Source of the DNA: an uncultured Pseudomonadota bacterium | GTDB taxonomy: Bacteria > Oederibacteriota > Muellerivitia > Muellerivitales > Muellerivitaceae | NCBI GenBank assembly: GCA_963843375.1 | Contig: CAWJKT010000003.1 | Span: 126,054-190,053 of the forward strand | Reading direction: 5' to 3' | DNA: 64,000 nt | Shown: positions 1 through 64,000 of the stretch, piece after piece | How positions within the stretch are numbered: the stretch's first letter is position 1 | Layout: each line of letters starts with the position of its first letter | Notes under the pieces: generated by a model | Told to the model about the DNA's origin: nothing | What the model saw: the letters and a program-made list of their open reading frames with translations, nothing else | The model's database searches: none | Made by a program: the position numbers and the translations under genes

Positions 1-129
1 GTTATAACTTGGGTAAACTTGAATATGAACTTGGATATGCCTGGCGTCCGGCCCAAGTAAGCTCAAGTTTTATTACCAGTTCCAATATATTTGGCCTTCT
101 TTTGTGGTATTGATCTTTTTAGACAGAAC

Positions 130-158
130 TTGACAACCCTTTGATGAGTGAATAAACT
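130..158 (+). promoter_or_regulatory. sigma70-type promoter of the rplU-rpmA operon
   Basis: TTGACA (130-135), 17-nt spacer, TAAACT (153-158), upstream of rplU. Confidence 0.7.
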
Positions 159-204
159 CTCTGGTCTTTGTCGTTGGTGGTCGGTACTTCTAGGGAGGCT
201 TTTT

Positions 205-519
205 ATGTACGCTGTCATTAAAACGGGTGGAAAACAATACCGTGTCACAGAAGGCGATGTTATAACCGTGGATAGGCTTCAAGGGAATCCCGGCGATATA
301 ATTGAATTTGATCAAATTGTCATGTTGGAAAATAACGGGCAATTGCGCATTAAACAAAATGAAGTCAAAAGCACGAAGGTTACTGGAAAGATAGTTGCAA
401 AAACCCAAGGAAAGAAAATCAGGGTTTTTCGTTACCGTCGGCGCAAAAACACAATGAAAACAAAAGGTTCCAGAGCGAAGTATACGACTGTTTCAATTGA
501 AAAAATTTTAATAGCCTAA
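205..519 (+). CDS. rplU: 50S ribosomal protein L21
   Basis: MYAVIKTGGKQYRV signature; GGAGG RBS at 194-198 supports ATG 205 rather than 148. Confidence 0.97.
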   Translation: MYAVIKTGGKQYRVTEGDVITVDRLQGNPGDIIEFDQIVMLENNGQLRIKQNEVKSTKVTGKIVAKTQGKKIRVFRYRRRKNTMKTKGSRAKYTTVSIEKILIA

Positions 520-553
520 GTTAAATTAAGTTTGTTTTCAGGAAGGAATAATC

Positions 554-814
554 ATGGGTCAGCATAAAGCGGGTGGTTCAACTAGAAATGGTCGCGATAG
601 CAATAGTCAAAGGCTAGGAATTAAGGCTTTTGGAGGTAATTTTGTTACGGCAGGGAGTATTTTGATCCGGCAAAGAGGATTAAGGTATAAGCCTGGCGAA
701 AATGTCGGCGTTGGTAAGGATGATACCCTTTTTGCCAAAATTTCCGGGTTGGTGAGTTTCCGGGAATTCAAAAAGGGATCAAAAATGATAAATGTAGAAC
801 CCAAGCAAGGTTAA
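554..814 (+). CDS. rpmA: 50S ribosomal protein L27
   Basis: [13 protein letters not shown] and [19 protein letters not shown] motifs; follows rplU. Confidence 0.97.
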
Positions 815-826
815 AACTTGATTGTG

Positions 827-858
827 AAAAAAACCCCGCCCTTGGGCGGGGTTTTTTT
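827..858 (+). terminator. Intrinsic terminator (possibly bidirectional) after rpmA
   Basis: A7-CCCCGCC-cttg-GGCGGGG-T7. Confidence 0.85.
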
Positions 859-889
859 GTTTACGGGCCTTTTTTGAAAGTAGATATCC

Positions 890-2187
890 ATGATCATCGA
901 TGAAGTGACAATTACAGTTGAAGCCGGGGCCGGGGGCGATGGTTGCCTTAGCTTTCGGCGTGAAAAATATGTTCCCCGTGGCGGGACCGGACGGGGGCAA
1001 CGGCGGTAAAGGCGGGGATATTTTTCTGGAATCTCGGACGGATGTTAATACTCTAGTTGATTTTTTGTATCGTCCAATCTACAAAGCGCATCATGGAGGG
1101 CACGGGAAGGGAAAAAATCAACACGGAAAAGATGCGGAGGCAATAACCATTCGTGTTCCGATAGGTACCTTAGTTTGGAATGAAAATCAGGAATTAGTTG
1201 TGGATATGAAGGAAAATGGCATGAAGTTTTTAATAGCTAAAGGAGGAAGGGGTGGGAGAGGCAATACTACTTTTGCTACCTCAACCCAACAGGCTCCACG
1301 GTTGGCTGAAAGAGGTGAACCAGGAGAAATCAAGACTCTTAGGTTGGAACTTAGGCTTTTAGCGGATGTTGGAATTGTCGGTTTTCCAAACGCCGGGAAA
1401 TCTACTTTGCTTTCTCGGGTCACCCATGCTCATCCAAAAATCGCGGATTATCCTTTTACAACCCTGGAACCGCAATTGGGAGTAGTGAAGTTGTCTGAAA
1501 ATAGAAGTTTTGTTTTGGCGGATGTTCCGGGGTTAATCGATGGGGCAAGTCAGGGAAAAGGGCTAGGAGTGCGCTTTTTGCGACATCTTGAACGGACAAA
1601 AATTTTATTGCATTTAATCGACCTATCGACATTGGAAAGCTATCCTGAACTAACAAAAAGAATTAAAACCATTCAAAAAGAACTAAAACAACATAGCGTT
1701 AAATTTCAAAAAATACCGCAATTAATTATTTTGACCAAAACGGACTCAGCCGCTAACAAGGAATTTCCAAAATGGATGAACAGACTTGAAACTAAAAAAA
1801 TAAAAACTATGTCCGATTTCCGCAGTCACGGGCCAGGGATTGAACCAATTGCTTGAGGAGACGTGGTCATTGTTATCAGAAATTAAAAAAAGGAAATCGC
1901 CGAAAAAAGTTTAAAGCCTAAGAAAGTGGTCTATGAAACTCAAATCAGGTTTCAGGTAAAAAAAGATGATAAGCTTTTTATGTGACCGGAACTGAAATAA
2001 AAAAATGGGTGGCGATGACGAATTTTGGAAGCGAGATGCCTTAGAGCGATTTCAGAAAATCATGCAAAGAATGGGAGTGGTTCGAGAGTTGAAAAACCAA
2101 GGAGTTTCTGAAGGTGACACGGTGGTTTGCGATGGCCAGGAATTGACTTTCAGATCTGAAGAATTGGGCGTTGAAAATGACTTTTGA
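890..2187 (+). CDS. obgE: GTPase ObgE/CgtA with C-terminal OCT (DUF1967-like) domain; split by several frameshifts, probably sequencing errors
   Basis: [32 protein letters not shown] from ATG 890; [15 protein letters not shown] and DYPFTT in ORF 918..1856; ISAVTGQGL in another frame near 1816; C-terminal domain in ORF 2005..2187. Confidence 0.93.
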
Positions 2188-3310
2188 TCGCAAGAATTAC
2201 ATCTCGAAATCAAAACGATTGGTAGTGAAAATTGGAAGTAGTTTGTTGACCGATTCGAAAAAAAGGGGAATTCGGAACCGATTTTTGAACCATTTGGCTG
2301 CTCAAGTTGAAGAATTAAATGATTCTGGTATCCAATGTGTAATAGTCACATCAGGTGCTATTGCCGCCGGAATGTTTGAAGTCGGGTTGGGCAAAAGGCC
2401 AACGGAAATGGCGAAATTACAAGCATTGGCCGCGGTTGGACAAAGTAGTTTAATGCACAGATACGAAGTTGCATTTAAACGGAAGGGGTTGAAAGTTGCC
2501 CAAATTCTTTTGACGGCGGAAGACTTATCCAATCGACATCGGTATTCAAACGCGCATAATACCTTTGTGGAGTTAATTAAAAATGGAATTGTTCCAATCG
2601 TGAATGAAAACGATTCCGTTGCGGTTGAGGAAATCAAATTTGGAGATAATGACACATTGGGTGTGTTAGTGACTCATTTATGTGAAGCTGATTTGCTTAT
2701 TATATTGACCGATACCGACGGTTTTTTTAGCGAGGACCCACGGTTAAATCCCAAGGCCGAATTGATTTCGGAAGTCAAAAAACTCAATCCTAAAATCGAA
2801 AAAAACGCAAGCCGATCTATTTCAACAGTTGGCACGGGCGGGATGCGGACAAAGATTCAAGCCGCCAAAAATATGATGAAGTCCGGGGTACCTATGCTCA
2901 TTGCAAATGGTAACCAGCCATTCATTTTAAAAAAGATATTTAATTCTGAAAAGGTTGGGACCTTTTTTCACCCAGCGAATAAAAAAATGCCTAGTCGAAA
3001 ACGTTGGCTTACTTGGAGTGTGAAACCGAAAGGTTCAATCATCGTTGATGAAGGGGCCCAAAATGCCCTGGTTAACAAAAATAAAAGTCTACTTCCAACT
3101 GGTATAAAAAGTACGAATGGCATTTGGGAAAAAGGAGAAGTTGTAAGAGTTGTCGATGTTAAGGGCGAGGAGATTGCAAAAGGAATTTCAAATTATTCTT
3201 CAAGGGAAGTCGAATTGATCAAGGGGATGAAAACATCCGAAGTTTTCAAAAAACTAGGTCGCATCGTGACCGATGAGGTCATACATCGCGACAATATGGT
3301 TAAGGTTTAA
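2171..3310 (+). CDS. proB: Glutamate 5-kinase with PUA domain
   Basis: VVKIGSS, VTSGAIAAG, NENDSV..FGDND, GTGGM motifs; C-terminal PUA; follows obgE. Confidence 0.96.
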   Translation: MKMTFDRKNYISKSKRLVVKIGSSLLTDSKKRGIRNRFLNHLAAQVEELNDSGIQCVIVTSGAIAAGMFEVGLGKRPTEMAKLQALAAVGQSSLMHRYEVAFKRKGLKVAQILLTAEDLSNRHRYSNAHNTFVELIKNGIVPIVNENDSVAVEEIKFGDNDTLGVLVTHLCEADLLIILTDTDGFFSEDPRLNPKAELISEVKKLNPKIEKNASRSISTVGTGGMRTKIQAAKNMMKSGVPMLIANGNQPFILKKIFNSEKVGTFFHPANKKMPSRKRWLTWSVKPKGSIIVDEGAQNALVNKNKSLLPTGIKSTNGIWEKGEVVRVVDVKGEEIAKGISNYSSREVELIKGMKTSEVFKKLGRIVTDEVIHRDNMVKV

Positions 3311-3447
3311 TTATAAATTTCCAATGATGAATGTTTTTTCGTTGGGAATGGCCAAATTTACACGTGAATATAAGTTTTATTTAAATAAAAAAACATTAAA
3401 ATAAGATCAGTTTCAATATTGATTTTTTTGATTTAGCCAGATGAGGT

Positions 3448-4020
3448 TTGAAAGTGCCGAAAAAGAATTATTATGAGCTCTTCAAACTGTATCCGCCCAT
3501 CGATACAAACCAACTTCAAGATGCTTATAAACAACTTATTTTTGAACATCATCCGGACAGAAACCCAACAAGGTTGGAGTCGGCCATTGAAGATACAATG
3601 GAAATTGTTGAGGCTTACAGTATTCTGAGTGATCCCACGAAACGAGAAATCTACAATTTTCAAATCAGGAACGACATTCGAAGAGACATTGGGGAATTAT
3701 TTGGAGTTAAAAAAAGTCTCCTGAAAATGATGAAATCCAAAGAAGAAGTTGAGGCTGAAGAAGATTTCAAAAAAGGGGTAAACTTTTTTGCGGATAAGGA
3801 AAACTGGAATCAAGCCCAACACGAATGGGTGAAATGTATAAAGCTGATTCCCGGTTTTGTAAACGCGCATTATAATCTTGGTATTGTGTTCGGATACCAG
3901 GGGAATTTTAAAGATTCGGTGGTTTGTTTAGAACGTGCAATCAAATACAATCCTGGTGACTTTGAGGCGAAAAAAACACTTAGTACTGCCATGGGTTATG
4001 TTTATGGAAAAAAAGTCTAG
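3448..4020 (+). CDS. J-domain (DnaJ-type) protein with C-terminal TPR
   Basis: N-terminal J-domain with HPD motif (EHHPDRNP) and AYSILSDP.KR..Y; TPR-like AHYNLG..A...NP. Confidence 0.85.
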   Translation: MKVPKKNYYELFKLYPPIDTNQLQDAYKQLIFEHHPDRNPTRLESAIEDTMEIVEAYSILSDPTKREIYNFQIRNDIRRDIGELFGVKKSLLKMMKSKEEVEAEEDFKKGVNFFADKENWNQAQHEWVKCIKLIPGFVNAHYNLGIVFGYQGNFKDSVVCLERAIKYNPGDFEAKKTLSTAMGYVYGKKV

Positions 4021-4034
4021 GTTTAGAGGAATTT

Positions 4035-5789
4035 ATGGCGGATAAAGCTTTGGCGGTCGGTATCGACTTAGGAACCACGAATTCCTGTGTTGCTTATTTA
4101 AACGGAGGGGAGCCTCAAGTTCTCCCGAATTCTGATGGTTATCACACCACCCCCTCGGTAGTGGCTTTTACCTCGCAAAAAAATTGGTTGGTGGGTCTTG
4201 ATGCAAAGCACCAAGCCATTACCAATCCAAAGGGAACGGTTGCTTCAATTAAGCGTTTTATAGGTCGCAAGATTACGGATGAGGATGTACAAAAAGATAA
4301 AAGTCTTGTTTCGTATAACATTGAAGGCTCCGAAAACAGTGACATTCGGGTCCATTTGGATGATCAATTAAAATCTCCTGAAGAAATTTCAGCCATTATT
4401 CTCCAAAAAATAAAGCAAGATGTGGAAATGCGATTGGGGGAAAAGGTCACCAATGCCGTGATTACAGTTCCTGCGTATTTTAATGATTCACAAAGACAAG
4501 CCACGAAAGATGCGGGTAAAATTGCCGGATTTGAAGTATTGCGAATTATAAATGAACCAACCGCGGCGGCACTTGCTTATGACTTTGATACCAAAAAGAA
4601 CCAGAAGATCGCTGTCTATGACCTGGGGGGCGGTACCTTAGATGTAACCATTTTGGAGTTGCTAAATGGTTTATACCGGGTTTTGGCCACCTGTGGTGAC
4701 ACCCATCTGGGTGGGGATGACTTTGATCAAACCATTATGCAATGGGTACTTGAAAAGTTTTCTTCCGAGCATGGCGTGGACCTTAGACAAGATCCTGTTG
4801 CCCTCCAACGATTACGAGAAGCTGCCGAAAAGGCGAAATGCGATTTGTCCACGGTGGCGAGTGTCGATATAAATTTGCCTTTTATCACTAAGAAAGAGGG
4901 AACTCCTTTAAACCTTTCCTATACCTTAAGTCGCAATGATTTTGAGGGGTTAGTTAATGGATTAGTGGAAAGGTCTCTAGAACCCTGTAAAAAAGCCCTT
5001 CGAGATGCCAGTTTAACGCCAAATGATTTGAATGACATTCTTTTGGTTGGCGGTATGACTCGTATGCCAAAAGTCAGGGAAACCGTTAAAAGGTTTTTCA
5101 ATAAAGAACCAAATACAAAAGTAAACCCTGACGAATCGGTTGCGTTGGGTGCTTCCATACAAGCGGGAATTATAAATGGCAATATCCGTAACGCCCTTTT
5201 ATTAGATGTTACGCCCCTTTCTCTGGGCGTTGAAACTCTAGGCGGTACTTTTAGTGTCATTATTCCAAGGAACACTACAGTTCCCACCAAAATGAGCAAG
5301 TTATATTCCACTGTTAAAGACATGCAAACATCGGTCAATGTTAAGGTACTCCAAGGTGAATCTAAGGCGGCCAACAATAACAAAACATTGGGTTTTTTTT
5401 CGTTTATTGGTCTTCCGCCCGCTCCGGCGGGGTCTGTTCAAATTGAAGTGACATTCGCAATTGATTCAAATGGGATTGTCAATGTAACCGCCAAAAATGT
5501 TGCGACGGGCCAAATGCAACAAATGAAAGTTTCTGCCACCAGCGGTTTGACGAGAGATGAATTGGAAAAACTTGTTCAAGTTGCAAAAGGCCGGGTTATC
5601 TCGACTTCTCCCAAGGAAGAGGAACGGCCGAAAGAAGAAGACCGCAAAAAGAGTGTCGCGTCTTCGCCAATACCAACGAAGACTTTTGTTGCGCCGGAAG
5701 CTTCTTCCGAACAAGGCGATACTGAGTTTTTAACCGGAGATATGATCAATTCTTTTCTCAAAGAACCCGATGAACCGGCGGACCGATGA
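4035..5789 (+). CDS. dnaK: Hsp70/DnaK-family chaperone, atypical paralog lacking most of the helical lid
   Basis: [33 protein letters not shown] and [10 protein letters not shown] motifs; ends about 80 aa after the substrate-binding beta domain. Confidence 0.88.
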
Positions 5790-6409
5790 AATCTGTTGCA
5801 TTATTTGGCGGGACTTTTAATCCAATTCATTTTGGGCACTTAGCTATCGCGGAAGAAGTTCGAAATAAGCATAATATCGATAAAGTTATATTTGTTCCGA
5901 CTAATCTTCCACCACACAAAGATTCCACTGATTTGGCCGATGCTAAAAAAAGATTAATTATGACTCACTTGGCAACGGTCAGTAATCCTTGTTTTGAAAC
6001 CTCATCCTTTGAAATAGATCGGGGCGGAAAATCTTATTCCATAGATACGGTTAAATATTTTTATCAGCTTTTTAAAGGAAAAGCCGAATTATATTTCATT
6101 ATTGGGGCGGATATGTTGACGGAAATTTCAGCTTGGAAAAACATTGACGAACTTTTAAAAATGTGTCGGTTTATTGCTGTTTCGCGTGCGGGTTATGATG
6201 TTCAAAAAATTTTTAACCGCCATTTTTTGACTTCGGAAAATTACGTTGTTGCTTCAGAGCTTTTGGAGAACATTATCATTGAAGAAATGCCCATACTGGA
6301 TATTAGCGCGACCAATATTCGGCGGCGGGTTACGGAATGGAAAAGCATAAAATATTTGGTTCCTGAATCCGTGGAACAGTTTATCCATAATCAACAACTT
6401 TATCTTTAA
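5786..6409 (+). CDS. nadD: Nicotinate-nucleotide adenylyltransferase
   Basis: FGGTFNPIHFGH, PPHK, IIGAD and ISATNIR motifs. Confidence 0.96.
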   Translation: MKSVALFGGTFNPIHFGHLAIAEEVRNKHNIDKVIFVPTNLPPHKDSTDLADAKKRLIMTHLATVSNPCFETSSFEIDRGGKSYSIDTVKYFYQLFKGKAELYFIIGADMLTEISAWKNIDELLKMCRFIAVSRAGYDVQKIFNRHFLTSENYVVASELLENIIIEEMPILDISATNIRRRVTEWKSIKYLVPESVEQFIHNQQLYL

Positions 6410-6423
6410 ACAAAGAGGAATCG

Positions 6424-6690
6424 ATGCAACTGATTAACTTTATGGAAGATGCTGTTAAGAGGGTTTTCGAGGAGCTCTTAAAAGAGCCGACCTATCGGTC
6501 CATCCAGTTTGATGAAAAGACAAAGTTAGACATAATAGCTTTTACCTTGAATCATTTGCCTCCCCGATATGTCGTGAGCGAAAAAGGACACCTTTATACA
6601 AGAGTCGATGAGTTGCGACAGCAATTCAAAACGGATATTATTGTTGAGTTAACCATCGCGATAAACCAGGTTAAAGCCAATCCCCGATAG
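6424..6690 (+). CDS. ComFB (late competence development) family protein
   Basis: N.ME..V...D..A..LN.LPPRY...V..NPR pattern, 88 aa. Confidence 0.85.
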   Translation: MQLINFMEDAVKRVFEELLKEPTYRSIQFDEKTKLDIIAFTLNHLPPRYVVSEKGHLYTRVDELRQQFKTDIIVELTIAINQVKANPR

Positions 6691-6698
6691 GAATTTAA

Positions 6699-7031
6699 GT
6701 GAAAAAATCTAATCCCGAAATGGTTCAAAAAATTATTCGGGCCCTTGAAGAAAAGAAGGCTGTTGATATCCAAGTGTTGGATATCCGTGATATTGCTTCA
6801 TATGCGGATTATTTAGTCATTTGTTCCGGGACATCAACAACCCATGTAAGTGCGCTTGTGGACAATATTGTTAAAGTCTTTTCTAAACAAGACGGCCCTG
6901 TTTACCTAAACTCATCAAAAGATAACAGTTGGTGGATATTGGATTTTGTGGATACGGTTGTCCATGTTTTCAATGAGACTACGCGAAGTTATTACGATCT
7001 TGAACGGTTATGGTTGGATGCTAAAAAGTGA
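6699..7031 (+). CDS. rsfS: Ribosome silencing factor RsfS (Iojap)
   Basis: EKKAVDI..LD, ADYLVICSG, WWILDF.D.VVHVF..R.YYDLERLW. Confidence 0.95.
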   Translation: MKKSNPEMVQKIIRALEEKKAVDIQVLDIRDIASYADYLVICSGTSTTHVSALVDNIVKVFSKQDGPVYLNSSKDNSWWILDFVDTVVHVFNETTRSYYDLERLWLDAKK

Positions 7032-7334
7032 AAAACCTCATTATTCTTAACTTTTTAGCCATTTGATTTTCAAAATGGCCCACTTCCTATCAAATGGTAA
7101 TTAAAACTAGTAAAAAAGCCTTTGTTTATCCGCCTTTAAGCTTCAATCATAAAATCCCTGACTTTGACCCCTTTTTTCCTATTTCTTTGGCTCCGGCTTG
7201 CGTAAAGTGGCCTTTGTGTTGCTTTATTACAAAAGATGTTGTAATATGCCAAGGTTAACTGTTTTACCTCCGTATCTGCAAGTACATCCTGGTAAAGCAA
7301 GAAGACCCATTCCTGCCAGGAGGAACCACCGAAT

Positions 7335-10300
7335 TTGAGCTTTATTTTTACTTATTCTCGAAAAGTGCACAAAGACAGTCCTCTTATCGGTAATATTTCC
7401 ATGTTTTTGCGGCCCTTTTTGAGATTTATTCAAAATAACTGCTTTCTTCAAAATAATTTTTTGTTCTCTTTGAGGATAGCGGTTCTAGGCTTATTGCTAG
7501 GGGTTATCCCGACACATGGATACGCCGTATGTGGCGTCACTCTCGATTCAGAAACAACCTTTAATGGCGATGCTTCCGCGACCGGTGGAGTCACTTTTTC
7601 CCATACCGTTAGTGGTACCAATACCTTTTTGCTTGTCCAGGTTTGGATCGGTGCGCATGGGGCCACGGATACGGTGGCATCCATAACTTATGGCGGAAAA
7701 TCTTTAACCCGGTTGATGGAAGAACAAGATACAAACGACACCAATCACGGCAGTTTGGAAAACTGGTATTTGACAGGGCCGGCTGCGGGAACTGCCAACG
7801 TAGTCGTTACCATTAACGATTTGACGGGTCCAGCCATGCTCGTCGGAGCCATTAGCTACGATGGAGCGAACCAAGCTGGACCCATTGGAAGTTACTTTCA
7901 GGAAGTGTTTCCGGACGACTCAACAACTTATGGGCTTAGTGTCACCACTCAGGCACCGAACGATCTTCTCGCCGATTTTTTGGTGGTCAATGAAAGCGCT
8001 GATACCATTACATTAGGCTCGTTACAGACCCAGGTTTGGCTTCAACAAAATACGGTTACCACCAATGAAGCTGAAGCGGACGATTTACCTACCACCGCGA
8101 CAGGAACCTACCCGGTGACCTATACTTTGGCTTTGGAGCATTCGGCAGATATCCAATCGTTGGAAATCGTATCATCATGCAATTCCACAGCTACGCCTAC
8201 CGCCACCCCTTCAGGTACACCGACTAATACCCCGACCAAGACCCCAACTTATACCATTACTCAAACACCGACCAACACCCCTAGCTATACTATTACTCAA
8301 ACGCCGACCAAAACCACTACCAACACCATTACTGAAACTCTAACCAATACGGCAACAAACACTCCGACGAACACGATTACTGAAACACTGACTAAAACGC
8401 CAACGAATACTCCGACCAATACGATTACTCAAACGCTAACTAACACCGCCACGAACACACCGACGAACACCATTACTGAAACACTGACCAAAACTGCCAC
8501 TAATACTCCGACCAACACGATTACTCAAACGCTGACTAACACCGCCACGAACACACCGACGAACACCATTACTGAAACACTGACTAATACGGCGACGAAC
8601 ACCCCGACTAATACGATAACTGAAACGCTGACTAACACTGCCACGAACACACCGACGAACACCATTACTGAAACACTGACCAAAACTGCCACTAATACTC
8701 CGACCAATACGATTACTCAAACGCTGACAAACACCGCCACGAACACTCCGACAAACACCATTACTGAAACACTGACCAATACGGCGACGAACACCCCGAC
8801 TAATACGATAACTGAAACGCTGACTAACACTGCCACGAACACACCGACGAACACCATTACTGAAACACTGACCAAAACTACCACTAATACTCCGACCAAT
8901 ACGATTACTCAAACGCTGACTAACACTGCCACGAACACTCCGACAAACACCATTACTGAAACACTGACCAATACGGCGACGAACACCCCGACTAATACGA
9001 TTACTCAAACGCTGACTAACACTGCCACGAACACACCGACGAACACCATTACTGAAACACTGACCAAAACTGCCACTAATACTCCGACCAATACGATTAC
9101 TCAAACGCTGACTAACACTGCCACGAACACTCCGACAAACACCATTACTGAAACACTGACCAATACTGCGACGAACACCCCGACTAATACGATTACTCAA
9201 ACGCTGACTAACACTGCCACGAACACACCGACGAACACCATTACTGAAACCCTGACTAATACGGCGACGAAAACCCCGACCAATACGATAACTGAAACGC
9301 TGACAAACACCGCCACGAACACACCGACGAACACCATTACTGAAACACTGACCAAAACTGCCACTAATACTCCGACCAATACGATTACTCAAACGCTGAC
9401 TAACACTGCCACGAACACTCCGACGAACACCATTACTGAAACATTGACCAATACGGCGACGACCACCCCGACCAATACGATTACTCAAACGTTGACTAAC
9501 ACCGCAACGAATACGCCGACCAATACGACCACGGCTACTCCAACCAACACGACTACCGACACGCCTACGAATACCACAACGAATACGCCGACTAACACCT
9601 CTACAAACACGCCGACCAATACGACTACTGCCACTCCAACCAACACGACCACTGACACGCCAACAAATACCACAACGAATACACCTACTAATACCACTAC
9701 AAACACGCCGACCAATACGACTACCGCCACTCCATCCAACACGACCACTGACACACCAACAAATACCACAACGAATACACCTACTAACACCACTACAAAC
9801 ACACCGACCAATACGACTACGGCCACTCCAACCAACACGACCACCGATACGCCAACGAATACCACGACGAATACGCCGACTAACACCACCACCGATACGC
9901 CGACAAATACCACAACGAATACACCTACTAACACCACTACAAACACACCGACCAATACGACTACGGCCACTCCAACCAACACGACCACCGCCACGCCTAC
10001 GAATACCACGACGAATACGCCGACTAACACCACCACCGATACGCCGACAAATACCACAACGAATACATCTACTAACACCACTACAAACACACCGACCAAT
10101 ACGACTACCGCCACTCCAACCAACACGACCACTGACACACCAACAAATACCACAACGAATACACCTACTAACACCACTACAAACACACCGACCAATACGA
10201 CTACGGCCACTCCAACCAACACGACCACCGACACGCCTACGAATACCACAACGAATACGCCGACTAACACCACTACAAACACACCGACCGATACGACTAC

Positions 10301-12476
10301 GGCGACTCCAACCAACACGACCACTGACACGCCAACGAATACCACAACGAATACACCTACTAATACCACTACAAACACACCGACCAATACGGCTACGGCC
10401 ACTCCAACCAACACGACCACTGACACACCAACAAATACCACAACGAATACACCTACTAACACCACTACAAACACACCGACCGATACGACTACGGCCACTC
10501 CAACTAACACGACTACCGATACGCCAACGAATACCACGACGAATACGCCGACTAACACCACCACCGATACACCGACAAATACCACAACGAATACACCTAC
10601 TAACACCACTACAAACACACCGACCAATACGACTACCGCCACTCCAACCAACACGACCACCGACACGCCTACGAATACCACGACGAATACGCCGACTAAC
10701 ACCACCACCGATACGCCGACAAATACCACAACGAATACACCTACTAACACCACTACAAACACACCGACCAATACGACTACTGCCACTCCAACCAACACGA
10801 CCACCGACACGCCTACGAATACCACAACGAATACGCCGACTAACACCACTACAAACACACCGACCAATACGACTACGGCGACTCCAACCAACACGACCAC
10901 TGACACGCCAACAAATACCACAACGAATACACCTACTAATACCACTACAAACACACCGACCAATACGGCTACGGCCACTCCAACCAACACGACCACCGCC
11001 ACGCCTACGAATACCACGACGAATACAACTACCTACACCACTACAAACACCCCAACGAATACGACCACGGCCACGCCAACCAACACGACCACTGATACAC
11101 CAACAAATACCACAACGAATACACCTACTAACACCAGTACCAACACTCCAACGAATACACCGACCAACACGACTACGACTACTCCGACTACTACATCCAC
11201 GAATACCGCAACCACCACGCCAACCAACACAACCACGGCTACACCGACGAATACCGTCACAAATACGCCGAGCAATACCATAACCAACACTCCAACCAAC
11301 ACGACTACAGCGACTACAACAAATACATCGACAGCCACTTCGACGAATACCACGACGGATACCCCAACGAACACCACGACCAACACGCCAACCAATACGT
11401 CTACAACCACACCGACCAATACGGCAACCAACACCGCGACTTACACTGTCACCAACACGTACACTGACACACCAACGAATACCACGACCTATTCACCGAC
11501 CAATTCAACGACGCCTACCCTAACAAATACCCCGACCAATACGGTGACGAATACCACTACAAACACATTAACCAACACGACTACAGCGACATCGACGAAC
11601 ACAATTACGAATACACCGGTAAACACGGCAACTGTCACAGCGACGAACACAGCCCTGAATACAGCTACGAACACTTCGACTTCGACAACTACGAATACAC
11701 CCACTAATACGGTTTCTAACACAATCACTAATACGCCAACACCGACGGCTTCTGCTACCAGCACCTATACGTCTACATTGACGACAACTCAAACCATGAC
11801 AAACACTCCAACTTCGACTTCCACTCTTACGGTGACCCTAACTGTCACCGCTACGATCACCGGCACACCACCTTGCGGTCAGCAGGTCATTACGATTTCT
11901 GATGAGAGGGGCGAAAAGGTTGCTTCTCTTTGTGGATCGGCCGTTTTCCCCAACGGAACAAGCTTCTCTATGACCCTTTCCAATTTTGTCCCGAATCCCA
12001 ATGGTCCCGGTGGAACCATCTCGATTTATTTGAACGGGCAGGTCATTGCTGTTTGGAATGTCACTGATGGAGCCGGTAATTTGGTCCCCAACGGCTTTTA
12101 TCAATTTGTTGTGGTGGAAACGACCAACAATGGAAATGTGATCCAATTGGAAGGGGAAGCATATATCTCCACAAACCACGGAGAAGAGGTGTCGCTTCTG
12201 GTACTACCCAATATTGGGCACCCTGGGGACATTCTGAAATTTATCGCTTCTTTCAATGGAATAGCTGCGGATAATCAAAGTATGATAAAGATATACTCGG
12301 TGGACGCTGAACTCGTTAAAGCCCTGGTAATATCTTCTGGGTCAGCTTCCTGGGATTTGAAAAACATTAATGGCTTTACGGTCGCTTCTGGGGTCTATAT
12401 CGCGGTTCTTGATGGTATTGACCCAGCCAGTGGACAAAAGCTTACACAAAGTAAAAAAATATTAATCACTCATTGA
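7335..12476 (+). CDS. Very large secreted Thr-rich repeat protein with an N-terminal beta domain and C-terminal FlgD-Ig/T9SS-CTD-like domains (true start uncertain)
   Basis: Signal-like segment ending GYA-VC; about 1200 aa of Thr repeats; C-terminus has W..TD..G..VPNGFY and WDLKN..G..VASGVY. Confidence 0.8.
8185..11870 (+). repeat. Intragenic tandem repeats: 48-nt units ([16 protein letters not shown]) to ~9500, then 24-nt units (TPTNTTT[N/D/A]), degenerate at both ends
   Basis: Visible in DNA and translation; higher-order 192-nt period seen in the recurring antisense ORFs ending at 8707 and 8899. Confidence 0.95.
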
Positions 12477-12495
12477 AAGGAGTGACGGGACTTCA

Positions 12496-13935
12496 TTGAA
12501 CCCGTTGACTATGACCGATTTTATTCGACGCCATATTGGGATTGCAGGTTTCCTCATCATTGTTTTATTTCAATTTCCCATTAGTCGAGCGAATGCCCTG
12601 TTTGACCGGGGCGGGGGCCTTGGAGTTGGCGCTAGGGCCATGGGGTTAGGCGGTGCTTTCGTCGCTGTCGCAGACGATGCCAGTGCGGTTTATTGGAATC
12701 CGGCCGGCCTTGTCCAATTGGATCGGCCAGAATTAGATGGGATGTACGGATCTTATTTTAATGATACGGAGCAGAATCTATTTTTCTCCTTTCAATATCC
12801 CTTGCCGGATGACATTCATCTAGCTATTAGCGACAATCATTTATTTTATTCCGATATTTCTGGATCCAGTGAGGACCAATATACAGGTTCGGTGGCTATC
12901 CCTCTTGATTTTGTTCCTCAAAAGCGGTTTTTATTAGGAGTTAATTTCCGCTATCTTTTTGCCAACTTAGGGACTGGAAATGGGAACGCCCAGGGTGTTG
13001 GAGTGGACTTGGGCCTTCTTTATAAAGATCCGTTCAAAGACAATTCTGAATTTAATGTAGGGGTTGTTTTGACGGATGTTTCCACCGCCATCAGATTTGG
13101 GGATACGGGGGTGGAACAAACGATCCCGGCTGTTTTGACGGCGGGGTTGGCATACAAATTTGACCCTTATACACTCATCGCGGCCGATGTTCCCTGGACA
13201 TTATCGGATGATATTTTATTGGGCAATCAAAATGTCCGGATTCGAAGTGGAGTAGAACATTGGTTTTTTGACGGAAAATTGGGATTGCGAGCTGGCTTTG
13301 TTAGTTTTGTAACGCTACCCGGAGAATTCAGCGTGGGGGCTAGTTATAAAACCGCCGATTGGTCCTTGGATTATGCATTCATGAATCATTCTGACGACCT
13401 TGGCGATAGTCACCGCATCGATGCGAATTATTATTTTAATTCGGGAACAGGGAAATCCGACCCGAAACCTTTCATGGAGAAATCCTTGGTGGGCGACCAA
13501 AAAATTTACTTGAAATGGGATATACCGGCAGGGAGTCAAGCGGATGGGTTCTTGGTTTATGTTAAGAGTGATAACGATAGGGATTTTCATCGGGCTAAAC
13601 AAGAACTTTTGAAAACAAAATATTGCCTCCTAAGAGGAGCCCAAAATGGGTTACGGTACCATGTTTATATTCGTGCCGTAGTTGGAGACCAAGAAAAGTT
13701 TTCGTCCGGAGAATGGGTCGTCGTCGCCCAACCCATGTTGGAGGAAGCGAAAAAATATTACGACCAAGGGGTGGAAGCGTTCGGTAAAAGCAAGGTTTCG
13801 ATTGCCCTTTATTCCGCCCGAAAAGCGGAAGAACTCGATCCCAATAACTACGATATCAAAGATCTGATCCAAAAATTGGAGACCACTCATCATGAGGGTT
13901 TGGTGCCTGAAGATGACCACCCGTTGACACCGTAG
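12496..13935 (+). CDS. PorV/UPF0164-like outer-membrane barrel protein with FnIII-like and TPR C-terminal domains
   Basis: GVGARAMGLGGAFVAVADDASAVYWNPAGL motif; beta-strand barrel ending DYAF..HRI; LKWD..GF.VY FnIII-like segment; helical tail. Confidence 0.78.
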   Translation: MNPLTMTDFIRRHIGIAGFLIIVLFQFPISRANALFDRGGGLGVGARAMGLGGAFVAVADDASAVYWNPAGLVQLDRPELDGMYGSYFNDTEQNLFFSFQYPLPDDIHLAISDNHLFYSDISGSSEDQYTGSVAIPLDFVPQKRFLLGVNFRYLFANLGTGNGNAQGVGVDLGLLYKDPFKDNSEFNVGVVLTDVSTAIRFGDTGVEQTIPAVLTAGLAYKFDPYTLIAADVPWTLSDDILLGNQNVRIRSGVEHWFFDGKLGLRAGFVSFVTLPGEFSVGASYKTADWSLDYAFMNHSDDLGDSHRIDANYYFNSGTGKSDPKPFMEKSLVGDQKIYLKWDIPAGSQADGFLVYVKSDNDRDFHRAKQELLKTKYCLLRGAQNGLRYHVYIRAVVGDQEKFSSGEWVVVAQPMLEEAKKYYDQGVEAFGKSKVSIALYSARKAEELDPNNYDIKDLIQKLETTHHEGLVPEDDHPLTP

Positions 13936-14020
13936 CTGTTGGTTCTGGAGCTATTGCATTCATGGCTTGTTTTGGAAGGTAACTTCTCGTAGAATAATTT
14001 GCCTAAGTATAGGTTAATGA

Positions 14021-14049
14021 CTCTGCCAAGAGCGGCAGGGTTTTTTTTT
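14021..14049 (+). terminator. Intrinsic terminator just upstream of purA
   Basis: CTCTGCC-aagagc-GGCAGGG followed by T9. Confidence 0.7.
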
Positions 14050-14058
14050 GTCCAATAA

Positions 14059-15396
<1,338 letters not shown>

Positions 15397-15469
15397 TCCC
15401 ATCAAAATCATTTACTTTGCAATTTTGGGTTAAAAAGTATATTTTCTGTGCCTTCCTAGGTTCTTGGGT

Positions 15470-15545
15470 GAGTCGTTAGCTCAGTTGGTAGAGCACCACA
15501 CTTTTAATGTGGGTGTCCCGGGTTCGAATCCCGGACGACTCACCA
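15470..15545 (+). tRNA. tRNA-Lys (anticodon TTT)
   Basis: 76-nt cloverleaf: acceptor GAGTCGT/ACGACTC, anticodon arm CCACA-CTTTTAA-TGTGG, GTTCGAATC T-loop, encoded CCA. Confidence 0.97.
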
Positions 15546-15650
15546 AAAAACCTTTGGAAATAGTGGCCTTTTGTAAATCATCTACCTGTTGAACCTCAAT
15601 CCTGCTTTTAGCTTCACAACGAAATGTAAAGTTGGAGTGGTGGAAAAATT

Positions 15651-16139
15651 GTGAACCTAAAAAGATTCGGGGTCATTGGGTCAGTTCTTCTTATGGTGAG
15701 TGTTTTTTCGCCTGTTGCAAATCTTATGGACCTTATACAAATAACGGGGGGCAGAATCTATTCTTGGCCCCGAAATGCGTCCTATGTCACCCATTCTTTT
15801 TTAGATACAGCAATTTTCTTGGTTGGTTCTTCTTGGTCATTAATTCTTACGCTGAGATGCAGATACAGGGATTTGACAATTGTTTCTTTGGGTCTAATTA
15901 TGGTTTTTATTTTCATGGTTTTCCAAATCCACACATATCTTTTTTACAACAGAACAACATTCATAGACGATGTAGAAACGCTCAGTTGTTTCCAATCGGC
16001 AAACAACCCGGAGATGATAATGAATACATTAGCGGATAAAACGGGTTATGGGTGGGGTTTGATACTTTATATTGTCGGAATTGGTTTGCTATTGTATACG
16101 GGTTATTCTGGACAGAAAAAACAAGTGAAGATTTCCTAA
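15651..16139 (+). CDS. Hypothetical membrane protein (about 4 TM segments)
   Basis: Hydrophobic segments ending in GYGWGLILYIVGIGLLL; co-oriented with the next genes. Confidence 0.55.
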   Translation: MNLKRFGVIGSVLLMVSVFSPVANLMDLIQITGGRIYSWPRNASYVTHSFLDTAIFLVGSSWSLILTLRCRYRDLTIVSLGLIMVFIFMVFQIHTYLFYNRTTFIDDVETLSCFQSANNPEMIMNTLADKTGYGWGLILYIVGIGLLLYTGYSGQKKQVKIS

Positions 16140-16148
16140 CGGTGAAAA

Positions 16149-16709
16149 ATGAAAAAATATTTCACGCTATGGCCCAGAATATCTACAAAGAATCTCCACT
16201 TTGGTGTGGTAAGAACTTTCCATTTAACCGTGCTAATGATTGTTGGTTTTGGCTGTACCGGTAGTTGGCGAAACGGAATTCCTTCCCAGGTGGATGTTTA
16301 TGATGTTTCTTCTTCGGCCCAAAACTACCCCAAGGTGCCCCCCGACCAAATCATCGTCTACCCCTCCAAGAAATTTGCCCCTAAACAGTATTTGGTCTTG
16401 GCCCGATTGAAATCTGGGGGAGATAGCAGATACGTTTCCCAAGAGGATCTATTCGAAGAATTCAAGGAAAAGGCCGGGGCATTGGGGGCGGACGCGGTTA
16501 TTATTTTGGAAACCACCACACCCGGGGAAGGAGTCCAAATTGTAACGGGCCAACAACCCATTAATGATCTTGGCTACGTCGTCCACTCGCATGATACTGG
16601 TATTACCGAAATTACCCCCAACCCCGATACCGGCCCCCCTAAAAAAATATTCAGAGGTTACGCTCTTGCGATTCGATCAATACTTCAAGATTCATCAGGA
16701 AAAGAGTAA
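16149..16709 (+). CDS. Putative lipoprotein with a YbjQ/DUF4156-like domain
   Basis: Lipobox-like GFGC; EEFKEKAGALGADAVII motif. Confidence 0.6.
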   Translation: MKKYFTLWPRISTKNLHFGVVRTFHLTVLMIVGFGCTGSWRNGIPSQVDVYDVSSSAQNYPKVPPDQIIVYPSKKFAPKQYLVLARLKSGGDSRYVSQEDLFEEFKEKAGALGADAVIILETTTPGEGVQIVTGQQPINDLGYVVHSHDTGITEITPNPDTGPPKKIFRGYALAIRSILQDSSGKE

Positions 16710-16710
16710 A

Positions 16711-17580
16711 ATGAAATATTTTATTGCGTCATGGCCCCTTAGATCCACAAAGACCATCACCATTCTTACCCTGATCCCCCTGCTTTTTCTCTTTTCGACT
16801 ATGCCGGCGGCCGCCTGGGGCCCTGTTGGCCATGAAACGGTGGCCTACATCGCCGCGGATAATCTCACTTCGACCGCCAAACGGAAGATCACCGCAATCC
16901 TGGACCAGAAGGACAACCTCGCAAGCATTTCTAATTGGGCAGACGAGATTAGGGAATCCCACCAATGGACAGCCCAATGGCATTACATTGACCTGCCGAT
17001 CCGAAAGGATATAACCGTCAAAGATGAAGAGGATTATTGTCCTTCCAGTAATTGCGTCGTGGACCAATTGCAGATTTTCGAGGGAACCCTCGGGGACGAA
17101 TCCAAACCCAGATCAAAGCGCTTGGAAGCCCTTAAATTTGTTGTCCATTTTATGGGCGACCTCCACCAGCCTCTACATTGCGCCGACGACAGCGACCGCG
17201 GGGGAAACGAGAAGGAAGTCCGGTTCAAGATGCCCGGCCGACGTGGCCACGGGGCAAAGATCAAATTACACGCCCTTTGGGACCGCCTGATTGAAACCCG
17301 AACAGAGGAAGATCCCCGGGAGTTGGCCACAGAGTTGGAAAAGAGGATTACAGACAATGAAAAGGCCTCTTGGCCCACCGGAGAGGAGAAAGATTGGGCC
17401 TTCGAAAGCTACATCATCGCTAAAACCCAGATTTACCCAGGTTTTGAACCAGGTCCCCAGGACTACACAGACACCCCCCTCCCAAGGGATTATTATCGTA
17501 AAATGAGGCCCATCGTGGACCAACAGCTTGAGAAGGCGGGGATCAGGCTTGCTTATGTTTTGAATGAGATTTTAAAGTAG
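16711..17580 (+). CDS. Secreted S1/P1 nuclease
   Basis: Signal peptide then WGPVGH, WAD, WHYID, HFMGDLHQPLH and LHALWD zinc ligands; ATG 16711 follows the previous stop. Confidence 0.93.
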   Translation: MKYFIASWPLRSTKTITILTLIPLLFLFSTMPAAAWGPVGHETVAYIAADNLTSTAKRKITAILDQKDNLASISNWADEIRESHQWTAQWHYIDLPIRKDITVKDEEDYCPSSNCVVDQLQIFEGTLGDESKPRSKRLEALKFVVHFMGDLHQPLHCADDSDRGGNEKEVRFKMPGRRGHGAKIKLHALWDRLIETRTEEDPRELATELEKRITDNEKASWPTGEEKDWAFESYIIAKTQIYPGFEPGPQDYTDTPLPRDYYRKMRPIVDQQLEKAGIRLAYVLNEILK

Positions 17581-17824
17581 GAAAGGGAAGTTGTTTATCC
17601 AATCGTTTAAACTGAAACCACTGCGGGCAAAGAAGCGGGATGGCAAAGAAACCAAATCCAGAAGCCTAATGTGCTGGGTTGAAGTTTAAGAATAGTTCCG
17701 GGGCAAGAAAATGGTATAAAATGAAGGTCCCGTCGGTCCACAAGAAGATGTAGCGGACCTAAAAATGATTCAGAACAAATCGATTATAGTAGTTCATAAA
17801 ACATTAATTAGAAGAGAGGATGTT

Positions 17825-18409
17825 ATGTCGCCTACTCCCTCAACGATGCTGCCTCTGGGATCGCAAATCCCTAATTTTAAGGTTTTGGATGTAACGACCG
17901 AAAAGTGGCTTACTAAGGATGATTTTTCTCCTCGCCATTTGTTGCTGGTCATGTTTATCTGCAGACATTGCCCTTACGTAAAACATGTTCAGAATCAATT
18001 GGCCTTGTTGGGCGGGGATTACATCCCTAAGGATGTTGGGATTATCGCCATCAGTTCCAATGACGCGGAGCATTATCCTGATGACTCCCCCAAGAGTTTG
18101 CGAGAAATGGCCCAAAATCTCAAATTTAATTTCCCAATAGGTTATGATGAAACCCAGGCGGTTGCTAAGGGTTTTCGGGCAGCCTGTACACCTGAGTTTT
18201 ACTTATTCGATAACACTCGTCGATTGATTTATCGGGGTCAATTAGACGAAAGTCGGCCGAAAAATGATGTTCCCGTGACTGGAGGCGATTTAAGGGCCGC
18301 AATGGACGCTGCCTTGTCAGGAAATAGGGTTAATTCTGATCAAAAACCTGGAATCGGTTGTAACATCAAGTGGAAACCTGGCAACGAACCGGATTACTTT
18401 TCTCGTTAA
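17825..18409 (+). CDS. Thioredoxin-like (AhpC/TSA family) protein
   Basis: FICRHCPYV, ISSND..YP.DS, A.CTPEF and IGCNIKW; GAGGA RBS before ATG 17825. Confidence 0.9.
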   Translation: MSPTPSTMLPLGSQIPNFKVLDVTTEKWLTKDDFSPRHLLLVMFICRHCPYVKHVQNQLALLGGDYIPKDVGIIAISSNDAEHYPDDSPKSLREMAQNLKFNFPIGYDETQAVAKGFRAACTPEFYLFDNTRRLIYRGQLDESRPKNDVPVTGGDLRAAMDAALSGNRVNSDQKPGIGCNIKWKPGNEPDYFSR

Positions 18410-18462
18410 AAACGCCTTATAAACCTAAACTTTCTCGTGTTTCCATTGATTTCATAGTATAA

Positions 18463-20990
18463 TTGATGTCCAGTTGTTTCCACCCTTATCCGAAGGGGCT
18501 TGGATTGAACGTTCCCCATCAACTTAAAACTTTTTTGGATGATGTCCTCCTGAAAGCCGTTAGCGATATCGGGGAAGGCGTCATCGTTTTAGATTTTCCT
18601 CGAATTATTTATTCCAATGAGGCTTTTTGCAAGATGGCCGGATTTGAGGAAGATGAGCTTACTTCCCATCCGTCCTTTTTTGATTTAATCCCCATGGAAA
18701 ATAGAGAATTCGATAAAAGAAAAAGTTCGTTTTTTTATAAAAAACAAGCAATCGTTCTGGACGCTTCGAAACGGTGCTCCAAGGGTAAAACAGGGAAAAC
18801 ATTACAAATCGAATTGACTCTAAACTCCATTGATGATGGGGAACAAAATAGAATATTTTCGATTGTCCGTGACATCACCGAGCAAAAAACCCTAAAAAAT
18901 CTTTTGGAGACGCAGGGAGTTCAATACGAACTTCTTTTTCAAAGTAATCCGCATCCTATGTGGATTTATGATTTGGATACACTCTCCATTTTAACCGTCA
19001 ATGATTCCGCAATTCAAAAGTATGGATTTACCTTTCATGAATTTTTAAGCTTATCTATCAAGGATGTCCGGCCGCCTCAAGACGTTCCTGAACTTTTAAA
19101 TCGAATTAATCAATTTAAAGAAAGTTCAGCCGTTATCCGAGAGGTGGTCCGGCACAGGACGAAAAACGGGGCAATTATCGATGTTGAGGTGATGTCCCAT
19201 CCGATTAGTTTTGGTGGTAAAAAAGCACGAGTGGTGATGGTTTCGGATTTAACCGATCATAAAAAAGCCGAAATGGCTCTTCAAGAAAGCGAGGAAAAGT
19301 TTCGGGTTCTATTCAACAACGCCATCGATCCGATTCTTTTATTCGAGGTATCGGATGATGGTGTACCTGGGAAATTTCTTGAAGTGAACGATATTGCCTG
19401 TTCCAAGCTTGGATATACCCGAGAAGAATTGCTTGAGATGAATCTTTTTGATATTTCCGCATCCGGAGGACCTAAACGATCTTCCGAGAATATTTAAAAA
19501 GCTTTTACAACAAGAACACGCTACTTTCGAAAAAATTCATATCGCGAAGAATGGGTTGAAAATTCCGGTAGAAATCAATTCCCATGTTTTTCATTGGAAT
19601 GGAAGGCGCTTTGTTCAGGCCATTGCCCGCGATATTACCGATCGCAAAAGAGCCGAAGAAACAATCCGCCGACAAGCTTATTATGATGTTTTAACGAATC
19701 TTCCCAATCGAAATCTTTTTAAAGACCGATTGGAACAAGCTATGAAACAGGCCCATCGAAATAAACAAATCCTGGGCGTGATCGTTCTTGATCTGGACCG
19801 GTTCAAAAACATCAATGAGACTCTCGGCCACATTTTAGGGGATAAATTGCTTGTCGCGGTGGCCGAAAGACTTTTAGGAGTTCTGAATGAAAGCGAAACC
19901 ATTGCCCGATTTGGGGGCGATGAATTTACTCTTATTACTGCCCCAAGTTATCAGCATTGAGGAAGCCACTCAACATGCCCAAAAAATTATTGAACTTCTG
20001 GCCGCTCCTTTCAAATTAAGCAATCATGAGCTGCACGTGACAACGAGTATTGGAATGGCTTTTTACCCGGATGATGGTGAAAATTCCGAGATTCTTTTGA
20101 AAAACGCTGAAACCGCTATGTACCGTGCAAAGGAACAGGGCCGCAACAACTATCAACTTTATGCGTCGGTTATGAATGTCAGCGCTTTTAAGCAATTGTT
20201 AATGGAAAATAGTCTTCGTCGTGCTTTGGAAAAAGAAGAGTTCGTTGTTTATTACCAACCCCAGATTGACATTAAGACTCAACGGCTTGTTGGGGCTGAA
20301 GCCTTGGTACGTTGGCAGCATCCTGACCTTGGGCTGGTTTTTCCAACTGAATTCATCGGACTTGCAGAAGAAACGGGGTTGATTGTTCCGATCGGTGAGT
20401 GGGTTATTCGGAAAGTTTGCGCCCAAAACAAAAAATGGCAGGATGCTGGATTTGAAAAAGTTTGCATTTCCGTCAACCTTTCCGCCCGACAATTTCAGCA
20501 AAGAAATTTGGTGGCTACTATTTCCCATATTCTTCAAGAAACGGCCTTGGATCCCCAGTATCTGGGAATGGAAATCACGGAATCTATCGCCATGAAAAAC
20601 GCGGATTTCACGATTTCGGCTTTGAATGAATTGAAAAAAATGGGAGTCCATTTATCTCTGGATGATTTTGGAACAGGTTATTCATCTCTTAGTTATTTGA
20701 AAAGATTCCCTTTGGAAACTTTGAAGATTGACCGTTCATTTGTCAGGGACATCACGACGGATCCTAATGATGCGGCTATCGTTACTGCTGTGATTGCGTT
20801 GGCTCATAGTCTTAAGTTGAATGTGGTTGCCGAGGGAGTTGAGACGGACGGCCAGTTGAGCTTTTTGAAAAACCATGATTGTAACCACGTACAAGGGTAT
20901 ATTTTCAGTCACCCATTGTCGGAAGAAAATTTCTTGAAAACGTTGAAGAATTATCGCCAAAAACTTAAGTGGAACGCCGCCTGCTTTTGA
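18463..20990 (+). CDS. Multi-PAS GGDEF-EAL c-di-GMP enzyme; split by two frameshifts (~19470, ~19930)
   Basis: Three PAS-like repeats; YD.LT.LPNR, DLDRFK.IN, RFGGDEF; EALVRW and DDFGTGYSSL across ORFs 18463..19497, 19448..19960 and 19887..20990. Confidence 0.9.
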
Positions 20991-21429
20991 GGGCGCGTTC
21001 GATGTCCCGATTGGCCTCTTTTTCTTTTAGCTTATCCCGCTTGTCCTTGACGTTTTTTCCTTTTGCCAATGCCAATTGAATCTTTACTTTTCCGCCTTTG
21101 AAATAAAGTTTTACCGGAACCATACTAAGTCCCTTTTCGTGAACACGGGCCGCCAGACGATTGATCTCATTTCGGTTCAATAAAAGTTTTCGAACGCGCG
21201 TGGGATCCGGATTGTAGCGGTTGCCTTGCTCATAAGGGGAAATATGCATTCCATACAGGAATATTTCGTTATTTTCAACCCTGGCGAAACTTTCCTGCAA
21301 ATTGGCTTTTCCGTTTCGAATCGATTTTACCTCGCATCCAGCTAAGGCGATCCCGGTTTCAAGACTTTCCAAAATGAAGTAATCGTGGTGGGCCTTGCGG
21401 TTTTGAAGCGAAGGGGCTCGTTCAGGCAT
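20965..21429 (-). CDS. smpB: SsrA-binding protein
   Basis: NRKAHHDY, G.EVKSIR, R.RKLLL and KGK...DKR motifs. Confidence 0.97.
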   Translation of the reverse strand: MPERAPSLQNRKAHHDYFILESLETGIALAGCEVKSIRNGKANLQESFARVENNEIFLYGMHISPYEQGNRYNPDPTRVRKLLLNRNEINRLAARVHEKGLSMVPVKLYFKGGKVKIQLALAKGKNVKDKRDKLKEKEANRDIERALKSRRRST

Positions 21430-23471
21430 AAATCCTCGCGAGAGTCAATCGTTGAAAAACCATGTCGACGGTTAAAACTTGCACTTTTAACAAATCACCC
21501 ATTTGGATTTTGGATCCTCTTTTACCTCTTAAGACCATTGACGGCGCATCCAACTGATAATCGTCATCCGTTAGGTTTTCCAGAGGAATAAAACCCTCTA
21601 TTCCATAGGGGTTTAATTCCACATAGGCTCCATAGGGTGTTAAATGGCGGACAGGACCTTCGAACTTTTGATTAATCTTGTTTTCCATAAAGCGCAGTTG
21701 AAGGATTTTTTGGCTTTCTCTTTCGGCCTTTTCAGCGATTCTTTCCTGTTCGCTGCTATGCAGGGCTATTTTCTCCAGGGGCTTGGCTTGGCCAATGATT
21801 TTTTCAGTTTGAAGAGCTTTTTTTAAAGCTCGATGAACCATCAAATCCGGAAAACGGCGGATAGGGGAAGTGAAATGGCAGTACGATTTTAAGGCCAAGC
21901 CAAAATGGCCCGCGTTTCGGGTGGAATAAACCGCCAATTTGAGGGACCTCAAAGCCAGATTGGAAACAACCGCCTCATAAGGACCGCCTTTCACAGATTT
22001 GAGGAGTGTTTGAAGCCCCATCGGTGTGGTCAGGTCCAAGCCCTTGAAGGGAATGCGATAAGCTCCTAGGAAAGTAACTAATTCCTCCACGTCACTGTCA
22101 TTGGGCGGTTCGTGAATGCGGTAAACGGCTGGTATTTTCAATCTTTCCAAATGGGTGGCCACTGCTTCATTGGCCGCCACCATGAAGTCCTCGATGAGTT
22201 TATGGGTTTCCAGCCGTTCTTTTTTGCGGACATCGATCGACTTTCCCATTTTGAAGAACGGCTCGAACCTCGGGAAAATCAAAATCGAGTGAACCACTGG
22301 CTTCCCGTTGTTTGCGGATCCAGCGTGAAATTTTGACCATATCGGCTAGTACTTGCTTAAAGGGAGCGTATTTAGCTTGGACGGCTTCGGAGGCGGTTCC
22401 ATCCAAAAACTGTTGGACTTCCTCATAAATGCCCCGGCATCGGCTTTGAATGACGGACTGGGCAAAACCCGCCTTAATGAATTGCCCCGTGGGACTGTAA
22501 GTCAAAAAAGCACTAAGAGTGAGGCGGGGAACTCCTTCCCGAAGGGAACACAACCCGTCGGAAAGAGAATAGGGAAGCATTGGCAAGACTCTGTCCGCAA
22601 GGTAAAGGCTCGTGCCCCTGATCCTGAGCTTCCTCATTTAAAGGGGTGCCCTCCCGCACATAGTGAGACACATCAGCGATATGGACACCCAACTGGTAAT
22701 TGCCGATGGAGTTAATCTCCAACGAAATGGCATCGTCAAAATCCTTGGCGTCGGCCCCGTCGATGGTCATGACCGAGCATGTTCCGGAGATCGAGCCTTC
22801 CTTGCCAATCGCTTTCGTTTGGGTTTTCAGGCAATCCCGCCACTTGGGATTCCACTGGTTTTGGGAAAGAATCTGGCCATTGGTACTTGCGGATAACGGA
22901 TTTGATATCGACCCCGGGGTCTTCGGGAAAACCCAGGATTTCCACCAATTGCCCTTCCATTGGGCCGTCTCCTGGCCATTTGGTGATTTTAACTACGGCT
23001 TTTTGCCCGACCTGTCCCTTGAGCGATCCCCGCCTCAGAAGAATGGGTTGGGTTACTCGGAAATCATCAGGTTTTAGAGAGAAAATTCCGTTTTCTTTTA
23101 TGAGGGTGCCCACCAATTCTTCGTGGGCTCTTTTAACGATTGAAACAATGGTGGCCGAAAATTTTCCTTCTTTAAAAAACGAATCCTTGCCCACTCGAGC
23201 TTTGACCGTATCCCCGTTCAAAATTCCTCGCATTTCCCGGGGAGGAACAAAGGCGTCGGGTGAGCCATCCTCGGGAACAAAAAACCCAAAACCTTTTTCG
23301 TTTGCCTGGACCTTACCGATCAGTTCCCGGGCACCGGGATCCGGATGAGGGCGTCTCTTTCCGGCTTTGGAGGAAGAGCGGTGATGTTGGGCGGGACCGG
23401 AACGACTATGAAAATGACTTTTTGAATGTTTATCTTTTTTTTGTTTTCTCTGACTGATGTTTCTTCGGCAA
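21422..23471 (-). CDS. rnr: Ribonuclease R (RNB family); split by several frameshifts
   Basis: KGFGF cold-shock part, [33 protein letters not shown] and S1 domain over consecutive minus ORFs; upstream of smpB; start inferred at TTG 23471 after AAAGGA. Confidence 0.9.
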
Positions 23472-23602
23472 TGAGAGATCCTTTAATCAAATGTTAATAA
23501 AAGATTTTTGAGGTTGGACCACCAGTTTTCATGGATCGAAATCATGTGATGGGTGACCGAAGTTAGGCGGGAAAGTTCCAAAAACCCTCAAAAGCGCGTT
23601 GC

Positions 23603-23631
23603 TTGACAGCAAATATGCCCTACTTTATACT
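23603..23631 (+). promoter_or_regulatory. sigma70-type promoter of tRNA-Leu
   Basis: TTGACA-N17-TATACT followed by a GC-rich discriminator. Confidence 0.85.
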
Positions 23632-23677
23632 ACGGCCTCCCCTGAAACAAGTCCCTCAACCTTAGTGATTGTTGTAA

Positions 23678-23764
23678 GCGGAAGTGGCGAAATTGGCAGA
23701 CGCACTAGATTCAGGTTCTAGCGGGGGCAACCTCATGGGGGTTCAACTCCCCCCTTCCGCACCA
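23678..23764 (+). tRNA. tRNA-Leu (anticodon CAG)
   Basis: Acceptor GCGGAAG/CTTCCGC, anticodon arm CTAGA-TTCAGGT-TCTAG, long variable arm, encoded CCA. Confidence 0.96.
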
Positions 23765-23949
23765 CCCTTTTTGATGTTTTTGATAATTCCCTGAGTTCGC
23801 TACTTAAGTTGGACCAGAAGGTGTTTGATTCGATAATTGGGGTTTGAAATTCGGTTCGAACATGGGTGACTATTATTCTCGTCCTTAGGTTTTAAAAATG
23901 ATCTCCAAATAAAAAAAACGTTCCCACCGAGGGGGTTAGTCGGTTTCGC

Positions 23950-26501
23950 TTGAAAAACGGCGCCACTCTAATTGTCAAAGAAGACATTTCCACCCCGGTC
24001 GTGTCACTCAATATTTGGATTGAAGCGGGTTCTATTGATGAACACCCCGATGAAAGGGGAATGGCCCATTTAATCGAACATATGATTTTTAAAGGCACAT
24101 CTAACCGAGGTGTTGGCGAAATTTCCCGGCAAGTCGAGGCGGCCGGAGGTTATTTAAACGCGTTTACGAGTTTTGAACACACTTGTTTTTACGTCGTATT
24201 ACCCAGCGCCCAAATTGAAAAGGCCCTTGAAATCGAATTTGACGCTTATCTTAACTCAACTTTTGATTCGAATGAGCTTGCCAAGGAAAAAGAAGTTGTT
24301 TTTGAAGAAATGCGAATGCGCCAGGACGACCCTTGGAGCTGGTCCTGGGAGATCCTATTTCAGGATTCTTTTCAAGAGAATCCCTACCACTGGCCGGTCA
24401 TCGGGGACATGAAGATCCTGAAAGAAGTTCCGCGGGAAAGCCTCGTAAAGTATTACAAAAGACATTATGTCCCTTCCAATACGGTGATCGCGGTTGTCGG
24501 AAATGTCAAAGCCACCGAAAATTCTTGACTGGGTGAGAAAAAATTTCGAACCGAACTATTTTCCAAAAGCGCCGCAAAGGAAATTCCTATCCGATCCCGA
24601 GCCCCGAGAGATTCCAACTCCATGTCCAAAGCGGTGAAGTCCAGCAAATTTATTTGTCTCTTGGTTTTCCTTCAGTCCCGCTGAATCACCCTGACTCGGC
24701 TTCTTTAGAGATATTGGCCGCCCTACTGGGCGACGGCCCAGTAAGCCGGTTTAACCTTGCCCTGCGGGAAAAAAGTCAATCGGTCGACGATGTTGATGGC
24801 AGAAAATTTCTCGGGTAAATATGGGGGGGCGGTGGTTTTTCAGAGCTTTAACGGACAATGAACGTCTGGAATCCTGCGTTAGGGAAATGATGGCAGTTGC
24901 CAAAGGTACTTTTAGCAATGACATCCCCGGTGACGAGCTTCAGAAGGTTAAAAACAAAGTGAAGGCCTCCAAAATATTTGAAAAACAAAACATGGATGGG
25001 CAAGCGAAAAACCTTGGGATTTTGGGAACTCCAGGGTGATTTTGAGCTCGAGGAGAAGTTTATGAATGAACTCGACCTTGTCCAACCGGAAGACCTGAAA
25101 AGGGTGGGTGAAAAATACATTCAACCAAGCAGAGCTTCAATGGTCATCTATCATCCGAAAACCCAAAAAGTTAACGAAAAAGCTTTTTATTGGCAATCCA
25201 TCCTTAAAAAGGGAATGGAATCCATTCAACCCGCAATCCCCTCCCGGACCATTTCCGGGAAGGCGATCAAAAAAATCACACTTCGTGACGGGTCCGCGTT
25301 GTGGGTAAAGGAAAGAAAAAGTCTCCCGTTGGTTTCTATTGGACTATTCGTCAAAGGGGGCTTTTCGGATGAATCCAGAGACCAATATGGGATTACTTCT
25401 TTGATGACCAGGTGCCTGCAAAAGGGAACTCTGAGAAAAAGCTATGAAAATTTCTCCAATGAGATAGAAAGTTATGCAGCCCATTTGGATACTTCCATGG
25501 AAAAAGATTACTGGTACATTAATCTGGATGTCCTGAAACAGCATTTTGAAAAGTCCCTTGATTTAATGCTGGAATCTTTTCGGGAGCCGGCTTTTTCATC
25601 GTTGGAGGTTGAAAAAGAGAAGAAGATGCAACTTTCGTCCATTGCCCGCCTAAAAGATGATCCGGCCGAATACGCACTGCTCCAATCCGATGTATTGACA
25701 TTTGATCAAAGCCCTTACGCCCACATGCCGCTTGGAACCGCTAAAACCATTTCAAAACTTTCAGCCGTTGATATTCGGAAGTGGCACTATCGTTATCTTT
25801 CGGCGGGTAACTTTACCTTGGTTGCCGTTGGGGATATCGATCCTTTCCGCTTAAAAAGTATTTTGAATGAAAAGTTTAAAAATAGTACGCGTAATAAAAA
25901 TGTCTCTCGGAAAATTAATAACCAATCGACGGCCATCCGGGCCAAGACGCTCCAATTGGAAAGCGATAACCAGCAAGCCCATTTAGTTATGGGATTTAGG
26001 GCCCCCGCGTTTCATTCAAAAGAGTATTTTTCTTTCCGTGTCTTAAATACACTTCTGAATGGAATGGGTGGAAGGTTATTCACCGAATTGCGTGAAAAGA
26101 GAAGTTTGGCCTATAGTGTTTTTGCCGCCCATGATGCGGGGATTTCGGGTGGTATTTATCAGATCTATATCGGCTGTGCCCCGGAAAAAGTGGAAGAAGC
26201 CAAAAAGGAAATGTTGAAGGTCATAGATTCCATAATTCATGGATCATTCACCAATAGTGAAATTGAAAGAGCGAAAACTTACATGATTGGTTTATACCAG
26301 GTAGGGCTCCAAGCCAATAGGTCCCAAGTTCATTCTTATGCTCGTTATGAATTGTCGGGTTTGGGCGCCCCTTGGGTTGAAAAACTCCCAGAACTTATCC
26401 AAAAAGTAACACTTCGCGATATCCAGAAAGTCGCTCAAAAATATCTTGAATCTGAAAATAAAACTTGGGTCTATTTGACTCCTCGGACGAAAGGAAACTA
26501 G
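23950..26501 (+). CDS. M16 family zinc protease (two-module, PqqL-like); frameshifted at ~24530-25020
   Basis: GMAHLIEHMIFKG (HxxEH), NAFTS.E.T; second module with RLFTELREKRSLAY. Confidence 0.88.
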
Positions 26502-26502
26502 C

Positions 26503-26811
26503 ATGTTTGTCTTAACTAACTTTTTAGGGGCCTTTACAGATCTACTTGATTGGTTTTTGGGCGCGGCAATCATCCTTGTTATTGTTCGAGCGCTATTATC
26601 TTGGGTGAATCCGGACCCCTATAACGGTTTAGTCCGAGCTATCCACGCACTCTCCGAACCTATTCTAAAACCTTTTCGATATTTGTTGCCACCTTGGAAA
26701 CTAAATGGTTTGGATTTATCGCCCGTTTTTGCCGTCTTGGCCTTAGAATTTGTAAGAAGATTCGCAATTGCTACCCTTTGGGATATTATCAGCAGCCTTA
26801 AGTCAAATTAA
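26503..26811 (+). CDS. YggT family membrane protein
   Basis: ALLSWVNPDPYN..EP.L.P.R...P....LDLSP. Confidence 0.92.
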   Translation: MFVLTNFLGAFTDLLDWFLGAAIILVIVRALLSWVNPDPYNGLVRAIHALSEPILKPFRYLLPPWKLNGLDLSPVFAVLALEFVRRFAIATLWDIISSLKSN

Positions 26812-26860
26812 GAGCTTTTTAACCCTTCCCAGATGAATTATATTGACTCTGTAGTTTCAC

Positions 26861-29254
26861 TTGGTTTTCAAACCACAACACTGCGGGAGTTTTGAGTTGT
26901 TTTTTAGTTTATTACGTTTCTTTCAACGCTATTGGCTCTGCATTCTCTTCTTCATTAGCCAACCTCTTTTTGCCCTTGACCCCCAATCGGAACAGGATGC
27001 TTATGGGTTGGGGATGGGGAGCGCAGTGGCTGCCATTGCGGGTGGGACGCATGCTATTGAGTGGAATCCCGCCGGGGTCGCGCGGGCAACCCTTCCCATG
27101 GCACAAATGGGGTTAGGTTTTGACACCTCCTCAATGGACTTCCAGATTAACACTAGCGTTTTATATCCAGTTCAAGACGGAACTGTGTTTGCTTTATCAC
27201 AATTTTCTGATTTTCCAAAATCCCCGACTTCAACAACAACATATATCGGAACTATTGCTTTGCCCCTGAATTCTTCCAAGGATTTTTTCGTCGGCTTAAA
27301 CCTTAAATATTTAACGCTATCAACCCTCAATGGATCCGCCGTTGAAAACGGCCAGGGTTTTGGTTTGGATTTTGGATTAACTTATGATCTTCGTCGACCC
27401 CAGGGAACCTTGGCTTCTTTTGCTATCGCCATCAAAGATCTTGATACCGAAGTCCGATTAAACGATACGTTGGACCAACCTGTCACACGCACATTTATTT
27501 TGGGAGCAGCGTATGAAAGCATACCGGACACTCGAATTGAGATGGATTACGATATCATTGACCAAACTTTGCAGGACAGCGATTTGCATAACCGGTTGCG
27601 ATTAGGCGCGGAAAGATTCTTTGACGATAGGGTCTATTCATTTCGCTTGGGATATGACGACCTGTTTAACACCGATGGATATTTTTCTATGGGGGCCGGT
27701 TATCATCCCAATCAACCCTATGAAATCTCGTATTCCTTCAGGGTTTCAGCCAGCACCAGCCAATTTTCGAATTTTTTATCTTTAGTTTATCGTTTCGATG
27801 AAACCAATAAAAACGAAAGCGGTGGTGCGGCTCGCGCTTCCTCATCTACATCCGTAATCAACCTTGGAACCACATCAGATTTAACCGAGCCGCCGGCAAC
27901 TGCGGGTAAACCTGTTTCCTCCGTTCCACTTCAAAAAATGTCAATTCTGGTAGACCCGGCTGTCTTTTCACCCTCCGGAAAACAAAAAACGACTTCCATT
28001 TCTTTTCCCGAAGATAATTCGTCTAATGTAGCCCGTTGGATTGTTACGATTGAATCCCCCGACAAAAGAGTTGTCCGACGATTGGGTGGGACCGGCCCTA
28101 TCGAACCGTCTTTTATTTGGGAGGGTCTGGACGAAGAGGGGAAGCCCGTGCCGGAAGGGAATTATCGAATCGGGTTAAAAACATTTAACAAGAATAACGA
28201 CCTTCTTTCGGATGATTTTGCCTTGGTTTCGATTCTTTCACCACGGTCTCATTTCGAAATCGAATCAAACGAAATGTATTTTTCAAGTCATTCTTTGAAA
28301 AACAAAAAAAATGAAGTTATATTTAATGTAAATGCTGGTGGTTCACCCGAAGTTCAAACCTGGAATTTTGAAATTTCCCAATCCCAGACCAACCAAGTTG
28401 TATTTGAAAAGTCTGGGAAATCCAAGTTACCCAAATCCATCAGGTGGAATGGAAGAAACTTGAGAGGTGAACAGGTCTCCGATGGGCCCTATTCGTGTCT
28501 TCTTACTGCGCAAGATAAGGCCGGAAATCCTCTCAAAACGGATGCGGTTCAAATCTTCGTTCATAATGCACCGCCAGAATTGTCATTGAAGGTCGAGGAC
28601 AACTTGATGGATTTCTCATCCTTAAAAGAATTCCATTTCGATGTCAACGAGGCCGATTCAATAGGGATTGAAAGCTGGAAATTAGTTATTTTTGATGAAG
28701 ATCATCAACCGCTTAAATTAATAGAAGGAACGGGTGAACCCTCCAAGGAACTCATTTGGGATGGAAAGGTCAGTAATGGCCACGAAGTTGAATCCGGTTC
28801 TTTTCTTGAAGGAGTTTTCTCGGCAACCGATAAGGCCGGAAACACAGCCGTTTCAAATCCTCTTCCTTTGCAAATTGATTATCATACCCCTTCAAACCAG
28901 GAACAATTGACGCTTAATTTAACCACCGTATATTTTGCCCCCTTGAGCTCGAATTTAACCGAATCGGGAAAAAACGAAATCGAAAAAACGGCAGATTCGA
29001 TTAAGCCCTATATCCACAAGAGCGTTTTGATCGTTAAGGGTTATAGTTCTCCCGCGGAATCTGGTGATGCGCTTTCTTTGTCTCATGCCCGGGCCCTTGA
29101 AGTGAAGAAATACCTCATTAAAACCCTCAATATACCGGCTAACAATATTTATGCCGTTGGTTATTCCGACCGGGAGTCAATGAAATCTTCCGCAAATGTA
29201 ATAACGGACGACCTCAAACGTAAAGCCGTTCTCACGTTAACTACTTTGCCTTGA
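26861..29254 (+). CDS. PorV-like barrel + repeated FlgD-Ig domains + OmpA-like C-terminal domain
   Basis: AYGLGMGSAVAA...WNPAG; W.G.D..G..V..G.Y repeats and DKAGN motifs; VYF...S..L, GYS, LS.ARA..V..YL. Confidence 0.72.
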   Translation: MVFKPQHCGSFELFFSLLRFFQRYWLCILFFISQPLFALDPQSEQDAYGLGMGSAVAAIAGGTHAIEWNPAGVARATLPMAQMGLGFDTSSMDFQINTSVLYPVQDGTVFALSQFSDFPKSPTSTTTYIGTIALPLNSSKDFFVGLNLKYLTLSTLNGSAVENGQGFGLDFGLTYDLRRPQGTLASFAIAIKDLDTEVRLNDTLDQPVTRTFILGAAYESIPDTRIEMDYDIIDQTLQDSDLHNRLRLGAERFFDDRVYSFRLGYDDLFNTDGYFSMGAGYHPNQPYEISYSFRVSASTSQFSNFLSLVYRFDETNKNESGGAARASSSTSVINLGTTSDLTEPPATAGKPVSSVPLQKMSILVDPAVFSPSGKQKTTSISFPEDNSSNVARWIVTIESPDKRVVRRLGGTGPIEPSFIWEGLDEEGKPVPEGNYRIGLKTFNKNNDLLSDDFALVSILSPRSHFEIESNEMYFSSHSLKNKKNEVIFNVNAGGSPEVQTWNFEISQSQTNQVVFEKSGKSKLPKSIRWNGRNLRGEQVSDGPYSCLLTAQDKAGNPLKTDAVQIFVHNAPPELSLKVEDNLMDFSSLKEFHFDVNEADSIGIESWKLVIFDEDHQPLKLIEGTGEPSKELIWDGKVSNGHEVESGSFLEGVFSATDKAGNTAVSNPLPLQIDYHTPSNQEQLTLNLTTVYFAPLSSNLTESGKNEIEKTADSIKPYIHKSVLIVKGYSSPAESGDALSLSHARALEVKKYLIKTLNIPANNIYAVGYSDRESMKSSANVITDDLKRKAVLTLTTLP

Positions 29255-29345
29255 GTCGTTTCCCGGTTTGGTAAAGCGATTCCAAAGCCCCCCCTAAATT
29301 TGATAATATGTCACTGAAAATTCTTTTTGGGATATCGTTATTTTC

Positions 29346-30611
29346 ATGAAAAAACTGTTTTTTTTATTTTTATTCGCGATACTTTTTTTTGCCTTAGCCC
29401 AATTTTTACTGCAAAAAAATCACGAAATTTTAGACGATAAAAGCGTAATTCACCTCACGATGTGGAATGTTCCGCCGAAATCCTTGCCGCTGGATCGGCA
29501 ACTTTGGGAAGAGACCGTTAGCCGGTTTGAAAAGGAAAATCCGGATATCAAGATTGATGGAGTCGAAAGGGAATATCAACCGGAAGAGTTCATCACGGTC
29601 ATGGCCGGAGGAAAAGGCCCGGATTTAGTGAAGGTTTGGGCTGGTTCCATTCAAACTCTCGCCTCGCTTGGTTTTTTGGAGCCAATTGATTCCTACATAC
29701 AAAATTGGACCCAACAGGATTTTATAAATCCTGTCCTTTGGCAAAGTACCCAAGTCGGAAGCCACTTATATGGCATTCCGGCGGACACTTATTTTTTATT
29801 TTTACTTTATCGCAAGGATCTCTTTGCAAAAGCCGGTTTGAATCCTGATACTCCGCCCGCCACTTGGGAAGATCTTGTGACCGATGCCAGAATTTTAACT
29901 CAAAGGGATAAAGGGCAATATGGACTTGGTCTCGTACCCAAAACATGGTATTTCCAGGATTTTGTTTGGCAAGCGGGGGGTGAAATGGTTCGCATGGTGG
30001 ATGGAAGGCCCCATGCCGCCTTTTCAGAGGCTCCCGCCGTCCTAGCCTTGAAGTATTGGAAGGATTTAAGATGGAAATATAATGTTCTTCAACCCGATGT
30101 TCTCATTCAAGAACCCGAACTTTTGCATTTATTTGCCCTTGGGAAAGTTGCGATGATTTTGGGGGTGGCCAACGAATTGCCCGCACTAATCAGCCGATAC
30201 AAAATCGATCCGCAGACTTTTGGAATCGCCCCATTGCCAGCTGGCCCCGCGGGCCACGCCGCTCATTTAGGGGGAAATATTTATGTCATCAATGCTTCCA
30301 CATCGGAGGAAAAGAAAAAAGCGGCTTGGAAATGGATCGAGTTCGAACTCTCACCTCTGAACCAATTATGGAAATGGGAAAGGATGCATCAGCTTAATAT
30401 GGTGATTTTTCCCGGTGCCTTTGGATCCTCAACGGAAGTCACTAATATCCCGGAATTTAAACTCGTCAAAGACGCTTTGGACACCGCCAAGTTCGAGCCC
30501 CATGTCAATGGATGGCCGCAAGTCCGGGATCTTTTGGATGAAGACCCTTTGCAAAATATCTTATTAGATCCGGAGGCGGATCCTCAAGAGCTTATTGACG
30601 GCTTTTGCTAA
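29346..30611 (+). CDS. Carbohydrate ABC transporter substrate-binding protein (possible frameshift near the C-terminus)
   Basis: FEKENPDIKI, LYGIP, YRKDLF..AGL.P..PP.TW and AAWKWI motifs. Confidence 0.88.
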   Translation: MKKLFFLFLFAILFFALAQFLLQKNHEILDDKSVIHLTMWNVPPKSLPLDRQLWEETVSRFEKENPDIKIDGVEREYQPEEFITVMAGGKGPDLVKVWAGSIQTLASLGFLEPIDSYIQNWTQQDFINPVLWQSTQVGSHLYGIPADTYFLFLLYRKDLFAKAGLNPDTPPATWEDLVTDARILTQRDKGQYGLGLVPKTWYFQDFVWQAGGEMVRMVDGRPHAAFSEAPAVLALKYWKDLRWKYNVLQPDVLIQEPELLHLFALGKVAMILGVANELPALISRYKIDPQTFGIAPLPAGPAGHAAHLGGNIYVINASTSEEKKKAAWKWIEFELSPLNQLWKWERMHQLNMVIFPGAFGSSTEVTNIPEFKLVKDALDTAKFEPHVNGWPQVRDLLDEDPLQNILLDPEADPQELIDGFC

Positions 30612-30708
30612 ACGAAGCGGACCGGGATATACTTTTGAAAGCACCCTCGTCCCCTTAAACCAAGTTTGAGAGAACACCCGATTTAGATTCGACAAGGAGT
30701 TTGGTTTA

Positions 30709-31980
30709 ATGCCGGAATACAAACCTTTTTCAATTTACGACGATGATGAAGAAAAAGATAAATCCATTGCGATTCCAAAAGAAATGGTGGATGGGGGAAG
30801 CGAACTCAACCTTGAAATAGAGGACGCTTTAACCTCTGAGGATGATAAAACCCGCAATGAATTGAATCGACAATTCGACGGAGCTACTTCGCTCGCCACG
30901 GAAAAAGCTTCCAGTTCTGAATCATCGCATTCCCTTGAACAAACACCTTTCCTTCAGGGTTTATCCTCGGAAAGCGTCGAGGACAGGGCCAAGGCGATAA
31001 TCCGAAAACGCCAGGATACCGGAAAAATTCGAGACCGCCGGAAAGTTGCTTCGATCTTTGACCGGCCCATCGAACCGGACAAGGCCATTCGACAAGGCCG
31101 CGCGGCTTGGCATCCATTGAGTTACCGGGCGCAAGCTTTTTGGTTTTTGTTACCCGCGTTGATTTTTTTTGGCCTTTTTTATTTCTATCCAATGATCAAA
31201 GGGTTCCAAATCAGTTTGACCCATTACAGCCCCTTGGGACAGAGTGTGGACGTTGGCTGGGACAATTACAGCAGGGCTTTTGAGGATTCACGTTTTATTC
31301 AAACAGTTGTCAACGCGACTTTCTTCACCTTGTTTTCCCTGGCCCTTGGACTGTGGCCTCCAATATTACTGGCGGTATTTCTGAACGAAATAAAATTTGG
31401 GAAGGGGCTTTTCAAAGTGCTTTATCTGCTTCCCTTTGTTATCCCCGCCATTCCTGCAGCCAATCTTTGGAAATGGATGTTTGACGAGGGGTTTGGAGTT
31501 TTTAACTCGATTTTGGCTTGGATAGCGCCTTCCCTCACTCCCGTTGGATGGTTGACCGATCCCCGATGGGCTCTTATCTCCATTGTGATCATGTTTGTTT
31601 GGAAAAATACGGGATGGTTCATGTTGATTTATTACGCCTCTCTTCAAAATTTGCCCGAGGAATATTATGAAGCCGCGGAGTTGGATGGGGCCGGTCTTGT
31701 AAAAAAGTTTTTCAACATCACCATACCCCATTTAGGTCCCGTCATTGGAATCTTGTCAATTATCCAGGTCCTCACCGCATTTCAGATATTCACCGAAGTC
31801 TACGTTATGACGAACGGAGGCCCAATGCACGCGACTGAAGTGATAGGAACTTATATTTACAAGACGGCTTTTGGGGCGATGGATCTGGGCTATGCTTCGG
31901 CGATGGCAATGCTCATGTTCGCCGCATTACTTGTTTTTACGATGATTCGATTCCTTCAGATGAGACAATCAACCCGATAA
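30709..31980 (+). CDS. Carbohydrate ABC transporter permease with a long soluble N-terminal extension
   Basis: EAAELDGA (EAA motif), FLLPAL, VG..NY, T.GGP, GYASA. Confidence 0.9.
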   Translation: MPEYKPFSIYDDDEEKDKSIAIPKEMVDGGSELNLEIEDALTSEDDKTRNELNRQFDGATSLATEKASSSESSHSLEQTPFLQGLSSESVEDRAKAIIRKRQDTGKIRDRRKVASIFDRPIEPDKAIRQGRAAWHPLSYRAQAFWFLLPALIFFGLFYFYPMIKGFQISLTHYSPLGQSVDVGWDNYSRAFEDSRFIQTVVNATFFTLFSLALGLWPPILLAVFLNEIKFGKGLFKVLYLLPFVIPAIPAANLWKWMFDEGFGVFNSILAWIAPSLTPVGWLTDPRWALISIVIMFVWKNTGWFMLIYYASLQNLPEEYYEAAELDGAGLVKKFFNITIPHLGPVIGILSIIQVLTAFQIFTEVYVMTNGGPMHATEVIGTYIYKTAFGAMDLGYASAMAMLMFAALLVFTMIRFLQMRQSTR

Positions 31981-32001
31981 CCGAAAGAATAGGTTGGAAT
32001 A

Positions 32002-32931
32002 ATGGAAAATTTTGAAACCGTGATTCAAGAAAAAGGCAAGGCGAAACAAGTCCGGGGCCTGTTTTCCTCCCAAGACAGGAAAAAAAAGTCAATTCAGCTT
32101 CTTTTGGTGATCTCCTTTATTTTGCTAACCCTGGGGGCTTTGATCACTTTGGCCCCGATTTTGTGGATGATATTGGGTTCTTTTAAAACTCCATCCGAAA
32201 TTTATTCCGTTCCCCAGTCCTATATTCCCGAGAACTTTAATTTTGATAATTTCCGGGAGGCCTTGCGATTGGTCGACTTCAAACAGTATTTCTTGAATAG
32301 TTTGTTCATGTGCGTTTGTGTTGTCCTGGGGCAACTTCTTATAAGTTCAATGGCGGCTTACTCCCTCACCAAACTGCGCATCCGCTTTGCGGGTGGTATA
32401 TTGCTGCTTTTCATGACTAGTCTCATGGTTCCTTTTGAGGTTTTGGTCATACCGCTTTATTTGATCATGAAATTTTTCCCTTTTGGCCAGGATTTTCAAA
32501 ACGTCAACCTGATTAATACTTATTGGGCCCTCATCCTACCGGGTGTATTTAACGCCTTTAGCATTATTGTACTTAAGGATTTTTTTGACTCCATCCCGAA
32601 TGAGATTGTCTACGCCGCCCGAATCGATGGCTGCGGTGAAGTCAGGGTCTTTTTCCGTTTTATTCTTCCGATGACGAAACCTATCATGTCCATTCTTGGT
32701 ATTTTTTCTTTTGTCACCACTTGGAACAGTTTTTTTTGGCCCTTGATTGTTTTAAACAACCCAAATTATTATCCCCTCGTTTTAGGCGTCCAAAAACTCA
32801 TTGATACAGGGGAACCCTGGAATGTCGTTATGGCTGCTCTTGTTTTGAGCACTATTCCTTCGGTCCTTTTACTTTTTCTCTTTCAAAAAACAATCATTCG
32901 TGGGATCGCTTATACGGGTGTTTACGGTTGA
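32002..32931 (+). CDS. Carbohydrate ABC transporter permease (MalG-type)
   Basis: AARIDGC EAA-like loop, WNSFFWPLI. Confidence 0.92.
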   Translation: MENFETVIQEKGKAKQVRGLFSSQDRKKKSIQLLLVISFILLTLGALITLAPILWMILGSFKTPSEIYSVPQSYIPENFNFDNFREALRLVDFKQYFLNSLFMCVCVVLGQLLISSMAAYSLTKLRIRFAGGILLLFMTSLMVPFEVLVIPLYLIMKFFPFGQDFQNVNLINTYWALILPGVFNAFSIIVLKDFFDSIPNEIVYAARIDGCGEVRVFFRFILPMTKPIMSILGIFSFVTTWNSFFWPLIVLNNPNYYPLVLGVQKLIDTGEPWNVVMAALVLSTIPSVLLLFLFQKTIIRGIAYTGVYG

Positions 32932-33506
32932 TGACAGCTTTGAAACTTTCGGAAATACGCAAATGGGTTCGGACGCAAGTGAGCGGTCCGCGTTTAAGGC
33001 ATATTAAAGGGGTTGTTCAAACCTCGGAGAAGTTGGCGTCTTTTTATGGTTTGCCGGTTTCTAAAGTCCGGCTAGCCGCTTGGCTTCATGATTGCGCAAA
33101 GGAAAGGTCCAAAGCTGAAATGTTGGGTTGGATTAAAAAGTCCCACGGCCAATTGGATCGATGGGAAAAGAAAATGCCGGCACTTTGGCATCCGCTTGCG
33201 GCCGTAGGCATTGCTCTTCGCAAATGGGGAATTAAAGATCCCGGTATTCTAGAGGCTATTCGGTGTCATACATTGGGGAACCCGAAAATGAATCCGCTGG
33301 CCCAAGTGATTTTTATTGCTGATTTTATTGAACCTGGCCGGAGTTTTGATGGTGTTTCCCGGGCCCGAAAGTTGGCTTATGTGAGTTTAAGGAGTGGCGT
33401 TCTTACCAAGGCATCAATGACAATCGGATTTTTAATGGAGAATAAAATGAAAATCCACCCCCGGCTTCTCGAAACCTGGAATGCATTTTGTGACATAAAG
33501 ACATGA
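32928..33506 (+). CDS. yqeK: HD-domain bis(5'-nucleosyl)-tetraphosphatase YqeK
   Basis: R..H..GV, LHDCAK, H, AIRCHT.G and ADFIEPGR.F motifs. Confidence 0.88.
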   Translation: MMTALKLSEIRKWVRTQVSGPRLRHIKGVVQTSEKLASFYGLPVSKVRLAAWLHDCAKERSKAEMLGWIKKSHGQLDRWEKKMPALWHPLAAVGIALRKWGIKDPGILEAIRCHTLGNPKMNPLAQVIFIADFIEPGRSFDGVSRARKLAYVSLRSGVLTKASMTIGFLMENKMKIHPRLLETWNAFCDIKT

Positions 33507-34366
33507 AAAAATTCAAAACTATCATCCTTCTTGTTTTCGGTTTTACTCTTTTGGTCTTTTCCTTCACCTCTTTAAAGAGCCATCCAATAATTTTGTTTGT
33601 TTTAAAAGTACAGGGGGATACCGTTCAAGCCTATAAAGTGAACGCTTATTTAAATGGGGTTGAGCCAACGGTGGAGGCGATTGGCCTTACTAACGAACAG
33701 AAAAAAGAAGGCGGGAAAGTGCTCGACGAAAGAAACGAGAGCGATTTGGAAATGTTTTCCAAAAACTTCGGTTCTTTCTCTGCCGTAATAGGCATGCCTA
33801 CCACGCAGGAAGACTGGCCTGAATATTTGGGAAACGGCCTGAAGTGGTTTAAGGATGGCATGGCGCAGGATGTTTTTGACAACTTGCAATGGACTGATCG
33901 GCTTTATTTAGCAATGTACTTGAAGTGTCCGCCCCTTAAGGAATTCTCCTCGACCGAATTCACGCCAGGGCAAGCGGTTGAAAGCAACCCGACTGCGTCT
34001 CCATCCTCTATCGCCCTCCAGCCCACTCCCGAAAATCCTTCGGGGATCGTCCGAGTGGAAATTCTAAATGGTTGTGGTATAACTAATGCCGCCGAATGGG
34101 CCGCCCGTCGGATGCAAGGCCAGGGAATTACCATTGTCGATTCAGGTAACGCAGATAATTTTAAATACCCTAAAACTATCGTCCGAATTTCTGGGGAAAT
34201 GCCGGCGGCTTTGGAAGAAGCTTTGGGCCGGTTGGGCCTTTCAAAAGATTCGATCCAAAATACATTCGCTTCGACCTCCAAAGTGGACGCAGTCGTAATT
34301 GTCGGAAAAGATTTTCATCTGTTGAAAGGACACCGCCGTGAGCGAAATCATAACAGAGAGGAATAA
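33503..34366 (+). CDS. Membrane-anchored LytR C-terminal domain protein
   Basis: VEILNGCG..NAA, GNADNF.Y..T.V and VIVGKDF. Confidence 0.82.
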   Translation: MKKFKTIILLVFGFTLLVFSFTSLKSHPIILFVLKVQGDTVQAYKVNAYLNGVEPTVEAIGLTNEQKKEGGKVLDERNESDLEMFSKNFGSFSAVIGMPTTQEDWPEYLGNGLKWFKDGMAQDVFDNLQWTDRLYLAMYLKCPPLKEFSSTEFTPGQAVESNPTASPSSIALQPTPENPSGIVRVEILNGCGITNAAEWAARRMQGQGITIVDSGNADNFKYPKTIVRISGEMPAALEEALGRLGLSKDSIQNTFASTSKVDAVVIVGKDFHLLKGHRRERNHNREE

Positions 34367-34703
34367 GTTAAAAAAATTATTTTCCAACACGACCTCCAGG
34401 ATACTTATGGGGGTTTGGCTCATTGTGAAGGGGTCCCGGTTTTCCATGAAGTCCATCGCGGAACTTATTTCCTTTCCGGAGGACGCGCTTGAAACCAAAC
34501 TCCAGACCTTCGCCGGAATGGGCTTGGTTCATGTTACCTCCGATTCCGAAGGCGAAAGACAAGTGGAATTCTTGCCCGCTCCGACCCCGGAGATTGAGAA
34601 AATAATCTGGGAGTTGTTTGACGGCCGTAAAAGCGACTATGAAGCCGTCGAGCTCAAGATGCGCTCTTTGATTTATAAAAACTTACTATCGATGCCTCTT
34701 TAA
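34338..34703 (+). CDS. Hypothetical protein, winged-helix-like
   Basis: Operonic position; SIAELI...LETKLQ.F...GLVHV pattern. Confidence 0.6.
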   Translation: MSEIITERNKLKKLFSNTTSRILMGVWLIVKGSRFSMKSIAELISFPEDALETKLQTFAGMGLVHVTSDSEGERQVEFLPAPTPEIEKIIWELFDGRKSDYEAVELKMRSLIYKNLLSMPL

Positions 34704-36362
34704 ATGGTGAGCCCGAATATCTTCAGCGTAATTCGGGAACTGGTTTCGGAAATCAAGGCCGCGGTCAATCCCTACGGTTTTGAGGAAATTCCAGTCCTCC
34801 TGGAAAGTCCCAAGGACAAATCCCACGGCGATTTTTCCACCCCGGTCGCGATGTTATTAGCCAAAAAAATAAAAAGATCTCCTCTGATCCTGGCTGAGGA
34901 AATCGTTCAAGCCCTCAAAACAAAAGAGAGTCTTGTCCTTGAAAAAAAGGCCGCCGCCCCTGGCTTTATCAATTTTAGGCTGAATCCCAGGATTTTTTAT
35001 TCGCTTTTAGAATCCTGTATCGCTGAAGGCGTGCGATACGGACAAAATGCGGAATTGAAGGACCGAAAGATTCTGCTGGAATTCGTGAGCGCCAACCCCA
35101 CGGGGCCCCTTAACGTGGTCAATGCCAGGGCGGCCGTTTTCGGCGATTCCATCGCCCACTTGATTAAAATTTCGGGTGGCATCGTTGATACGGAATATTA
35201 CATCAACGATGCCGGCAACCAAGCACGTTTATTCGGCGAATCCCTCGAAGCGGCCATTGGTCGCGTTGAAGGCAGGCCGCAGGATGCCCCCGAGGGGGGA
35301 TATCAAGGGGCTTATATGGAAGACCTTGCCAAAGAATACCTGACGGCCGAGGGCAAGAACACCCCTTTTAATATCTCCAGCGACCAATTGGGCGTGTGGG
35401 GGATGGACCGGGTTGTCCAATGGCACAAGGAATCCCTGGAACGCTATGGAGTCGCTTTCGATCAATGGTTTTCGGAACGACGGCTTTTGCACGACTCCGG
35501 GCTGGTCCGGGCGACCCTGGAAAAACTGAAGGGGATGGGATTGACCTACGAAAAGGACGGAGCCACCTGGATCAAAACTTCCGAGCATGGGGCTCCCAAG
35601 GATGAGGTCCTCATCAAGAGCAACGGAATACCAGCCTATATAACCGCCGATATTGCATACCACCTGCATAAGCTTAAACGTGGGTATACCCAAATTATCA
35701 ATATCATGGGGCCGGATCATCATGGTCATATCCTCAGCATGAAAGCGGCGCACCAGGCACTTGGATTTCAAAAAGACCAATTTGAGGTCCTGGTCGCCCA
35801 ACATGTGAGCCTGCTATCCGGGGGGGAAAAGGTCAAGATGTCAAAACGGGAAGGCAAATTCGTGACGATGGAGGAACTTCTGGGCCAAGTGGGGCGGGAC
35901 GCGGCCCGATTTTTCTTTGTCATGCGGGGGGCCAATAGCCACTTGGATTTTGACCTGGAAGTCGCCAAAAAACACACGGAAGAAAATCCGGTATTTTACA
36001 TCCAATATGCCCATGCCCGTATTTGCAGTCTTTTAAAAAAGTGTGCGGAAGCCGGATTGGGGCCTACCGATTCCCCAGAAGACTTGAGGACTTTAACCGA
36101 ACCGGAGGCTTTTTTACTCTTGAAAGAGGTCATGGAATACCCACAATGGGTGGTTGAGAGTGGAAAGGTATTTGAACCGCATCGAATCGTCGTTTTTTTG
36201 CAGACATTAGCGGCTGATTTTCATCTTTTTTATACAAAACACCGGATTCTGGACGCTCCTAAAGAAACGGCCCGGGCCCGTCTCACATTGGCCTTAGGGG
36301 TTAAAACGGTTCTTCGAAATGCCCTTTCATTGCTTGGGGTTTCGGCACCGGAACAAATGTAA
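34704..36362 (+). CDS. argS: Arginine--tRNA ligase
   Basis: HGDFS, PGFINF, EFVSANPTGPL, GPDHHGH, KMSKR and YIQYAHAR. Confidence 0.97.
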   Translation: MVSPNIFSVIRELVSEIKAAVNPYGFEEIPVLLESPKDKSHGDFSTPVAMLLAKKIKRSPLILAEEIVQALKTKESLVLEKKAAAPGFINFRLNPRIFYSLLESCIAEGVRYGQNAELKDRKILLEFVSANPTGPLNVVNARAAVFGDSIAHLIKISGGIVDTEYYINDAGNQARLFGESLEAAIGRVEGRPQDAPEGGYQGAYMEDLAKEYLTAEGKNTPFNISSDQLGVWGMDRVVQWHKESLERYGVAFDQWFSERRLLHDSGLVRATLEKLKGMGLTYEKDGATWIKTSEHGAPKDEVLIKSNGIPAYITADIAYHLHKLKRGYTQIINIMGPDHHGHILSMKAAHQALGFQKDQFEVLVAQHVSLLSGGEKVKMSKREGKFVTMEELLGQVGRDAARFFFVMRGANSHLDFDLEVAKKHTEENPVFYIQYAHARICSLLKKCAEAGLGPTDSPEDLRTLTEPEAFLLLKEVMEYPQWVVESGKVFEPHRIVVFLQTLAADFHLFYTKHRILDAPKETARARLTLALGVKTVLRNALSLLGVSAPEQM

Positions 36363-36373
36363 TCGAGGCCTAT

Positions 36374-37087
36374 TTGAAATTTCTATTATTTCTTTTTCTT
36401 GCGGTCTCATTTGAGCTACTGGGTTGCTCCCGGCCCAAACCTGTCGCGCCGGTGGACGACACGCCGATCAAGAAACTCCGGGTGGAAATAGTCCAGGGGG
36501 ATTATGACACCGCCGTTAAGGATTCCAAGGATATCACCAGTCAGGTTCCGCCGGAGCCGTTTAACGAAGAAGCCCTATACCTTCATGGCTACGTCCTGGC
36601 TTTCGGAAAGTCGGACTTTCAAGACGCGCGTTCATCACTTAAACAACTTTTGGATTTATACCCCTCCGGGCGTTTCGCCGTAGAAGCCCAGCGTCTTTTG
36701 GCGGATTGCCAATATTGGCAAGGGCATTACCAAAGCGCTACAAAAGAATACCGGAAATTAATCGCGGATTATGGTGGGAAGGGTTACGACAGTTACGCCC
36801 TTGTCCAGATTGGAAATTGCCTTCTTTTGGATGATAAAGTGGGGGATGCCTTGGCGGACTACGAGGATGTGGTAACCAAGTTCCCCACAGACCCCATGGC
36901 GGATTCAGCCCAGTTAATGGTGGCAGATTCTTATCTGAAGCTTCAAAACTTTAAGCAGGCTAAAAAAGAACTTCAAAAGCTTGTCGCGATCGCCCATGAT
37001 AAAGACATTCAAATGGAGGCCCAAAAGGCGATCCGACAATTGGAAGACGATGATTCCTTTAAACCCGGGGTAAGCGACACGGAATGA
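36374..37087 (+). CDS. TPR lipoprotein (BamD/CpoB-like repeats)
   Basis: Lipobox LLGC; repeated L...YP.....A TPR units. Confidence 0.78.
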   Translation: MKFLLFLFLAVSFELLGCSRPKPVAPVDDTPIKKLRVEIVQGDYDTAVKDSKDITSQVPPEPFNEEALYLHGYVLAFGKSDFQDARSSLKQLLDLYPSGRFAVEAQRLLADCQYWQGHYQSATKEYRKLIADYGGKGYDSYALVQIGNCLLLDDKVGDALADYEDVVTKFPTDPMADSAQLMVADSYLKLQNFKQAKKELQKLVAIAHDKDIQMEAQKAIRQLEDDDSFKPGVSDTE

Positions 37088-37362
37088 CCCATTGCCTTTT
37101 CTGGTCGTTTTCGGGCCCACAAGCTGAAGGCCGGGGAACGGTTTCATTTTCGAAACGCGTAAAATAAATTTTTCGTTCTTTCCGGTTTCCGAAAGGCTGC
37201 TTATTCATTGATCATCCGGGGTGTAATCTTCTCAAAGGGCCCGGGGGAGGGGAGATAACAAATTTAGCCCCTTTCACCCGCCCAAGTGTAAAATGCCAAC
37301 GTTCATTGAGGCTGAAGGCGGTAGGCAAGGTCTGGGTAAGTTTAAATTTTCGGAGCGTGACA

Positions 37363-38733
37363 ATGAAAACCTCACGTGTTAATCATAAAGGTTTGCTGGC
37401 CCGCCTACGTGACCCCTCGATTAAAAAGGTGAAGGTCGCTGTCACTGACATTGACGGTATCCTCCGGGGCAAGTACCTCCACAAAGACAAGTTCCTTGCG
37501 GCAGCCGAGAAGGGCTTTGGTTTTTGCAACGTGGTTTTCGGCTGGGATTCCTCCGACGTTTGCTACGACAATTCCCAATATACCGGCTGGCACACGGGCT
37601 ACCCGGATGCCCATGCGAAAATCGATCTGGCCACTTATCGACAAGTACCTTGGGACGACAAGGTTCCCTTCTTTTTGGGGGATTTCGAGGATCGGGTCGG
37701 GAAGCCCCTGGAGGTCTGCCCGCGACAATTGTTGAAAAAAATCATTTCCCGCTGTGTTCAGGCGGGATATCAGCCCATCGCCGGGATGGAATACGAATGG
37801 TTCAACTTCAAGGAAACGCCCCAGTCCCTCGCGGAAAAAAATTTCAGCCAACTCCAACCCTTAAGTCCCGGAATGTTCGGCTATTCCATCCTACGTGCCA
37901 CCTTAAACCAGCCCTTCTTCAAGGCCCTGATGGAGGAAATTCCTGCCTTTGGCGTTCCAATCGAGGGACTGCACACGGAAACGGGACCAGGCGTTCTTGA
38001 AGCCGCCATTCTTTATTCGGGAGCCCTTGAGGCGGGGGATCGGGGCGTGCTTTTTAAGACCGCAGCAAAAGAGATCGGCTATCGTTTCGGCATTTTGCCT
38101 ACCTTTATTGCCAAATGGAATTCAACCCTTCCGGGATGTGGGGGCCACGCGCACCAAAGCCTTTGGAATTCAAAAGGAGACAAAAACCTTTTTGACAGCG
38201 AGCAAGATCCTCATCGCATGAATGCCCTTTTCAAAAGCTACTTGGCGGGTCAAATTCGCTGTTTACCCGAAATTCTGCCTTTCTTCGCCCCTAATGTGAA
38301 CAGCTATAAACGCCTAGTAGACGGCTATTGGGCACCGACCAAGCCTCTTTGGGGGGTGGACAACCGCACCGTGGCTTTTCGGGTGATCCCTGGCGGCCCC
38401 AAGTCCACCCGCCTGGAAACCCGGGTGGGAGGCTCCGACACCAACGCTTACCTGGTTCTGGCAGCCTGTTTTGCCAGTGGGCTTTACGGTATTCAAAAAA
38501 ACCTATCATTAAAGGAAACAGCCGTAGAAGGTAGCGGCTACAAATCCGATACCCCGAGATTTCCCCGAAATCTTCAGGAGGCGACAGAAAAACTCGCGCA
38601 ATCTAAAATCGCCCGTGAAATCTTCGGCGAGGCTTTTGTTGACCATTTCGTCCGCACCCGCCAATGGGAATGGCGCCAGTTCCAGGATTCGGTTACGGAT
38701 TGGGAGCTAAAACGCTATTTCGAGATCGTGTGA
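37363..38733 (+). CDS. Glutamine synthetase-like gamma-glutamyl-amine ligase (GlnA4/PuuA-like)
   Basis: DIDGILRGK, EYEW, HTETGPG, H.HQSL, NSYKRL, NRT, RLETR; clustered with a C26 hydrolase and dehydrogenases; GGAG RBS before ATG 37363. Confidence 0.9.
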   Translation: MKTSRVNHKGLLARLRDPSIKKVKVAVTDIDGILRGKYLHKDKFLAAAEKGFGFCNVVFGWDSSDVCYDNSQYTGWHTGYPDAHAKIDLATYRQVPWDDKVPFFLGDFEDRVGKPLEVCPRQLLKKIISRCVQAGYQPIAGMEYEWFNFKETPQSLAEKNFSQLQPLSPGMFGYSILRATLNQPFFKALMEEIPAFGVPIEGLHTETGPGVLEAAILYSGALEAGDRGVLFKTAAKEIGYRFGILPTFIAKWNSTLPGCGGHAHQSLWNSKGDKNLFDSEQDPHRMNALFKSYLAGQIRCLPEILPFFAPNVNSYKRLVDGYWAPTKPLWGVDNRTVAFRVIPGGPKSTRLETRVGGSDTNAYLVLAACFASGLYGIQKNLSLKETAVEGSGYKSDTPRFPRNLQEATEKLAQSKIAREIFGEAFVDHFVRTRQWEWRQFQDSVTDWELKRYFEIV

Positions 38734-39878
38734 TGCCCACCGCCCGCTTCAGCTTTCCCACCCTTATTCATTTCGGTCCCGGCGTAAGGGCCAAGGTTGC
38801 CGGTTATCTTAAGGACCGGGGCCTCAAACGGCCCCTGCTCGTAAGCGACAAGGGCCTGGCCGCCCTGCCTGTGTTTTCACAACAGTTACAGGCCTTGAGC
38901 GCGGATGGGTTGGAGCCTGGAACTTTTTCAGGAATCTGGGGCAATCCGATGAAAACTCAGGTCACGGCGGGGGTGGAAGCCTATAGGGCGCATCGGGCAG
39001 ATTGCTTGGTAGGTCTTGGCGGTGGGGCGGCACTGGATGTTTGCAAGGCCATTGCCTTGATGGTGAACCATCCTGGGGACCTTTTTGACTATGAAGACGA
39101 AAAACCAGGGGCGCTGCCTTTTAAGTATGAAATACCCTTTTGGGTGGCCCTGCCCACGACTTCAGGAACAGGCAGCGAAGTAGGCCGAAGTGCGGTAATT
39201 TCGGACGACCAGACCCACCTTAAAAAAATCATTTTCGACCCCAAGCTTTTGGCGAGGGTGGTTTTCGCCGATCCCGAACTGACCCTGGGGCTTCCCGCGC
39301 CTGTCACCGCGGCCACCGGAATGGACGCCCTGACCCATTGCGTCGAGGCCTACCTGGCCAAGGACTACCATCCCATCTGTGACGGAGTTGCCCTGGAGGG
39401 TCTGCGCTTGGCTTCGAAAAGTTTAGCCCAAAGCGTGGAAAAGCCATCTGACATTGAAGCTCGGGGGTCCATGATGATGGCCTCCATGATGGGGGCTATT
39501 GCTTTCCAAAAGGGCCTGGGTGTGGTACATTCCTGCGCCCACGCCCTTTCTACCTTCAAGGATCTACACCATGGCCTAGCCAACGGCATCATGATCTCCC
39601 ACGCCCTTCCTTTTAACTTGAGCGCAGTTCCTGAGCGGTTCCGTTCCCTGGCCCAAGCCGTCGGCCTAAAGGATGAGAGTCCAGAAGCCTTTCTGGTTTG
39701 GTTGATAGCCCTCAAAAAGAAAATCGGGATCCCAGCCGGTCTTTCAGAAAAAGGAATACAAGCCGGTGACGCGAAGAGGCTTTCGGAACTTGCCTTTCAG
39801 GACAGCTGTCATCTGAATAATCCGCGTCCCTGCACCCAAGCCGACTTTGCGACAATCTTTTCTGAGGCAATAAAATGA
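38733..39878 (+). CDS. Iron-containing alcohol dehydrogenase
   Basis: GGGAALD, PTTSGTGSE, DALTH..E, H..AH and HHG; TGATG overlap with the upstream gene. Confidence 0.92.
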   Translation: MPTARFSFPTLIHFGPGVRAKVAGYLKDRGLKRPLLVSDKGLAALPVFSQQLQALSADGLEPGTFSGIWGNPMKTQVTAGVEAYRAHRADCLVGLGGGAALDVCKAIALMVNHPGDLFDYEDEKPGALPFKYEIPFWVALPTTSGTGSEVGRSAVISDDQTHLKKIIFDPKLLARVVFADPELTLGLPAPVTAATGMDALTHCVEAYLAKDYHPICDGVALEGLRLASKSLAQSVEKPSDIEARGSMMMASMMGAIAFQKGLGVVHSCAHALSTFKDLHHGLANGIMISHALPFNLSAVPERFRSLAQAVGLKDESPEAFLVWLIALKKKIGIPAGLSEKGIQAGDAKRLSELAFQDSCHLNNPRPCTQADFATIFSEAIK

Positions 39879-40612
39879 TGTTGAAAATCGGTCTTTCGGC
39901 ATGTTTTTTTCACTCTGATCCCAAGAGGCCGATCTTCAAAGGCAAAACCCTTCTTTACCTGGAGCAGTCCCTCGTGCGCTGGGTCATGGCTGAAGGGGCC
40001 CTGGTTTATATGATTCCCTCGCCGGCCCCGGATTCCCCGGTGACAATGGCTGATCTAGTAAGTCCGCTGGATGGACTTGTACTTCAAGGCGGTTCGGATG
40101 TATCACCCAAAAGCTATGGGGAGCAGGCTTTGACGCCCGAGTGGGAGGGGGATTATATACGCGATCAATATGAGATCGCCCTCATTAGCGAGTTTCGAGC
40201 TCAAGACAAACCCGTCTTAGGCATCTGTCGGGGGGCTCAGCTTATTAACGTGGCTTTTGGCGGTACCCTCTACCAGGACATCAAGACCCAGGTTCCCGGC
40301 GCTCTGGAGCATCGTAATTGGGATATTTATGATCAGAATTTTCACGGGTTGAAAATGGAAAGCGGTAAGGTGACCCGAGTCAACAGTGTGCATCACCAGG
40401 CGATTAAAGACCTGGGAAAGGGTTTGCGAGCCGAAGCCTGGTCCCAACCCGACGGCTTGGTAGAGGCCATCCGCGTCGAAAAAGGTCCCTACTGTTTCGC
40501 GGTCCAGTGGCATCCCGAGTTCCAGGATTCAAAGGATGCATCTCTTTTGGACGGAAGGATTTTTTTGCGTGAATTTTTGAAGATGGCTGAGGCGAACCAA
40601 ACTCATGCTTAA
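39875..40612 (+). CDS. Gamma-glutamyl-gamma-aminobutyrate hydrolase family (peptidase C26, PuuD-like)
   Basis: GG.DV.P..YG, LGICRGAQ, VNSVHHQ and VQWHPE. Confidence 0.92.
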   Translation: MMLKIGLSACFFHSDPKRPIFKGKTLLYLEQSLVRWVMAEGALVYMIPSPAPDSPVTMADLVSPLDGLVLQGGSDVSPKSYGEQALTPEWEGDYIRDQYEIALISEFRAQDKPVLGICRGAQLINVAFGGTLYQDIKTQVPGALEHRNWDIYDQNFHGLKMESGKVTRVNSVHHQAIKDLGKGLRAEAWSQPDGLVEAIRVEKGPYCFAVQWHPEFQDSKDASLLDGRIFLREFLKMAEANQTHA

Positions 40613-41975
40613 GATAATTAATCCCGCCAACGGAAAGTTACTAAAAGAGGTTCCCTCAGACGGTCCCTCCGAAATCGCTCAAAAGGCCAAGGATGCCCGA
40701 AAGACTCAAGGGATTTGGATGGCCAGGCCTCTTCAGGAGCGCCTTTCTATTCTTCGGAAATTCCGTGAATTAATCGTTGCAAAGAACGAAACCCTGGCCA
40801 TCACTCTTACGGATGAAGTGGGGAAACCCATCGCCCAATCCCGAAACGAATTGAAGGGTCTGCTGGAAAGGCTAGATTTTTTCCTCGAAAACACGGCTGT
40901 GGAACTTGCCGAGGAAAGGGTCTTTTCAAATGGTGAAATGACCGAAAAAATCCAGCACGAGCCATTGGGGGTGGTGGCCAACATCTCGGCCTGGAATTAT
41001 CCTTATTTTGTGGGGTCGAACATTTTCGTGCCCGCGCTTCTTGCGGGCAACGCGGTTCTTTATAAACCTTCGGAATTCGCAACCCTGACCGGTATGAACA
41101 TCGGGAGCCTGCTTTATGAAGCAGGTGTTCCAAAGGAAATCTTTGCTTTAATCGTCGGGGGCGGAAGCACGGGCGCTAACTTGCTTGAACAGGACATTGA
41201 CGGCGTCTTTTTCACGGGTTCCTACTCAACGGGCCTCAAGGTGGCCGAGGTCGCCTCGCGCCGCCTGATCAAGCTTCAATTGGAACTGGGAGGCAAGGAT
41301 CCAGCCTATGTCTGCGAGGATGTGAACGTCCACAACGCGGCCTTAAGCCTGGCCGACGGCGCTTTTTATAATACCGGGCAAAGTTGTTGCTCTGTCGAGC
41401 GCATTTACGTGCATTCCAAAATCTTCGAACGATTCCTGGAAATCTTTGTAAACGAGGTCAAAGGGTATCCCCTTGGCGACCCGCGGGATCAAAAAACCTA
41501 CATCGGAGCCATCACCCGTGAGGCTCAGTTGGATGTCCTGCAACGCCAGGTGGACGACGCTCTGACCAAGGGAGCCAAGCTTCATTGTGGGGGAAAACGC
41601 CTGCCGGGACCCGGAAATTTTTTCGAGGCGACTGTTCTTTCCAACGTCCACCATGGCATGGAGCTGATGCGCGAGGAGAGCTTCGGGCCCGTGATCGGCC
41701 TTCAAAAGGTATCGAGTGACGGGGAAGCGATAATGCTGATGAACGACACGGATTACGGGCTGACTGCGGGGGTTTACACAGGGGATCAGGTACGGGCCGA
41801 ACGCTTGTTGGCTCAAGTGGACGCCGGCTCGGCCTATTGGAATTGTTGTGACCGAGTCAGTCCACGGCTTCCTTGGTCTGGAAGAAAACATTCGGGTCTG
41901 GGCAGCGTGCTTTCCCACTATGGCATCAAAAGCTTCACACGGCCCAAAGCCCTGCACCTGCGGCAACCCAGTTAA
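40605..41975 (+). CDS. Aldehyde dehydrogenase
   Basis: AWNYP, FTGS, LELGGKD, GQSCC and EESFGP. Confidence 0.94.
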   Translation: MLKIINPANGKLLKEVPSDGPSEIAQKAKDARKTQGIWMARPLQERLSILRKFRELIVAKNETLAITLTDEVGKPIAQSRNELKGLLERLDFFLENTAVELAEERVFSNGEMTEKIQHEPLGVVANISAWNYPYFVGSNIFVPALLAGNAVLYKPSEFATLTGMNIGSLLYEAGVPKEIFALIVGGGSTGANLLEQDIDGVFFTGSYSTGLKVAEVASRRLIKLQLELGGKDPAYVCEDVNVHNAALSLADGAFYNTGQSCCSVERIYVHSKIFERFLEIFVNEVKGYPLGDPRDQKTYIGAITREAQLDVLQRQVDDALTKGAKLHCGGKRLPGPGNFFEATVLSNVHHGMELMREESFGPVIGLQKVSSDGEAIMLMNDTDYGLTAGVYTGDQVRAERLLAQVDAGSAYWNCCDRVSPRLPWSGRKHSGLGSVLSHYGIKSFTRPKALHLRQPS

Positions 41976-41987
41976 AAGGAGGTAGGA

Positions 41988-42590
41988 TTGAAAAGAAAAG
42001 TAAACCAGATAAAGTCGAAAATCAATGTCATGGGTGGCGGAAACGGTATTTTAGGCTGTGAGAGAAAGGCATTTGAACTTGATCTTAAGGCGATCTGTTC
42101 GATTGACCACGAATGCACTGGCTGTTCCACGATTGAGAATTGTTGCTGCGCGAAATATGACGTCTGCGTTTCGGAGGCGGAAGTCGAGAGAATCATTCCC
42201 TTTCTTCCCGAAGCGGCCAAGTTCTGCCCCCACCTCAAAACGGAAGCGGGATACGACAATGTATTTGAAGAGGCGGATGAAAGCAGTTATTCAATTGAAA
42301 CGCATGAAAATGATCTCTGTGTATTCGCGTATGAGTCCAATGGATTGTTCCGCTGTTCATTGCACACGGTCGAGTTGAGCCAAGGTCTTCCTCCGGGCAG
42401 CGTCAAACCCGCAGTCTGTATGCTTTACCCTCTGACCTTTTCCGAGAGGGGCGATGTTTTGACGCTTCATGACGATGCGCTTTTTTGTGCCTGTAGTTCA
42501 TTGAGAAAGAAGTCTTCGAACGAAATTTCTCCCGCCCTATTGGAGACCATTAGGCATTTTGGCGGGTCGGCTTCAACTCAAGCAGGCTGA
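41988..42590 (+). CDS. Cys-rich DUF3109/YkgJ-like putative metal-cluster protein
   Basis: C..C....CCC, CVF, CSLH and KP.VC.LYP. Confidence 0.65.
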   Translation: MKRKVNQIKSKINVMGGGNGILGCERKAFELDLKAICSIDHECTGCSTIENCCCAKYDVCVSEAEVERIIPFLPEAAKFCPHLKTEAGYDNVFEEADESSYSIETHENDLCVFAYESNGLFRCSLHTVELSQGLPPGSVKPAVCMLYPLTFSERGDVLTLHDDALFCACSSLRKKSSNEISPALLETIRHFGGSASTQAG

Positions 42591-42659
42591 TGGTCTATCC
42601 AATCGACTTTCGGGTTTTAAAATTTAGAGTTGTCCAACCCGAGAGGCCTTTGAAATATC

Positions 42660-43844
42660 TCAATAAAAAACATAGGCGTCCCCTAGCAGGCTGTAATTGG
42701 GTTCATTCGCCACAAAGGTTGGGTCCGTGCGCTGAAAGTCAATTTGTGTCTTTAAATTTCGCATAGGGTAACACCTGATACTCGCGACTTGACGGGTTTC
42801 GTCATAAGTACTTTCATTCAACGAATCATTAAACTTCTCGTCGACCAATCGAATGTAAATATCATCCCCCAAGTCCACTTCCGCGCTCACGTGATAAGCC
42901 ATGAGTTTGTCTACCTCAATTCCATTCGGGACGAAACCCGGGAGATATTGGGTGGGTTCGGAGTAACCTTGATCATATTCGGCCAATATTACAACGGGGC
43001 CAATCCGTCCCCAGCCAAAGGCGTTGTAGAGCAATGTTTGGGCGCTGGAAGCCACGGTTGTTTGCGTTCCTCCCGGTTCATCTAGATTGGCGGCGCAAAG
43101 GGAACCGCCCAAAGTAAAGGGGGAAAAACTGACGCCCCCTTTCGCGGAAAAAATCTTTTCATTCATGACCACGCTTCCCAATGCGGTGGTCACGGGTCCC
43201 GCGTCACCATTGGTGAGGGCTGCGTTGAGAAAAAATGGATCCGGATAAATTCCGACTTCCACCGCCCCGATTTGGGGGCTATCGAACGAAAATCCGAGTG
43301 GGGAACGAATAAGGCTGGCGTCGTCCGAAAGGGTTAAGCCATAGGGTAATAAAAAATTTCCAAATTTGATGTAACCGTCCCCCGGCAAATTGGAGATTAA
43401 TCCATAGGCTTCTTTGGTGGTGTTTTCATCCAACCGGTAGGTGAAAACCCCTGAAACTACTTCATTTGCCTTCACTTGGAATGAAAAATCCTGACGGCTC
43501 AGGGGTTGGGTAAAGGCGGTAAAGGAACTGTTGTTGGGATTTACGGAAGTATTGTAGTTTTGGGTCGTGTTGTAGCCCTCATGAATGTCGATTCCGATGG
43601 CGATCCAGGAAGGAGTCGCGTGTTGGACTTTCTGGGCCGCCTCGGAAATGCCCTGCCAATCGAAGGTCTGGAGGCCGTTTCCGTAGTTTTTTCCAAAATC
43701 GTTTCGCAGCCACCCGCCGGTCTGATTGACGTGGCAGGCGTTGCAGTTGACCCCTTTCCAGGCCGCCAGGTAGGGTTCGGACCAAGCACAGGTTGTTCCC
43801 AGGGATATAACCAACAAAGTGCCCAAAATCATAAGTTTTTTCAT
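42660..43844 (-). CDS. Outer-membrane beta-barrel with an N-terminal CxxCH heme-c motif (cytochrome-porin fusion, Cyc2-like architecture)
   Basis: Signal peptide then EPYLAAWKGVNCNACHVNQTGG..RNDFG; alternating beta strands; aromatic C-terminus (AYVFY). Confidence 0.7.
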   Translation of the reverse strand: MKKLMILGTLLVISLGTTCAWSEPYLAAWKGVNCNACHVNQTGGWLRNDFGKNYGNGLQTFDWQGISEAAQKVQHATPSWIAIGIDIHEGYNTTQNYNTSVNPNNSSFTAFTQPLSRQDFSFQVKANEVVSGVFTYRLDENTTKEAYGLISNLPGDGYIKFGNFLLPYGLTLSDDASLIRSPLGFSFDSPQIGAVEVGIYPDPFFLNAALTNGDAGPVTTALGSVVMNEKIFSAKGGVSFSPFTLGGSLCAANLDEPGGTQTTVASSAQTLLYNAFGWGRIGPVVILAEYDQGYSEPTQYLPGFVPNGIEVDKLMAYHVSAEVDLGDDIYIRLVDEKFNDSLNESTYDETRQVASIRCYPMRNLKTQIDFQRTDPTFVANEPNYSLLGDAYVFY

Positions 43845-43909
43845 GTTTTCTCCTGGAAAAATGTTCTTTGAACCCGTAAAGAATCGGCTCAGATACTCCT
43901 CATCAAGGA

Positions 43910-45781
43910 CTACTTAACTATGAGTAGTTTTCCCACCACTCTTTCGGACCCCTGGTTGATGACAATGTAATAAAGGCCATTCGCGAGGGTTTTGCCCCAA
44001 TGGTCTTTTAACTCTATCGTAGCCATTTGATTCCCCGCCGGAAGATCGCCTAAGTCCTCTTCCTGAATCTTTCGGAAAGCCGCAGTGAAGATTTGAAGTT
44101 TCACGTCCTCCGAAGCTACTAAGTTGAAAACCGTTTGAACCGGACCAGTTCCATTACCTGGATTTGGAAAAATTAGAATTTTCTCGGGTTCCAGAGTGGG
44201 TGTCAGTGTGAAAGTTCGGGTGAAAACAGGGGAAGGCGAGAGGCTTACGGTAGGGGTTGAAGTCGGGCTGCTTGTTGCAGTGTTCGTGTCCGTACCTGTC
44301 AGTGTATTGATGGGGGTAAAAGTATAAGTTGCGCTTGCCGTAACTGTGGCCGTGGACGAAAAGGTGGAAGAAAGAGTGCTTGTAGCAGTCGGTGTCAGGG
44401 TAGAGGTAGGGGTCGATGTGACCGTTACAGTGGGTGTTGAGGTTACCGTAAAACTGGAAGTTGGAGTGGTTGTGTCGGTTGCTGAGGACGAGGCCGTACT
44501 CGTCGCGGTCGTGGTTCCGGTTGAGGAAGGCGTGGGGGTACCGCTGAAAGTAAGGGTTAGGGTTGGGCTGGAAGTGGGTGTTATCGAGTCCGTAAGTGTA
44601 GGGGTAGAGGTCACGGTGGAAGTTGGCGTAACGGTAGGTGTGGATGAGACCGTACTCGTTGCGGTCGTTGTTCCCGTCGAGGATGGGGTGGGGGTTCCAG
44701 TGGAAATGAAGGTAAAAGTCGGGGTGGAAGTAGGAGTTGAGGTGGCAGTTAGGGTAGCGGTAGAAGTTACCGTAGACGTCGGGGATCTTGTTGGCGACGG
44801 AGTTGGCGTTCCAGTGGGTGTGCCAGACGCCGTCAGGGTGGGGGTACCAGTAGGCGTGGATGTGATCAAATTAGTGTCGGTAGAAGTCGCGGTTGTGGTG
44901 AGGGTTGATGAAATCGTTGCGGTAGGGGATTTAGTCGCGGTGCTGGTTGCCGAATTCGTCGGAGTAGACGTTACAGTTGAAGTGTAAGTCGGGGTCGGGC
45001 TGGATGTCGCCGAATTGGTTCGCGTGGCTGTAAAACTTGAGGTTGGGGATAAAGTTGAAGTACCTGTCGGGGTTAAGGAGGGCGTCGATGAAACGGTTGA
45101 GGTTGCTGTGAAAGTTGCGCTGGAAGTTGAGGTCCCAGTTAAAGTGTTGGTGGCGGTTAAAGTAAAGGTGGATGTCGGGGTCCGAGTAAGGGTTGAGGTA
45201 AAGGTTCCAGATGGCGTTGAAGAAAGGGTAAGTGTGGGACTGTTGGTTGCTGTCAAAGTTGGTGTGGGCGTTTGGGTGCTGGAAAAGGTGGAAGTCATCG
45301 TTAAAGTGGCCGTGTTCGCGGGTGTCGGGGTGGGTGTTCCTGTTGTCGTTTGGCTGGGCGTGAAAGTGATAACGGCGGCATTGACAATGAGGGTACAAGC
45401 CATTCCCCCGCAGCCCGTGGCGGTACAAGTCGTATTGTTGGGGTCGCATCCTGTGGCGTGATTACTGCAGTGGAAGAAATAAGTTCCTGGAGCATTAAAA
45501 ACTATGGTTAATCCGCTGGCAGGGTTTAAGCCATCCTCCATACAGGTCGTACCGCTATAGAGATAGAGTGGATGGATATTGGTATTGGTTGAATCCCAAG
45601 TCAAGGAATCGCCCGAGTTGATCGTAACGGCGGAAATAGCCGTCGTTGACCCTGTTGTAGTATATCGATATTGAGTTCCTGTAGGATTGATAACTCCAAT
45701 GGAAACAATAGCGGCCCGCAAAGAGGAAACTGGTGCCAAGGTGAAAAACAAGAATAAAATAAATATCCGGGTCAACAGCAT
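43910..45781 (-). CDS. Secreted cupredoxin-like domain + Thr/Ser/Pro stalk + T9SS-CTD-like domain
   Basis: TINSGDSLTW...HP...F.APGTYFFHCSNH...GMA.TL.V; about 400 aa T/S/P linker; IFPNP...G..LANGLYY...KLLIVK. Confidence 0.75.
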   Translation of the reverse strand: MLLTRIFILFLFFTLAPVSSLRAAIVSIGVINPTGTQYRYTTTGSTTAISAVTINSGDSLTWDSTNTNIHPLYLYSGTTCMEDGLNPASGLTIVFNAPGTYFFHCSNHATGCDPNNTTCTATGCGGMACTLIVNAAVITFTPSQTTTGTPTPTPANTATLTMTSTFSSTQTPTPTLTATNSPTLTLSSTPSGTFTSTLTRTPTSTFTLTATNTLTGTSTSSATFTATSTVSSTPSLTPTGTSTLSPTSSFTATRTNSATSSPTPTYTSTVTSTPTNSATSTATKSPTATISSTLTTTATSTDTNLITSTPTGTPTLTASGTPTGTPTPSPTRSPTSTVTSTATLTATSTPTSTPTFTFISTGTPTPSSTGTTTATSTVSSTPTVTPTSTVTSTPTLTDSITPTSSPTLTLTFSGTPTPSSTGTTTATSTASSSATDTTTPTSSFTVTSTPTVTVTSTPTSTLTPTATSTLSSTFSSTATVTASATYTFTPINTLTGTDTNTATSSPTSTPTVSLSPSPVFTRTFTLTPTLEPEKILIFPNPGNGTGPVQTVFNLVASEDVKLQIFTAAFRKIQEEDLGDLPAGNQMATIELKDHWGKTLANGLYYIVINQGSERVVGKLLIVK

Positions 45782-45840
45782 TTAATCGACTCCATATTGA
45801 TGCCAAATTCCTTGAAACACTAATAACGCCGTAACATAAC

Positions 45841-45866
45841 TAGTTCCTGGAAAGCCAAAATGTTAC
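45841..45866 (-). promoter_or_regulatory. Putative ECF sigma promoter of the cupredoxin/cytochrome-porin operon
   Basis: GTAAC-N16-AACTA on the minus strand, 60 nt upstream of ATG 45781. Confidence 0.65.
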
Positions 45867-46101
45867 CGGGGAGTTATTTAATAAATTGGAAATAGGGCTT
45901 ATATTTCCTGCAAAAACAGGGAGAATTTCACATTTGTGCCTAAACCCTGGGGTTTTCAACCTAACTGAATTCTGAAAAAGTCCTAAAATCGGACCTTTTC
46001 CCCTTTGCGAATGAGCCTTGGAGGTAAAAACCCAAAATCTGGGGGCCGTTCCATACCTTACCATTCAGTGCTGGGAAATATTATTAAAGCTCTGTGTTAA
46101 A

Positions 46102-46127
46102 GTAACTTTGTCGCTGGATGCCAACTA
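46102..46127 (+). promoter_or_regulatory. Putative autoregulatory ECF sigma promoter
   Basis: Same GTAAC-N16-AACTA spacing upstream of the AAGGAG RBS and TTG 46151. Confidence 0.65.
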
Positions 46128-46150
46128 TTGATAGTCAAGGAGTTTGTCTT

Positions 46151-46714
46151 TTGGATTTCAAAGACGACCAATGGCAAACTTGGACCCTGTTGATGAAGCA
46201 AACCCAGGGAGGGGATCAGAAAGCTTACGAACGCCTGCTGATGGAAATCAGCCCCTTGGTTTTTAATCTTGTCCGCAAAAGGGTCTTCAATAAGGAACAC
46301 GTCGAGGATGTGTATCAGGAAGTGCTTTTGACCTTCCACAAGGCCAAGCACACTTACCGGACCGACTTGCCATTCGGTCCTTGGTTTTTTGCCGTGATCC
46401 GCAACTCCATATGGAACGCCTTGCAAAAGAACCGCAAGATTGCGCAACGCGAAGTCCCAATGGATGATTTAACTGAGTTCGCCGCATTGGAAGTGGCTGA
46501 AGATAAGATCGACGATCGTCTTCGCCGGGCCCTGGAATCCCTCCCGGAGATATATCGGGGTGCGGTGGACCGATTGAAGTTTAAGGGAATGACGGTGGAA
46601 GTAGCAGCGAAGGAACTTGGGATTTCGAAGATCGCCCTGCGGGTGAGGGCCCACAGGGGATACAGCCTTTTAAGGAAGTTTTTGACGGCGCAAAAGGAAA
46701 AAGCCAATGAATGA
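46151..46714 (+). CDS. ECF RNA polymerase sigma factor (SigF/NrsF-coupled type)
   Basis: GDQKAY..L, EDVYQE..L..H....TY....PF.PW and region 4 LP..YR...VRAHRG; AAGGAG RBS supports TTG 46151. Confidence 0.9.
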   Translation: MDFKDDQWQTWTLLMKQTQGGDQKAYERLLMEISPLVFNLVRKRVFNKEHVEDVYQEVLLTFHKAKHTYRTDLPFGPWFFAVIRNSIWNALQKNRKIAQREVPMDDLTEFAALEVAEDKIDDRLRRALESLPEIYRGAVDRLKFKGMTVEVAAKELGISKIALRVRAHRGYSLLRKFLTAQKEKANE

Positions 46715-47402
46715 ACGGATTCAACCTAATCCCAATTTAAAGGGGCTGCCTGATTTCCAACGGCGTCTGGTGGAACGGCTTGCCTCGGAGGCGAAACCCC
46801 ACAAACCCATTCCAAGTGTCTTCCAACAATGGCTGGTTTGGTTTGGCTTTGCCCTGCTGGTGGTGGGAATCGCTTTGTCCTTAATCGGTCCCCAGTTCGA
46901 GATCGTGGAGAGACTTACCGATTTATCGTCGGGTGGTTTCTTGTTGCTGGCTTTTGCCTTGTCCGCGTTCATGGCCTGGATGGGCATCGCCTCTAGCATG
47001 CCCGACCATCGGCCCCGACCGGCGCCGCGGATTTTCGCCTGCGTTCTCGTCCTTTTTCTTTTCAGCATGCCTTTTCTATTTTTCGAAAAGGACAACCTTT
47101 CACAGGTATGGGCGCTCAATATGACCGACGGATGGTTTTGCGTGAGGACAGTGTTGTTAGTAGCCTTTCCTTCATGGGTAATGCTGGGCTGGATGGCTTC
47201 CCGTAACGCTTCTTTTCATCCCGGATGGACCGGAGCTTGGCTGGGAGCTTCGGCCTTTCTTTTGGGGACGGGAACTATTCAACTTCATTGCGCCCATTGG
47301 GAAACCTGCCACATGCTGGTGGACCACCTGCTTCCTCTCGTATTATTGATATTTCTGCCGATTTGGGTGGGGGGCTACTGGTTTTCGCGTTGGATGAAAT
47401 AA
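46707..47402 (+). CDS. NrsF/DUF1109-family membrane anti-sigma factor
   Basis: About 6 TM segments, GWFC and LHC......H motifs; overlaps the sigma stop codon. Confidence 0.82.
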   Translation: MNERIQPNPNLKGLPDFQRRLVERLASEAKPHKPIPSVFQQWLVWFGFALLVVGIALSLIGPQFEIVERLTDLSSGGFLLLAFALSAFMAWMGIASSMPDHRPRPAPRIFACVLVLFLFSMPFLFFEKDNLSQVWALNMTDGWFCVRTVLLVAFPSWVMLGWMASRNASFHPGWTGAWLGASAFLLGTGTIQLHCAHWETCHMLVDHLLPLVLLIFLPIWVGGYWFSRWMK

Positions 47403-47429
47403 AATTTTGGTTTGCCTTTCGGCCATCCC

Positions 47430-48422
47430 TCACTTGATATAAACATCTTCCTTCTTTTGGATTTTGTCGTTGATCACCGTCGAATCAAGGTTCTTCGCGT
47501 CAACCGCCTCGGGCGTTAAAAGCACTGACCGAACTTTTTCTTGGCCGTTTTCTACCTCCACGAACTGGCAATCAAACTGGGTGGCCTTGCGGGCCAGTTT
47601 AGCCGCCAGGTAGGCTGCTTCTTCAGCCAGCTTTTGGGGAGGATGGTAAACTGTCATCCATTGCGAGCCGGAGGCGATTCTTTGGCAGGTATAAAGGTCC
47701 TGGCCCAGGCCAGCCACCGCAACTTTCTGGATAATCTTCGCTTTTTCCAAAGCTTGGATAACCCCTTTGGCCATTTCATTGTCTGGAGTCAGGACTGCGT
47801 CCACTTTATTTTTCTGCAGGTTTAAAATGGTTTCCATTTCCTCTGCAGCTTCAGAATGGGGAGTCCAGTGAGCAGCCGCGATTTGGATATTACCCTGGTC
47901 AATGAGAGGTTGAAGCACTTTCATTTGTCCTACCCGGAGTTCCTTGGAAACTGTATCCGCCGAGTCTCCTCCTAGGAGGACATAACGTCCCTTGGGAATC
48001 TTCCGTACAAGCGCCTGGGCTTGCAATTCGCCTGCCTTCACGTTGTTGAATCCAATGAGGTAATCCAAGTCGCAATCCGGGATAGGCTGTTCCAGGGAGA
48101 TCACTTTGATTCCGGCTTGGTGTGCGGCTTTTACCAAAGGCGCTGCTTTCGAGGGGTCATTCGGGAGAAGCACCAGGACAAGGATGCCCTGGTGAATCAA
48201 TTCCTGAACCTGGCTTTCCTGAGCCGCGGGGTCATCCTTTGCGTCTTTGACCAATAGTTCAGCCCGGTTGTCTCCCATGGCCTCCCGCAACTTTTGAATC
48301 AAAACCTCACGACCCGCGAGGTGGTCCACAAAAAAGCCGATTTTGACGGTGGGACCCCAGTGGCCCCAGCCGGTTAAAAACAAAAAGGCGACACACACGA
48401 TGAAGTAAATTCTAACACCCAT
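47430..48422 (-). CDS. XylF-like sugar ABC substrate-binding protein (orphan)
   Basis: Q..Q...LI..G, AH.AGIKVI, F.N..AG.LQA, ND.MA.G, G.Q.MTVY.P...LA. Confidence 0.82.
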   Translation of the reverse strand: MGVRIYFIVCVAFLFLTGWGHWGPTVKIGFFVDHLAGREVLIQKLREAMGDNRAELLVKDAKDDPAAQESQVQELIHQGILVLVLLPNDPSKAAPLVKAAHQAGIKVISLEQPIPDCDLDYLIGFNNVKAGELQAQALVRKIPKGRYVLLGGDSADTVSKELRVGQMKVLQPLIDQGNIQIAAAHWTPHSEAAEEMETILNLQKNKVDAVLTPDNEMAKGVIQALEKAKIIQKVAVAGLGQDLYTCQRIASGSQWMTVYHPPQKLAEEAAYLAAKLARKATQFDCQFVEVENGQEKVRSVLLTPEAVDAKNLDSTVINDKIQKKEDVYIK

Positions 48423-48588
48423 GGTTTCCTCGGTTTGCGGGATGAGTCAAGAGCTGTTTATAATTTTATAATTATAGATTAGGAGAGGGAACGGATTGCA
48501 GTGAAATAGCAAGGGAAATAAGCTGAAACGCCGCCTAAAATTTTTACCCGGTTGCGGAACCCTGAGTTCGGCGCTAAAGTTTGACAGA

Positions 48589-49407
48589 GTGAAAACCATC
48601 CCGAAACGGGCTTTGAAAGGAAAGCGATCCTCGATGAAACGGATGAAAATTGGTTTATTTAAACGCGTCTTCCTGTTGGGGTTCGTTTATTGGGGTGCCC
48701 AGGCCTTTTCGCCTTCGATATCATTCGCGCAAGAAGACGACCCGGGGATCATCCGAACCCTGGAGATTGATTCGGCGCAGGTTGAAAACGCCTATTACCT
48801 CGAGGCGACTTTTGACAATGACAGTTCATCCCATCATTTGTTTTATTTGTATGGCGAGGGGTTATTCGAACTAACTAAAAATTTAGGTTTGGAGGCTGAT
48901 TTTCCGACTCTGGATACCGAGGAACCTTTGGGACAGGGCCCGGCGATTTTGGGGCCTATCGGGCTCAATTTGCGATACGAGTTTTATCATTTCGGTGGAT
49001 GGAGCAGCGAGACGGCGGGTGCTTTTTCCATTGAGGGAGGCGGAGCCTACGGTTTTAGCAATAAAACTTTCCCATGGATTGGAAGCAGTTGGACTTTGGA
49101 AGCATTAGGGGGCTACCGGGTTGGGAAGTTCTTCCTTCAAGGGAACTATAGTTACCAAGGGGCTATTGATCCCCAGGTTCCTGATGAGTGTCAGGCTAAC
49201 ACGGGCTTAGGTTACCGACTCGGTTCCGATTGGTATATCCAGGGGGAAGCGGATTTCACGGCTATAACCGGAACCATTAGCAATTCTTCCTGGGTCTTTA
49301 TTCCTCAAATTGCCTTCCAGCCAGGAGAATGGCTATTTGAAGCAGGTGAATCCCTTAACCAAACGCCTGCGGGTTATACCGAATTGATGGTGGCCCGTAC
49401 TTTTTAA
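48589..49407 (+). CDS. Hypothetical secreted beta-barrel-like protein (start uncertain)
   Basis: Signal-like segment ending SFA-Q; amphipathic strands; terminal Phe. Confidence 0.55.
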   Translation: MKTIPKRALKGKRSSMKRMKIGLFKRVFLLGFVYWGAQAFSPSISFAQEDDPGIIRTLEIDSAQVENAYYLEATFDNDSSSHHLFYLYGEGLFELTKNLGLEADFPTLDTEEPLGQGPAILGPIGLNLRYEFYHFGGWSSETAGAFSIEGGGAYGFSNKTFPWIGSSWTLEALGGYRVGKFFLQGNYSYQGAIDPQVPDECQANTGLGYRLGSDWYIQGEADFTAITGTISNSSWVFIPQIAFQPGEWLFEAGESLNQTPAGYTELMVARTF

Positions 49408-49679
49408 CCCCATTTCGGGTTTTATTGCATCAATCTCGTTTTCGGTTTTGATTTTGAGGTCGGAATTCCTGAACCCCCTATTTGTTTTCGAAAAAGAGTT
49501 CTTGCCAGGAAAATTAGGGAAACCTATTTAAAATCTGCATACAGATTTGTAAGAACCACTTTCCCGATCTGGGAGAAACAGCATCTTCATTCAGAAACCG
49601 TAATTATTAGCCTCGATTGAAGGTGTTTGCGGGAATCTTTTTTGTTTCCGAAAATCCAAAGGAAACGGTAAAGCTGATA

Positions 49680-49940
49680 TTACAGAGTTTCGTGCCGTTC
49701 CGAAGCTTCGGAAATGAAGACGGCGATAAAATAAATATCACATGTGACCATGACACAACAATAGATTGTTATGACACAGGTGAAAAAATGATGTTGGTCC
49801 CATAATTCGTTCCAAGCTTGAGCGAGCGTATAGTTGGGGAGTTGGGAAAGGTTGAGTAAACTTGCGGCGAGGAAGACAATTCCAATTATGGTCAAAATGC
49901 CAAGGTAGGTTAGGATCTGTGATTTTTTTATGAGGAACAC
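49680..49940 (-). CDS. Small hypothetical membrane protein
   Basis: Two hydrophobic segments; GGAGG RBS before the GTG. Confidence 0.45.
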   Translation of the reverse strand: MFLIKKSQILTYLGILTIIGIVFLAASLLNLSQLPNYTLAQAWNELWDQHHFFTCVITIYCCVMVTCDIYFIAVFISEASERHETL

Positions 49941-50163
49941 CCTCCACTTAAAAAATACTACTAAACGTACCGTACCATGGCCTAAAAATAAAAGATAGAG
50001 CCCGATTCTAATAGAGCCTCAAGTTTTTTTAGTTCAACCCTAGTCCACTTTTTTGTAGGCCAAGCATTAACAATTGTTAATTTTAAATACTTTCGTTTAA
50101 CTTTTAATTTTTTCGTATTTTGTATTTCAATGAAGAAAAAGGTTGTTCGAGAACTTATTTCCT

Positions 50164-50179
50164 TGGCACGATGATTGCT
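50164..50179 (+). promoter_or_regulatory. sigma54 -24/-12 promoter of glnA
   Basis: TGGCAC-gatga-TTGCT. Confidence 0.8.
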
Positions 50180-50333
50180 CGTCCCTCTAACTGGATTCTC
50201 TCGCCCTTTGGATCGGAAGAAAATGAAGAAAAAAAATAAAAAAAATCGGCCTTTCCTGAAGCCGGTCAAGGCTGGACGCCGCCCCAAAAGTCGGAAGAAC
50301 CCTAAAGCATCAAATTTTCTAAGGAGGGCTGGC

Positions 50334-51749
50334 ATGACCACTAAAGAAGTCATGGAGTTAATCAAGCAAAAAGATGTGAAATACGTGGATTTTCGGTTTA
50401 TTGACCTTCCCGGCATCTGGCAGCACACCACCTCACCGGTAAAGTTTTTCGACGAGGATGTTTTCAAGGACGGGAAAGGTTTTGACGGGTCATCCATTCG
50501 GGGATTCCAAGCCATCAACGAGTCTGATATGCTCTTGATTCCCGACCCAAACAGCGCCTTCATTGATCCCTTTTTCAAGGAGCCGACGCTGGTCATGACC
50601 TGTAACGTAATTGATCCGGTGACCCGGGAATCCTATTCACGAGATCCTCGTTATGTGGCTCAAAAAGCCGAGAAATACCTGGGAACCACTGGCATCGCAG
50701 ACATTTCCTATTGGGGTCCAGAAGCGGAGTTCTTCATTTTCAACGATATGAAGTTCGACCAGAACATGCACAGCGGCTATTACTTCGTGGATTCTACCGA
50801 GGCCTTGTGGAACACGGGCAAGGACGAGGGTCCGAATTTGGCCTATAAAATCCGCAATAAGGAAGGGTATTTCCCGGTGCCGCCTGCGGACAGCCAGATG
50901 GACATCCGTTCCGAGATGGTGACCCTGATGCAGCAACTGGGAATCCCGATTGAAACCCACCATCACGAGGTAGCCACGGGAGGCCAGGCTGAGATTGACA
51001 TGGTATTCGATTCACTGACTAACATGGCAGACAAGCTTTTGAAGTACAAATACGTAGTGAAAAGCGTTGCCCGTGAGCACAACATGGTGGCTACCTTCAT
51101 GCCAAAACCCCTTTTCGGAGATAACGGAAGTGGCATGCACGTTCATCAGTCTATCTGGAAGGGAAGCACCAACGCTATGTACGACGAAAACGGTTACGCG
51201 GGCTTCTCGCAGACGGGCCTTTATTATATCGGGGGTCTTCTGAAGCATGCCCGGGCCCTCTGCGCCTTCATTTGCCCAACCGTCAACAGCTACAAGCGTT
51301 TGACTCCCGGTTTCGAGGCGCCTGTGAACCTGGTTTATAGCCAGCGCAACCGCTCGGCGGCTTGTCGAATTCCGCTTTATTCAAAGAGCCCGAAGGCCAA
51401 GCGGGTTGAGTTCCGTACTCCCGACCCATCTTGCAACCCTTATCTGGCCTTTTCGGCCATGTTGATGGCGGGATTGGACGGAATCCAGAACAAGATCGAT
51501 CCTGGTCCTCCGCACGACATGAATCTTTACGAACTGGGAGCTAAGGAACTTAAGAAGGTAAAAAATGTGCCCAGTTCTCTGAACGAGTCTTTGGACGCTC
51601 TGGAGGAAGACCAAGAATTCCTGTTAAAGGGCGGGGTCTTTACGCCGGATTTAATCGAGGAGTGGATTAACTACAAGCGGAGCAAAGAAATCGACGCGAT
51701 CCGTTTGCGGCCTCATCCTTATGAGTTTGTGCTTTACCACGATATTTAG
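50334..51749 (+). CDS. glnA: Glutamine synthetase type I
   Basis: FDGSSI.G, GPEAEFF, HHHEVA, FMPKP.FGDNGSGMH, NRSA..RIP, adenylylation-type MNLY and RPHPYEF; AAGGAGG RBS. Confidence 0.97.
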   Translation: MTTKEVMELIKQKDVKYVDFRFIDLPGIWQHTTSPVKFFDEDVFKDGKGFDGSSIRGFQAINESDMLLIPDPNSAFIDPFFKEPTLVMTCNVIDPVTRESYSRDPRYVAQKAEKYLGTTGIADISYWGPEAEFFIFNDMKFDQNMHSGYYFVDSTEALWNTGKDEGPNLAYKIRNKEGYFPVPPADSQMDIRSEMVTLMQQLGIPIETHHHEVATGGQAEIDMVFDSLTNMADKLLKYKYVVKSVAREHNMVATFMPKPLFGDNGSGMHVHQSIWKGSTNAMYDENGYAGFSQTGLYYIGGLLKHARALCAFICPTVNSYKRLTPGFEAPVNLVYSQRNRSAACRIPLYSKSPKAKRVEFRTPDPSCNPYLAFSAMLMAGLDGIQNKIDPGPPHDMNLYELGAKELKKVKNVPSSLNESLDALEEDQEFLLKGGVFTPDLIEEWINYKRSKEIDAIRLRPHPYEFVLYHDI

Positions 51750-51777
51750 ATTTTGTTATTAAAACCTAGCCGCACCC

Positions 51778-51808
51778 AAGGCCCAATCTTTTGTGATTGG
51801 GCCTTTTT
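51778..51808 (+). terminator. Intrinsic terminator after glnA
   Basis: AAGGCCCAATC-ttttgt-GATTGGGCCTT plus T-run. Confidence 0.85.
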
Positions 51809-52006
51809 ATTAATTTTTTTAAAAAAAGAGTTGAAGGATTTTTTAACCTCAAAAAGGCTGGTTTTAATCAATCCATTCGTGTCGTAATTGCCAATAATGT
51901 TGATTAATACAAATAATGTAGTGATGGTTTAAATCGGTTTTATTTTGCAGGGCTCGGAAAACTAACAATTTACTAACACATTTTAAATATTTAATAATTT
52001 TTTTTA

Positions 52007-52022
52007 TGGCATGAGAGTTGCC
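52007..52022 (+). promoter_or_regulatory. sigma54 -24/-12 promoter of the permease-PII gene
   Basis: TGGCAT-gagag-TTGCC. Confidence 0.7.
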
Positions 52023-52070
52023 TTTTAACCCCCGACATTAAGTTCAGTTATTCCACCACAGGAGGAAATT

Positions 52071-54043
52071 ATGGCTAAGTCCGAAGCACCTCAGGCTCCA
52101 ACCGAGATCGCCCGGGTACTCGATTGGAAAGGGGCGGCCACCAACGCTATGGCGCTGATCGCGCCGGGCGCGTTTTTGTGGATCACCTATCAAGCACAAG
52201 TCGGTCTCACGGTCCCCAGCGGGGCCTCTTCCGCCAACGACATGTGGGCCGGGATTCTGGTGGCCTTGGGATTGGCCCTCTTGACGGCCCTCTCCTACGC
52301 CGAATTGGCCAAGATTTATCCGGAGGCGGGATTCGCCGGCTGCGTTTATTTCGCCGAGAAGGCCTTTATCGACGACCAGAAGCTCAAAAGGCCGGGACCC
52401 CAATCCATGGCCCGTATTGCCAAGCTGATCACCGGCTGGGCCGCTCATTTGTTCTACTGGGTTTATCCCGGCGTCATGGTGGCCTTCATGGGTACCTTGG
52501 CTTCTTACGTCTACGGGGCCATCACCGGGGGGACCATGACAATCATGTGGGAATTGGTGATTGCCTGGGTCTTCGCATTCGGCGTGGGATATATCGCCTA
52601 CAAGGGTGTGGCATGGTTCCACGGCGGCAAATATGTGGGGCAACATCATCCAATGGGTAACGCTGACGATCTTCAGCGTATTGGCTATCGCCTACCGGTG
52701 GATCAATCCGGATCACGCCACCAGTTGGGCCTTCAGCGGAGGGTTCGACATTGTGAAGTTTCACTCGGTAACAGGGGGTATTGGTGCAAGCGACCGTTGC
52801 CATCCTGATTCTCGTCGGATTCGAAAGCTGTACTTCCTTATCCGCCGAAACCAAGGAACCGGAGAAGAATATTCCGAAAGCCATCATTATCGCTTTGATC
52901 GTCCAGTGCGTATTCGCCTATATGTTCGAGTATTGGGCAGCCAACTACATGGTGAGTGAGAAGCTGACGGGGACCGTTCCAGTACCGGCTGTGGCCGCCG
53001 TTGCGGCCGTACCGGCAAGCGTGAGTGCCGCTGGAGTTACCACCGCCGCCGTCGCTGCGGTTGCCGCCGCGCCCGCGACCACCAAGATCGTCACGGGCTT
53101 TGATGCCATGGCCGCTTCCAGCGCTCCCATCGGGGATATGATGGTCCGCCTAGGAGACAGCTTTTTCGGGCATTTGGGTTTTATTATGATGATCATCATG
53201 GCGATCACGGTGGCTATCGCTGTCGTGGGAACCACCCTGGCCTGCTATAACACGGCTGTCCGCGTGACTGCCGGGATGGCCGAGGACCGGGAACTACCCG
53301 CCTTCCTGGGATTCATCCACTTGAAGAATAAATCGCCCCACACGGCGATCTGGCTTTTGGTTGCGGTTTCCTGCGTGATTGCCACCATCGGTTGCCAATC
53401 GGTGGACGGGTTGACCGGCATCACTCTGGCCTCCAACTTCGGGACCTTCGTTCTTTACGGCTCGGTCTGTATCTGGACCTTCATCGCCTACAAGAAACGC
53501 AAGGATTTCAACGCCTTCAAACACGCTTTAATCCCCTTGGGAGGGCTTATCCTGAACGTGCTGATGTGCTGGGGCGTCATCTACCTCTACACTATCGGAA
53601 ACGCGGACTCGCAGCTTGAGGCGAAGATCTTCTTCTATATCGCCGGCGGCTGGTTCCTGGTTTGGTTCCTCTACTTGTTCTTCACGTCCACGTTGAAATC
53701 GCATGGGATGAAGATGATCTCGGTGATCATCCGGCCGGATTCATTGGAAAACTTGGCGGATGCCTTGAATAAGGAAGAACTGGTCCAAGGGATGACGGTA
53801 TCCGAGGTGAAGGGCTTCGGCCGTACGAAAGGATCGAAGACCGACGACTCGCCCGCCAAAGTCAAGTTCCTGGACAAGGTCCGGGTGGATGTGGTGGTGA
53901 ACACATGGGATGTGCCCCATGTTATCGACGTCATGAAGGAGATCTTATACACCGGTAACAAGGGCGATGGAAAGATCTTCGTCCTTGAAACGACCGAGGC
54001 CGTCCGTGTCCGCACCGGTGAGACGGGTGTCGTAGCGGTTTAG
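52071..54043 (+). CDS. APC-family amino acid/amine permease fused to a C-terminal P-II (GlnB/GlnK-like) domain; frameshifts near 52610 and 52780
   Basis: SYAELA..YPEAG, GFESC..L..ETK.P.KNIPKA, R....MA.D..LP; in-frame MKMISVIIRP..GMTVSEVKGFGR..TG..GDGKIFV..VRVRTGE (53708-54043). Confidence 0.85.
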
Positions 54044-54070
54044 TTTTACTTCGCCAAAAGCCAAACCCTG

Positions 54071-54105
54071 AGCCCCTACGATCGATGATTGTGGGGGCTT
54101 TTTTT
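54071..54105 (+). terminator. Intrinsic terminator after the permease-PII gene
   Basis: AGCCCCTAC...GTGGGGGCT followed by T-run. Confidence 0.7.
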
Positions 54106-54130
54106 ATGCCCTCATTCAGGAGTTATTCCT

Positions 54131-54847
54131 TTGAAAGCACCTAAAGCTTTGATTCTTTGCATTGATGGCAATTCCTCCATCCACATTTTTCTAAGGACTA
54201 CCCTCGTTGCTAACGGTTACGCCTACCTGAAGGCTTCAACGGGAGAGGAGGGATTGATCACAGCCGTAATTCGTAATCCCGATTTGATTTTGTTGGAACT
54301 GGGGCTTCCCGACCTGGACGGCTTGGAAGTCATCTCCCGATTGCGGAAATCATGGAAAAAACCCATCATCGTCATTTCTGAACGCGACAGTGAAAAGGAT
54401 AAGGTTGCGGCCCTTGAAATGGGAGTTGATGACTACCTCACCAAACCTTTTAGCGCGCCTGAGCTCATGGCCCGCATCAGTGCGGCTTTAAGACGGACTC
54501 AAAGCGCTTCCGGCCCGGAGAAAGGTCAAATTTATAAATATGGGGATTTGAAGGTGGATCTGGCCCATCGCCGGGTTTGGCGCGGGAAAGAAGAGGTATA
54601 TTTGACCCGCCGGGAATACATCCTGTTCGCCACCCTTGTCCGGTATGCGGGTGAAGTGGTCACCCATCGAAATCTCCTGGCGGCGATTTGGGGAGAGGCT
54701 TTTGTCAATCAATCCCATAACCAGTCCGTGCGCATCAACTTGAGGGTGCTCATCAACCAATTGCGACAGAAGCTGGAAACAGACTCAGGCAAACCCCTCC
54801 ATTTCCAAAGCCATTACGGTGAGGGTTACCGGTTGCAGATCGATTAA
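54131..54847 (+). CDS. Orphan OmpR/KdpE-like response regulator with an atypical receiver
   Basis: PDLILLELGLPDLDG, DDYLTKPF, winged helix LT..EY..LRV.I.QLRQKLE..GYR; AGGAG RBS before TTG 54131. Confidence 0.88.
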   Translation: MKAPKALILCIDGNSSIHIFLRTTLVANGYAYLKASTGEEGLITAVIRNPDLILLELGLPDLDGLEVISRLRKSWKKPIIVISERDSEKDKVAALEMGVDDYLTKPFSAPELMARISAALRRTQSASGPEKGQIYKYGDLKVDLAHRRVWRGKEEVYLTRREYILFATLVRYAGEVVTHRNLLAAIWGEAFVNQSHNQSVRINLRVLINQLRQKLETDSGKPLHFQSHYGEGYRLQID

Positions 54848-55249
54848 GAACCTCCGATGCAAATTTAAAATAAATAAAATTTAATCACCAAGAACCAGGG
54901 ATACTAACAACTGCGGGAATAAAGATTTGATTTTCAGCTTTAATTAAACGGTTTTTTTAGTTTGTTTATTCAGTTCTTTAATCCGTTGCCATGCTGTTTA
55001 GTCCTCACTCGCCAAAACGCCAAAAAACGTTAAATGGCCCAGATATTTTTCTTCAAATAGTTCGATTTCTTAATAATTTCTTAACAAATAATGACTTTAT
55101 TGCCTAAATATCTTAAGTTTATTAACAAAAAATAATGTTACAAAATTGTATAATAACCATATAAACGTAACTAAAGACGTTATTGATTTATTTATTAGTT
55201 ATAAAAACGTTAGTTTTAGCCATTTTTAAGTTAGTTTTTTGTTAATAAA

Positions 55250-55265
55250 TGGCACAAGGTTTGCT
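55250..55265 (+). promoter_or_regulatory. sigma54 -24/-12 promoter of the porin gene
   Basis: TGGCAC-aaggt-TTGCT. Confidence 0.8.
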
Positions 55266-55361
55266 TTACATCCCCTATTGATTGTTCGGTTGCTGTTTTT
55301 GCGGAACCCCTTGTCCCTGACAAATGGTTCCGCCAACAGAAGTTAAAACTTTAAGGAGGAT

Positions 55362-56507
55362 GTGATGAGAAAGAAATTCAAGCTGTTCAGTTTCTTGGCC
55401 TCGTTCGCTTTAGCCGGTAGTGTCGCTCCGGTGATGGCGCAAACGGCGGCTGCTACACCGGCGGCAACGGCCGCGGCGGCAACGCCAACCGCAGTTCCGA
55501 CTCCGGTGGTGACGGTTGATGGGTTGGTGGATACGTACTTTTCTTACGATTTCAGCGATCCGAGTAAAGTACCAACAGCAGGAAATAATTCTTATTGGTA
55601 TAACAGCGCTTCTGATTCCTATACTTTAGGATTGGCCGAGGCGAAGATTACCGCCACACAAGGCGCGGCCAGCGGCCATTTGGTTTTGGCTTATGGCGAG
55701 GAAAATGGAGGGTTAGGAATTGGAACCGGTACTTCAGGATTTGATGTGCTTCAAGCCTATGTGTCCTACAATCCTGGACAATGGACCTTCAATTTCGGGA
55801 AATTCGTCACCTGGATGGGATATGAGGTGATTGAAAGTGTCGGCAATGCGAACTACAGCCATTCGCTGTTATTTAATGCCCTGCCATACTGGCATACGGG
55901 TGTCAGCGTAAATTACGCTCCCACCACGGTCTTCAACGCCACTTTTTATGCCACGGATGGAATCAATACCACTGCAGTTGGAGGAACCGGAGAGACACTT
56001 GGATTGGAAGCTGTCGTTGCGCCTAATGCCATGTGGTCCTTCACCGGAAACGGCCTTTTCGCCCCGATAGGTGGTAGCCAGGAAGCAGTTGTTGGCGAGG
56101 GGATCATTGTATACAAACCTTCGGCTTGGAGCTTTGCCTTGGACGGCGAGTTCGGAACTTCTGGCGTTGCTGCCGGAACGGCTCCCAGCTATTTTGGTGT
56201 CGCTTTGTACGGCAAATACCAAATTCAAAGCGATTGGGATGTAGCACTTCGTTTGGAATACATTAACGATAGTGCTGATGATTTGCTTGATCTTTATGGG
56301 AATAATCCTCTTTCTACTCCGGGTAAGGCTTTCACTGGCGACGAAGTTACTTTGACCATTGAGCATGACTTTATGCCTAACCTGATCGCCCGCTTGGAAG
56401 GCCGTGTGGATATGGCCAGCTACAACGGCGCTTCGGCTGATGTATTTGATGCTGACACTAGTTCCAGCCAGGCTACTGCTACTGGCAGCATGGCCTACAC
56501 GTTTTAA
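55362..56507 (+). CDS. Outer-membrane beta-barrel porin (BBP2/OmpL-like family)
   Basis: Signal peptide; G.VD.Y..Y, QAYV, GKFVTW.GYEVI, NYS.S.LF...P..HTG and R.E.R.D; terminal YTF. Confidence 0.82.
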   Translation: MMRKKFKLFSFLASFALAGSVAPVMAQTAAATPAATAAAATPTAVPTPVVTVDGLVDTYFSYDFSDPSKVPTAGNNSYWYNSASDSYTLGLAEAKITATQGAASGHLVLAYGEENGGLGIGTGTSGFDVLQAYVSYNPGQWTFNFGKFVTWMGYEVIESVGNANYSHSLLFNALPYWHTGVSVNYAPTTVFNATFYATDGINTTAVGGTGETLGLEAVVAPNAMWSFTGNGLFAPIGGSQEAVVGEGIIVYKPSAWSFALDGEFGTSGVAAGTAPSYFGVALYGKYQIQSDWDVALRLEYINDSADDLLDLYGNNPLSTPGKAFTGDEVTLTIEHDFMPNLIARLEGRVDMASYNGASADVFDADTSSSQATATGSMAYTF

Positions 56508-56618
56508 GGTTGGTTTGGGGGATCACCTTGCTCGGCTATGTGGCCAGGCAAGGAGTACGAGAGGGAAAATGATTTAGTAAAGAAGCCATAACTTCTCTCT
56601 CTCCTCCGGTTTGCAGCA

Positions 56619-56649
56619 GGGGGGCTGACCCGGCCAAGGTTAGCCCCCC
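56619..56649 (+). terminator. GC-rich hairpin after the porin gene; no U-tract, abuts the sequence junction
   Basis: GGGGGGCTGACC-cggccaa-GGTTAGCCCCCC. Confidence 0.5.
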
Positions 56650-56877
56650 AGGAACGGCTCGCGCCAGGTCCTTCATGAACGAGACGACGCCCTTGAGGAT
56701 GATCGGAATATTGGCAATCCCCCGGCTGCCGGCGGTCAGGGCGACGGTCTGCTTCGGCTTGATCGTCTTGTTGAGGCCCAATTTCATAAGGGCCTCGCCG
56801 CCACGGCCAACGGAATGTTGTTGAGCGCGTGGGCGGGGGAATTGTTGCTTCAAACGAACCATGTGAGGATAAGCCAT
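56648..56877 (-). pseudogene. 5' fragment of a LarA-N/DUF362-like protein, cut off at the junction
   Basis: M.R.KQ.FPRP..IKP..TVALTAGSRGIANI; similarity stops where P-F-L-V-P-A-M-G-S-H-G-G would be expected. Confidence 0.7.
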
Positions 56878-56894
56878 GAGAGTGTCCTTTTTTT

Positions 56895-57253
56895 TCAGCT
56901 AAGGCTAGTTGTTGTGGCACTTTCGGAAGGCGGTGGCGAGGACTGGCTATTCGGGGCGGGACCCCGCCCTCGACCATCTGAGGCGTGACGAATCGCGGCC
57001 CAATCGATGGCAGCTACCCAGCAGTGTTCTTCGTTGGAGTACGACACAATGCCGTCGACCAGCAATTCATCGAGGTGTGCCTTGTCATCAAGGTCCATCC
57101 GAGTACAAGGACAGCGACAAGCCCTCGCGCCAACTCGATGTGCTGCTGCCCAAATCTTCCATGGTGCCGACGCAATTCAAGCGGCAGACGGCCCTGAGAA
57201 TCAGCGTTGTGGAAGTCCGCGTATACTTTTTGCTTTACCATGCTGCCGCTCAC
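56895..57253 (-). CDS. Small conserved-looking hypothetical protein (frameshifted)
   Basis: VYADFHNADSQGRL in one frame continuing to ELLVDGIVSYSNEEHCWVAAIDW in another. Confidence 0.5.
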
Positions 57254-57357
57254 TTTCCATCATGTCTTTCTGGCAGGATTGGGAATGGTCGGCGTGAAAA
57301 GACGGCTTGCGTGATCGGGGCTCAGACTAATACGACTTTAAACAAGCGAAGTCCACG

Positions 57358-57557
57358 GTTGCCCCGTTAGGGGCATTTGATGGTAGCCCAGCGATTTATC
57401 GCTGGGGTTGGGGCCGCAGCGAGATCCCAGTCGCGTAGCGACGGCCGATTCCGAGTGCCACGGCTCAAGCGTCGCTACGCGACGCCCTTGGACCGGCATG
57501 CCTTTGTCCCCAGCGATAAATCGCTGGGCTACCATCAAATGCCCCTAACGGGGCAAC
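57358..57557. repeat. Nested inverted repeat (REP/REPIN- or MITE-like)
   Basis: Perfect 50-bp arms 57358-57407 and 57508-57557; inner 14-bp arms 57430-57443 and 57470-57483. Confidence 0.9.
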
Positions 57558-57579
57558 AAACCTCGCTTGTTTTAGGACG

Positions 57580-57900
57580 AGTAGAGTAGCGTGATGAGGA
57601 CTCGCGTCCAGAGGTTCTGACCACATCCCCCACCCGCCGCTCTGAATTACCCCAACAGTGGTCACACCAATGTAACTGTGGGGAATGGATGCGGCCAAAT
57701 CTTCCACAGATACTCCCTCCGTACATTCCACCGATGCTCCCGTTATGCCGCTGGGATGGGTTTGCGTTCCGGCGCCGCAAGTCCGCTGGGAGGTTTGCGC
57801 CCACCTCGGACAACCACGGCTTCATCCGGAATCCGGTCGACCGCTCCGCTCCTTTAGACATCTTATCCGATGTTGTTTTGTCGAAGTTCGACGTGACGTC
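57580..57900 (-). CDS. Hypothetical protein (frameshifted; boundaries approximate)
   Basis: VEDLAASIPHSYIGVTTVG, GDVVRTSGR and SPHHATL pieces lie in different frames. Confidence 0.35.
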
Positions 57901-58439
57901 AGGGAGCGGCGAGCCGCGTCGCCGGATCCGACGCCCCCTCACCGGAAAACGCGTCGGCGAAGAGCTTGGTGAAGCTGTTGACGAGCGTCAGATTTCGGGT
58001 CCCCCTCTTCGATGAGGACTTTCTCGCACACTGTCAAACCGAGGGCGATGGGGTGCGGGACCATTAATCTGGATGCCCTGAAAGGGAAACTGCACGCCAG
58101 CAACACCGCCGCCCGCCGCTGATAAACCGCGATTAGTCACACTGCTAACGACATTGCGTGTATTTCGCCTATTTTGCAAACAACCGTTTGAACGGTTCCC
58201 GCAAAAAAGCACCCGTCTTGTATGCCCAGTTGCGGTGAACGGAGCGTCGATTTGGCGGCAACTGACGGCTCCGGATAACGGCGGTCCAACTTTCAGAGGA
58301 CTTCACCAAAAGCCATAAATAATCCCCTGGCGTAATCGTCTCTGACCCGCTAGCTTCTCCAGAGTTTCCAGCAGCTGGCCTTCAGGGAAAGGACCCATGT
58401 CCACCTCAACCTTCGACTCTCCCATTCCTTTCATGAACA

Positions 58440-58660
58440 TCAGGGTCCGCTGCGATATAACCGACAGGGGCACAGACCTTCCCTTCGTCGCAGATAGTCA
58501 ACACGTTCTTGGTTGAGGGCCTTATCAAACCACAGCAAATGACCGCAATTAGGGCACGGTGCATCATGTGTGTCGATCGATGGTTCCAGGCGGAAGTCAT
58601 GGCCGCAAAAAACACAACGATTCGGCGTTCCCTCGGGTGTGCGCAAGAGATTGTCATTGA
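58440..58660 (-). CDS. Small zinc-ribbon protein of a type typical of Planctomycetes
   Basis: RTPEG.PNRCVFCG...EPS....DAPCPNCGHLLWF; N-terminus frameshifted. Confidence 0.6.
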
Positions 58661-58789
58661 TGCCCTCCGCGGCAGAACACAGATTTGCGAACCCCCCGGT
58701 GCAGTGTCAAAACCCAAAGCTCGAGATGGGACGTTCAGGCGGTTGCGGGTTCTCCGGGGTTTCGGAGTACCTCAACCCCGGCCACGACT

Positions 58790-60194
58790 CCCAAATCACG
58801 CAAACAACTGCCGGATCGGCTCCGCTTCGACCAAGCCGCACCGGCCGTCCGCCGGGGCCGGGCATCATGGTCGTGATCGAGGTCGATGCCCATGCCGTGG
58901 TAGATCGACGCCAGCACCTGCGGCGGCTCGATGGGGTTGTCGATCGGGGCGCGAGCCGATGCGGTCGGTCGAGCCGATGACCTGGCCGCCGCGGATGTTG
59001 CCGCCGCACAGGAAATTGGTCCACGCCGCCGGGATAATGATCGCGGCCGCCGCGGCCGTTCAGCCGCGGCGTGCGGCCGAACTCGCTCAGCACGGCGACC
59101 ACCGTTTCCTGCAGCAAGCCGCGTTGCTCCAGATCGTCGATCAGGGCGGTGAAGGCCAGGTCGAACTGCGGGCACAGATGGCGTTCGTAATCGAGGTAGG
59201 TGTTGTTCAGGCCGCCGCCGTCGGCGTGCATGTCCCAGCAGGTCTGGCCGAAGACCGTGTCGAAGTGGTTGACCGTGACGTAGCGGACGCCGCCTTCGAT
59301 CAGCCGGCGGGCCATCAGGCAGCTTTGGCCGAACGTGTTGCGGCCATAGCGGTCGCGGAGCCGGTCGTCTTCCGTGATCGAGGTCGAACGCTTCCTTGGC
59401 CCGCTGCGAGGTGAGCAGGCGGAAGGCGCGGTCGTAGGAGCTGTCGTGCATCTGCGTGCGTGCTGCGTTTCGGTGCGGCGCTGCAGTTCGTCGAGCTGGT
59501 CCAGCAGATCGCCGGCGGGCGTCGAGGCGGGCGGCCGACGATGCCGGCGGGGACTTCCAGATCGGCGACGCGGAAGTCGGCGGCGGGCCGGGTCGGCGTT
59601 CAGGAAGAACGGCTCGTGGGCGCTGCCGAGGTAGCCCGGCCGTCTGGCCGTGCAGAGGGCCGGCGCCGGTGTTGCCGATCGGGCCGGGCAGGATGACGTT
59701 GGCGGGCAGTTCGCTCTTCTGGCCGAACACGCGCGAGATCACGCTGCCGGCAGTGCGGCTTGATGCTGTCGGCGTTGAAATCGTGGCCGGTCATCATCCA
59801 GCGCTGGCCGTTTTCGTGCGTCGCGCCGGTGCGATGGTGCAGGCTGCGGATCAGCGAAATCTTGTCCATCCGCCGGGCCATCAGCGGGAAGTGCTCGCAG
59901 ATCTGGATGCCGTTGACGTTGGTCTGCGATCGGCTTGAACTTGCCGCGCACTTCGGCCGGGGCGTCGGGCTTCATGTCCCAGGTATCGAGATGGCCGGGC
60001 GAGCCGACCAGGAAAATGGTGATGCAGTTGCTTGATGCGGGCCCGCGATTCGATCGACGGCGCCGGTCGCTTCCAGACGCATCAGATTCGGCAGGGCCAG
60101 CCCGGCCATGCCCGCGGCGCCGCCGTGCAGGAAGCTGCGCCGCGAGGCCGTGACCAGCGCAAAGCGGAAGTTTCTCGTTGCCGATATTCAGCAT
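58790..60194 (-). CDS. DUF1501 domain protein (multiple frameshifts; 3' end approximate)
   Basis: [41 protein letters not shown] and [17 protein letters not shown]. Confidence 0.88.
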
Positions 60195-60265
60195 GAGCGC
60201 AACTCCTTAATTTTCGGCGGGTGTGTGCGGTAGGTGAGCATCGTGTGCAGTGTTCAGTTCTCAAA

Positions 60266-60604
60266 TCAGCTTGAATCGCTGCAAACTGACACTGAAAACT
60301 CAGATCGTAGGTCACGTGGTTGGAAACATCGATGAAACGGCTGTTGACGAATTCGCCCGGCGGGATTCTTGGGGTAATCGACGTAATTCCACATTTGCAG
60401 CACGACTTCGTAGTTGCCCGGCGTGGCATCGGGATGTTCGTAGGCATGGTCGGCGCGGGCGTTCGCCGTGGCGACCACCTGGCCGTTGCGGCGGATTTCC
60501 CACTGCAGCGCAGGCCCCAGTCGTTGGTCACCTCGCTGCGCGTCACCCGGCGGCCTTGCAAGGTTCAGCACGGCGCTCGGCGTTCCCTCGAATCGTTGTT
60601 CCAT
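60266..60604 (-). CDS. Hypothetical protein (frameshifted)
   Basis: WEIRRNGQVV..YEHPDATPGNYEVVLQMW; no family recognised. Confidence 0.4.
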   Translation of the reverse strand: MEQRFEGTPSAVLNLARPPGDAQRGDQRLGPALQWEIRRNGQVVATANARADHAYEHPDATPGNYEVVLQMWNYVDYPKNPAGRIRQQPFHRCFQPRDLRSEFSVSVCSDSS

Positions 60605-60836
60605 GGCAATCCCCCCTTAACAAGCGGCATTATTCACAAACCATTCCACCAATGTAACATTTGTGAGAATTTACTCAAGAAGATTCTACACAATTTTTCG
60701 AATTCGAAAATCCCGAATCGTCTCCCTACAATATCCCGGCTGCTTGAGTGCCGCCTATTCGGAGCGCATTCCCGAAGCGCCGGCGGGCGGAACTCCAGCA
60801 CTGATGAAAACCTGTCACTCTTTATGAGGCATTTCC

Positions 60837-61954
60837 ATGGCGGAACATCGCAAATTTTCCAGCGTGGCCCGGCTGCTCGGCCTGAATCTGACTCCGGGCA
60901 AGTTGCGCGGCTTGCAAAAGATCAGCAATCCCAACGGCACCTTGACCATGGTGGCCCTGGATCAGAACAGCTCCATGATTTCCATGATCAAGGACAGCCT
61001 GAAGAAGAAGGGCGAAGAACCGCGAGCCGACCTTCGATGAACTCGTCGAGGCCAAGGTCGCACCTGGCCCGCGCGCTGAGCCCGGCCGCCAGCGCCGTGC
61101 TGGTCGATGCCTATTACGGGGCCTGGAACACGCGTGGCCAGCTTCGCCTTGCCGCGCGATGTCGGCCTGCTGGTGCGCGTCGAGAAATCGGGCGGGGCCA
61201 AGAACTCCGCGGTGCTCCGATGGGCGAGATCGAGCCGGGCTGGAGCGTCGGCAAGATCAAGCGCATGGGGGCCGACGCCGTCAAGCTGCTGGCCCAGTTC
61301 GAGCCGACCGAGCCGGCCAGTGCCGAGCATCAGTTCGCCTTGATCCGCAAGGTCTACGAGGAGTGCCAGAAGCACGACATCCTGATGCTGCTCGAAACCG
61401 TGGCGTTTCCCATTCGACGGCGAGAAGAAGGACAGCAAGAGCCTGCTGGACCGCAAGGCCGAGACCGTGCTCGAAAGCGCCCGCTGGCTCAGCCGTTGGT
61501 GCGACGTCTACAAGGCTGAGTTTCCCGGCAACTTCGGCCATGAAAGCGACAGCCAGCTGCAGGAAAACCTGGTCAAGCTGAATGCAGCTATCGGAACGGC
61601 CCTGGGTGCTGCTCAGCGCCGGCGTCGATTTTCCGCAGTACAAGAAGCAGGTGGAAATGGCGATGAAGGCCGGGGCCAACGGCATTCTCGGCGGCCGGGC
61701 GTTCTGGAAGGAGTATTTCTTGCAGGAAGGCTTCGCAGGCCCGCGATCAATTTGCCCGCGGCGAATGCGTCAGCCGCGATCCGCCAGGTGGACGAAATCG
61801 TCAAGGCCAAGGGAACGCCGTGGTTCGCCCGCTACGGCTTGACGATGGAAGACCTGCACGGCTTCCGGGCCACGGAAAACTGGCACTTCCGCTACGGCGG
61901 CGACACGCAATCCAGCGGCGGCGGCACACGGCCGTCGAAGGGGATGTGTATTGA
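60837..61954 (+). CDS. Tagatose-1,6-bisphosphate aldolase (LacD-type class I aldolase); multiple frameshifts
   Basis: TPGKLRGLQ..MVALDQ, LSPAASAVLVD, WSVGKIKRMGADAVKLL, DVYKAEFP, PWVLLSAGV and G.LGGRA.W. Confidence 0.85.
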
Positions 61955-62106
61955 CATACCAAGCCGGTCCGAAGCGGTCGGGTATATGCGGCGTTTACGC
62001 GGTTGACGGCCAGCAAACCTGTCTTGATCTAAACCCCGGCAACACACTATCCTATAGCGATCGCGTATTGCCCACCGAATGGATCGGTAATCGAAAGGTG
62101 CGACGC

Positions 62107-62664
62107 ATGAGTTACGGCGGCGAAGGAGAAATCGGCTTTGCCACGGCCCGCGGCCGGGATTGGCCCAGCGTGCGCCAGTTCAACGTCTTTCTCGAAAATC
62201 GGCTCGGGGCCCTGCTCAACGTGGTGCGGCGCTTTGAGACCACCGACATCCGCATCGTCTCCCTGACCGTCGTCGATTCGGCCGACTGTGCCATCGTCCG
62301 CATCGTGCTGAACGATCCGGAGCGGGCCTACGAGATCTTCAAGGCGGCCAATCTGCCCATCACCGAAAGCGATCTGCTCGTCGTGCAGCTGCCCGATAGC
62401 CCGCAGCCGCTCCTGGAAATCTGCAAGGCCCTGCTCAAGGTCGAGATCGGCATCCACTACGCCTATCCGCTGCTGGTCGGCCCGATGGGCCATGCCGCCC
62501 TGGCCCTGCGCGTCGAGAACCACGAAACCGCGGCCCAGACCTTGCAAAGCCAGGGTTTCACGCTGCTGTCGGAAAATCTACTTCCTATGACAGTTTTCAG
62601 TTTTTCAGTGTTCCGGTACCGGCGAGCCGGGAAGCGTGAGCGACCGGGAATATCGCGCCACTGA
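62107..62664 (+). CDS. Tandem ACT-domain protein (true stop may lie near 62590)
   Basis: RQFNVFLENRLGAL..D..D.A.VR; I.YAYP.L. Confidence 0.8.
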   Translation: MSYGGEGEIGFATARGRDWPSVRQFNVFLENRLGALLNVVRRFETTDIRIVSLTVVDSADCAIVRIVLNDPERAYEIFKAANLPITESDLLVVQLPDSPQPLLEICKALLKVEIGIHYAYPLLVGPMGHAALALRVENHETAAQTLQSQGFTLLSENLLPMTVFSFSVFRYRRAGKRERPGISRH

Positions 62665-62805
62665 AAACGGAATGTCTCTCGTTGCCCGGACCTCTCGTCA
62701 TCGCCTATATCAACATCACGCACGATCGGGAAAACTAACTTTCAGCAGACGCGCGATTTTGGCGACGCTGCCAGGTACGTCCGTCATACTCACGAGGAAA
62801 TACAC

Positions 62806-64000
62806 ATGAAAAAGTTTGCCGTCCTCTCGGCCATCGCCGCTGGGGACCTTGTCCCTGGCCCTGGCCAAGCCAAACCTTCCGCCGGCACAGAAACCGAAGG
62901 GGCCCGCCATCGACTTGCTGGCTCCCAAAATGGTCAAGTTGAACCTCACCAACGTCTCGGTGACGGCGGCCGTGGCGGAGTTCTCCCGGCAGAGCGGTTA
63001 CGCCATCCAGCTCGTCGGCGACACGTCGCAGCTCAACAATCGCATGATCACTTTGCAAACGGGCGACGTCTCGTTCTTCCAGGCTTTCGATCAGCTCTGT
63101 GCCAAGGGCGGCCTGGTCGAGAAAAACCTGAACAGCACCGTCGGTCCTCGGCCGATTTTCCGGCCGCAACCGCTGCCGAAACCCTTGCCGCCGGGCGGCG
63201 CCCGGCCGCAACTCGAACCGCTGCCCCCGCCGAAAGGCGGAGTCCAGGCAGCCCCTGGAGCCCGCCCAGGCTGGAATTCAGGTCCAGGTTCAGCCCGCGC
63301 GCCCAGGTGCAGCCAGGATTCAGATCCAGATTCAGGGGGGCGCCAAATATCAGCCTGGCTTCCAGCCGGTTCCCGGTGGCGGCGTACGCGTTTTCCCTGG
63401 CAATCAGCAGTTCATGCTGGCAGATGGCAAACCGCTCGAAGTGCCGACCGTCTACGCCGGGGCCGTACGGATTCGCTTGCTGCCCGCCGCCACCTTCAAC
63501 CTGGTCGCTCCGCCAGGCGAAGCTCTGCTGATTTTTGAAGTCACCGCCGAGCCGCGTCTGCAGTCCTTCAGCGTCATCGGCGACCCGCACATCACCAGGG
63601 CCATCGACGACATGGGCCAAACTTTGACCGTGGTCAACCAGCCGGCCGGGCCCAGGATCCAACCGGTCAACCCCGTGGCTCCGGCCCCAAACATCAAGGT
63701 TCCCATACAGGGCGCCCAACGTTCCGATCCAACCCAATGCCCCGCCGGCCGTACAGCCCGCCCCTCCGCGCCAGGGACAATTGCCCGCTCCGGCTCAGCC
63801 TCCTGTCGTTCAGCCCCCTGTCGGCCAGCCGGCATTCGTCCAACCCATGATCGTCCGGGGCTTCGGCTTGCGGCCGATCGTCACGGTTCGCCTGAAACTC
63901 GGTGCCAAACCGGCCAAGATGCTCAAGGAGCTGACGGGCACGCTAAACGTCCAGGTCCTGGGCCAGCCCGAGCCGGTGGTCACGATCGACAACGTGCTGC
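62806..64000 (+). CDS. Hypothetical Pro-rich secreted protein (frameshifted, runs off the window)
   Basis: GAGG RBS and MKKFAVLSAIAA signal-like start; coherent pieces in several frames (VAEFSRQSGY, FFQAFDQLC, AEPRLQ). Confidence 0.5.

Follow-up and report, generated by a model that had tools for sequence, protein, structure and literature searches.

The locus described here raises the question of whether a predicted heme porin and a predicted blue-copper protein, encoded side by side next to an ECF sigma factor, form a single path for electrons across the outer membrane, and in which direction electrons would travel. In the 64,000-nucleotide stretch that was analysed (the window), which comes from an uncultured FCPU426 bacterium, the sequence-only reading had placed a two-gene minus-strand unit with a 65-nt gap, divergent from an ECF sigma factor gene and its NrsF partner, and all four open reading frames are present. 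Taken as a whole, that reading stood for the architecture, the ligands, the identity of the regulators, the promoter and the linkage of the families; a conserved four-gene unit found no support, and the partner of the porin across phyla proved to be a cytochrome rather than a cupredoxin.

A predicted heme porin related to Cyc2

The porin gene (42660..43844, minus strand) encodes 394 aa, and its description as an outer-membrane barrel bearing CxxCH was borne out, with the motif at residues 34–38 and porin architecture in the predicted structure. The heme c motif (Cys34, Cys37 and His38; 43731..43745, minus strand) was placed by alignment; it is invariant in all 66 aligned rows and present in 96 of 99 homologues, the three exceptions being N-terminally cut sequences. 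A signal peptide was assigned by eye and from the alignment to residues 1–22, predicting a mature N-terminus of EPYLA. In the predicted model, 16 long strands were counted in the barrel (residues 81–394), with the heme region at low confidence. Its best fold matches were general porins and OprP/OprO, and templates of OprP/OprO type have been reported for Cyc2 (PMC8406198).

No match to the porin was obtained in Pfam or NCBIfam, and no solved-structure relative was found by sequence. Alignment of the porin family with 61 motif-selected Cyc2 sequences by HHalign was full-length (97.8% over 351 columns), and the xP-9-CxxCH spacing is the same in both. By published criteria, Cyc2 proteins have no fewer than 365 aa and form a porin of 16 strands (PMC8406198), features that are both found here. 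However, the motif AXPXFAR[Q/K][T/Y] upstream of CxxCH occurred in 0 of 99 porin homologues, as did the downstream PXL (0/99), which is present in 57 of 61 canonical Cyc2 sequences. The full-length alignment in the absence of both motifs suggests that the porin belongs to a sister family of Cyc2. In a tree with no outgroup and no labelled reference, 76 porin-family sequences formed one clade (0.985) apart from 31 canonical Cyc2. A home-made HMM of the 61 motif-selected Cyc2 found no match in the genome (G000) and gave weak N-terminal scores on the porin family; the motif-selected set may miss the divergent cluster 3.

The family has a motif of its own, EPY[LF]A..CxxCH.N..GG..R, and the CxxCH His is its only conserved His or Met. 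The sixth heme ligand may consequently be the mature N-terminus of the porin, as in cytochrome f. The 394-aa protein is thus a predicted heme porin, distantly related to the iron oxidase Cyc2. With both Cyc2 motifs missing and a clade of its own, the family cannot be credited with the iron oxidase activity of Cyc2.

The stalked cupredoxin and its likely export

Across a 65-nt spacer containing the porin ribosome site (43845..43909, minus strand) lies the gene for a 623-aa protein (43910..45781, minus strand) composed of a signal peptide, a cupredoxin head, a Thr-rich stalk and a C-terminal sorting-type domain. No terminator-like site was found in the spacer, consistent with co-transcription of the two genes; scans for sigma-70 promoters and terminators gave no excess over shuffles.

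The head (aa 24–135; 45377..45712, minus strand), previously called cupredoxin-like, indeed contains the type-1 copper ligand set His70, Cys105, His108 and Met127, invariant in all 13 aligned rows. Its best solved relatives in a profile search were plastocyanin and amicyanin (E 1e-8), and rusticyanin was absent among the best 60 of 144 solved-structure matches. The head model had a pLDDT of 68 and weak cupredoxin-fold matches, and a homologue search with the single domain returned 2 proteins only. A structure atlas scored the cupredoxin fold at 0.88, taken as a lead only. We regard the 623-aa protein as a predicted blue-copper protein with a plastocyanin/amicyanin-like head. The 18-residue loop between His and Met carries three extra Cys, accompanied by Cys80 and Cys129, and this long Cys-rich loop could alter the copper site.

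The three loop cysteines, found in 32 of 33 parsed cupredoxin domains, could also bind Cu(I). This would suit an arrangement in which the two proteins are co-regulated but independent, the cupredoxin acting as a surface copper sink or buffer under copper stress and the porin working alone or with other partners. SigF controls the core copper-stress regulon in Caulobacter (10.1101/2024.03.18.585515), and each genome holds between 1 and 8 matches to the cupredoxin family, many of them far from the porin. However, the full type-1 ligand set is retained, and the three loop Cys together with one conserved upstream Cys would fit two disulfides.

The stalk is 396 aa long (44189..45376, minus strand; Thr 41%, Ser 19%, Pro 11%) and is followed by a FlgD-Ig/T9SS type A-like domain (43910..44185, minus strand), recognised by Pfam and NCBIfam matches that all lie under cut-off (Por_Secre_tail, E 0.011 and 0.0004; FlgD_ig, E 0.00045). 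This tail is common to 40 ORFs of the genome; among the 17 scanned, nine are glycoside hydrolases and three more have carbohydrate-related domains. In G000 and in genome G001, the porin-adjacent cupredoxin has the stalk and tail of the GH5, GH8 and GH9 cellulases, enzymes whose work is necessarily extracellular. The surface location proposed earlier is therefore better supported: the glycoside hydrolases that the organism exports have the same stalk and tail. A SprA-like gene, scoring under the curated cut-off, is present in 29 of 32 genomes, which makes surface export likely, and G000 has PorV-like genes above cut-off. PF14349 and PorU/C25 were not found in a genome search whose controls were silent too. 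We conclude that the stalked cupredoxin is likely exported to the cell surface. In Sideroxydans, cupredoxins predicted to be extracellular show induction on magnetite (PMC11429942).

A stalked form tied to the porin was not upheld for most genomes that carry it: the stalk-plus-tail cupredoxin adjoins the porin in two genomes and lies in the porin gene run in a third, and in at least five more it is located elsewhere. In relatives, the carriers next to the porin are mostly short, tail-less proteins of lipoprotein type, and the tail was found in none of 57 distant loci. Such carriers would agree with the classical layout of Cyc2 and rusticyanin, where Fe(II) is oxidised in the pore and the heme passes electrons to a periplasmic carrier; here the carriers would be lipoproteins of the periplasmic face and the tail would not export. 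Models of Cyc2 put the heme at the periplasmic side of its barrel (PMC13692758; 10.1101/2021.03.22.436458), in line with this layout, and heme-to-copper transfer would run downhill. We nevertheless find it distinctly improbable, given the cellulase-type stalk and tail in G000 and G001 and a stalk length that would far exceed the need of a periplasmic shuttle.

Sigma factor, promoter motif and gene linkage

The plus-strand unit encodes an ECF16/SigF-type sigma factor of 187 aa (46151..46714) and a 231-aa NrsF-family anti-sigma factor (46707..47402; PF06532, E 1.5e-13), family matches that support the earlier assignment of an ECF sigma factor with an NrsF-like partner. The sigma ORF had been called at 46118–46714; its start was corrected because ATG 46118 falls inside the promoter, and TTG 46151, downstream of the ribosome site AAGGAG, is the start that is conserved. 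Cys145 and Cys195 of NrsF are 50 apart and were matched by this spacing to C131/C181 of Caulobacter NrsF. A XylF-like sugar-binding protein (47430..48422, minus strand) accompanies the sigma–NrsF pair in 10 of 28 loci. A conserved unannotated protein with faint hints of an outer-membrane barrel (48589..49407, plus strand) is present in 9 of 28 relative loci and lies directly upstream of the porin in three.

The same promoter-like motif, GTAAC-N16-AACTA, precedes both units, as had been noted from the sequence. The ECF16-type copy of the cupredoxin–porin unit (GTAAC-N18-CTA; 45841..45866, minus strand) has the same position in G001, and the putative autoregulatory copy of the sigma–NrsF unit (46102..46127, plus strand) has its GTAAC conserved in relatives. 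Two sites occur in the window against 0.05 expected, and 0 of 100 shuffles gave two; the pattern was taken from those two sites, so this comparison alone is partly circular. The real support for the predicted promoter is its conservation in relatives. GTAAC is found upstream in 26 of 28 loci with the sigma gene; the −35 and spacing fit GTAACC-N16-CGAA, whereas 13 of 16 orthologue sigma loci have CTA(T) as the −10. An ECF16-type motif precedes 17 of 78 carriers and porins (9/37 cupredoxins, 3/15 cytochromes, 5/26 porins) versus 1 of 261 control ORFs, with a CTA −10 in 11 of the 17 sites. The minus-strand motif in the window ends in CTAG, one base off the CTAT/CTAC/CTAA conserved in relatives. 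Across G000, 144 sites were counted against about 131 expected, so single sites in this genome were not trusted. Motif sites also stand before DipZ and MauL-type cupredoxin genes of G000. A multicopper oxidase of G000 was dropped as a regulon member, its motif being conserved in 1 of 13. The cupredoxin–porin unit is likely switched on by the ECF16 stress sigma factor.

Co-occurrence of the four genes was found in part: the families are linked across FCPU426, but the exact layout is confined to 2 of the 27 genomes with the porin. Each of these 27 members of the order has the cupredoxin or the cytochrome. Such a carrier, a cupredoxin or a FoxE-like cytochrome, lies within 10 kb of the porin in 19 of the 27 and is missing there in eight; an NrsF orthologue is kept in 11. 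Of the five genomes without the porin, three (85, 93 and 97% complete) are also without all of cupredoxin, cytochrome and NrsF. The slot immediately upstream of the porin holds a cupredoxin in seven and a cytochrome in four of the 27 genomes, on separate branches. In other phyla, this slot holds a FoxE-like monoheme cytochrome in 39 of 54 cases; this protein, rather than the cupredoxin, is the actual cross-phylum partner, and cupredoxins of the same type occur in 1 of 57 distant loci, with a weak match. Neither G000 (80% complete) nor G001 (99%) yielded a FoxE-like cytochrome, and the window has none. Hosts of the module look like polysaccharide degraders. Distant porin carriers include Colwellia, Cellvibrio, Nevskia and Steroidobacteraceae, none of which is known as an iron oxidiser.

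The best solved match of the partner cytochrome is FoxE (E 6e-15), the Fe(II)-oxidising cytochrome of Rhodobacter (PMC10654088), and this match is a second link to iron oxidation. Plastocyanin and cytochrome c6 are a known case of interchange between a copper protein and a c-type cytochrome (PMC8557733, PMC5526843), and a similar swap upstream of the porin points to electron carriage. An independent copper sink is in our view unlikely: the rarity of the four-gene layout speaks for it, but in the upstream slot the cupredoxin is interchanged with a c-type cytochrome, not itself a copper sink, and the motif at the multicopper oxidase is not conserved. What the compared sequences establish, besides the domain anatomy and the ligand residues, is the alternation of cupredoxin and FoxE-like cytochrome upstream of the porin, the gene linkage and the conserved promoter. 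It is probable that porin and carrier form one ECF-controlled electron-transfer module, working in either direction.

Possible direction of electron flow and comparison with known systems

As the best explanation we tentatively propose that the two minus-strand genes encode a stress-induced one-electron conduit. A blue-copper head on a flexible stalk, exported by the SprA/PorV-like route of the cellulases, would take electrons outside the cell from reduced metal, most likely Fe(II), with Cu(I) or reduced humics possible. Electrons would then pass through the heme of the Cyc2-like porin and on to the cell's oxidases and O2, the porin binding heme and the head binding copper. Oxidation or metal binding of the NrsF cysteines would release the sigma factor. 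The conduit may serve mainly to hold Fenton-active metal in its oxidised state outside the envelope, energy gain coming second. Cytochrome c maturation genes of system II (ResB/CcsA-type) were found in the genome, as were heme-copper oxidases and cytochrome b/Rieske-type genes.

Several findings weigh against the inward conduit, among them the missing Cyc2 motifs, hosts that look like polysaccharide degraders and the porins with no carrier nearby. A porin heme on the periplasmic side, where Cyc2 hemes are modelled, would sit a long way from an outside partner. For Cyc2 of neutrophiles the potentials stand at −130 and +208 mV, and the typical range of Met-ligated type-1 blue copper sites is probably above them; copper-to-heme transfer would then be uphill. 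Transfer from heme to type-1 copper is in turn likely downhill, which would favour outward flow, with periplasmic electrons passing through the porin heme to the surface head and quenching external oxidants (hypochlorite, radicals, Cu(II), Cr(VI), Fe(III)) or repairing oxidised surface enzymes. ECF16/NrsF regulons answer chromium/cadmium, reactive chlorine, H2O2 and copper, and the GTAAC motif stands ahead of msrA at 13 of 28 and at 17 of 23 loci, compared with 0 of 6 loci from the four genomes without NrsF; in four genomes, no more than about 3 kb separates a secreted msrA from a cupredoxin. However, all 30 msrA sites have a GTA −10, in contrast to the mostly CTA −10 of carriers, porins and sigma genes, so msrA may belong to a paralogous sigma factor. 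The locus encodes no periplasmic donor for outward flow, just as it has no periplasmic acceptor for inward flow, and both homology links, to Cyc2 and to FoxE, indicate oxidation. Priming of lytic polysaccharide monooxygenases (LPMOs) was rejected for the FCPU426 lineage, as AA10, the LPMO family searched, is absent as an acceptor from 32 of 32 genomes. Outward flow is on balance rather unlikely.

The inward conduit would amount to a predicted electron wire across the outer membrane in an undescribed combination; no description of a heme-porin plus cupredoxin module was found in the literature searched. A broader reading, which we hold to be doubtful, is that in FCPU426 the cupredoxin, exported by the cellulase route on its ~400-residue stalk, shuttles single electrons from outside between distant iron, humics or substrate and the Cyc2-sister porin. 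If so, a tethered copper shuttle would take the place of multiheme wires, and the porin family would give heterotrophs a widespread electron conduit under stress control, in which copper carriers and FoxE-like heme carriers can stand in for one another. Microbial iron oxidation has its main marker in proteins of the Cyc2 type, whose published motifs are missing from the porin family. Should the porin oxidise Fe(II), a lineage of apparent polysaccharide degraders, and many heterotrophs besides, would have an iron-redox capacity that has been overlooked; otherwise, the family shows what role a cytochrome-porin plays in organisms that do not oxidise iron. Mounting a cupredoxin on a stalk of cellulase type would open a new route to extracellular redox partners that needs no multiheme cytochromes. 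Porin and cytochrome also occur in cultured organisms (Nevskia soli, Thalassomonas and Aliiglaciecola records), so that the family can be tested now.

Among known systems, the regulators resemble SigF/NrsF (ECF16) of Caulobacter, Azospira and Bradyrhizobium in the NrsF cysteine pair, autoregulation, the GTAAC −35 and, in FCPU426, msrA among motif-bearing genes. They differ in a −10 that is mostly CTA(T) instead of CG(T/A)A, and in predicted targets, a heme porin and electron carriers, that are not listed in the available parts of the accounts of known regulons. Like T9SS type A cargo, the stalked cupredoxin has a signal peptide, a functional domain, a linker and an Ig-like tail in a genome with SprA-like and PorV-like genes; it departs from such cargo in that the matches lie under curated cut-offs, the search for PorU found nothing, the host does not belong to Bacteroidota and the exported protein would be a redox carrier. 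With plastocyanin and amicyanin, the head has in common the fold and the His-Cys-His-Met ligand set. Their His-to-Met loop is typically short, whereas the family has 13–22 residues with three extra Cys and is fused to Thr-rich stalks, as lipoprotein-type or tail-bearing proteins. FoxE of Rhodobacter ferrooxidans SW2 (PDB 5MAB) is diheme and periplasmic, in contrast to its monoheme relative beside the porin, and has no named porin partner in the available part of its description.

Cyc2 proteins (A. ferrooxidans Cyc2, Mariprofundus Cyc2PV-1, Ghiorsea Cyc2TAG1_1, Leptospirillum Cyt572) share with the porin a signal peptide, one CxxCH nine residues past a proline at mature position 2, a predicted 16-strand barrel and a length of >365 aa. 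The porin family lacks AXPXFAR[QK][TY] and PXL, has its own motif and clade, and occurs in apparent polysaccharide degraders beside ECF sigma factors instead of oxidase genes. The closest parallel in gene content is the rus operon of Acidithiobacillus (Cyc2-rusticyanin-Cyc1-aa3 oxidase), where a heme porin is likewise encoded with a blue-copper protein and/or small c-type cytochrome. Here, the locus has no oxidase genes and is under predicted ECF16/NrsF control, and its copper protein is plastocyanin/amicyanin-like rather than a rusticyanin, either lipid-tethered or equipped with a stalk and an export-type tail.

Locus and linkage

All four open reading frames of the candidate module lie where the sequence-only reading had placed them: the porin (42660-43844) and the stalked cupredoxin (43910-45781) on the minus strand, separated by the 65-nt gap, and the ECF sigma (ORF 46118-46714) and NrsF anti-sigma (46707-47402) genes on the plus strand. 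Both copies of the promoter-like motif were likewise located; GTAAC-N16-AACTA occurs twice in the window versus 0.05 expected, and since the pattern was derived from these same two sites, its meaning was judged from relatives. The sigma gene start was corrected: ATG 46118 sits between the two promoter elements, and the start used by orthologues is a TTG preceded by a ribosome site, which falls at 46151 in the window. Convergent with the porin is a Cys-rich 200-aa ORF (41988-42590, plus strand) with no Pfam or NCBIfam match, absent from the relatives' recurring neighbour families.

The assembly holding the window (G000) is 4.05 Mb and 80% complete; among named records, the closest bear the label candidate division FCPU426. 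Relative to the genome G+C of 0.51, values reach 0.56-0.63 over most of window positions 54000-64000, where ORFs are degraded, and up to 0.59-0.66 in G000:C4:50000-120000, which carries a cluster with 8-, 18- and 25-heme ORFs. Both regions are possibly foreign or mis-joined DNA, and the multiheme ORFs were left out of the evidence.

A search of 61 genomes located the porin in 27: G000 itself, 25/30 of the family and 1/1 of the order, but none of the 29 from the rest of the phylum. The suggested conserved co-occurrence of the four genes stood only in looser form: the exact layout was confined to G000 and its relative G001, while the families are more loosely linked. Across the order with the family (n = 32), cupredoxin occurred in 27 genomes, lipoprotein-type monoheme cytochrome in 12 and NrsF in 28; G007, G017 and G022 had none of these and no porin. 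Counting by hand from coordinates, with several loci limited by short contigs and related genomes non-independent, we found cupredoxin, cytochrome or both in 27/27 porin-bearing genomes, such a carrier within 10 kb of the porin in 19/27 and directly upstream in 11/27 (7 cupredoxin, 4 cytochrome), and an NrsF orthologue within 10 kb in 11/27. The stalk-plus-tail cupredoxin, counted over 20 hand-picked regions and the porin loci, was complete in at least 8 genomes and lay inside the porin's gene run in only 3.

The fullest form of the module (L054, G011:C36:1467-6759) combines in a single run three cupredoxins, two of them lipoprotein-type and one with stalk and tail, with a FoxE-like cytochrome and the porin; a polysaccharide lyase 14 family gene comes next. 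Such a gene directly follows the porin in 9 of 28 loci (L032, L034, L036, L038, L039, L051-L054); no homologue of it turned up in G000.

Outside the phylum, 57 loci (L087-L143) were drawn from the best 80 of 214 porin matches. A cytochrome lay directly upstream of the porin in 39 of 54 scorable loci, by a model in which 24 of 38 rows originate from the same loci; the cupredoxin model gave one weak match among the 57. Neither G000 nor G001 yielded this cytochrome, whose best solved match is FoxE (E 6e-15). ECF sigma genes were present in 21/57 loci, and the porin-cytochrome neighbours include ECF sigma, non-NrsF putative anti-sigmas, S8 peptidases and Big_7, Lipoprotein_15 or CHRD proteins. The pair was apparently recruited to ECF control separately there.

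Porin, cupredoxin and probable export

The porin had no Pfam or NCBIfam match and no solved relative by sequence, and its family appears in the atlas in unnamed clusters only. CxxCH is kept in 96 of 99 homologues, the window's own included; the other three are cut sequences. The predicted structure has 16 long strands, with the heme region at low confidence, and matches general porins and OprP/OprO. For comparison, metagenomes were scanned with the published Cyc2 motif, 80 of at least 120 loci were taken and 61 full-length proteins kept; profile alignment of the two families reached 97.8% over 351 columns, covering the heme region. Keffer et al. define Cyc2 by AXPXFAR[QK][TY] and PXL (PMC8406198), yet neither occurs in any of the 99 sequences. 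In a FastTree phylogeny without outgroup, 76 porin-family sequences form a single clade separate from 31 of the 61 canonical Cyc2. In design the porin looks Cyc2-like, yet it falls outside Cyc2 by the published motifs.

Within porin residues 23-38, His38 is the sole conserved His/Met, and the mature N-terminus, xPxΦA, resembles the N-terminal pattern of cytochrome f. Tyr1 is a heme ligand in cytochrome f (PMC8557733), and given this likeness and no other conserved His/Met, the N-terminus or Tyr25 may by analogy be the sixth ligand.

The cupredoxin head (residues 24-135) carries His70, Cys105, His108 and Met127, invariant in 13/13 aligned domains. Among solved structures, plastocyanin and amicyanin are its best relatives (E 1e-8); the model (pLDDT 68, moderate) matched cupredoxin folds weakly. 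The His-to-Met loop spans 13-22 residues, and 32 of the 33 domains parsed by pattern (of 37) have three additional Cys in it. The best 150 matches in a representative library gave 17 such loops versus 358 short ones, nearly all 17 from proteins similar to the FCPU426 forms. A second cupredoxin of the family, of lipoprotein type with a Thr-rich stalk (L362, G000:C4:378972-379637) is frameshifted, probably by assembly errors, other genes of the assembly being likewise split.

The stalk comprises 396 residues (Thr 41%), and the tail gave T9SS and FlgD matches, all sub-threshold. The same tail is common to 40 ORFs of G000. Of 17 scanned, nine are glycoside hydrolases (three GH5, GH8, GH9, GH28, three GH30), three have other carbohydrate-related domains, one a protease pro-domain and one a Vps10 match; three had no domain match. 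LPMO priming was rejected, as regards AA10. A SprA-like gene (~2,000 aa; G000:C15:110180-116168 and relatives) occurs in 29/32 genomes of the order with scores under the cut-off, and PorV-like genes in G000; searches for PorU and PF14349 gave nothing, and their controls were silent too. The shared tail and the SprA-like and PorV-like genes make surface export of the stalked cupredoxin likely. The SprA-like protein and the 40 tail-bearing proteins are predicted to form a minimal T9SS-like export route in the lineage.

Regulation

Of the 28 loci that contained the sigma gene (29 loci given), 26 have GTAAC upstream of it. GTAAC-N17-19-[CG]TA[TCA] was found before 9/37 cupredoxins, 3/15 cytochromes and 5/26 porins (one of these five inside the upstream gene, perhaps by chance), versus 1/261 control ORFs; genome-wide there was no enrichment (144 versus ~131 expected), and the window's minus-strand site departs at the last base. 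GTAAC-N17-CTAT lies upstream of the L362 cupredoxin and its G001 counterpart.

The motif is also conserved before msrA (13/28 and 17/23 loci; 0/6 in genomes without NrsF). By -10 class, msrA sites are GTA-type in 30/30 cases, and CTA-type accounts for 11/17 carrier or porin sites and 13/16 orthologous sigma sites. The locus sigma probably has a small regulon of its own. The ECF16/NrsF pair at G000:C8:131718-132982, which is paralogous and has a GTA-type site, likely drives the two msrA genes as well as a DipZ-like gene that is frameshifted. Known ECF16 systems respond to chromium and cadmium (PMC3511200), copper (10.1101/2024.03.18.585515), reactive chlorine (PMC4436054) and H2O2 (PMC3420878).

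Proposed electron transfer and known systems

The slot beside the porin is occupied in some genomes by a copper protein and in others by a c-type cytochrome, an interchange with precedent in plastocyanin and cytochrome c6 (PMC8557733, PMC5526843) that argues for electron carriage. Porin and carrier probably form one electron-transfer module, whichever its direction. Homology to Cyc2 and to FoxE (PMC10654088) points to Fe(II). Cytochrome c maturation genes, a check proposed at the outset, are present in the genome, as are heme-copper oxidases.

A stress-induced conduit carrying electrons inward would be our leading, tentative reading, held at somewhat below even odds. Against it, Cyc2 hemes are modelled at the periplasmic side (PMC13692758, 10.1101/2021.03.22.436458). 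Neutrophile Cyc2 potentials of -130 and +208 mV (PMC13741234) favour heme-to-copper flow, also against the inward conduit. The polysaccharide-degrader look of the hosts and the frequent location of the stalked form elsewhere in the genome likewise count against it. Of the alternatives, outward detoxification is unlikely, at between one in five and one in four, an independent copper sink is a one-in-five prospect, and a classical periplasmic relay is the least probable.

Literature searches confined to papers outside subscription turned up no account of this family of porins, of cupredoxins with the Cys-bearing loop or of the module as a whole. Predicted extracellular cupredoxins of Sideroxydans, induced on magnetite (PMC11429942), are a partial precedent. 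The module is a real, undescribed form of the Cyc2-plus-carrier theme.

Follow-up and report, generated by a model that had tools for sequence, protein, structure and literature searches.

P-II proteins are the central sensors of carbon, nitrogen and energy status in bacteria, archaea and plastids. According to the available sections of a review (PMC10710835), the transporters known to be under P-II control (AmtB/Amt1, NrtABCD, UrtABCDE and SbtA) are all governed by free P-II proteins, and P-II-family proteins inhibit non-Amt transporters in cyanobacteria, as with SbtB-SbtA and NrtABCD/UrtABCDE. In contrast, the gene described here, which resides in a 64-kb stretch of bacterial DNA (hereafter the window), exhibits an arrangement wherein a P-II domain is joined covalently to the end of a permease of the APC superfamily. 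The first-pass annotation, prepared from the letters of this DNA alone, knew of no characterised APC-P-II fusion, and we likewise found none in the literature searched, including the available sections of the same review (PMC10710835). The family to which the gene belongs is widespread and uncharacterised.

The junction between permease and P-II domain

The C-terminal portion of the gene lies in a single ORF (52781..54043; 420 aa) that matches both domain families. Residues 6-290 match PF13520, representing the C-terminal half of the permease (5.6e-16; 58.9 bits against a cut-off of 27), and residues 310-414 match PF00543 over the entire profile (positions 1-102 of 102; 1.1e-21; 77.5 bits against a cut-off of 25). 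When searched alone, the P-II domain reaches 81.7 bits with the same profile (5.3e-23; cut-off 25). As was originally claimed, the last permease helix, GGWFLVWFLYLFF, continues without a stop codon into a complete P-II domain, and both the helix and the internal ATG at 53708 were found where the annotation had placed them.

A methionine codon is retained where the P-II domain begins, which might suggest that the locus consists of two genes, and that the P-II portion is translated separately from ATG 53708. We regard this arrangement as extremely improbable: neither a stop codon nor a Shine-Dalgarno-like sequence precedes this ATG, just as the annotation had noted, 116 of the 120 best database clusters have an uninterrupted frame, and the spacing between TM12 and the P-II domain is identical in 102 of 102 homologues. 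The methionine is most simply viewed as a relic of the fusion. Those 116 clusters, which answer the domain-architecture check proposed earlier, combine PF00543 with PF13520 or PF00324, mostly in proteins of 609-686 aa. Judged from these sequence comparisons, the fusion of permease and P-II domain is genuine and conserved.

An intact 656-aa paralogue is encoded on another contig of the same genome, and the two copies share 97% identity in their C-terminal 420 residues. The AF2 model (pLDDT 81.6; pTM 0.78) contains 12 long helices, with TM12 (residues 511-544) leading straight into a strand (residues 546-553), and in the AF2 prediction for the paralogue this strand opens a beta-alpha-beta-beta-alpha-beta P-II core (strands 546-553, 573-582, 599-610 and 635-639; helices 555-567 and 611-625). 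Both AA_permease_2 and AA_permease of Pfam match the permease, full-length homologues carry precomputed Pfam APC domains, and Foldseek ranks 5oqt_A first (E 1.2e-11; target-normalised TM-score 0.75). The permease is a member of the APC superfamily, with a predicted 12-helix fold of the LeuT type, and the canonical P-II domain at its end would lie on the cytoplasmic side.

None of the characterised APC subfamily models of NCBIfam (BcaP, FrlA, urea-carboxylase permease, CAT, LAT and others) was reached in a scan that covered the broken window pieces only, where the best score was 52.8 bits and the cut-offs lie at 556-800. Solved APC chains are all distant in sequence (best 6e-4), and ESM Atlas returned only generic 'amino acid permease' clusters for the permease part, which provide no lead to a cargo. 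About 100 positions of the permease are invariant, and sequence features of working APC carriers are retained over its whole length. The long Ala/Val-rich loop insert that had been singled out as unusual is indeed present (Table 1), but it is not special to the window gene, as it falls in a variable extracellular loop that ranges from 16 to 57 residues among the 102 homologues.

Table 1. Features of the fusion gene and its neighbours, in window coordinates.
Feature	Coordinates	Strand	Basis or remark
glnA (glutamine synthetase type I), upstream neighbour	50334..51749	+	PF00120 1.9e-133, PF03951; sigma-54-type site at 50164
Sigma-54-type -24/-12 promoter element TGGCATGAGAGTTGC	52007..52021	+	GG-N10-GC spacing
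Ribosome-binding site AGGAGG	52060..52065	+	5 nt before ATG 52071; kept in paralogue
Permease piece 1 (181 codons; TM1-TM4, first frame)	52071..52613	+	ORF 52071..52808; sense lost past 52613
First extra base (frameshift +1)	52613..52614	+	Paralogue gap at 52614; base missing at 52613 in contigs of 3 metagenome runs
Permease piece 2 (53 codons; TM5 region, second frame)	52615..52773	+	Inside ORF 52561..52959
G5 run with second extra base (frameshift +1)	52774..52778	+	Nearby paralogue gap; base missing at 52774 in contigs of 3 metagenome runs
Permease piece 3 (TM6-TM12) and P-II domain, third frame, stop TAG	52775..54043	+	ORF 52781..54043; PF13520, PF00543
Ala/Val/Pro-rich low-complexity insert, TM7-TM8 loop (extracellular loop 4)	52976..53086	+	Translation; AF2 model: between helices 263-292 and 369-404
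TM12 helix, leading directly into P-II domain	53603..53704	+	AF2 model: helix 511-544, then strand 546-553
P-II domain (111 aa)	53708..54040	+	PF00543
T-loop of P-II domain (17 residues; acidic tip; Tyr51 and Arg47 equivalents absent)	53819..53869	+	Alignment to GlnK
Terminator-like hairpin, then T run	54070..54107	+	14 pairs, 7 G-C, then TTTTTAT
OmpR-type response regulator, downstream neighbour	54089..54847	+	PF00072, PF00486
BBP2 (OmpL-like) porin	55362..56507	+	PF07642 2.7e-47; sigma-54-type site at 55250

Two extra bases in the window copy

The region 52071..54043 was initially described as one in-frame gene, which it is not in the window: it spans 1973 nt, not a multiple of three, and the ORF listing distributes it over three different frames (52071..52808, 52561..52959 and 52781..54043). 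Alignment with the intact paralogue reveals one extra base in the window copy at 52614 and another within 52772-52778, at a run of five G residues. When both are discounted, the pieces add up to 181 + 53 + 422 = 656 codons, the length of the paralogue. The first piece exhibits 94% protein identity with paralogue residues 1-181, and the second matches residues 182-237 (86%) and profile positions 179-233. The two frameshifts are 160 nt apart, and both reside in the N-terminal half, away from the junction of permease and P-II domain.

Contigs were compared from four of 12 listed metagenome runs, one of which did not reach either site. The contigs from all three runs that cover both sites, which derive from two studies, lack both extra bases, and are 98.4-98.8% identical to the window copy, with 6-8 other letter differences each over 456-531 nt. 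Furthermore, two other genes of the window are broken in a similar manner, a PAS-GGDEF-EAL gene falling into three ORFs (18463-20987) and an RNB ribonuclease gene into two (21425-22637). Because near-identical contigs lack both bases and these two other genes are split, we read the breaks as probable assembly errors; the two single-base insertions most likely arose in the consensus of an indel-prone assembly. In that case, the true gene would encode 656 residues like its paralogue.

Alternatively, the window copy could be a genuine, recently inactivated pseudogene whose work is done by the intact second copy on the other contig. The assembly as given does hold two closely spaced frameshifts, the first of them outside any homopolymer, and the shift-free contigs, given their 6-8 other differences, are therefore relatives of the window and not the same strain. 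Some weight is left to a strain-specific pseudogene because no compared run is clearly the source of the window, the best sharing 0.67 of its sampled words. Nonetheless, we consider inactivation unlikely, as the stretch between the shifts still encodes conserved protein when read in its own frame, the second shift consists of one more G in a run of G residues, and similar splits affect two other genes of the window. The window copy is also free of other stops and deletions, and its promoter, ribosome-binding site and terminator are intact.

The first-pass annotation had held that a frameshift before 53708 would count against the fusion. The assembly formally contains such a shift, but the biology of the fusion stands, given the near-identical contigs without either shift and the existence of fused homologues.

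Distribution and nitrogen neighbourhood

The proposition that homologues are always separate genes is false, in that 28 of 73 assessable related loci from species representatives are fused and the other 45 are unfused. An intact full-length copy is found in 11 of 30 related genomes, and, judging from record titles and run labels, MAGs of peat, fen, soil and lake origin commonly carry the family. All 29 fused rows of the tree fall in one clade (SH-aLRT 100), whose only other member, L020, has an ORF cut by the end of its contig. On this phylogenetic evidence, the fusion is an old and conserved architecture of single origin. Because of that one origin, the split between fused and unfused loci represents a single evolutionary observation and not 70 independent ones.

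The unfused relatives have a distinct gene arrangement. A PP2C phosphatase gene follows the permease gene in 42 of 44 cases, and a Ser/Thr kinase gene follows as well in 40 of 42, whereas neither gene occurs at any of 27 fused loci. We therefore propose that one and the same transporter is equipped with either the P-II fusion or the kinase/phosphatase pair. Five unfused loci (L064, L075, L077, L080 and L081) exhibit the order permease-PP2C-free P-II-kinase. A phosphorylatable T-loop of the Ser49 type was considered for the free P-II proteins of these loci and rejected, since they carry no RGSEY-like motif. At eight of 28 fused loci, an ORF of about 260 aa that has no Pfam match lies directly upstream of the permease; this ORF has no counterpart in the window.

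Members of the family sit in nitrogen clusters, in the company of glnA, amtB-glnK, porins and sigma-54 promoters. AmtB is present at 14 of 28 fused loci, a free P-II gene directly follows the fusion at 23 of 27, and the BBP2 porin family occurs at four of 28 fused and 13 of 45 unfused loci. In the window, the PF00120 and PF03951 matches agree with the assertion that the fusion gene follows glnA, behind which lies a terminator-like hairpin (51778-51805). The further assertion that the fusion gene possesses its own sigma-54 promoter and terminator is borne out by TGGCATGAGAGTTGC, which fits GG-N10-GC, and by the hairpin at 54070-54100. This promoter element is identical at 15 of 15 positions in the paralogue, and its flanks are only 53-61% identical. 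Within the 64-kb window the sigma-54-type pattern occurs three times, always on the + strand and ahead of a nitrogen-related gene, at 50164 (glnA), 52007 (fusion gene) and 55250 (porin). Among the 28 fused loci, 14 have such a site just upstream of the gene (background 0.030 per kb), and the genome contains rpoN. Searches of the window with Rfam and for tRNAs yielded two tRNAs only, and nothing near the fusion gene.

A candidate built-in switch and its relation to known systems

The residues that we take to form the ATP/ADP site of P-II proteins (T29, R38, K58, the G87-D88-G89-K90 loop, R101 and R103) are all present in the window copy. Equivalents of R38, K58, G87, D88, G89, K90 and R101 are kept in 102 of 102 homologues, that of T29 in 101 and that of R103 in 82. 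The position of Gln39, presumably a 2-oxoglutarate/Mg ligand, is Thr in the clade of the window (of the 102 homologues, 54 have Q, 46 have T and two have S). From its sequence, the P-II domain looks ligand-competent. Its closest solved relatives are E. coli GlnK chains (e.g. 2ns1_B at 9.7e-23), and it scores 90.9 bits with the GlnK equivalog model PRK10665 of NCBIfam, short of the cut-off of 181.

The T-loop departs from that of GlnK, being two residues shorter, with an acidic tip, and with Asp in place of Arg47 and Ala in place of Tyr51, which are the AmtB plug and the uridylylation site, respectively. Among the 102 homologues this loop is variable, with 21-28 residues from G35 to K58, and only two have a Tyr in the stretch of Tyr51. 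No GlnD (uridylyltransferase) domain was found in the genome, which is only 80% complete. Such a shortened and variable loop, together with the loss of the Tyr51, Arg47 and, in the clade of the window, Gln39 equivalents, might be expected if the P-II domain had degenerated to a structural element without sensing function, there only to oligomerise or stabilise the permease. This is very improbable, however: sequences whose overall identity to the paralogue is only 59-93% all retain the nucleotide-binding residues unchanged (102 of 102), a pattern that a purely structural module would not be expected to show.

Since the ligand sites of P-II proteins lie between subunits, the P-II domains probably trimerise, pulling three permeases together. 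A three-copy model of residues 540-656 scores 0.83 (best control 0.00), although this value may echo the memory of solved P-II trimers; in calibration, the mark for this score is reached by 20 of 30 solved pairs and by one of 23 single chains. The model runs agree in at least 83% of contacts, with a partner pLDDT of at least 76. For the forced trimer that the first-pass annotation had raised as a possibility, the model lends support at the level of the isolated P-II domain, and this score may only mirror a likeness to solved P-II trimers. To our knowledge, solved APC transporters are monomers or dimers, and we know of no APC carrier that is a trimer. The fusion therefore raises the question of whether such a carrier can be organised in this way.

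We propose, with a probability of roughly 60%, that the gene encodes an importer that is induced by nitrogen starvation and switched off by its own fused P-II domain. Nitrogen starvation would switch the gene on, and the permease would import a nitrogen source, either an amino acid or an amine. The tethered P-II domain would bind ATP/ADP and probably 2-oxoglutarate, and on a change in nitrogen or energy status would lock or block its own transporter from the cytoplasmic face, as a built-in version of GlnK acting on AmtB or SbtB acting on SbtA. From P-II topology, the T-loop would face the permease. Because the uridylylation tyrosine is absent, we propose control by ligand alone. An importer with a built-in nitrogen or energy sensor had been suggested at the outset; the nitrogen-regulated setting (adjoining glnA, sigma-54-type promoter and rpoN) agrees with this suggestion, and import and sensing are what we infer.

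The signal might instead run in the reverse direction, wherein the permease serves as a sensor ('transceptor') or membrane anchor and the P-II domain informs soluble partners of substrate or occupancy, for instance through mixed trimers with a downstream free P-II protein of the GlnK type, or by keeping P-II targets at the membrane. In E. coli, trimers that mix GlnB and GlnK are known. The free P-II gene at 23 of 27 fused loci is immediately downstream even where no amtB follows, and the free proteins next to fusions keep the Arg47 and Tyr51 equivalents that are absent in the fused domain. Yet no free P-II gene lies beside the fusion in the genome of the window or in its closest relatives (L009, L010, L012 and L018), and the permease retains the sequence features of a working carrier throughout, including its invariant positions. 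We consider this reversal quite unlikely.

A more specific and rather speculative version, which we consider improbable, is that the permease is a dedicated scavenging carrier for ammonium or a small amine cation and not for ordinary amino acids, that it operates as a trimer organised by P-II, and that an ancestral PP2C/Ser-Thr-kinase phospho-switch was replaced once by the fused P-II domain. Leads toward this version are the constant linkage with glutamine synthetase, AmtB-GlnK and porins, and an aromatic/His-rich motif in TM3 that is invariant in 102 homologues. Also among the fold matches is KimA, an APC-superfamily K+ carrier, which offers a precedent within the superfamily. If true, this version would provide the first LeuT-fold transporter gated by P-II, and a route for uptake of reduced nitrogen that is independent of Amt.

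Returning to the self-inhibited importer that we favour, a P-II domain held at fixed spacing on a LeuT-fold carrier would bring the largest class of secondary amino-acid and amine carriers within reach of P-II control, and a 1:1 tethered system would allow the coupling of sensor and transporter to be measured without a separate regulator. The family may also matter for nitrogen scavenging in nitrogen-poor habitats. Its permease shares a predicted fold with the APC transporters GkApcT (5oqt), BasC (6f2g), ApcT (3gia), AdiC (5j4n) and LAT1 (Foldseek E 1e-11 to 1e-9; target-normalised TM-score 0.69-0.77), but is only 13-17% identical to them and adds the C-terminal P-II domain and the variable insert in extracellular loop 4.

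The GlnK-AmtB pair of E. coli (solved complex 2ns1) resembles the fusion in its canonical P-II fold, conserved nucleotide-site residues, nitrogen-uptake partner in the membrane and nitrogen-regulated (sigma-54) promoter, and amtB-glnK pairs reside beside 14 of 28 fused loci. Here, however, the P-II domain is covalently fused, and its partner is an APC/LeuT-fold carrier and not an Amt channel. Because the fused T-loop differs from that of GlnK, the GlnK mechanism is not simply transferable. The SbtB-SbtA and NrtABCD/UrtABCDE systems would share with our proposal a ligand-dependent inhibition by P-II at the cytoplasmic face, yet in the available sections of the review their P-II proteins are free and none of their transporters is of the APC type (PMC10710835). 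Closest of all are the unfused sister permeases of the permease-PP2C-Ser/Thr kinase-glutamine synthetase cassette, which are 40-55% identical and likewise have a BBP2 porin, glutamine synthetase and sigma-54 activators as neighbours. These sisters have no P-II domain and are instead accompanied by the phosphatase/kinase pair, which suggests that two alternative switches have been placed on one uptake system.

Reading frame of the window copy and its paralogue

The first-pass annotation described an APC permease that continues in a single open frame into a P-II signalling domain, with no stop ahead of the P-II part. This frame does not exist as assembled: 52071..54043 spans 1973 nt, a length not divisible by three, and the ORF listing divides it into three overlapping ORFs in three frames (see table). 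The junction itself is sound, however, because the 420-aa ORF matches AA_permease_2 in Pfam (5.6e-16, residues 6-290, profile positions 196-424 of 427) and then the entire 102-position P-II profile (1.1e-21, residues 310-414), with no stop between them.

A paralogue on another contig of the same genome (32 contigs, 80% complete, 4% contamination) has an uninterrupted 656-aa frame. When the two copies are aligned as DNA, the window copy carries exactly two extra bases, both in the N-terminal half. With both discounted it reads as 181 + 53 + 422 = 656 codons, and the 53-codon middle piece, taken in its own frame, is conserved permease that is 86% identical to the paralogue. Contigs were compared from four of 12 listed public metagenome runs, of which three cover both break sites (X1 and X3 share a study, and X2 belongs to a second one); among the listed runs the best share of window words is 0.67 and none is demonstrably the source sample. 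In all three covering runs there are contigs that are one base shorter than the window copy at 52613 and again at 52774. These contigs (records 2, 11 and 19) show 6-8 other differences from the window copy over 456-531 nt, a stretch over which the paralogue differs from it by about 12-15%.

Pfam analysis of 63 window ORFs reveals other interrupted genes: a PAS-GGDEF-EAL gene split into three overlapping ORFs (18463-20987, plus strand), its GGDEF profile divided into positions 1-88 and 83-161; an RNB-family ribonuclease split over two ORFs (21425-22637, minus strand; profile positions 55-188 and 182-325); and a truncated M16 peptidase (23950-24525, plus strand). The window assembly looks prone to indels, and therefore a 'broken gene' anywhere in this genome should be accepted only with read support. 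Because near-identical contigs are intact and other window genes are split, we read both shifts as assembly errors, with a probability of roughly three in four. The same two extra bases could instead mark a real, very recent pseudogene, which we consider unlikely. Among 30 relatives and the window genome, the window copy is the only broken one, and an intact full-length fused gene is present in 11 of the 30 relatives, including 7 of 18 from the same family.

Identity between the two copies is mosaic, at 85-88% up to 52930 (the 5' 0.86 kb) and 94-99.5% from 52931 to 54015 (the 3' 1.1 kb), with another drop over the last 28 nt; the flanks are unrelated apart from a 15-nt promoter element. This pattern suggests either gene conversion between the paralogues or a chimeric or mixed-strain assembly. 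Contig ends from X1 and X3 run on into the 3' flank of the paralogue (loose ends at 54015), and thus both forms co-occur elsewhere too.

Features of the fused gene, its surroundings and related permease loci
Feature	Position	Strand	Basis or remark
ORF, 245 aa	52071..52808	+	ORF listing
ORF, 132 aa	52561..52959	+	ORF listing
ORF, 420 aa	52781..54043	+	ORF listing
First extra base	52614	+	gap in paralogue, DNA alignment
Second extra base	52772 (MAFFT placement), adjoining GGGGG at 52774-52778	+	DNA alignment with paralogue
Sigma-54-type -24/-12 match	50164-50178	+	pattern; ahead of glnA
Sigma-54-type match	52007	+	pattern; ahead of permease::P-II gene
Sigma-54-type -24/-12 match	55250-55264	+	pattern; ahead of BBP2 porin gene (55362-56507)
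Unfused operon loci	L022, L039-L078, L083-L085, L088 (e.g. L066:4851-10913)
ORF upstream of permease, examples	L011:5167-5943, L014:5022-5798, L019:5041-5940, L024:489-1199, L034:5080-5805

Distribution, gene neighbourhoods and origin of the fusion

The fused architecture is conserved. A database search yielded at least 5651 proteins at E <= 0.001 among 8000 candidates scored. PF00543 is present in all of the 120 best clusters and is joined by PF13520 or PF00324 in 116, while three of the four clusters without a permease domain are fragments of 330-380 aa. Most full-length fused forms span 609-686 aa, and the name given in some sources is 'amino acid transporter/nitrogen regulatory protein PII'. 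A one-genome-per-species scan gave at least 596 pattern matches, and 586 of those listed encode a relative. We analysed the best 80 of these at least 586 relatives, classing loci with profiles from alignment A2 and phmmer with Pfam-named neighbours. Homologues are not always separate genes, since 28 loci are fused versus 45 that are unfused (sister permeases lacking the P-II domain); the other 7 permease ORFs are cut by a contig end.

Within these best 80 loci, fused genes are directly followed by a free P-II gene at 23 of the 27 loci where 500 nt or more of sequence is available downstream, and AmtB occurs at 14 of 28, typically in P-II-AmtB repeats ending in glutamine synthetase; a PP2C or kinase gene is found at 0 of 27. 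Unfused permeases are followed by a PP2C phosphatase (42 of 44 loci with at least 1000 nt downstream, the exceptions being two archaeal loci) and a Ser/Thr kinase (40 of 42 with at least 2200 nt downstream), with glutamine synthetase at 27 of 45. Their conserved operon comprises BBP2 porin, permease, PP2C phosphatase, Ser/Thr kinase and glutamine synthetase, in MAGs labelled Ignavibacteriota, Bacteroidota, Chloroflexota, Acidobacteriota, Gemmatimonadota, NC10 and Binatia. Five loci from Syntrophobacteraceae and Thermacetogeniaceae MAGs (L064, L075, L077, L080 and L081) have the order permease-PP2C-free P-II-Ser/Thr kinase, and their free P-II lacks Tyr51 and carries a Cys in the base of its T-loop (GCGLQKGHT). 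P-II fusion and a PP2C/kinase pair therefore alternate on related permeases.

In the same 80 loci, 14 of 28 fused loci have a sigma-54-type site immediately 5' of the permease or of the operon containing it, versus 0.030 matches per kb overall. A conserved ORF encoding about 240-300 aa, for which Pfam gives no match, located behind such a site and directly upstream of the fused permease, occurs at 8 of 28 fused and 4 of 45 unfused loci. At L009, the closest related locus among the best 80, the fused gene is flanked by two DUF4118 (KdpD-type) histidine kinase-response regulator pairs (609-2485 and 5169-7451); an OmpR-type response regulator gene (54089-54847) follows the fused gene in the window, and the permease has potassium transporter genes of the Kup or Kdp type nearby at L019, L038 and L079.

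In a quick maximum-likelihood tree of 76 permease domains, all 29 fused rows form one clade (SH-aLRT 100) whose sole other member is L020, a cut ORF, and whose nearest neighbours are unfused permeases of the PP2C/kinase type. On this tree the fusion has a single origin, with an apparently phospho-regulated ancestor, and so the fused/unfused dichotomy is a single evolutionary observation. Fused hosts carry the MAG labels Planctomycetota, Spirochaetota, Omnitrophota, Nitrospirota, Fibrobacterota, FCPU426 and 'delta proteobacteria'.

Predicted structure and residues of the P-II domain

An AlphaFold2 model of the paralogue, built with 102 sequences (pLDDT 81.6, pTM 0.78), has 12 long helices, the last of which (TM12, 511-544) leads directly to strand 546-553 of a beta-alpha-beta-beta-alpha-beta domain; this spacing is constant in 102 of 102 homologues. 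The best Foldseek matches are the APC carriers GkApcT (5oqt), BasC, LAT1, ApcT and AdiC, at 13-17% identity. The Ala/Val-rich insert singled out at first pass is present between TM7 and TM8, which is extracellular loop 4 in this fold, but it is no special feature: this Ala/Val/Pro-rich segment is a variable surface loop, because its length ranges from 16 to 57 residues among homologues. A three-copy complex model of residues 540-656 scored 0.83 (best control 0.00); in calibration, 20 of 30 solved pairs attained that mark, as did 1 of 23 single chains. At least 83% of contacts are shared between runs, with partner pLDDT of at least 76. Since many P-II trimers have been solved, this predicted trimer is a likeness rather than proof.

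The best solved relatives of the P-II domain are E. coli GlnK chains, including the AmtB-complex chain 2ns1_B (9.7e-23), and its best NCBIfam match is a GlnK-type model at 90.9 bits, far below the equivalog cut-off of 181. Among 102 fused homologues (59-93% identical to the paralogue), the nucleotide site is conserved: equivalents of R38, K58, G87, D88, G89, K90 and R101 do not vary, and those of T29 and R103 are retained in 101 and 82 respectively. At position 39, 54 have Gln, 46 (the gene under study among them) have Thr and 2 have Ser. The T-loop varies, with 21-28 residues from G35 to K58 versus 24 in GlnK, and only 2 of the 102 have a Tyr within the Tyr51 stretch. Compared with GlnK, the T-loop of the window clade is two residues shorter with an acidic tip, and has Asp for Arg47 and Ala for Tyr51. 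Free P-II genes adjoining fused genes at other loci keep both Arg47 and Tyr51. From this pattern of residues and T-loop, the fused domain looks like a ligand-binding P-II protein that lacks the uridylylation site and the GlnK plug residue.

Nitrogen setting and proposed function

The first-pass placement of the gene after glnA, with its own sigma-54 promoter and terminator, agrees with our results. The upstream gene is glnA by Pfam, and a terminator-like hairpin lies at 51778-51805; in TGGCATGAGAGTTGC (52007-52021) the spacing is GG-N10-GC, as in sigma-54 promoters; AGGAGG stands 5' of ATG 52071; and a strong hairpin with a T-run lies 3' of the stop codon (54070-54100). The pattern TGG[CT]A[CT]-N5-T[TC]GC has only three matches in the 64-kb window, all on the plus strand, which suggests that three genes, each with a promoter of its own, make up a small nitrogen regulon; rpoN is found in this genome. 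A single amtB occurs in the genome; a P-II gene follows it, and the pair lies about 6 kb from the paralogue on the same contig. At L012:1-3701, from a related MAG, a fused permease precedes a glnA that is 91.5% identical to glnA of the window (50334-54043 with the permease), and thus the pairing is kept with its order inverted.

Elsewhere in the window, a plus-strand cluster about 10 kb upstream of the permease (37306-41972), with no obvious link to it, includes a GS-like gene that lacks the N-terminal GS domain (37306-38730), an Fe-alcohol dehydrogenase, a peptidase C26 of the gamma-glutamyl hydrolase type and an aldehyde dehydrogenase; an ABC transporter is encoded at 29346-32928. We take this cluster to resemble the gamma-glutamylation (Puu-type) route of polyamine use. 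Two plus-strand ORFs (7335-12473, 1713 aa; 12496-13932, 479 aa) have no Pfam match at E <= 1e-4. The approximately 2.2 kb at 56507-58717 hold only short overlapping ORFs on both strands, with no Pfam or Rfam match, and may be either non-coding DNA or a gene badly disrupted by frameshifts.

We propose that the gene would be induced by nitrogen starvation and that the permease would import a nitrogen source, while the tethered P-II domains, probably as trimers, would read ATP/ADP and probably 2-oxoglutarate and shut their own carrier from the cytoplasmic side. Regarding the cargo, characterised APC subfamily models all scored far below NCBIfam cut-offs on the window pieces, and an ESM Atlas search with the permease part gave generic names only. 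Our literature search, which covered openly searchable full text, found no paper on a P-II domain fused to an APC permease or on the permease-PP2C-kinase cassette.

In a 2023 review (PMC10710835), the transporters under P-II control are given as AmtB, Amt1, NrtABCD, UrtABCDE and SbtA, P-II use is seemingly restricted to transporters able to be trimers, and many fused transporter domains are described as still uncharacterised. Because the T-loop is acidic and has no Arg, shut-off by an SbtB-SbtA-like conformational lock seems more likely than a GlnK-type plug. The permease::P-II protein, of which the window example is probably a copy with two assembly errors, is a real, uncharacterised variant of P-II control of transport.
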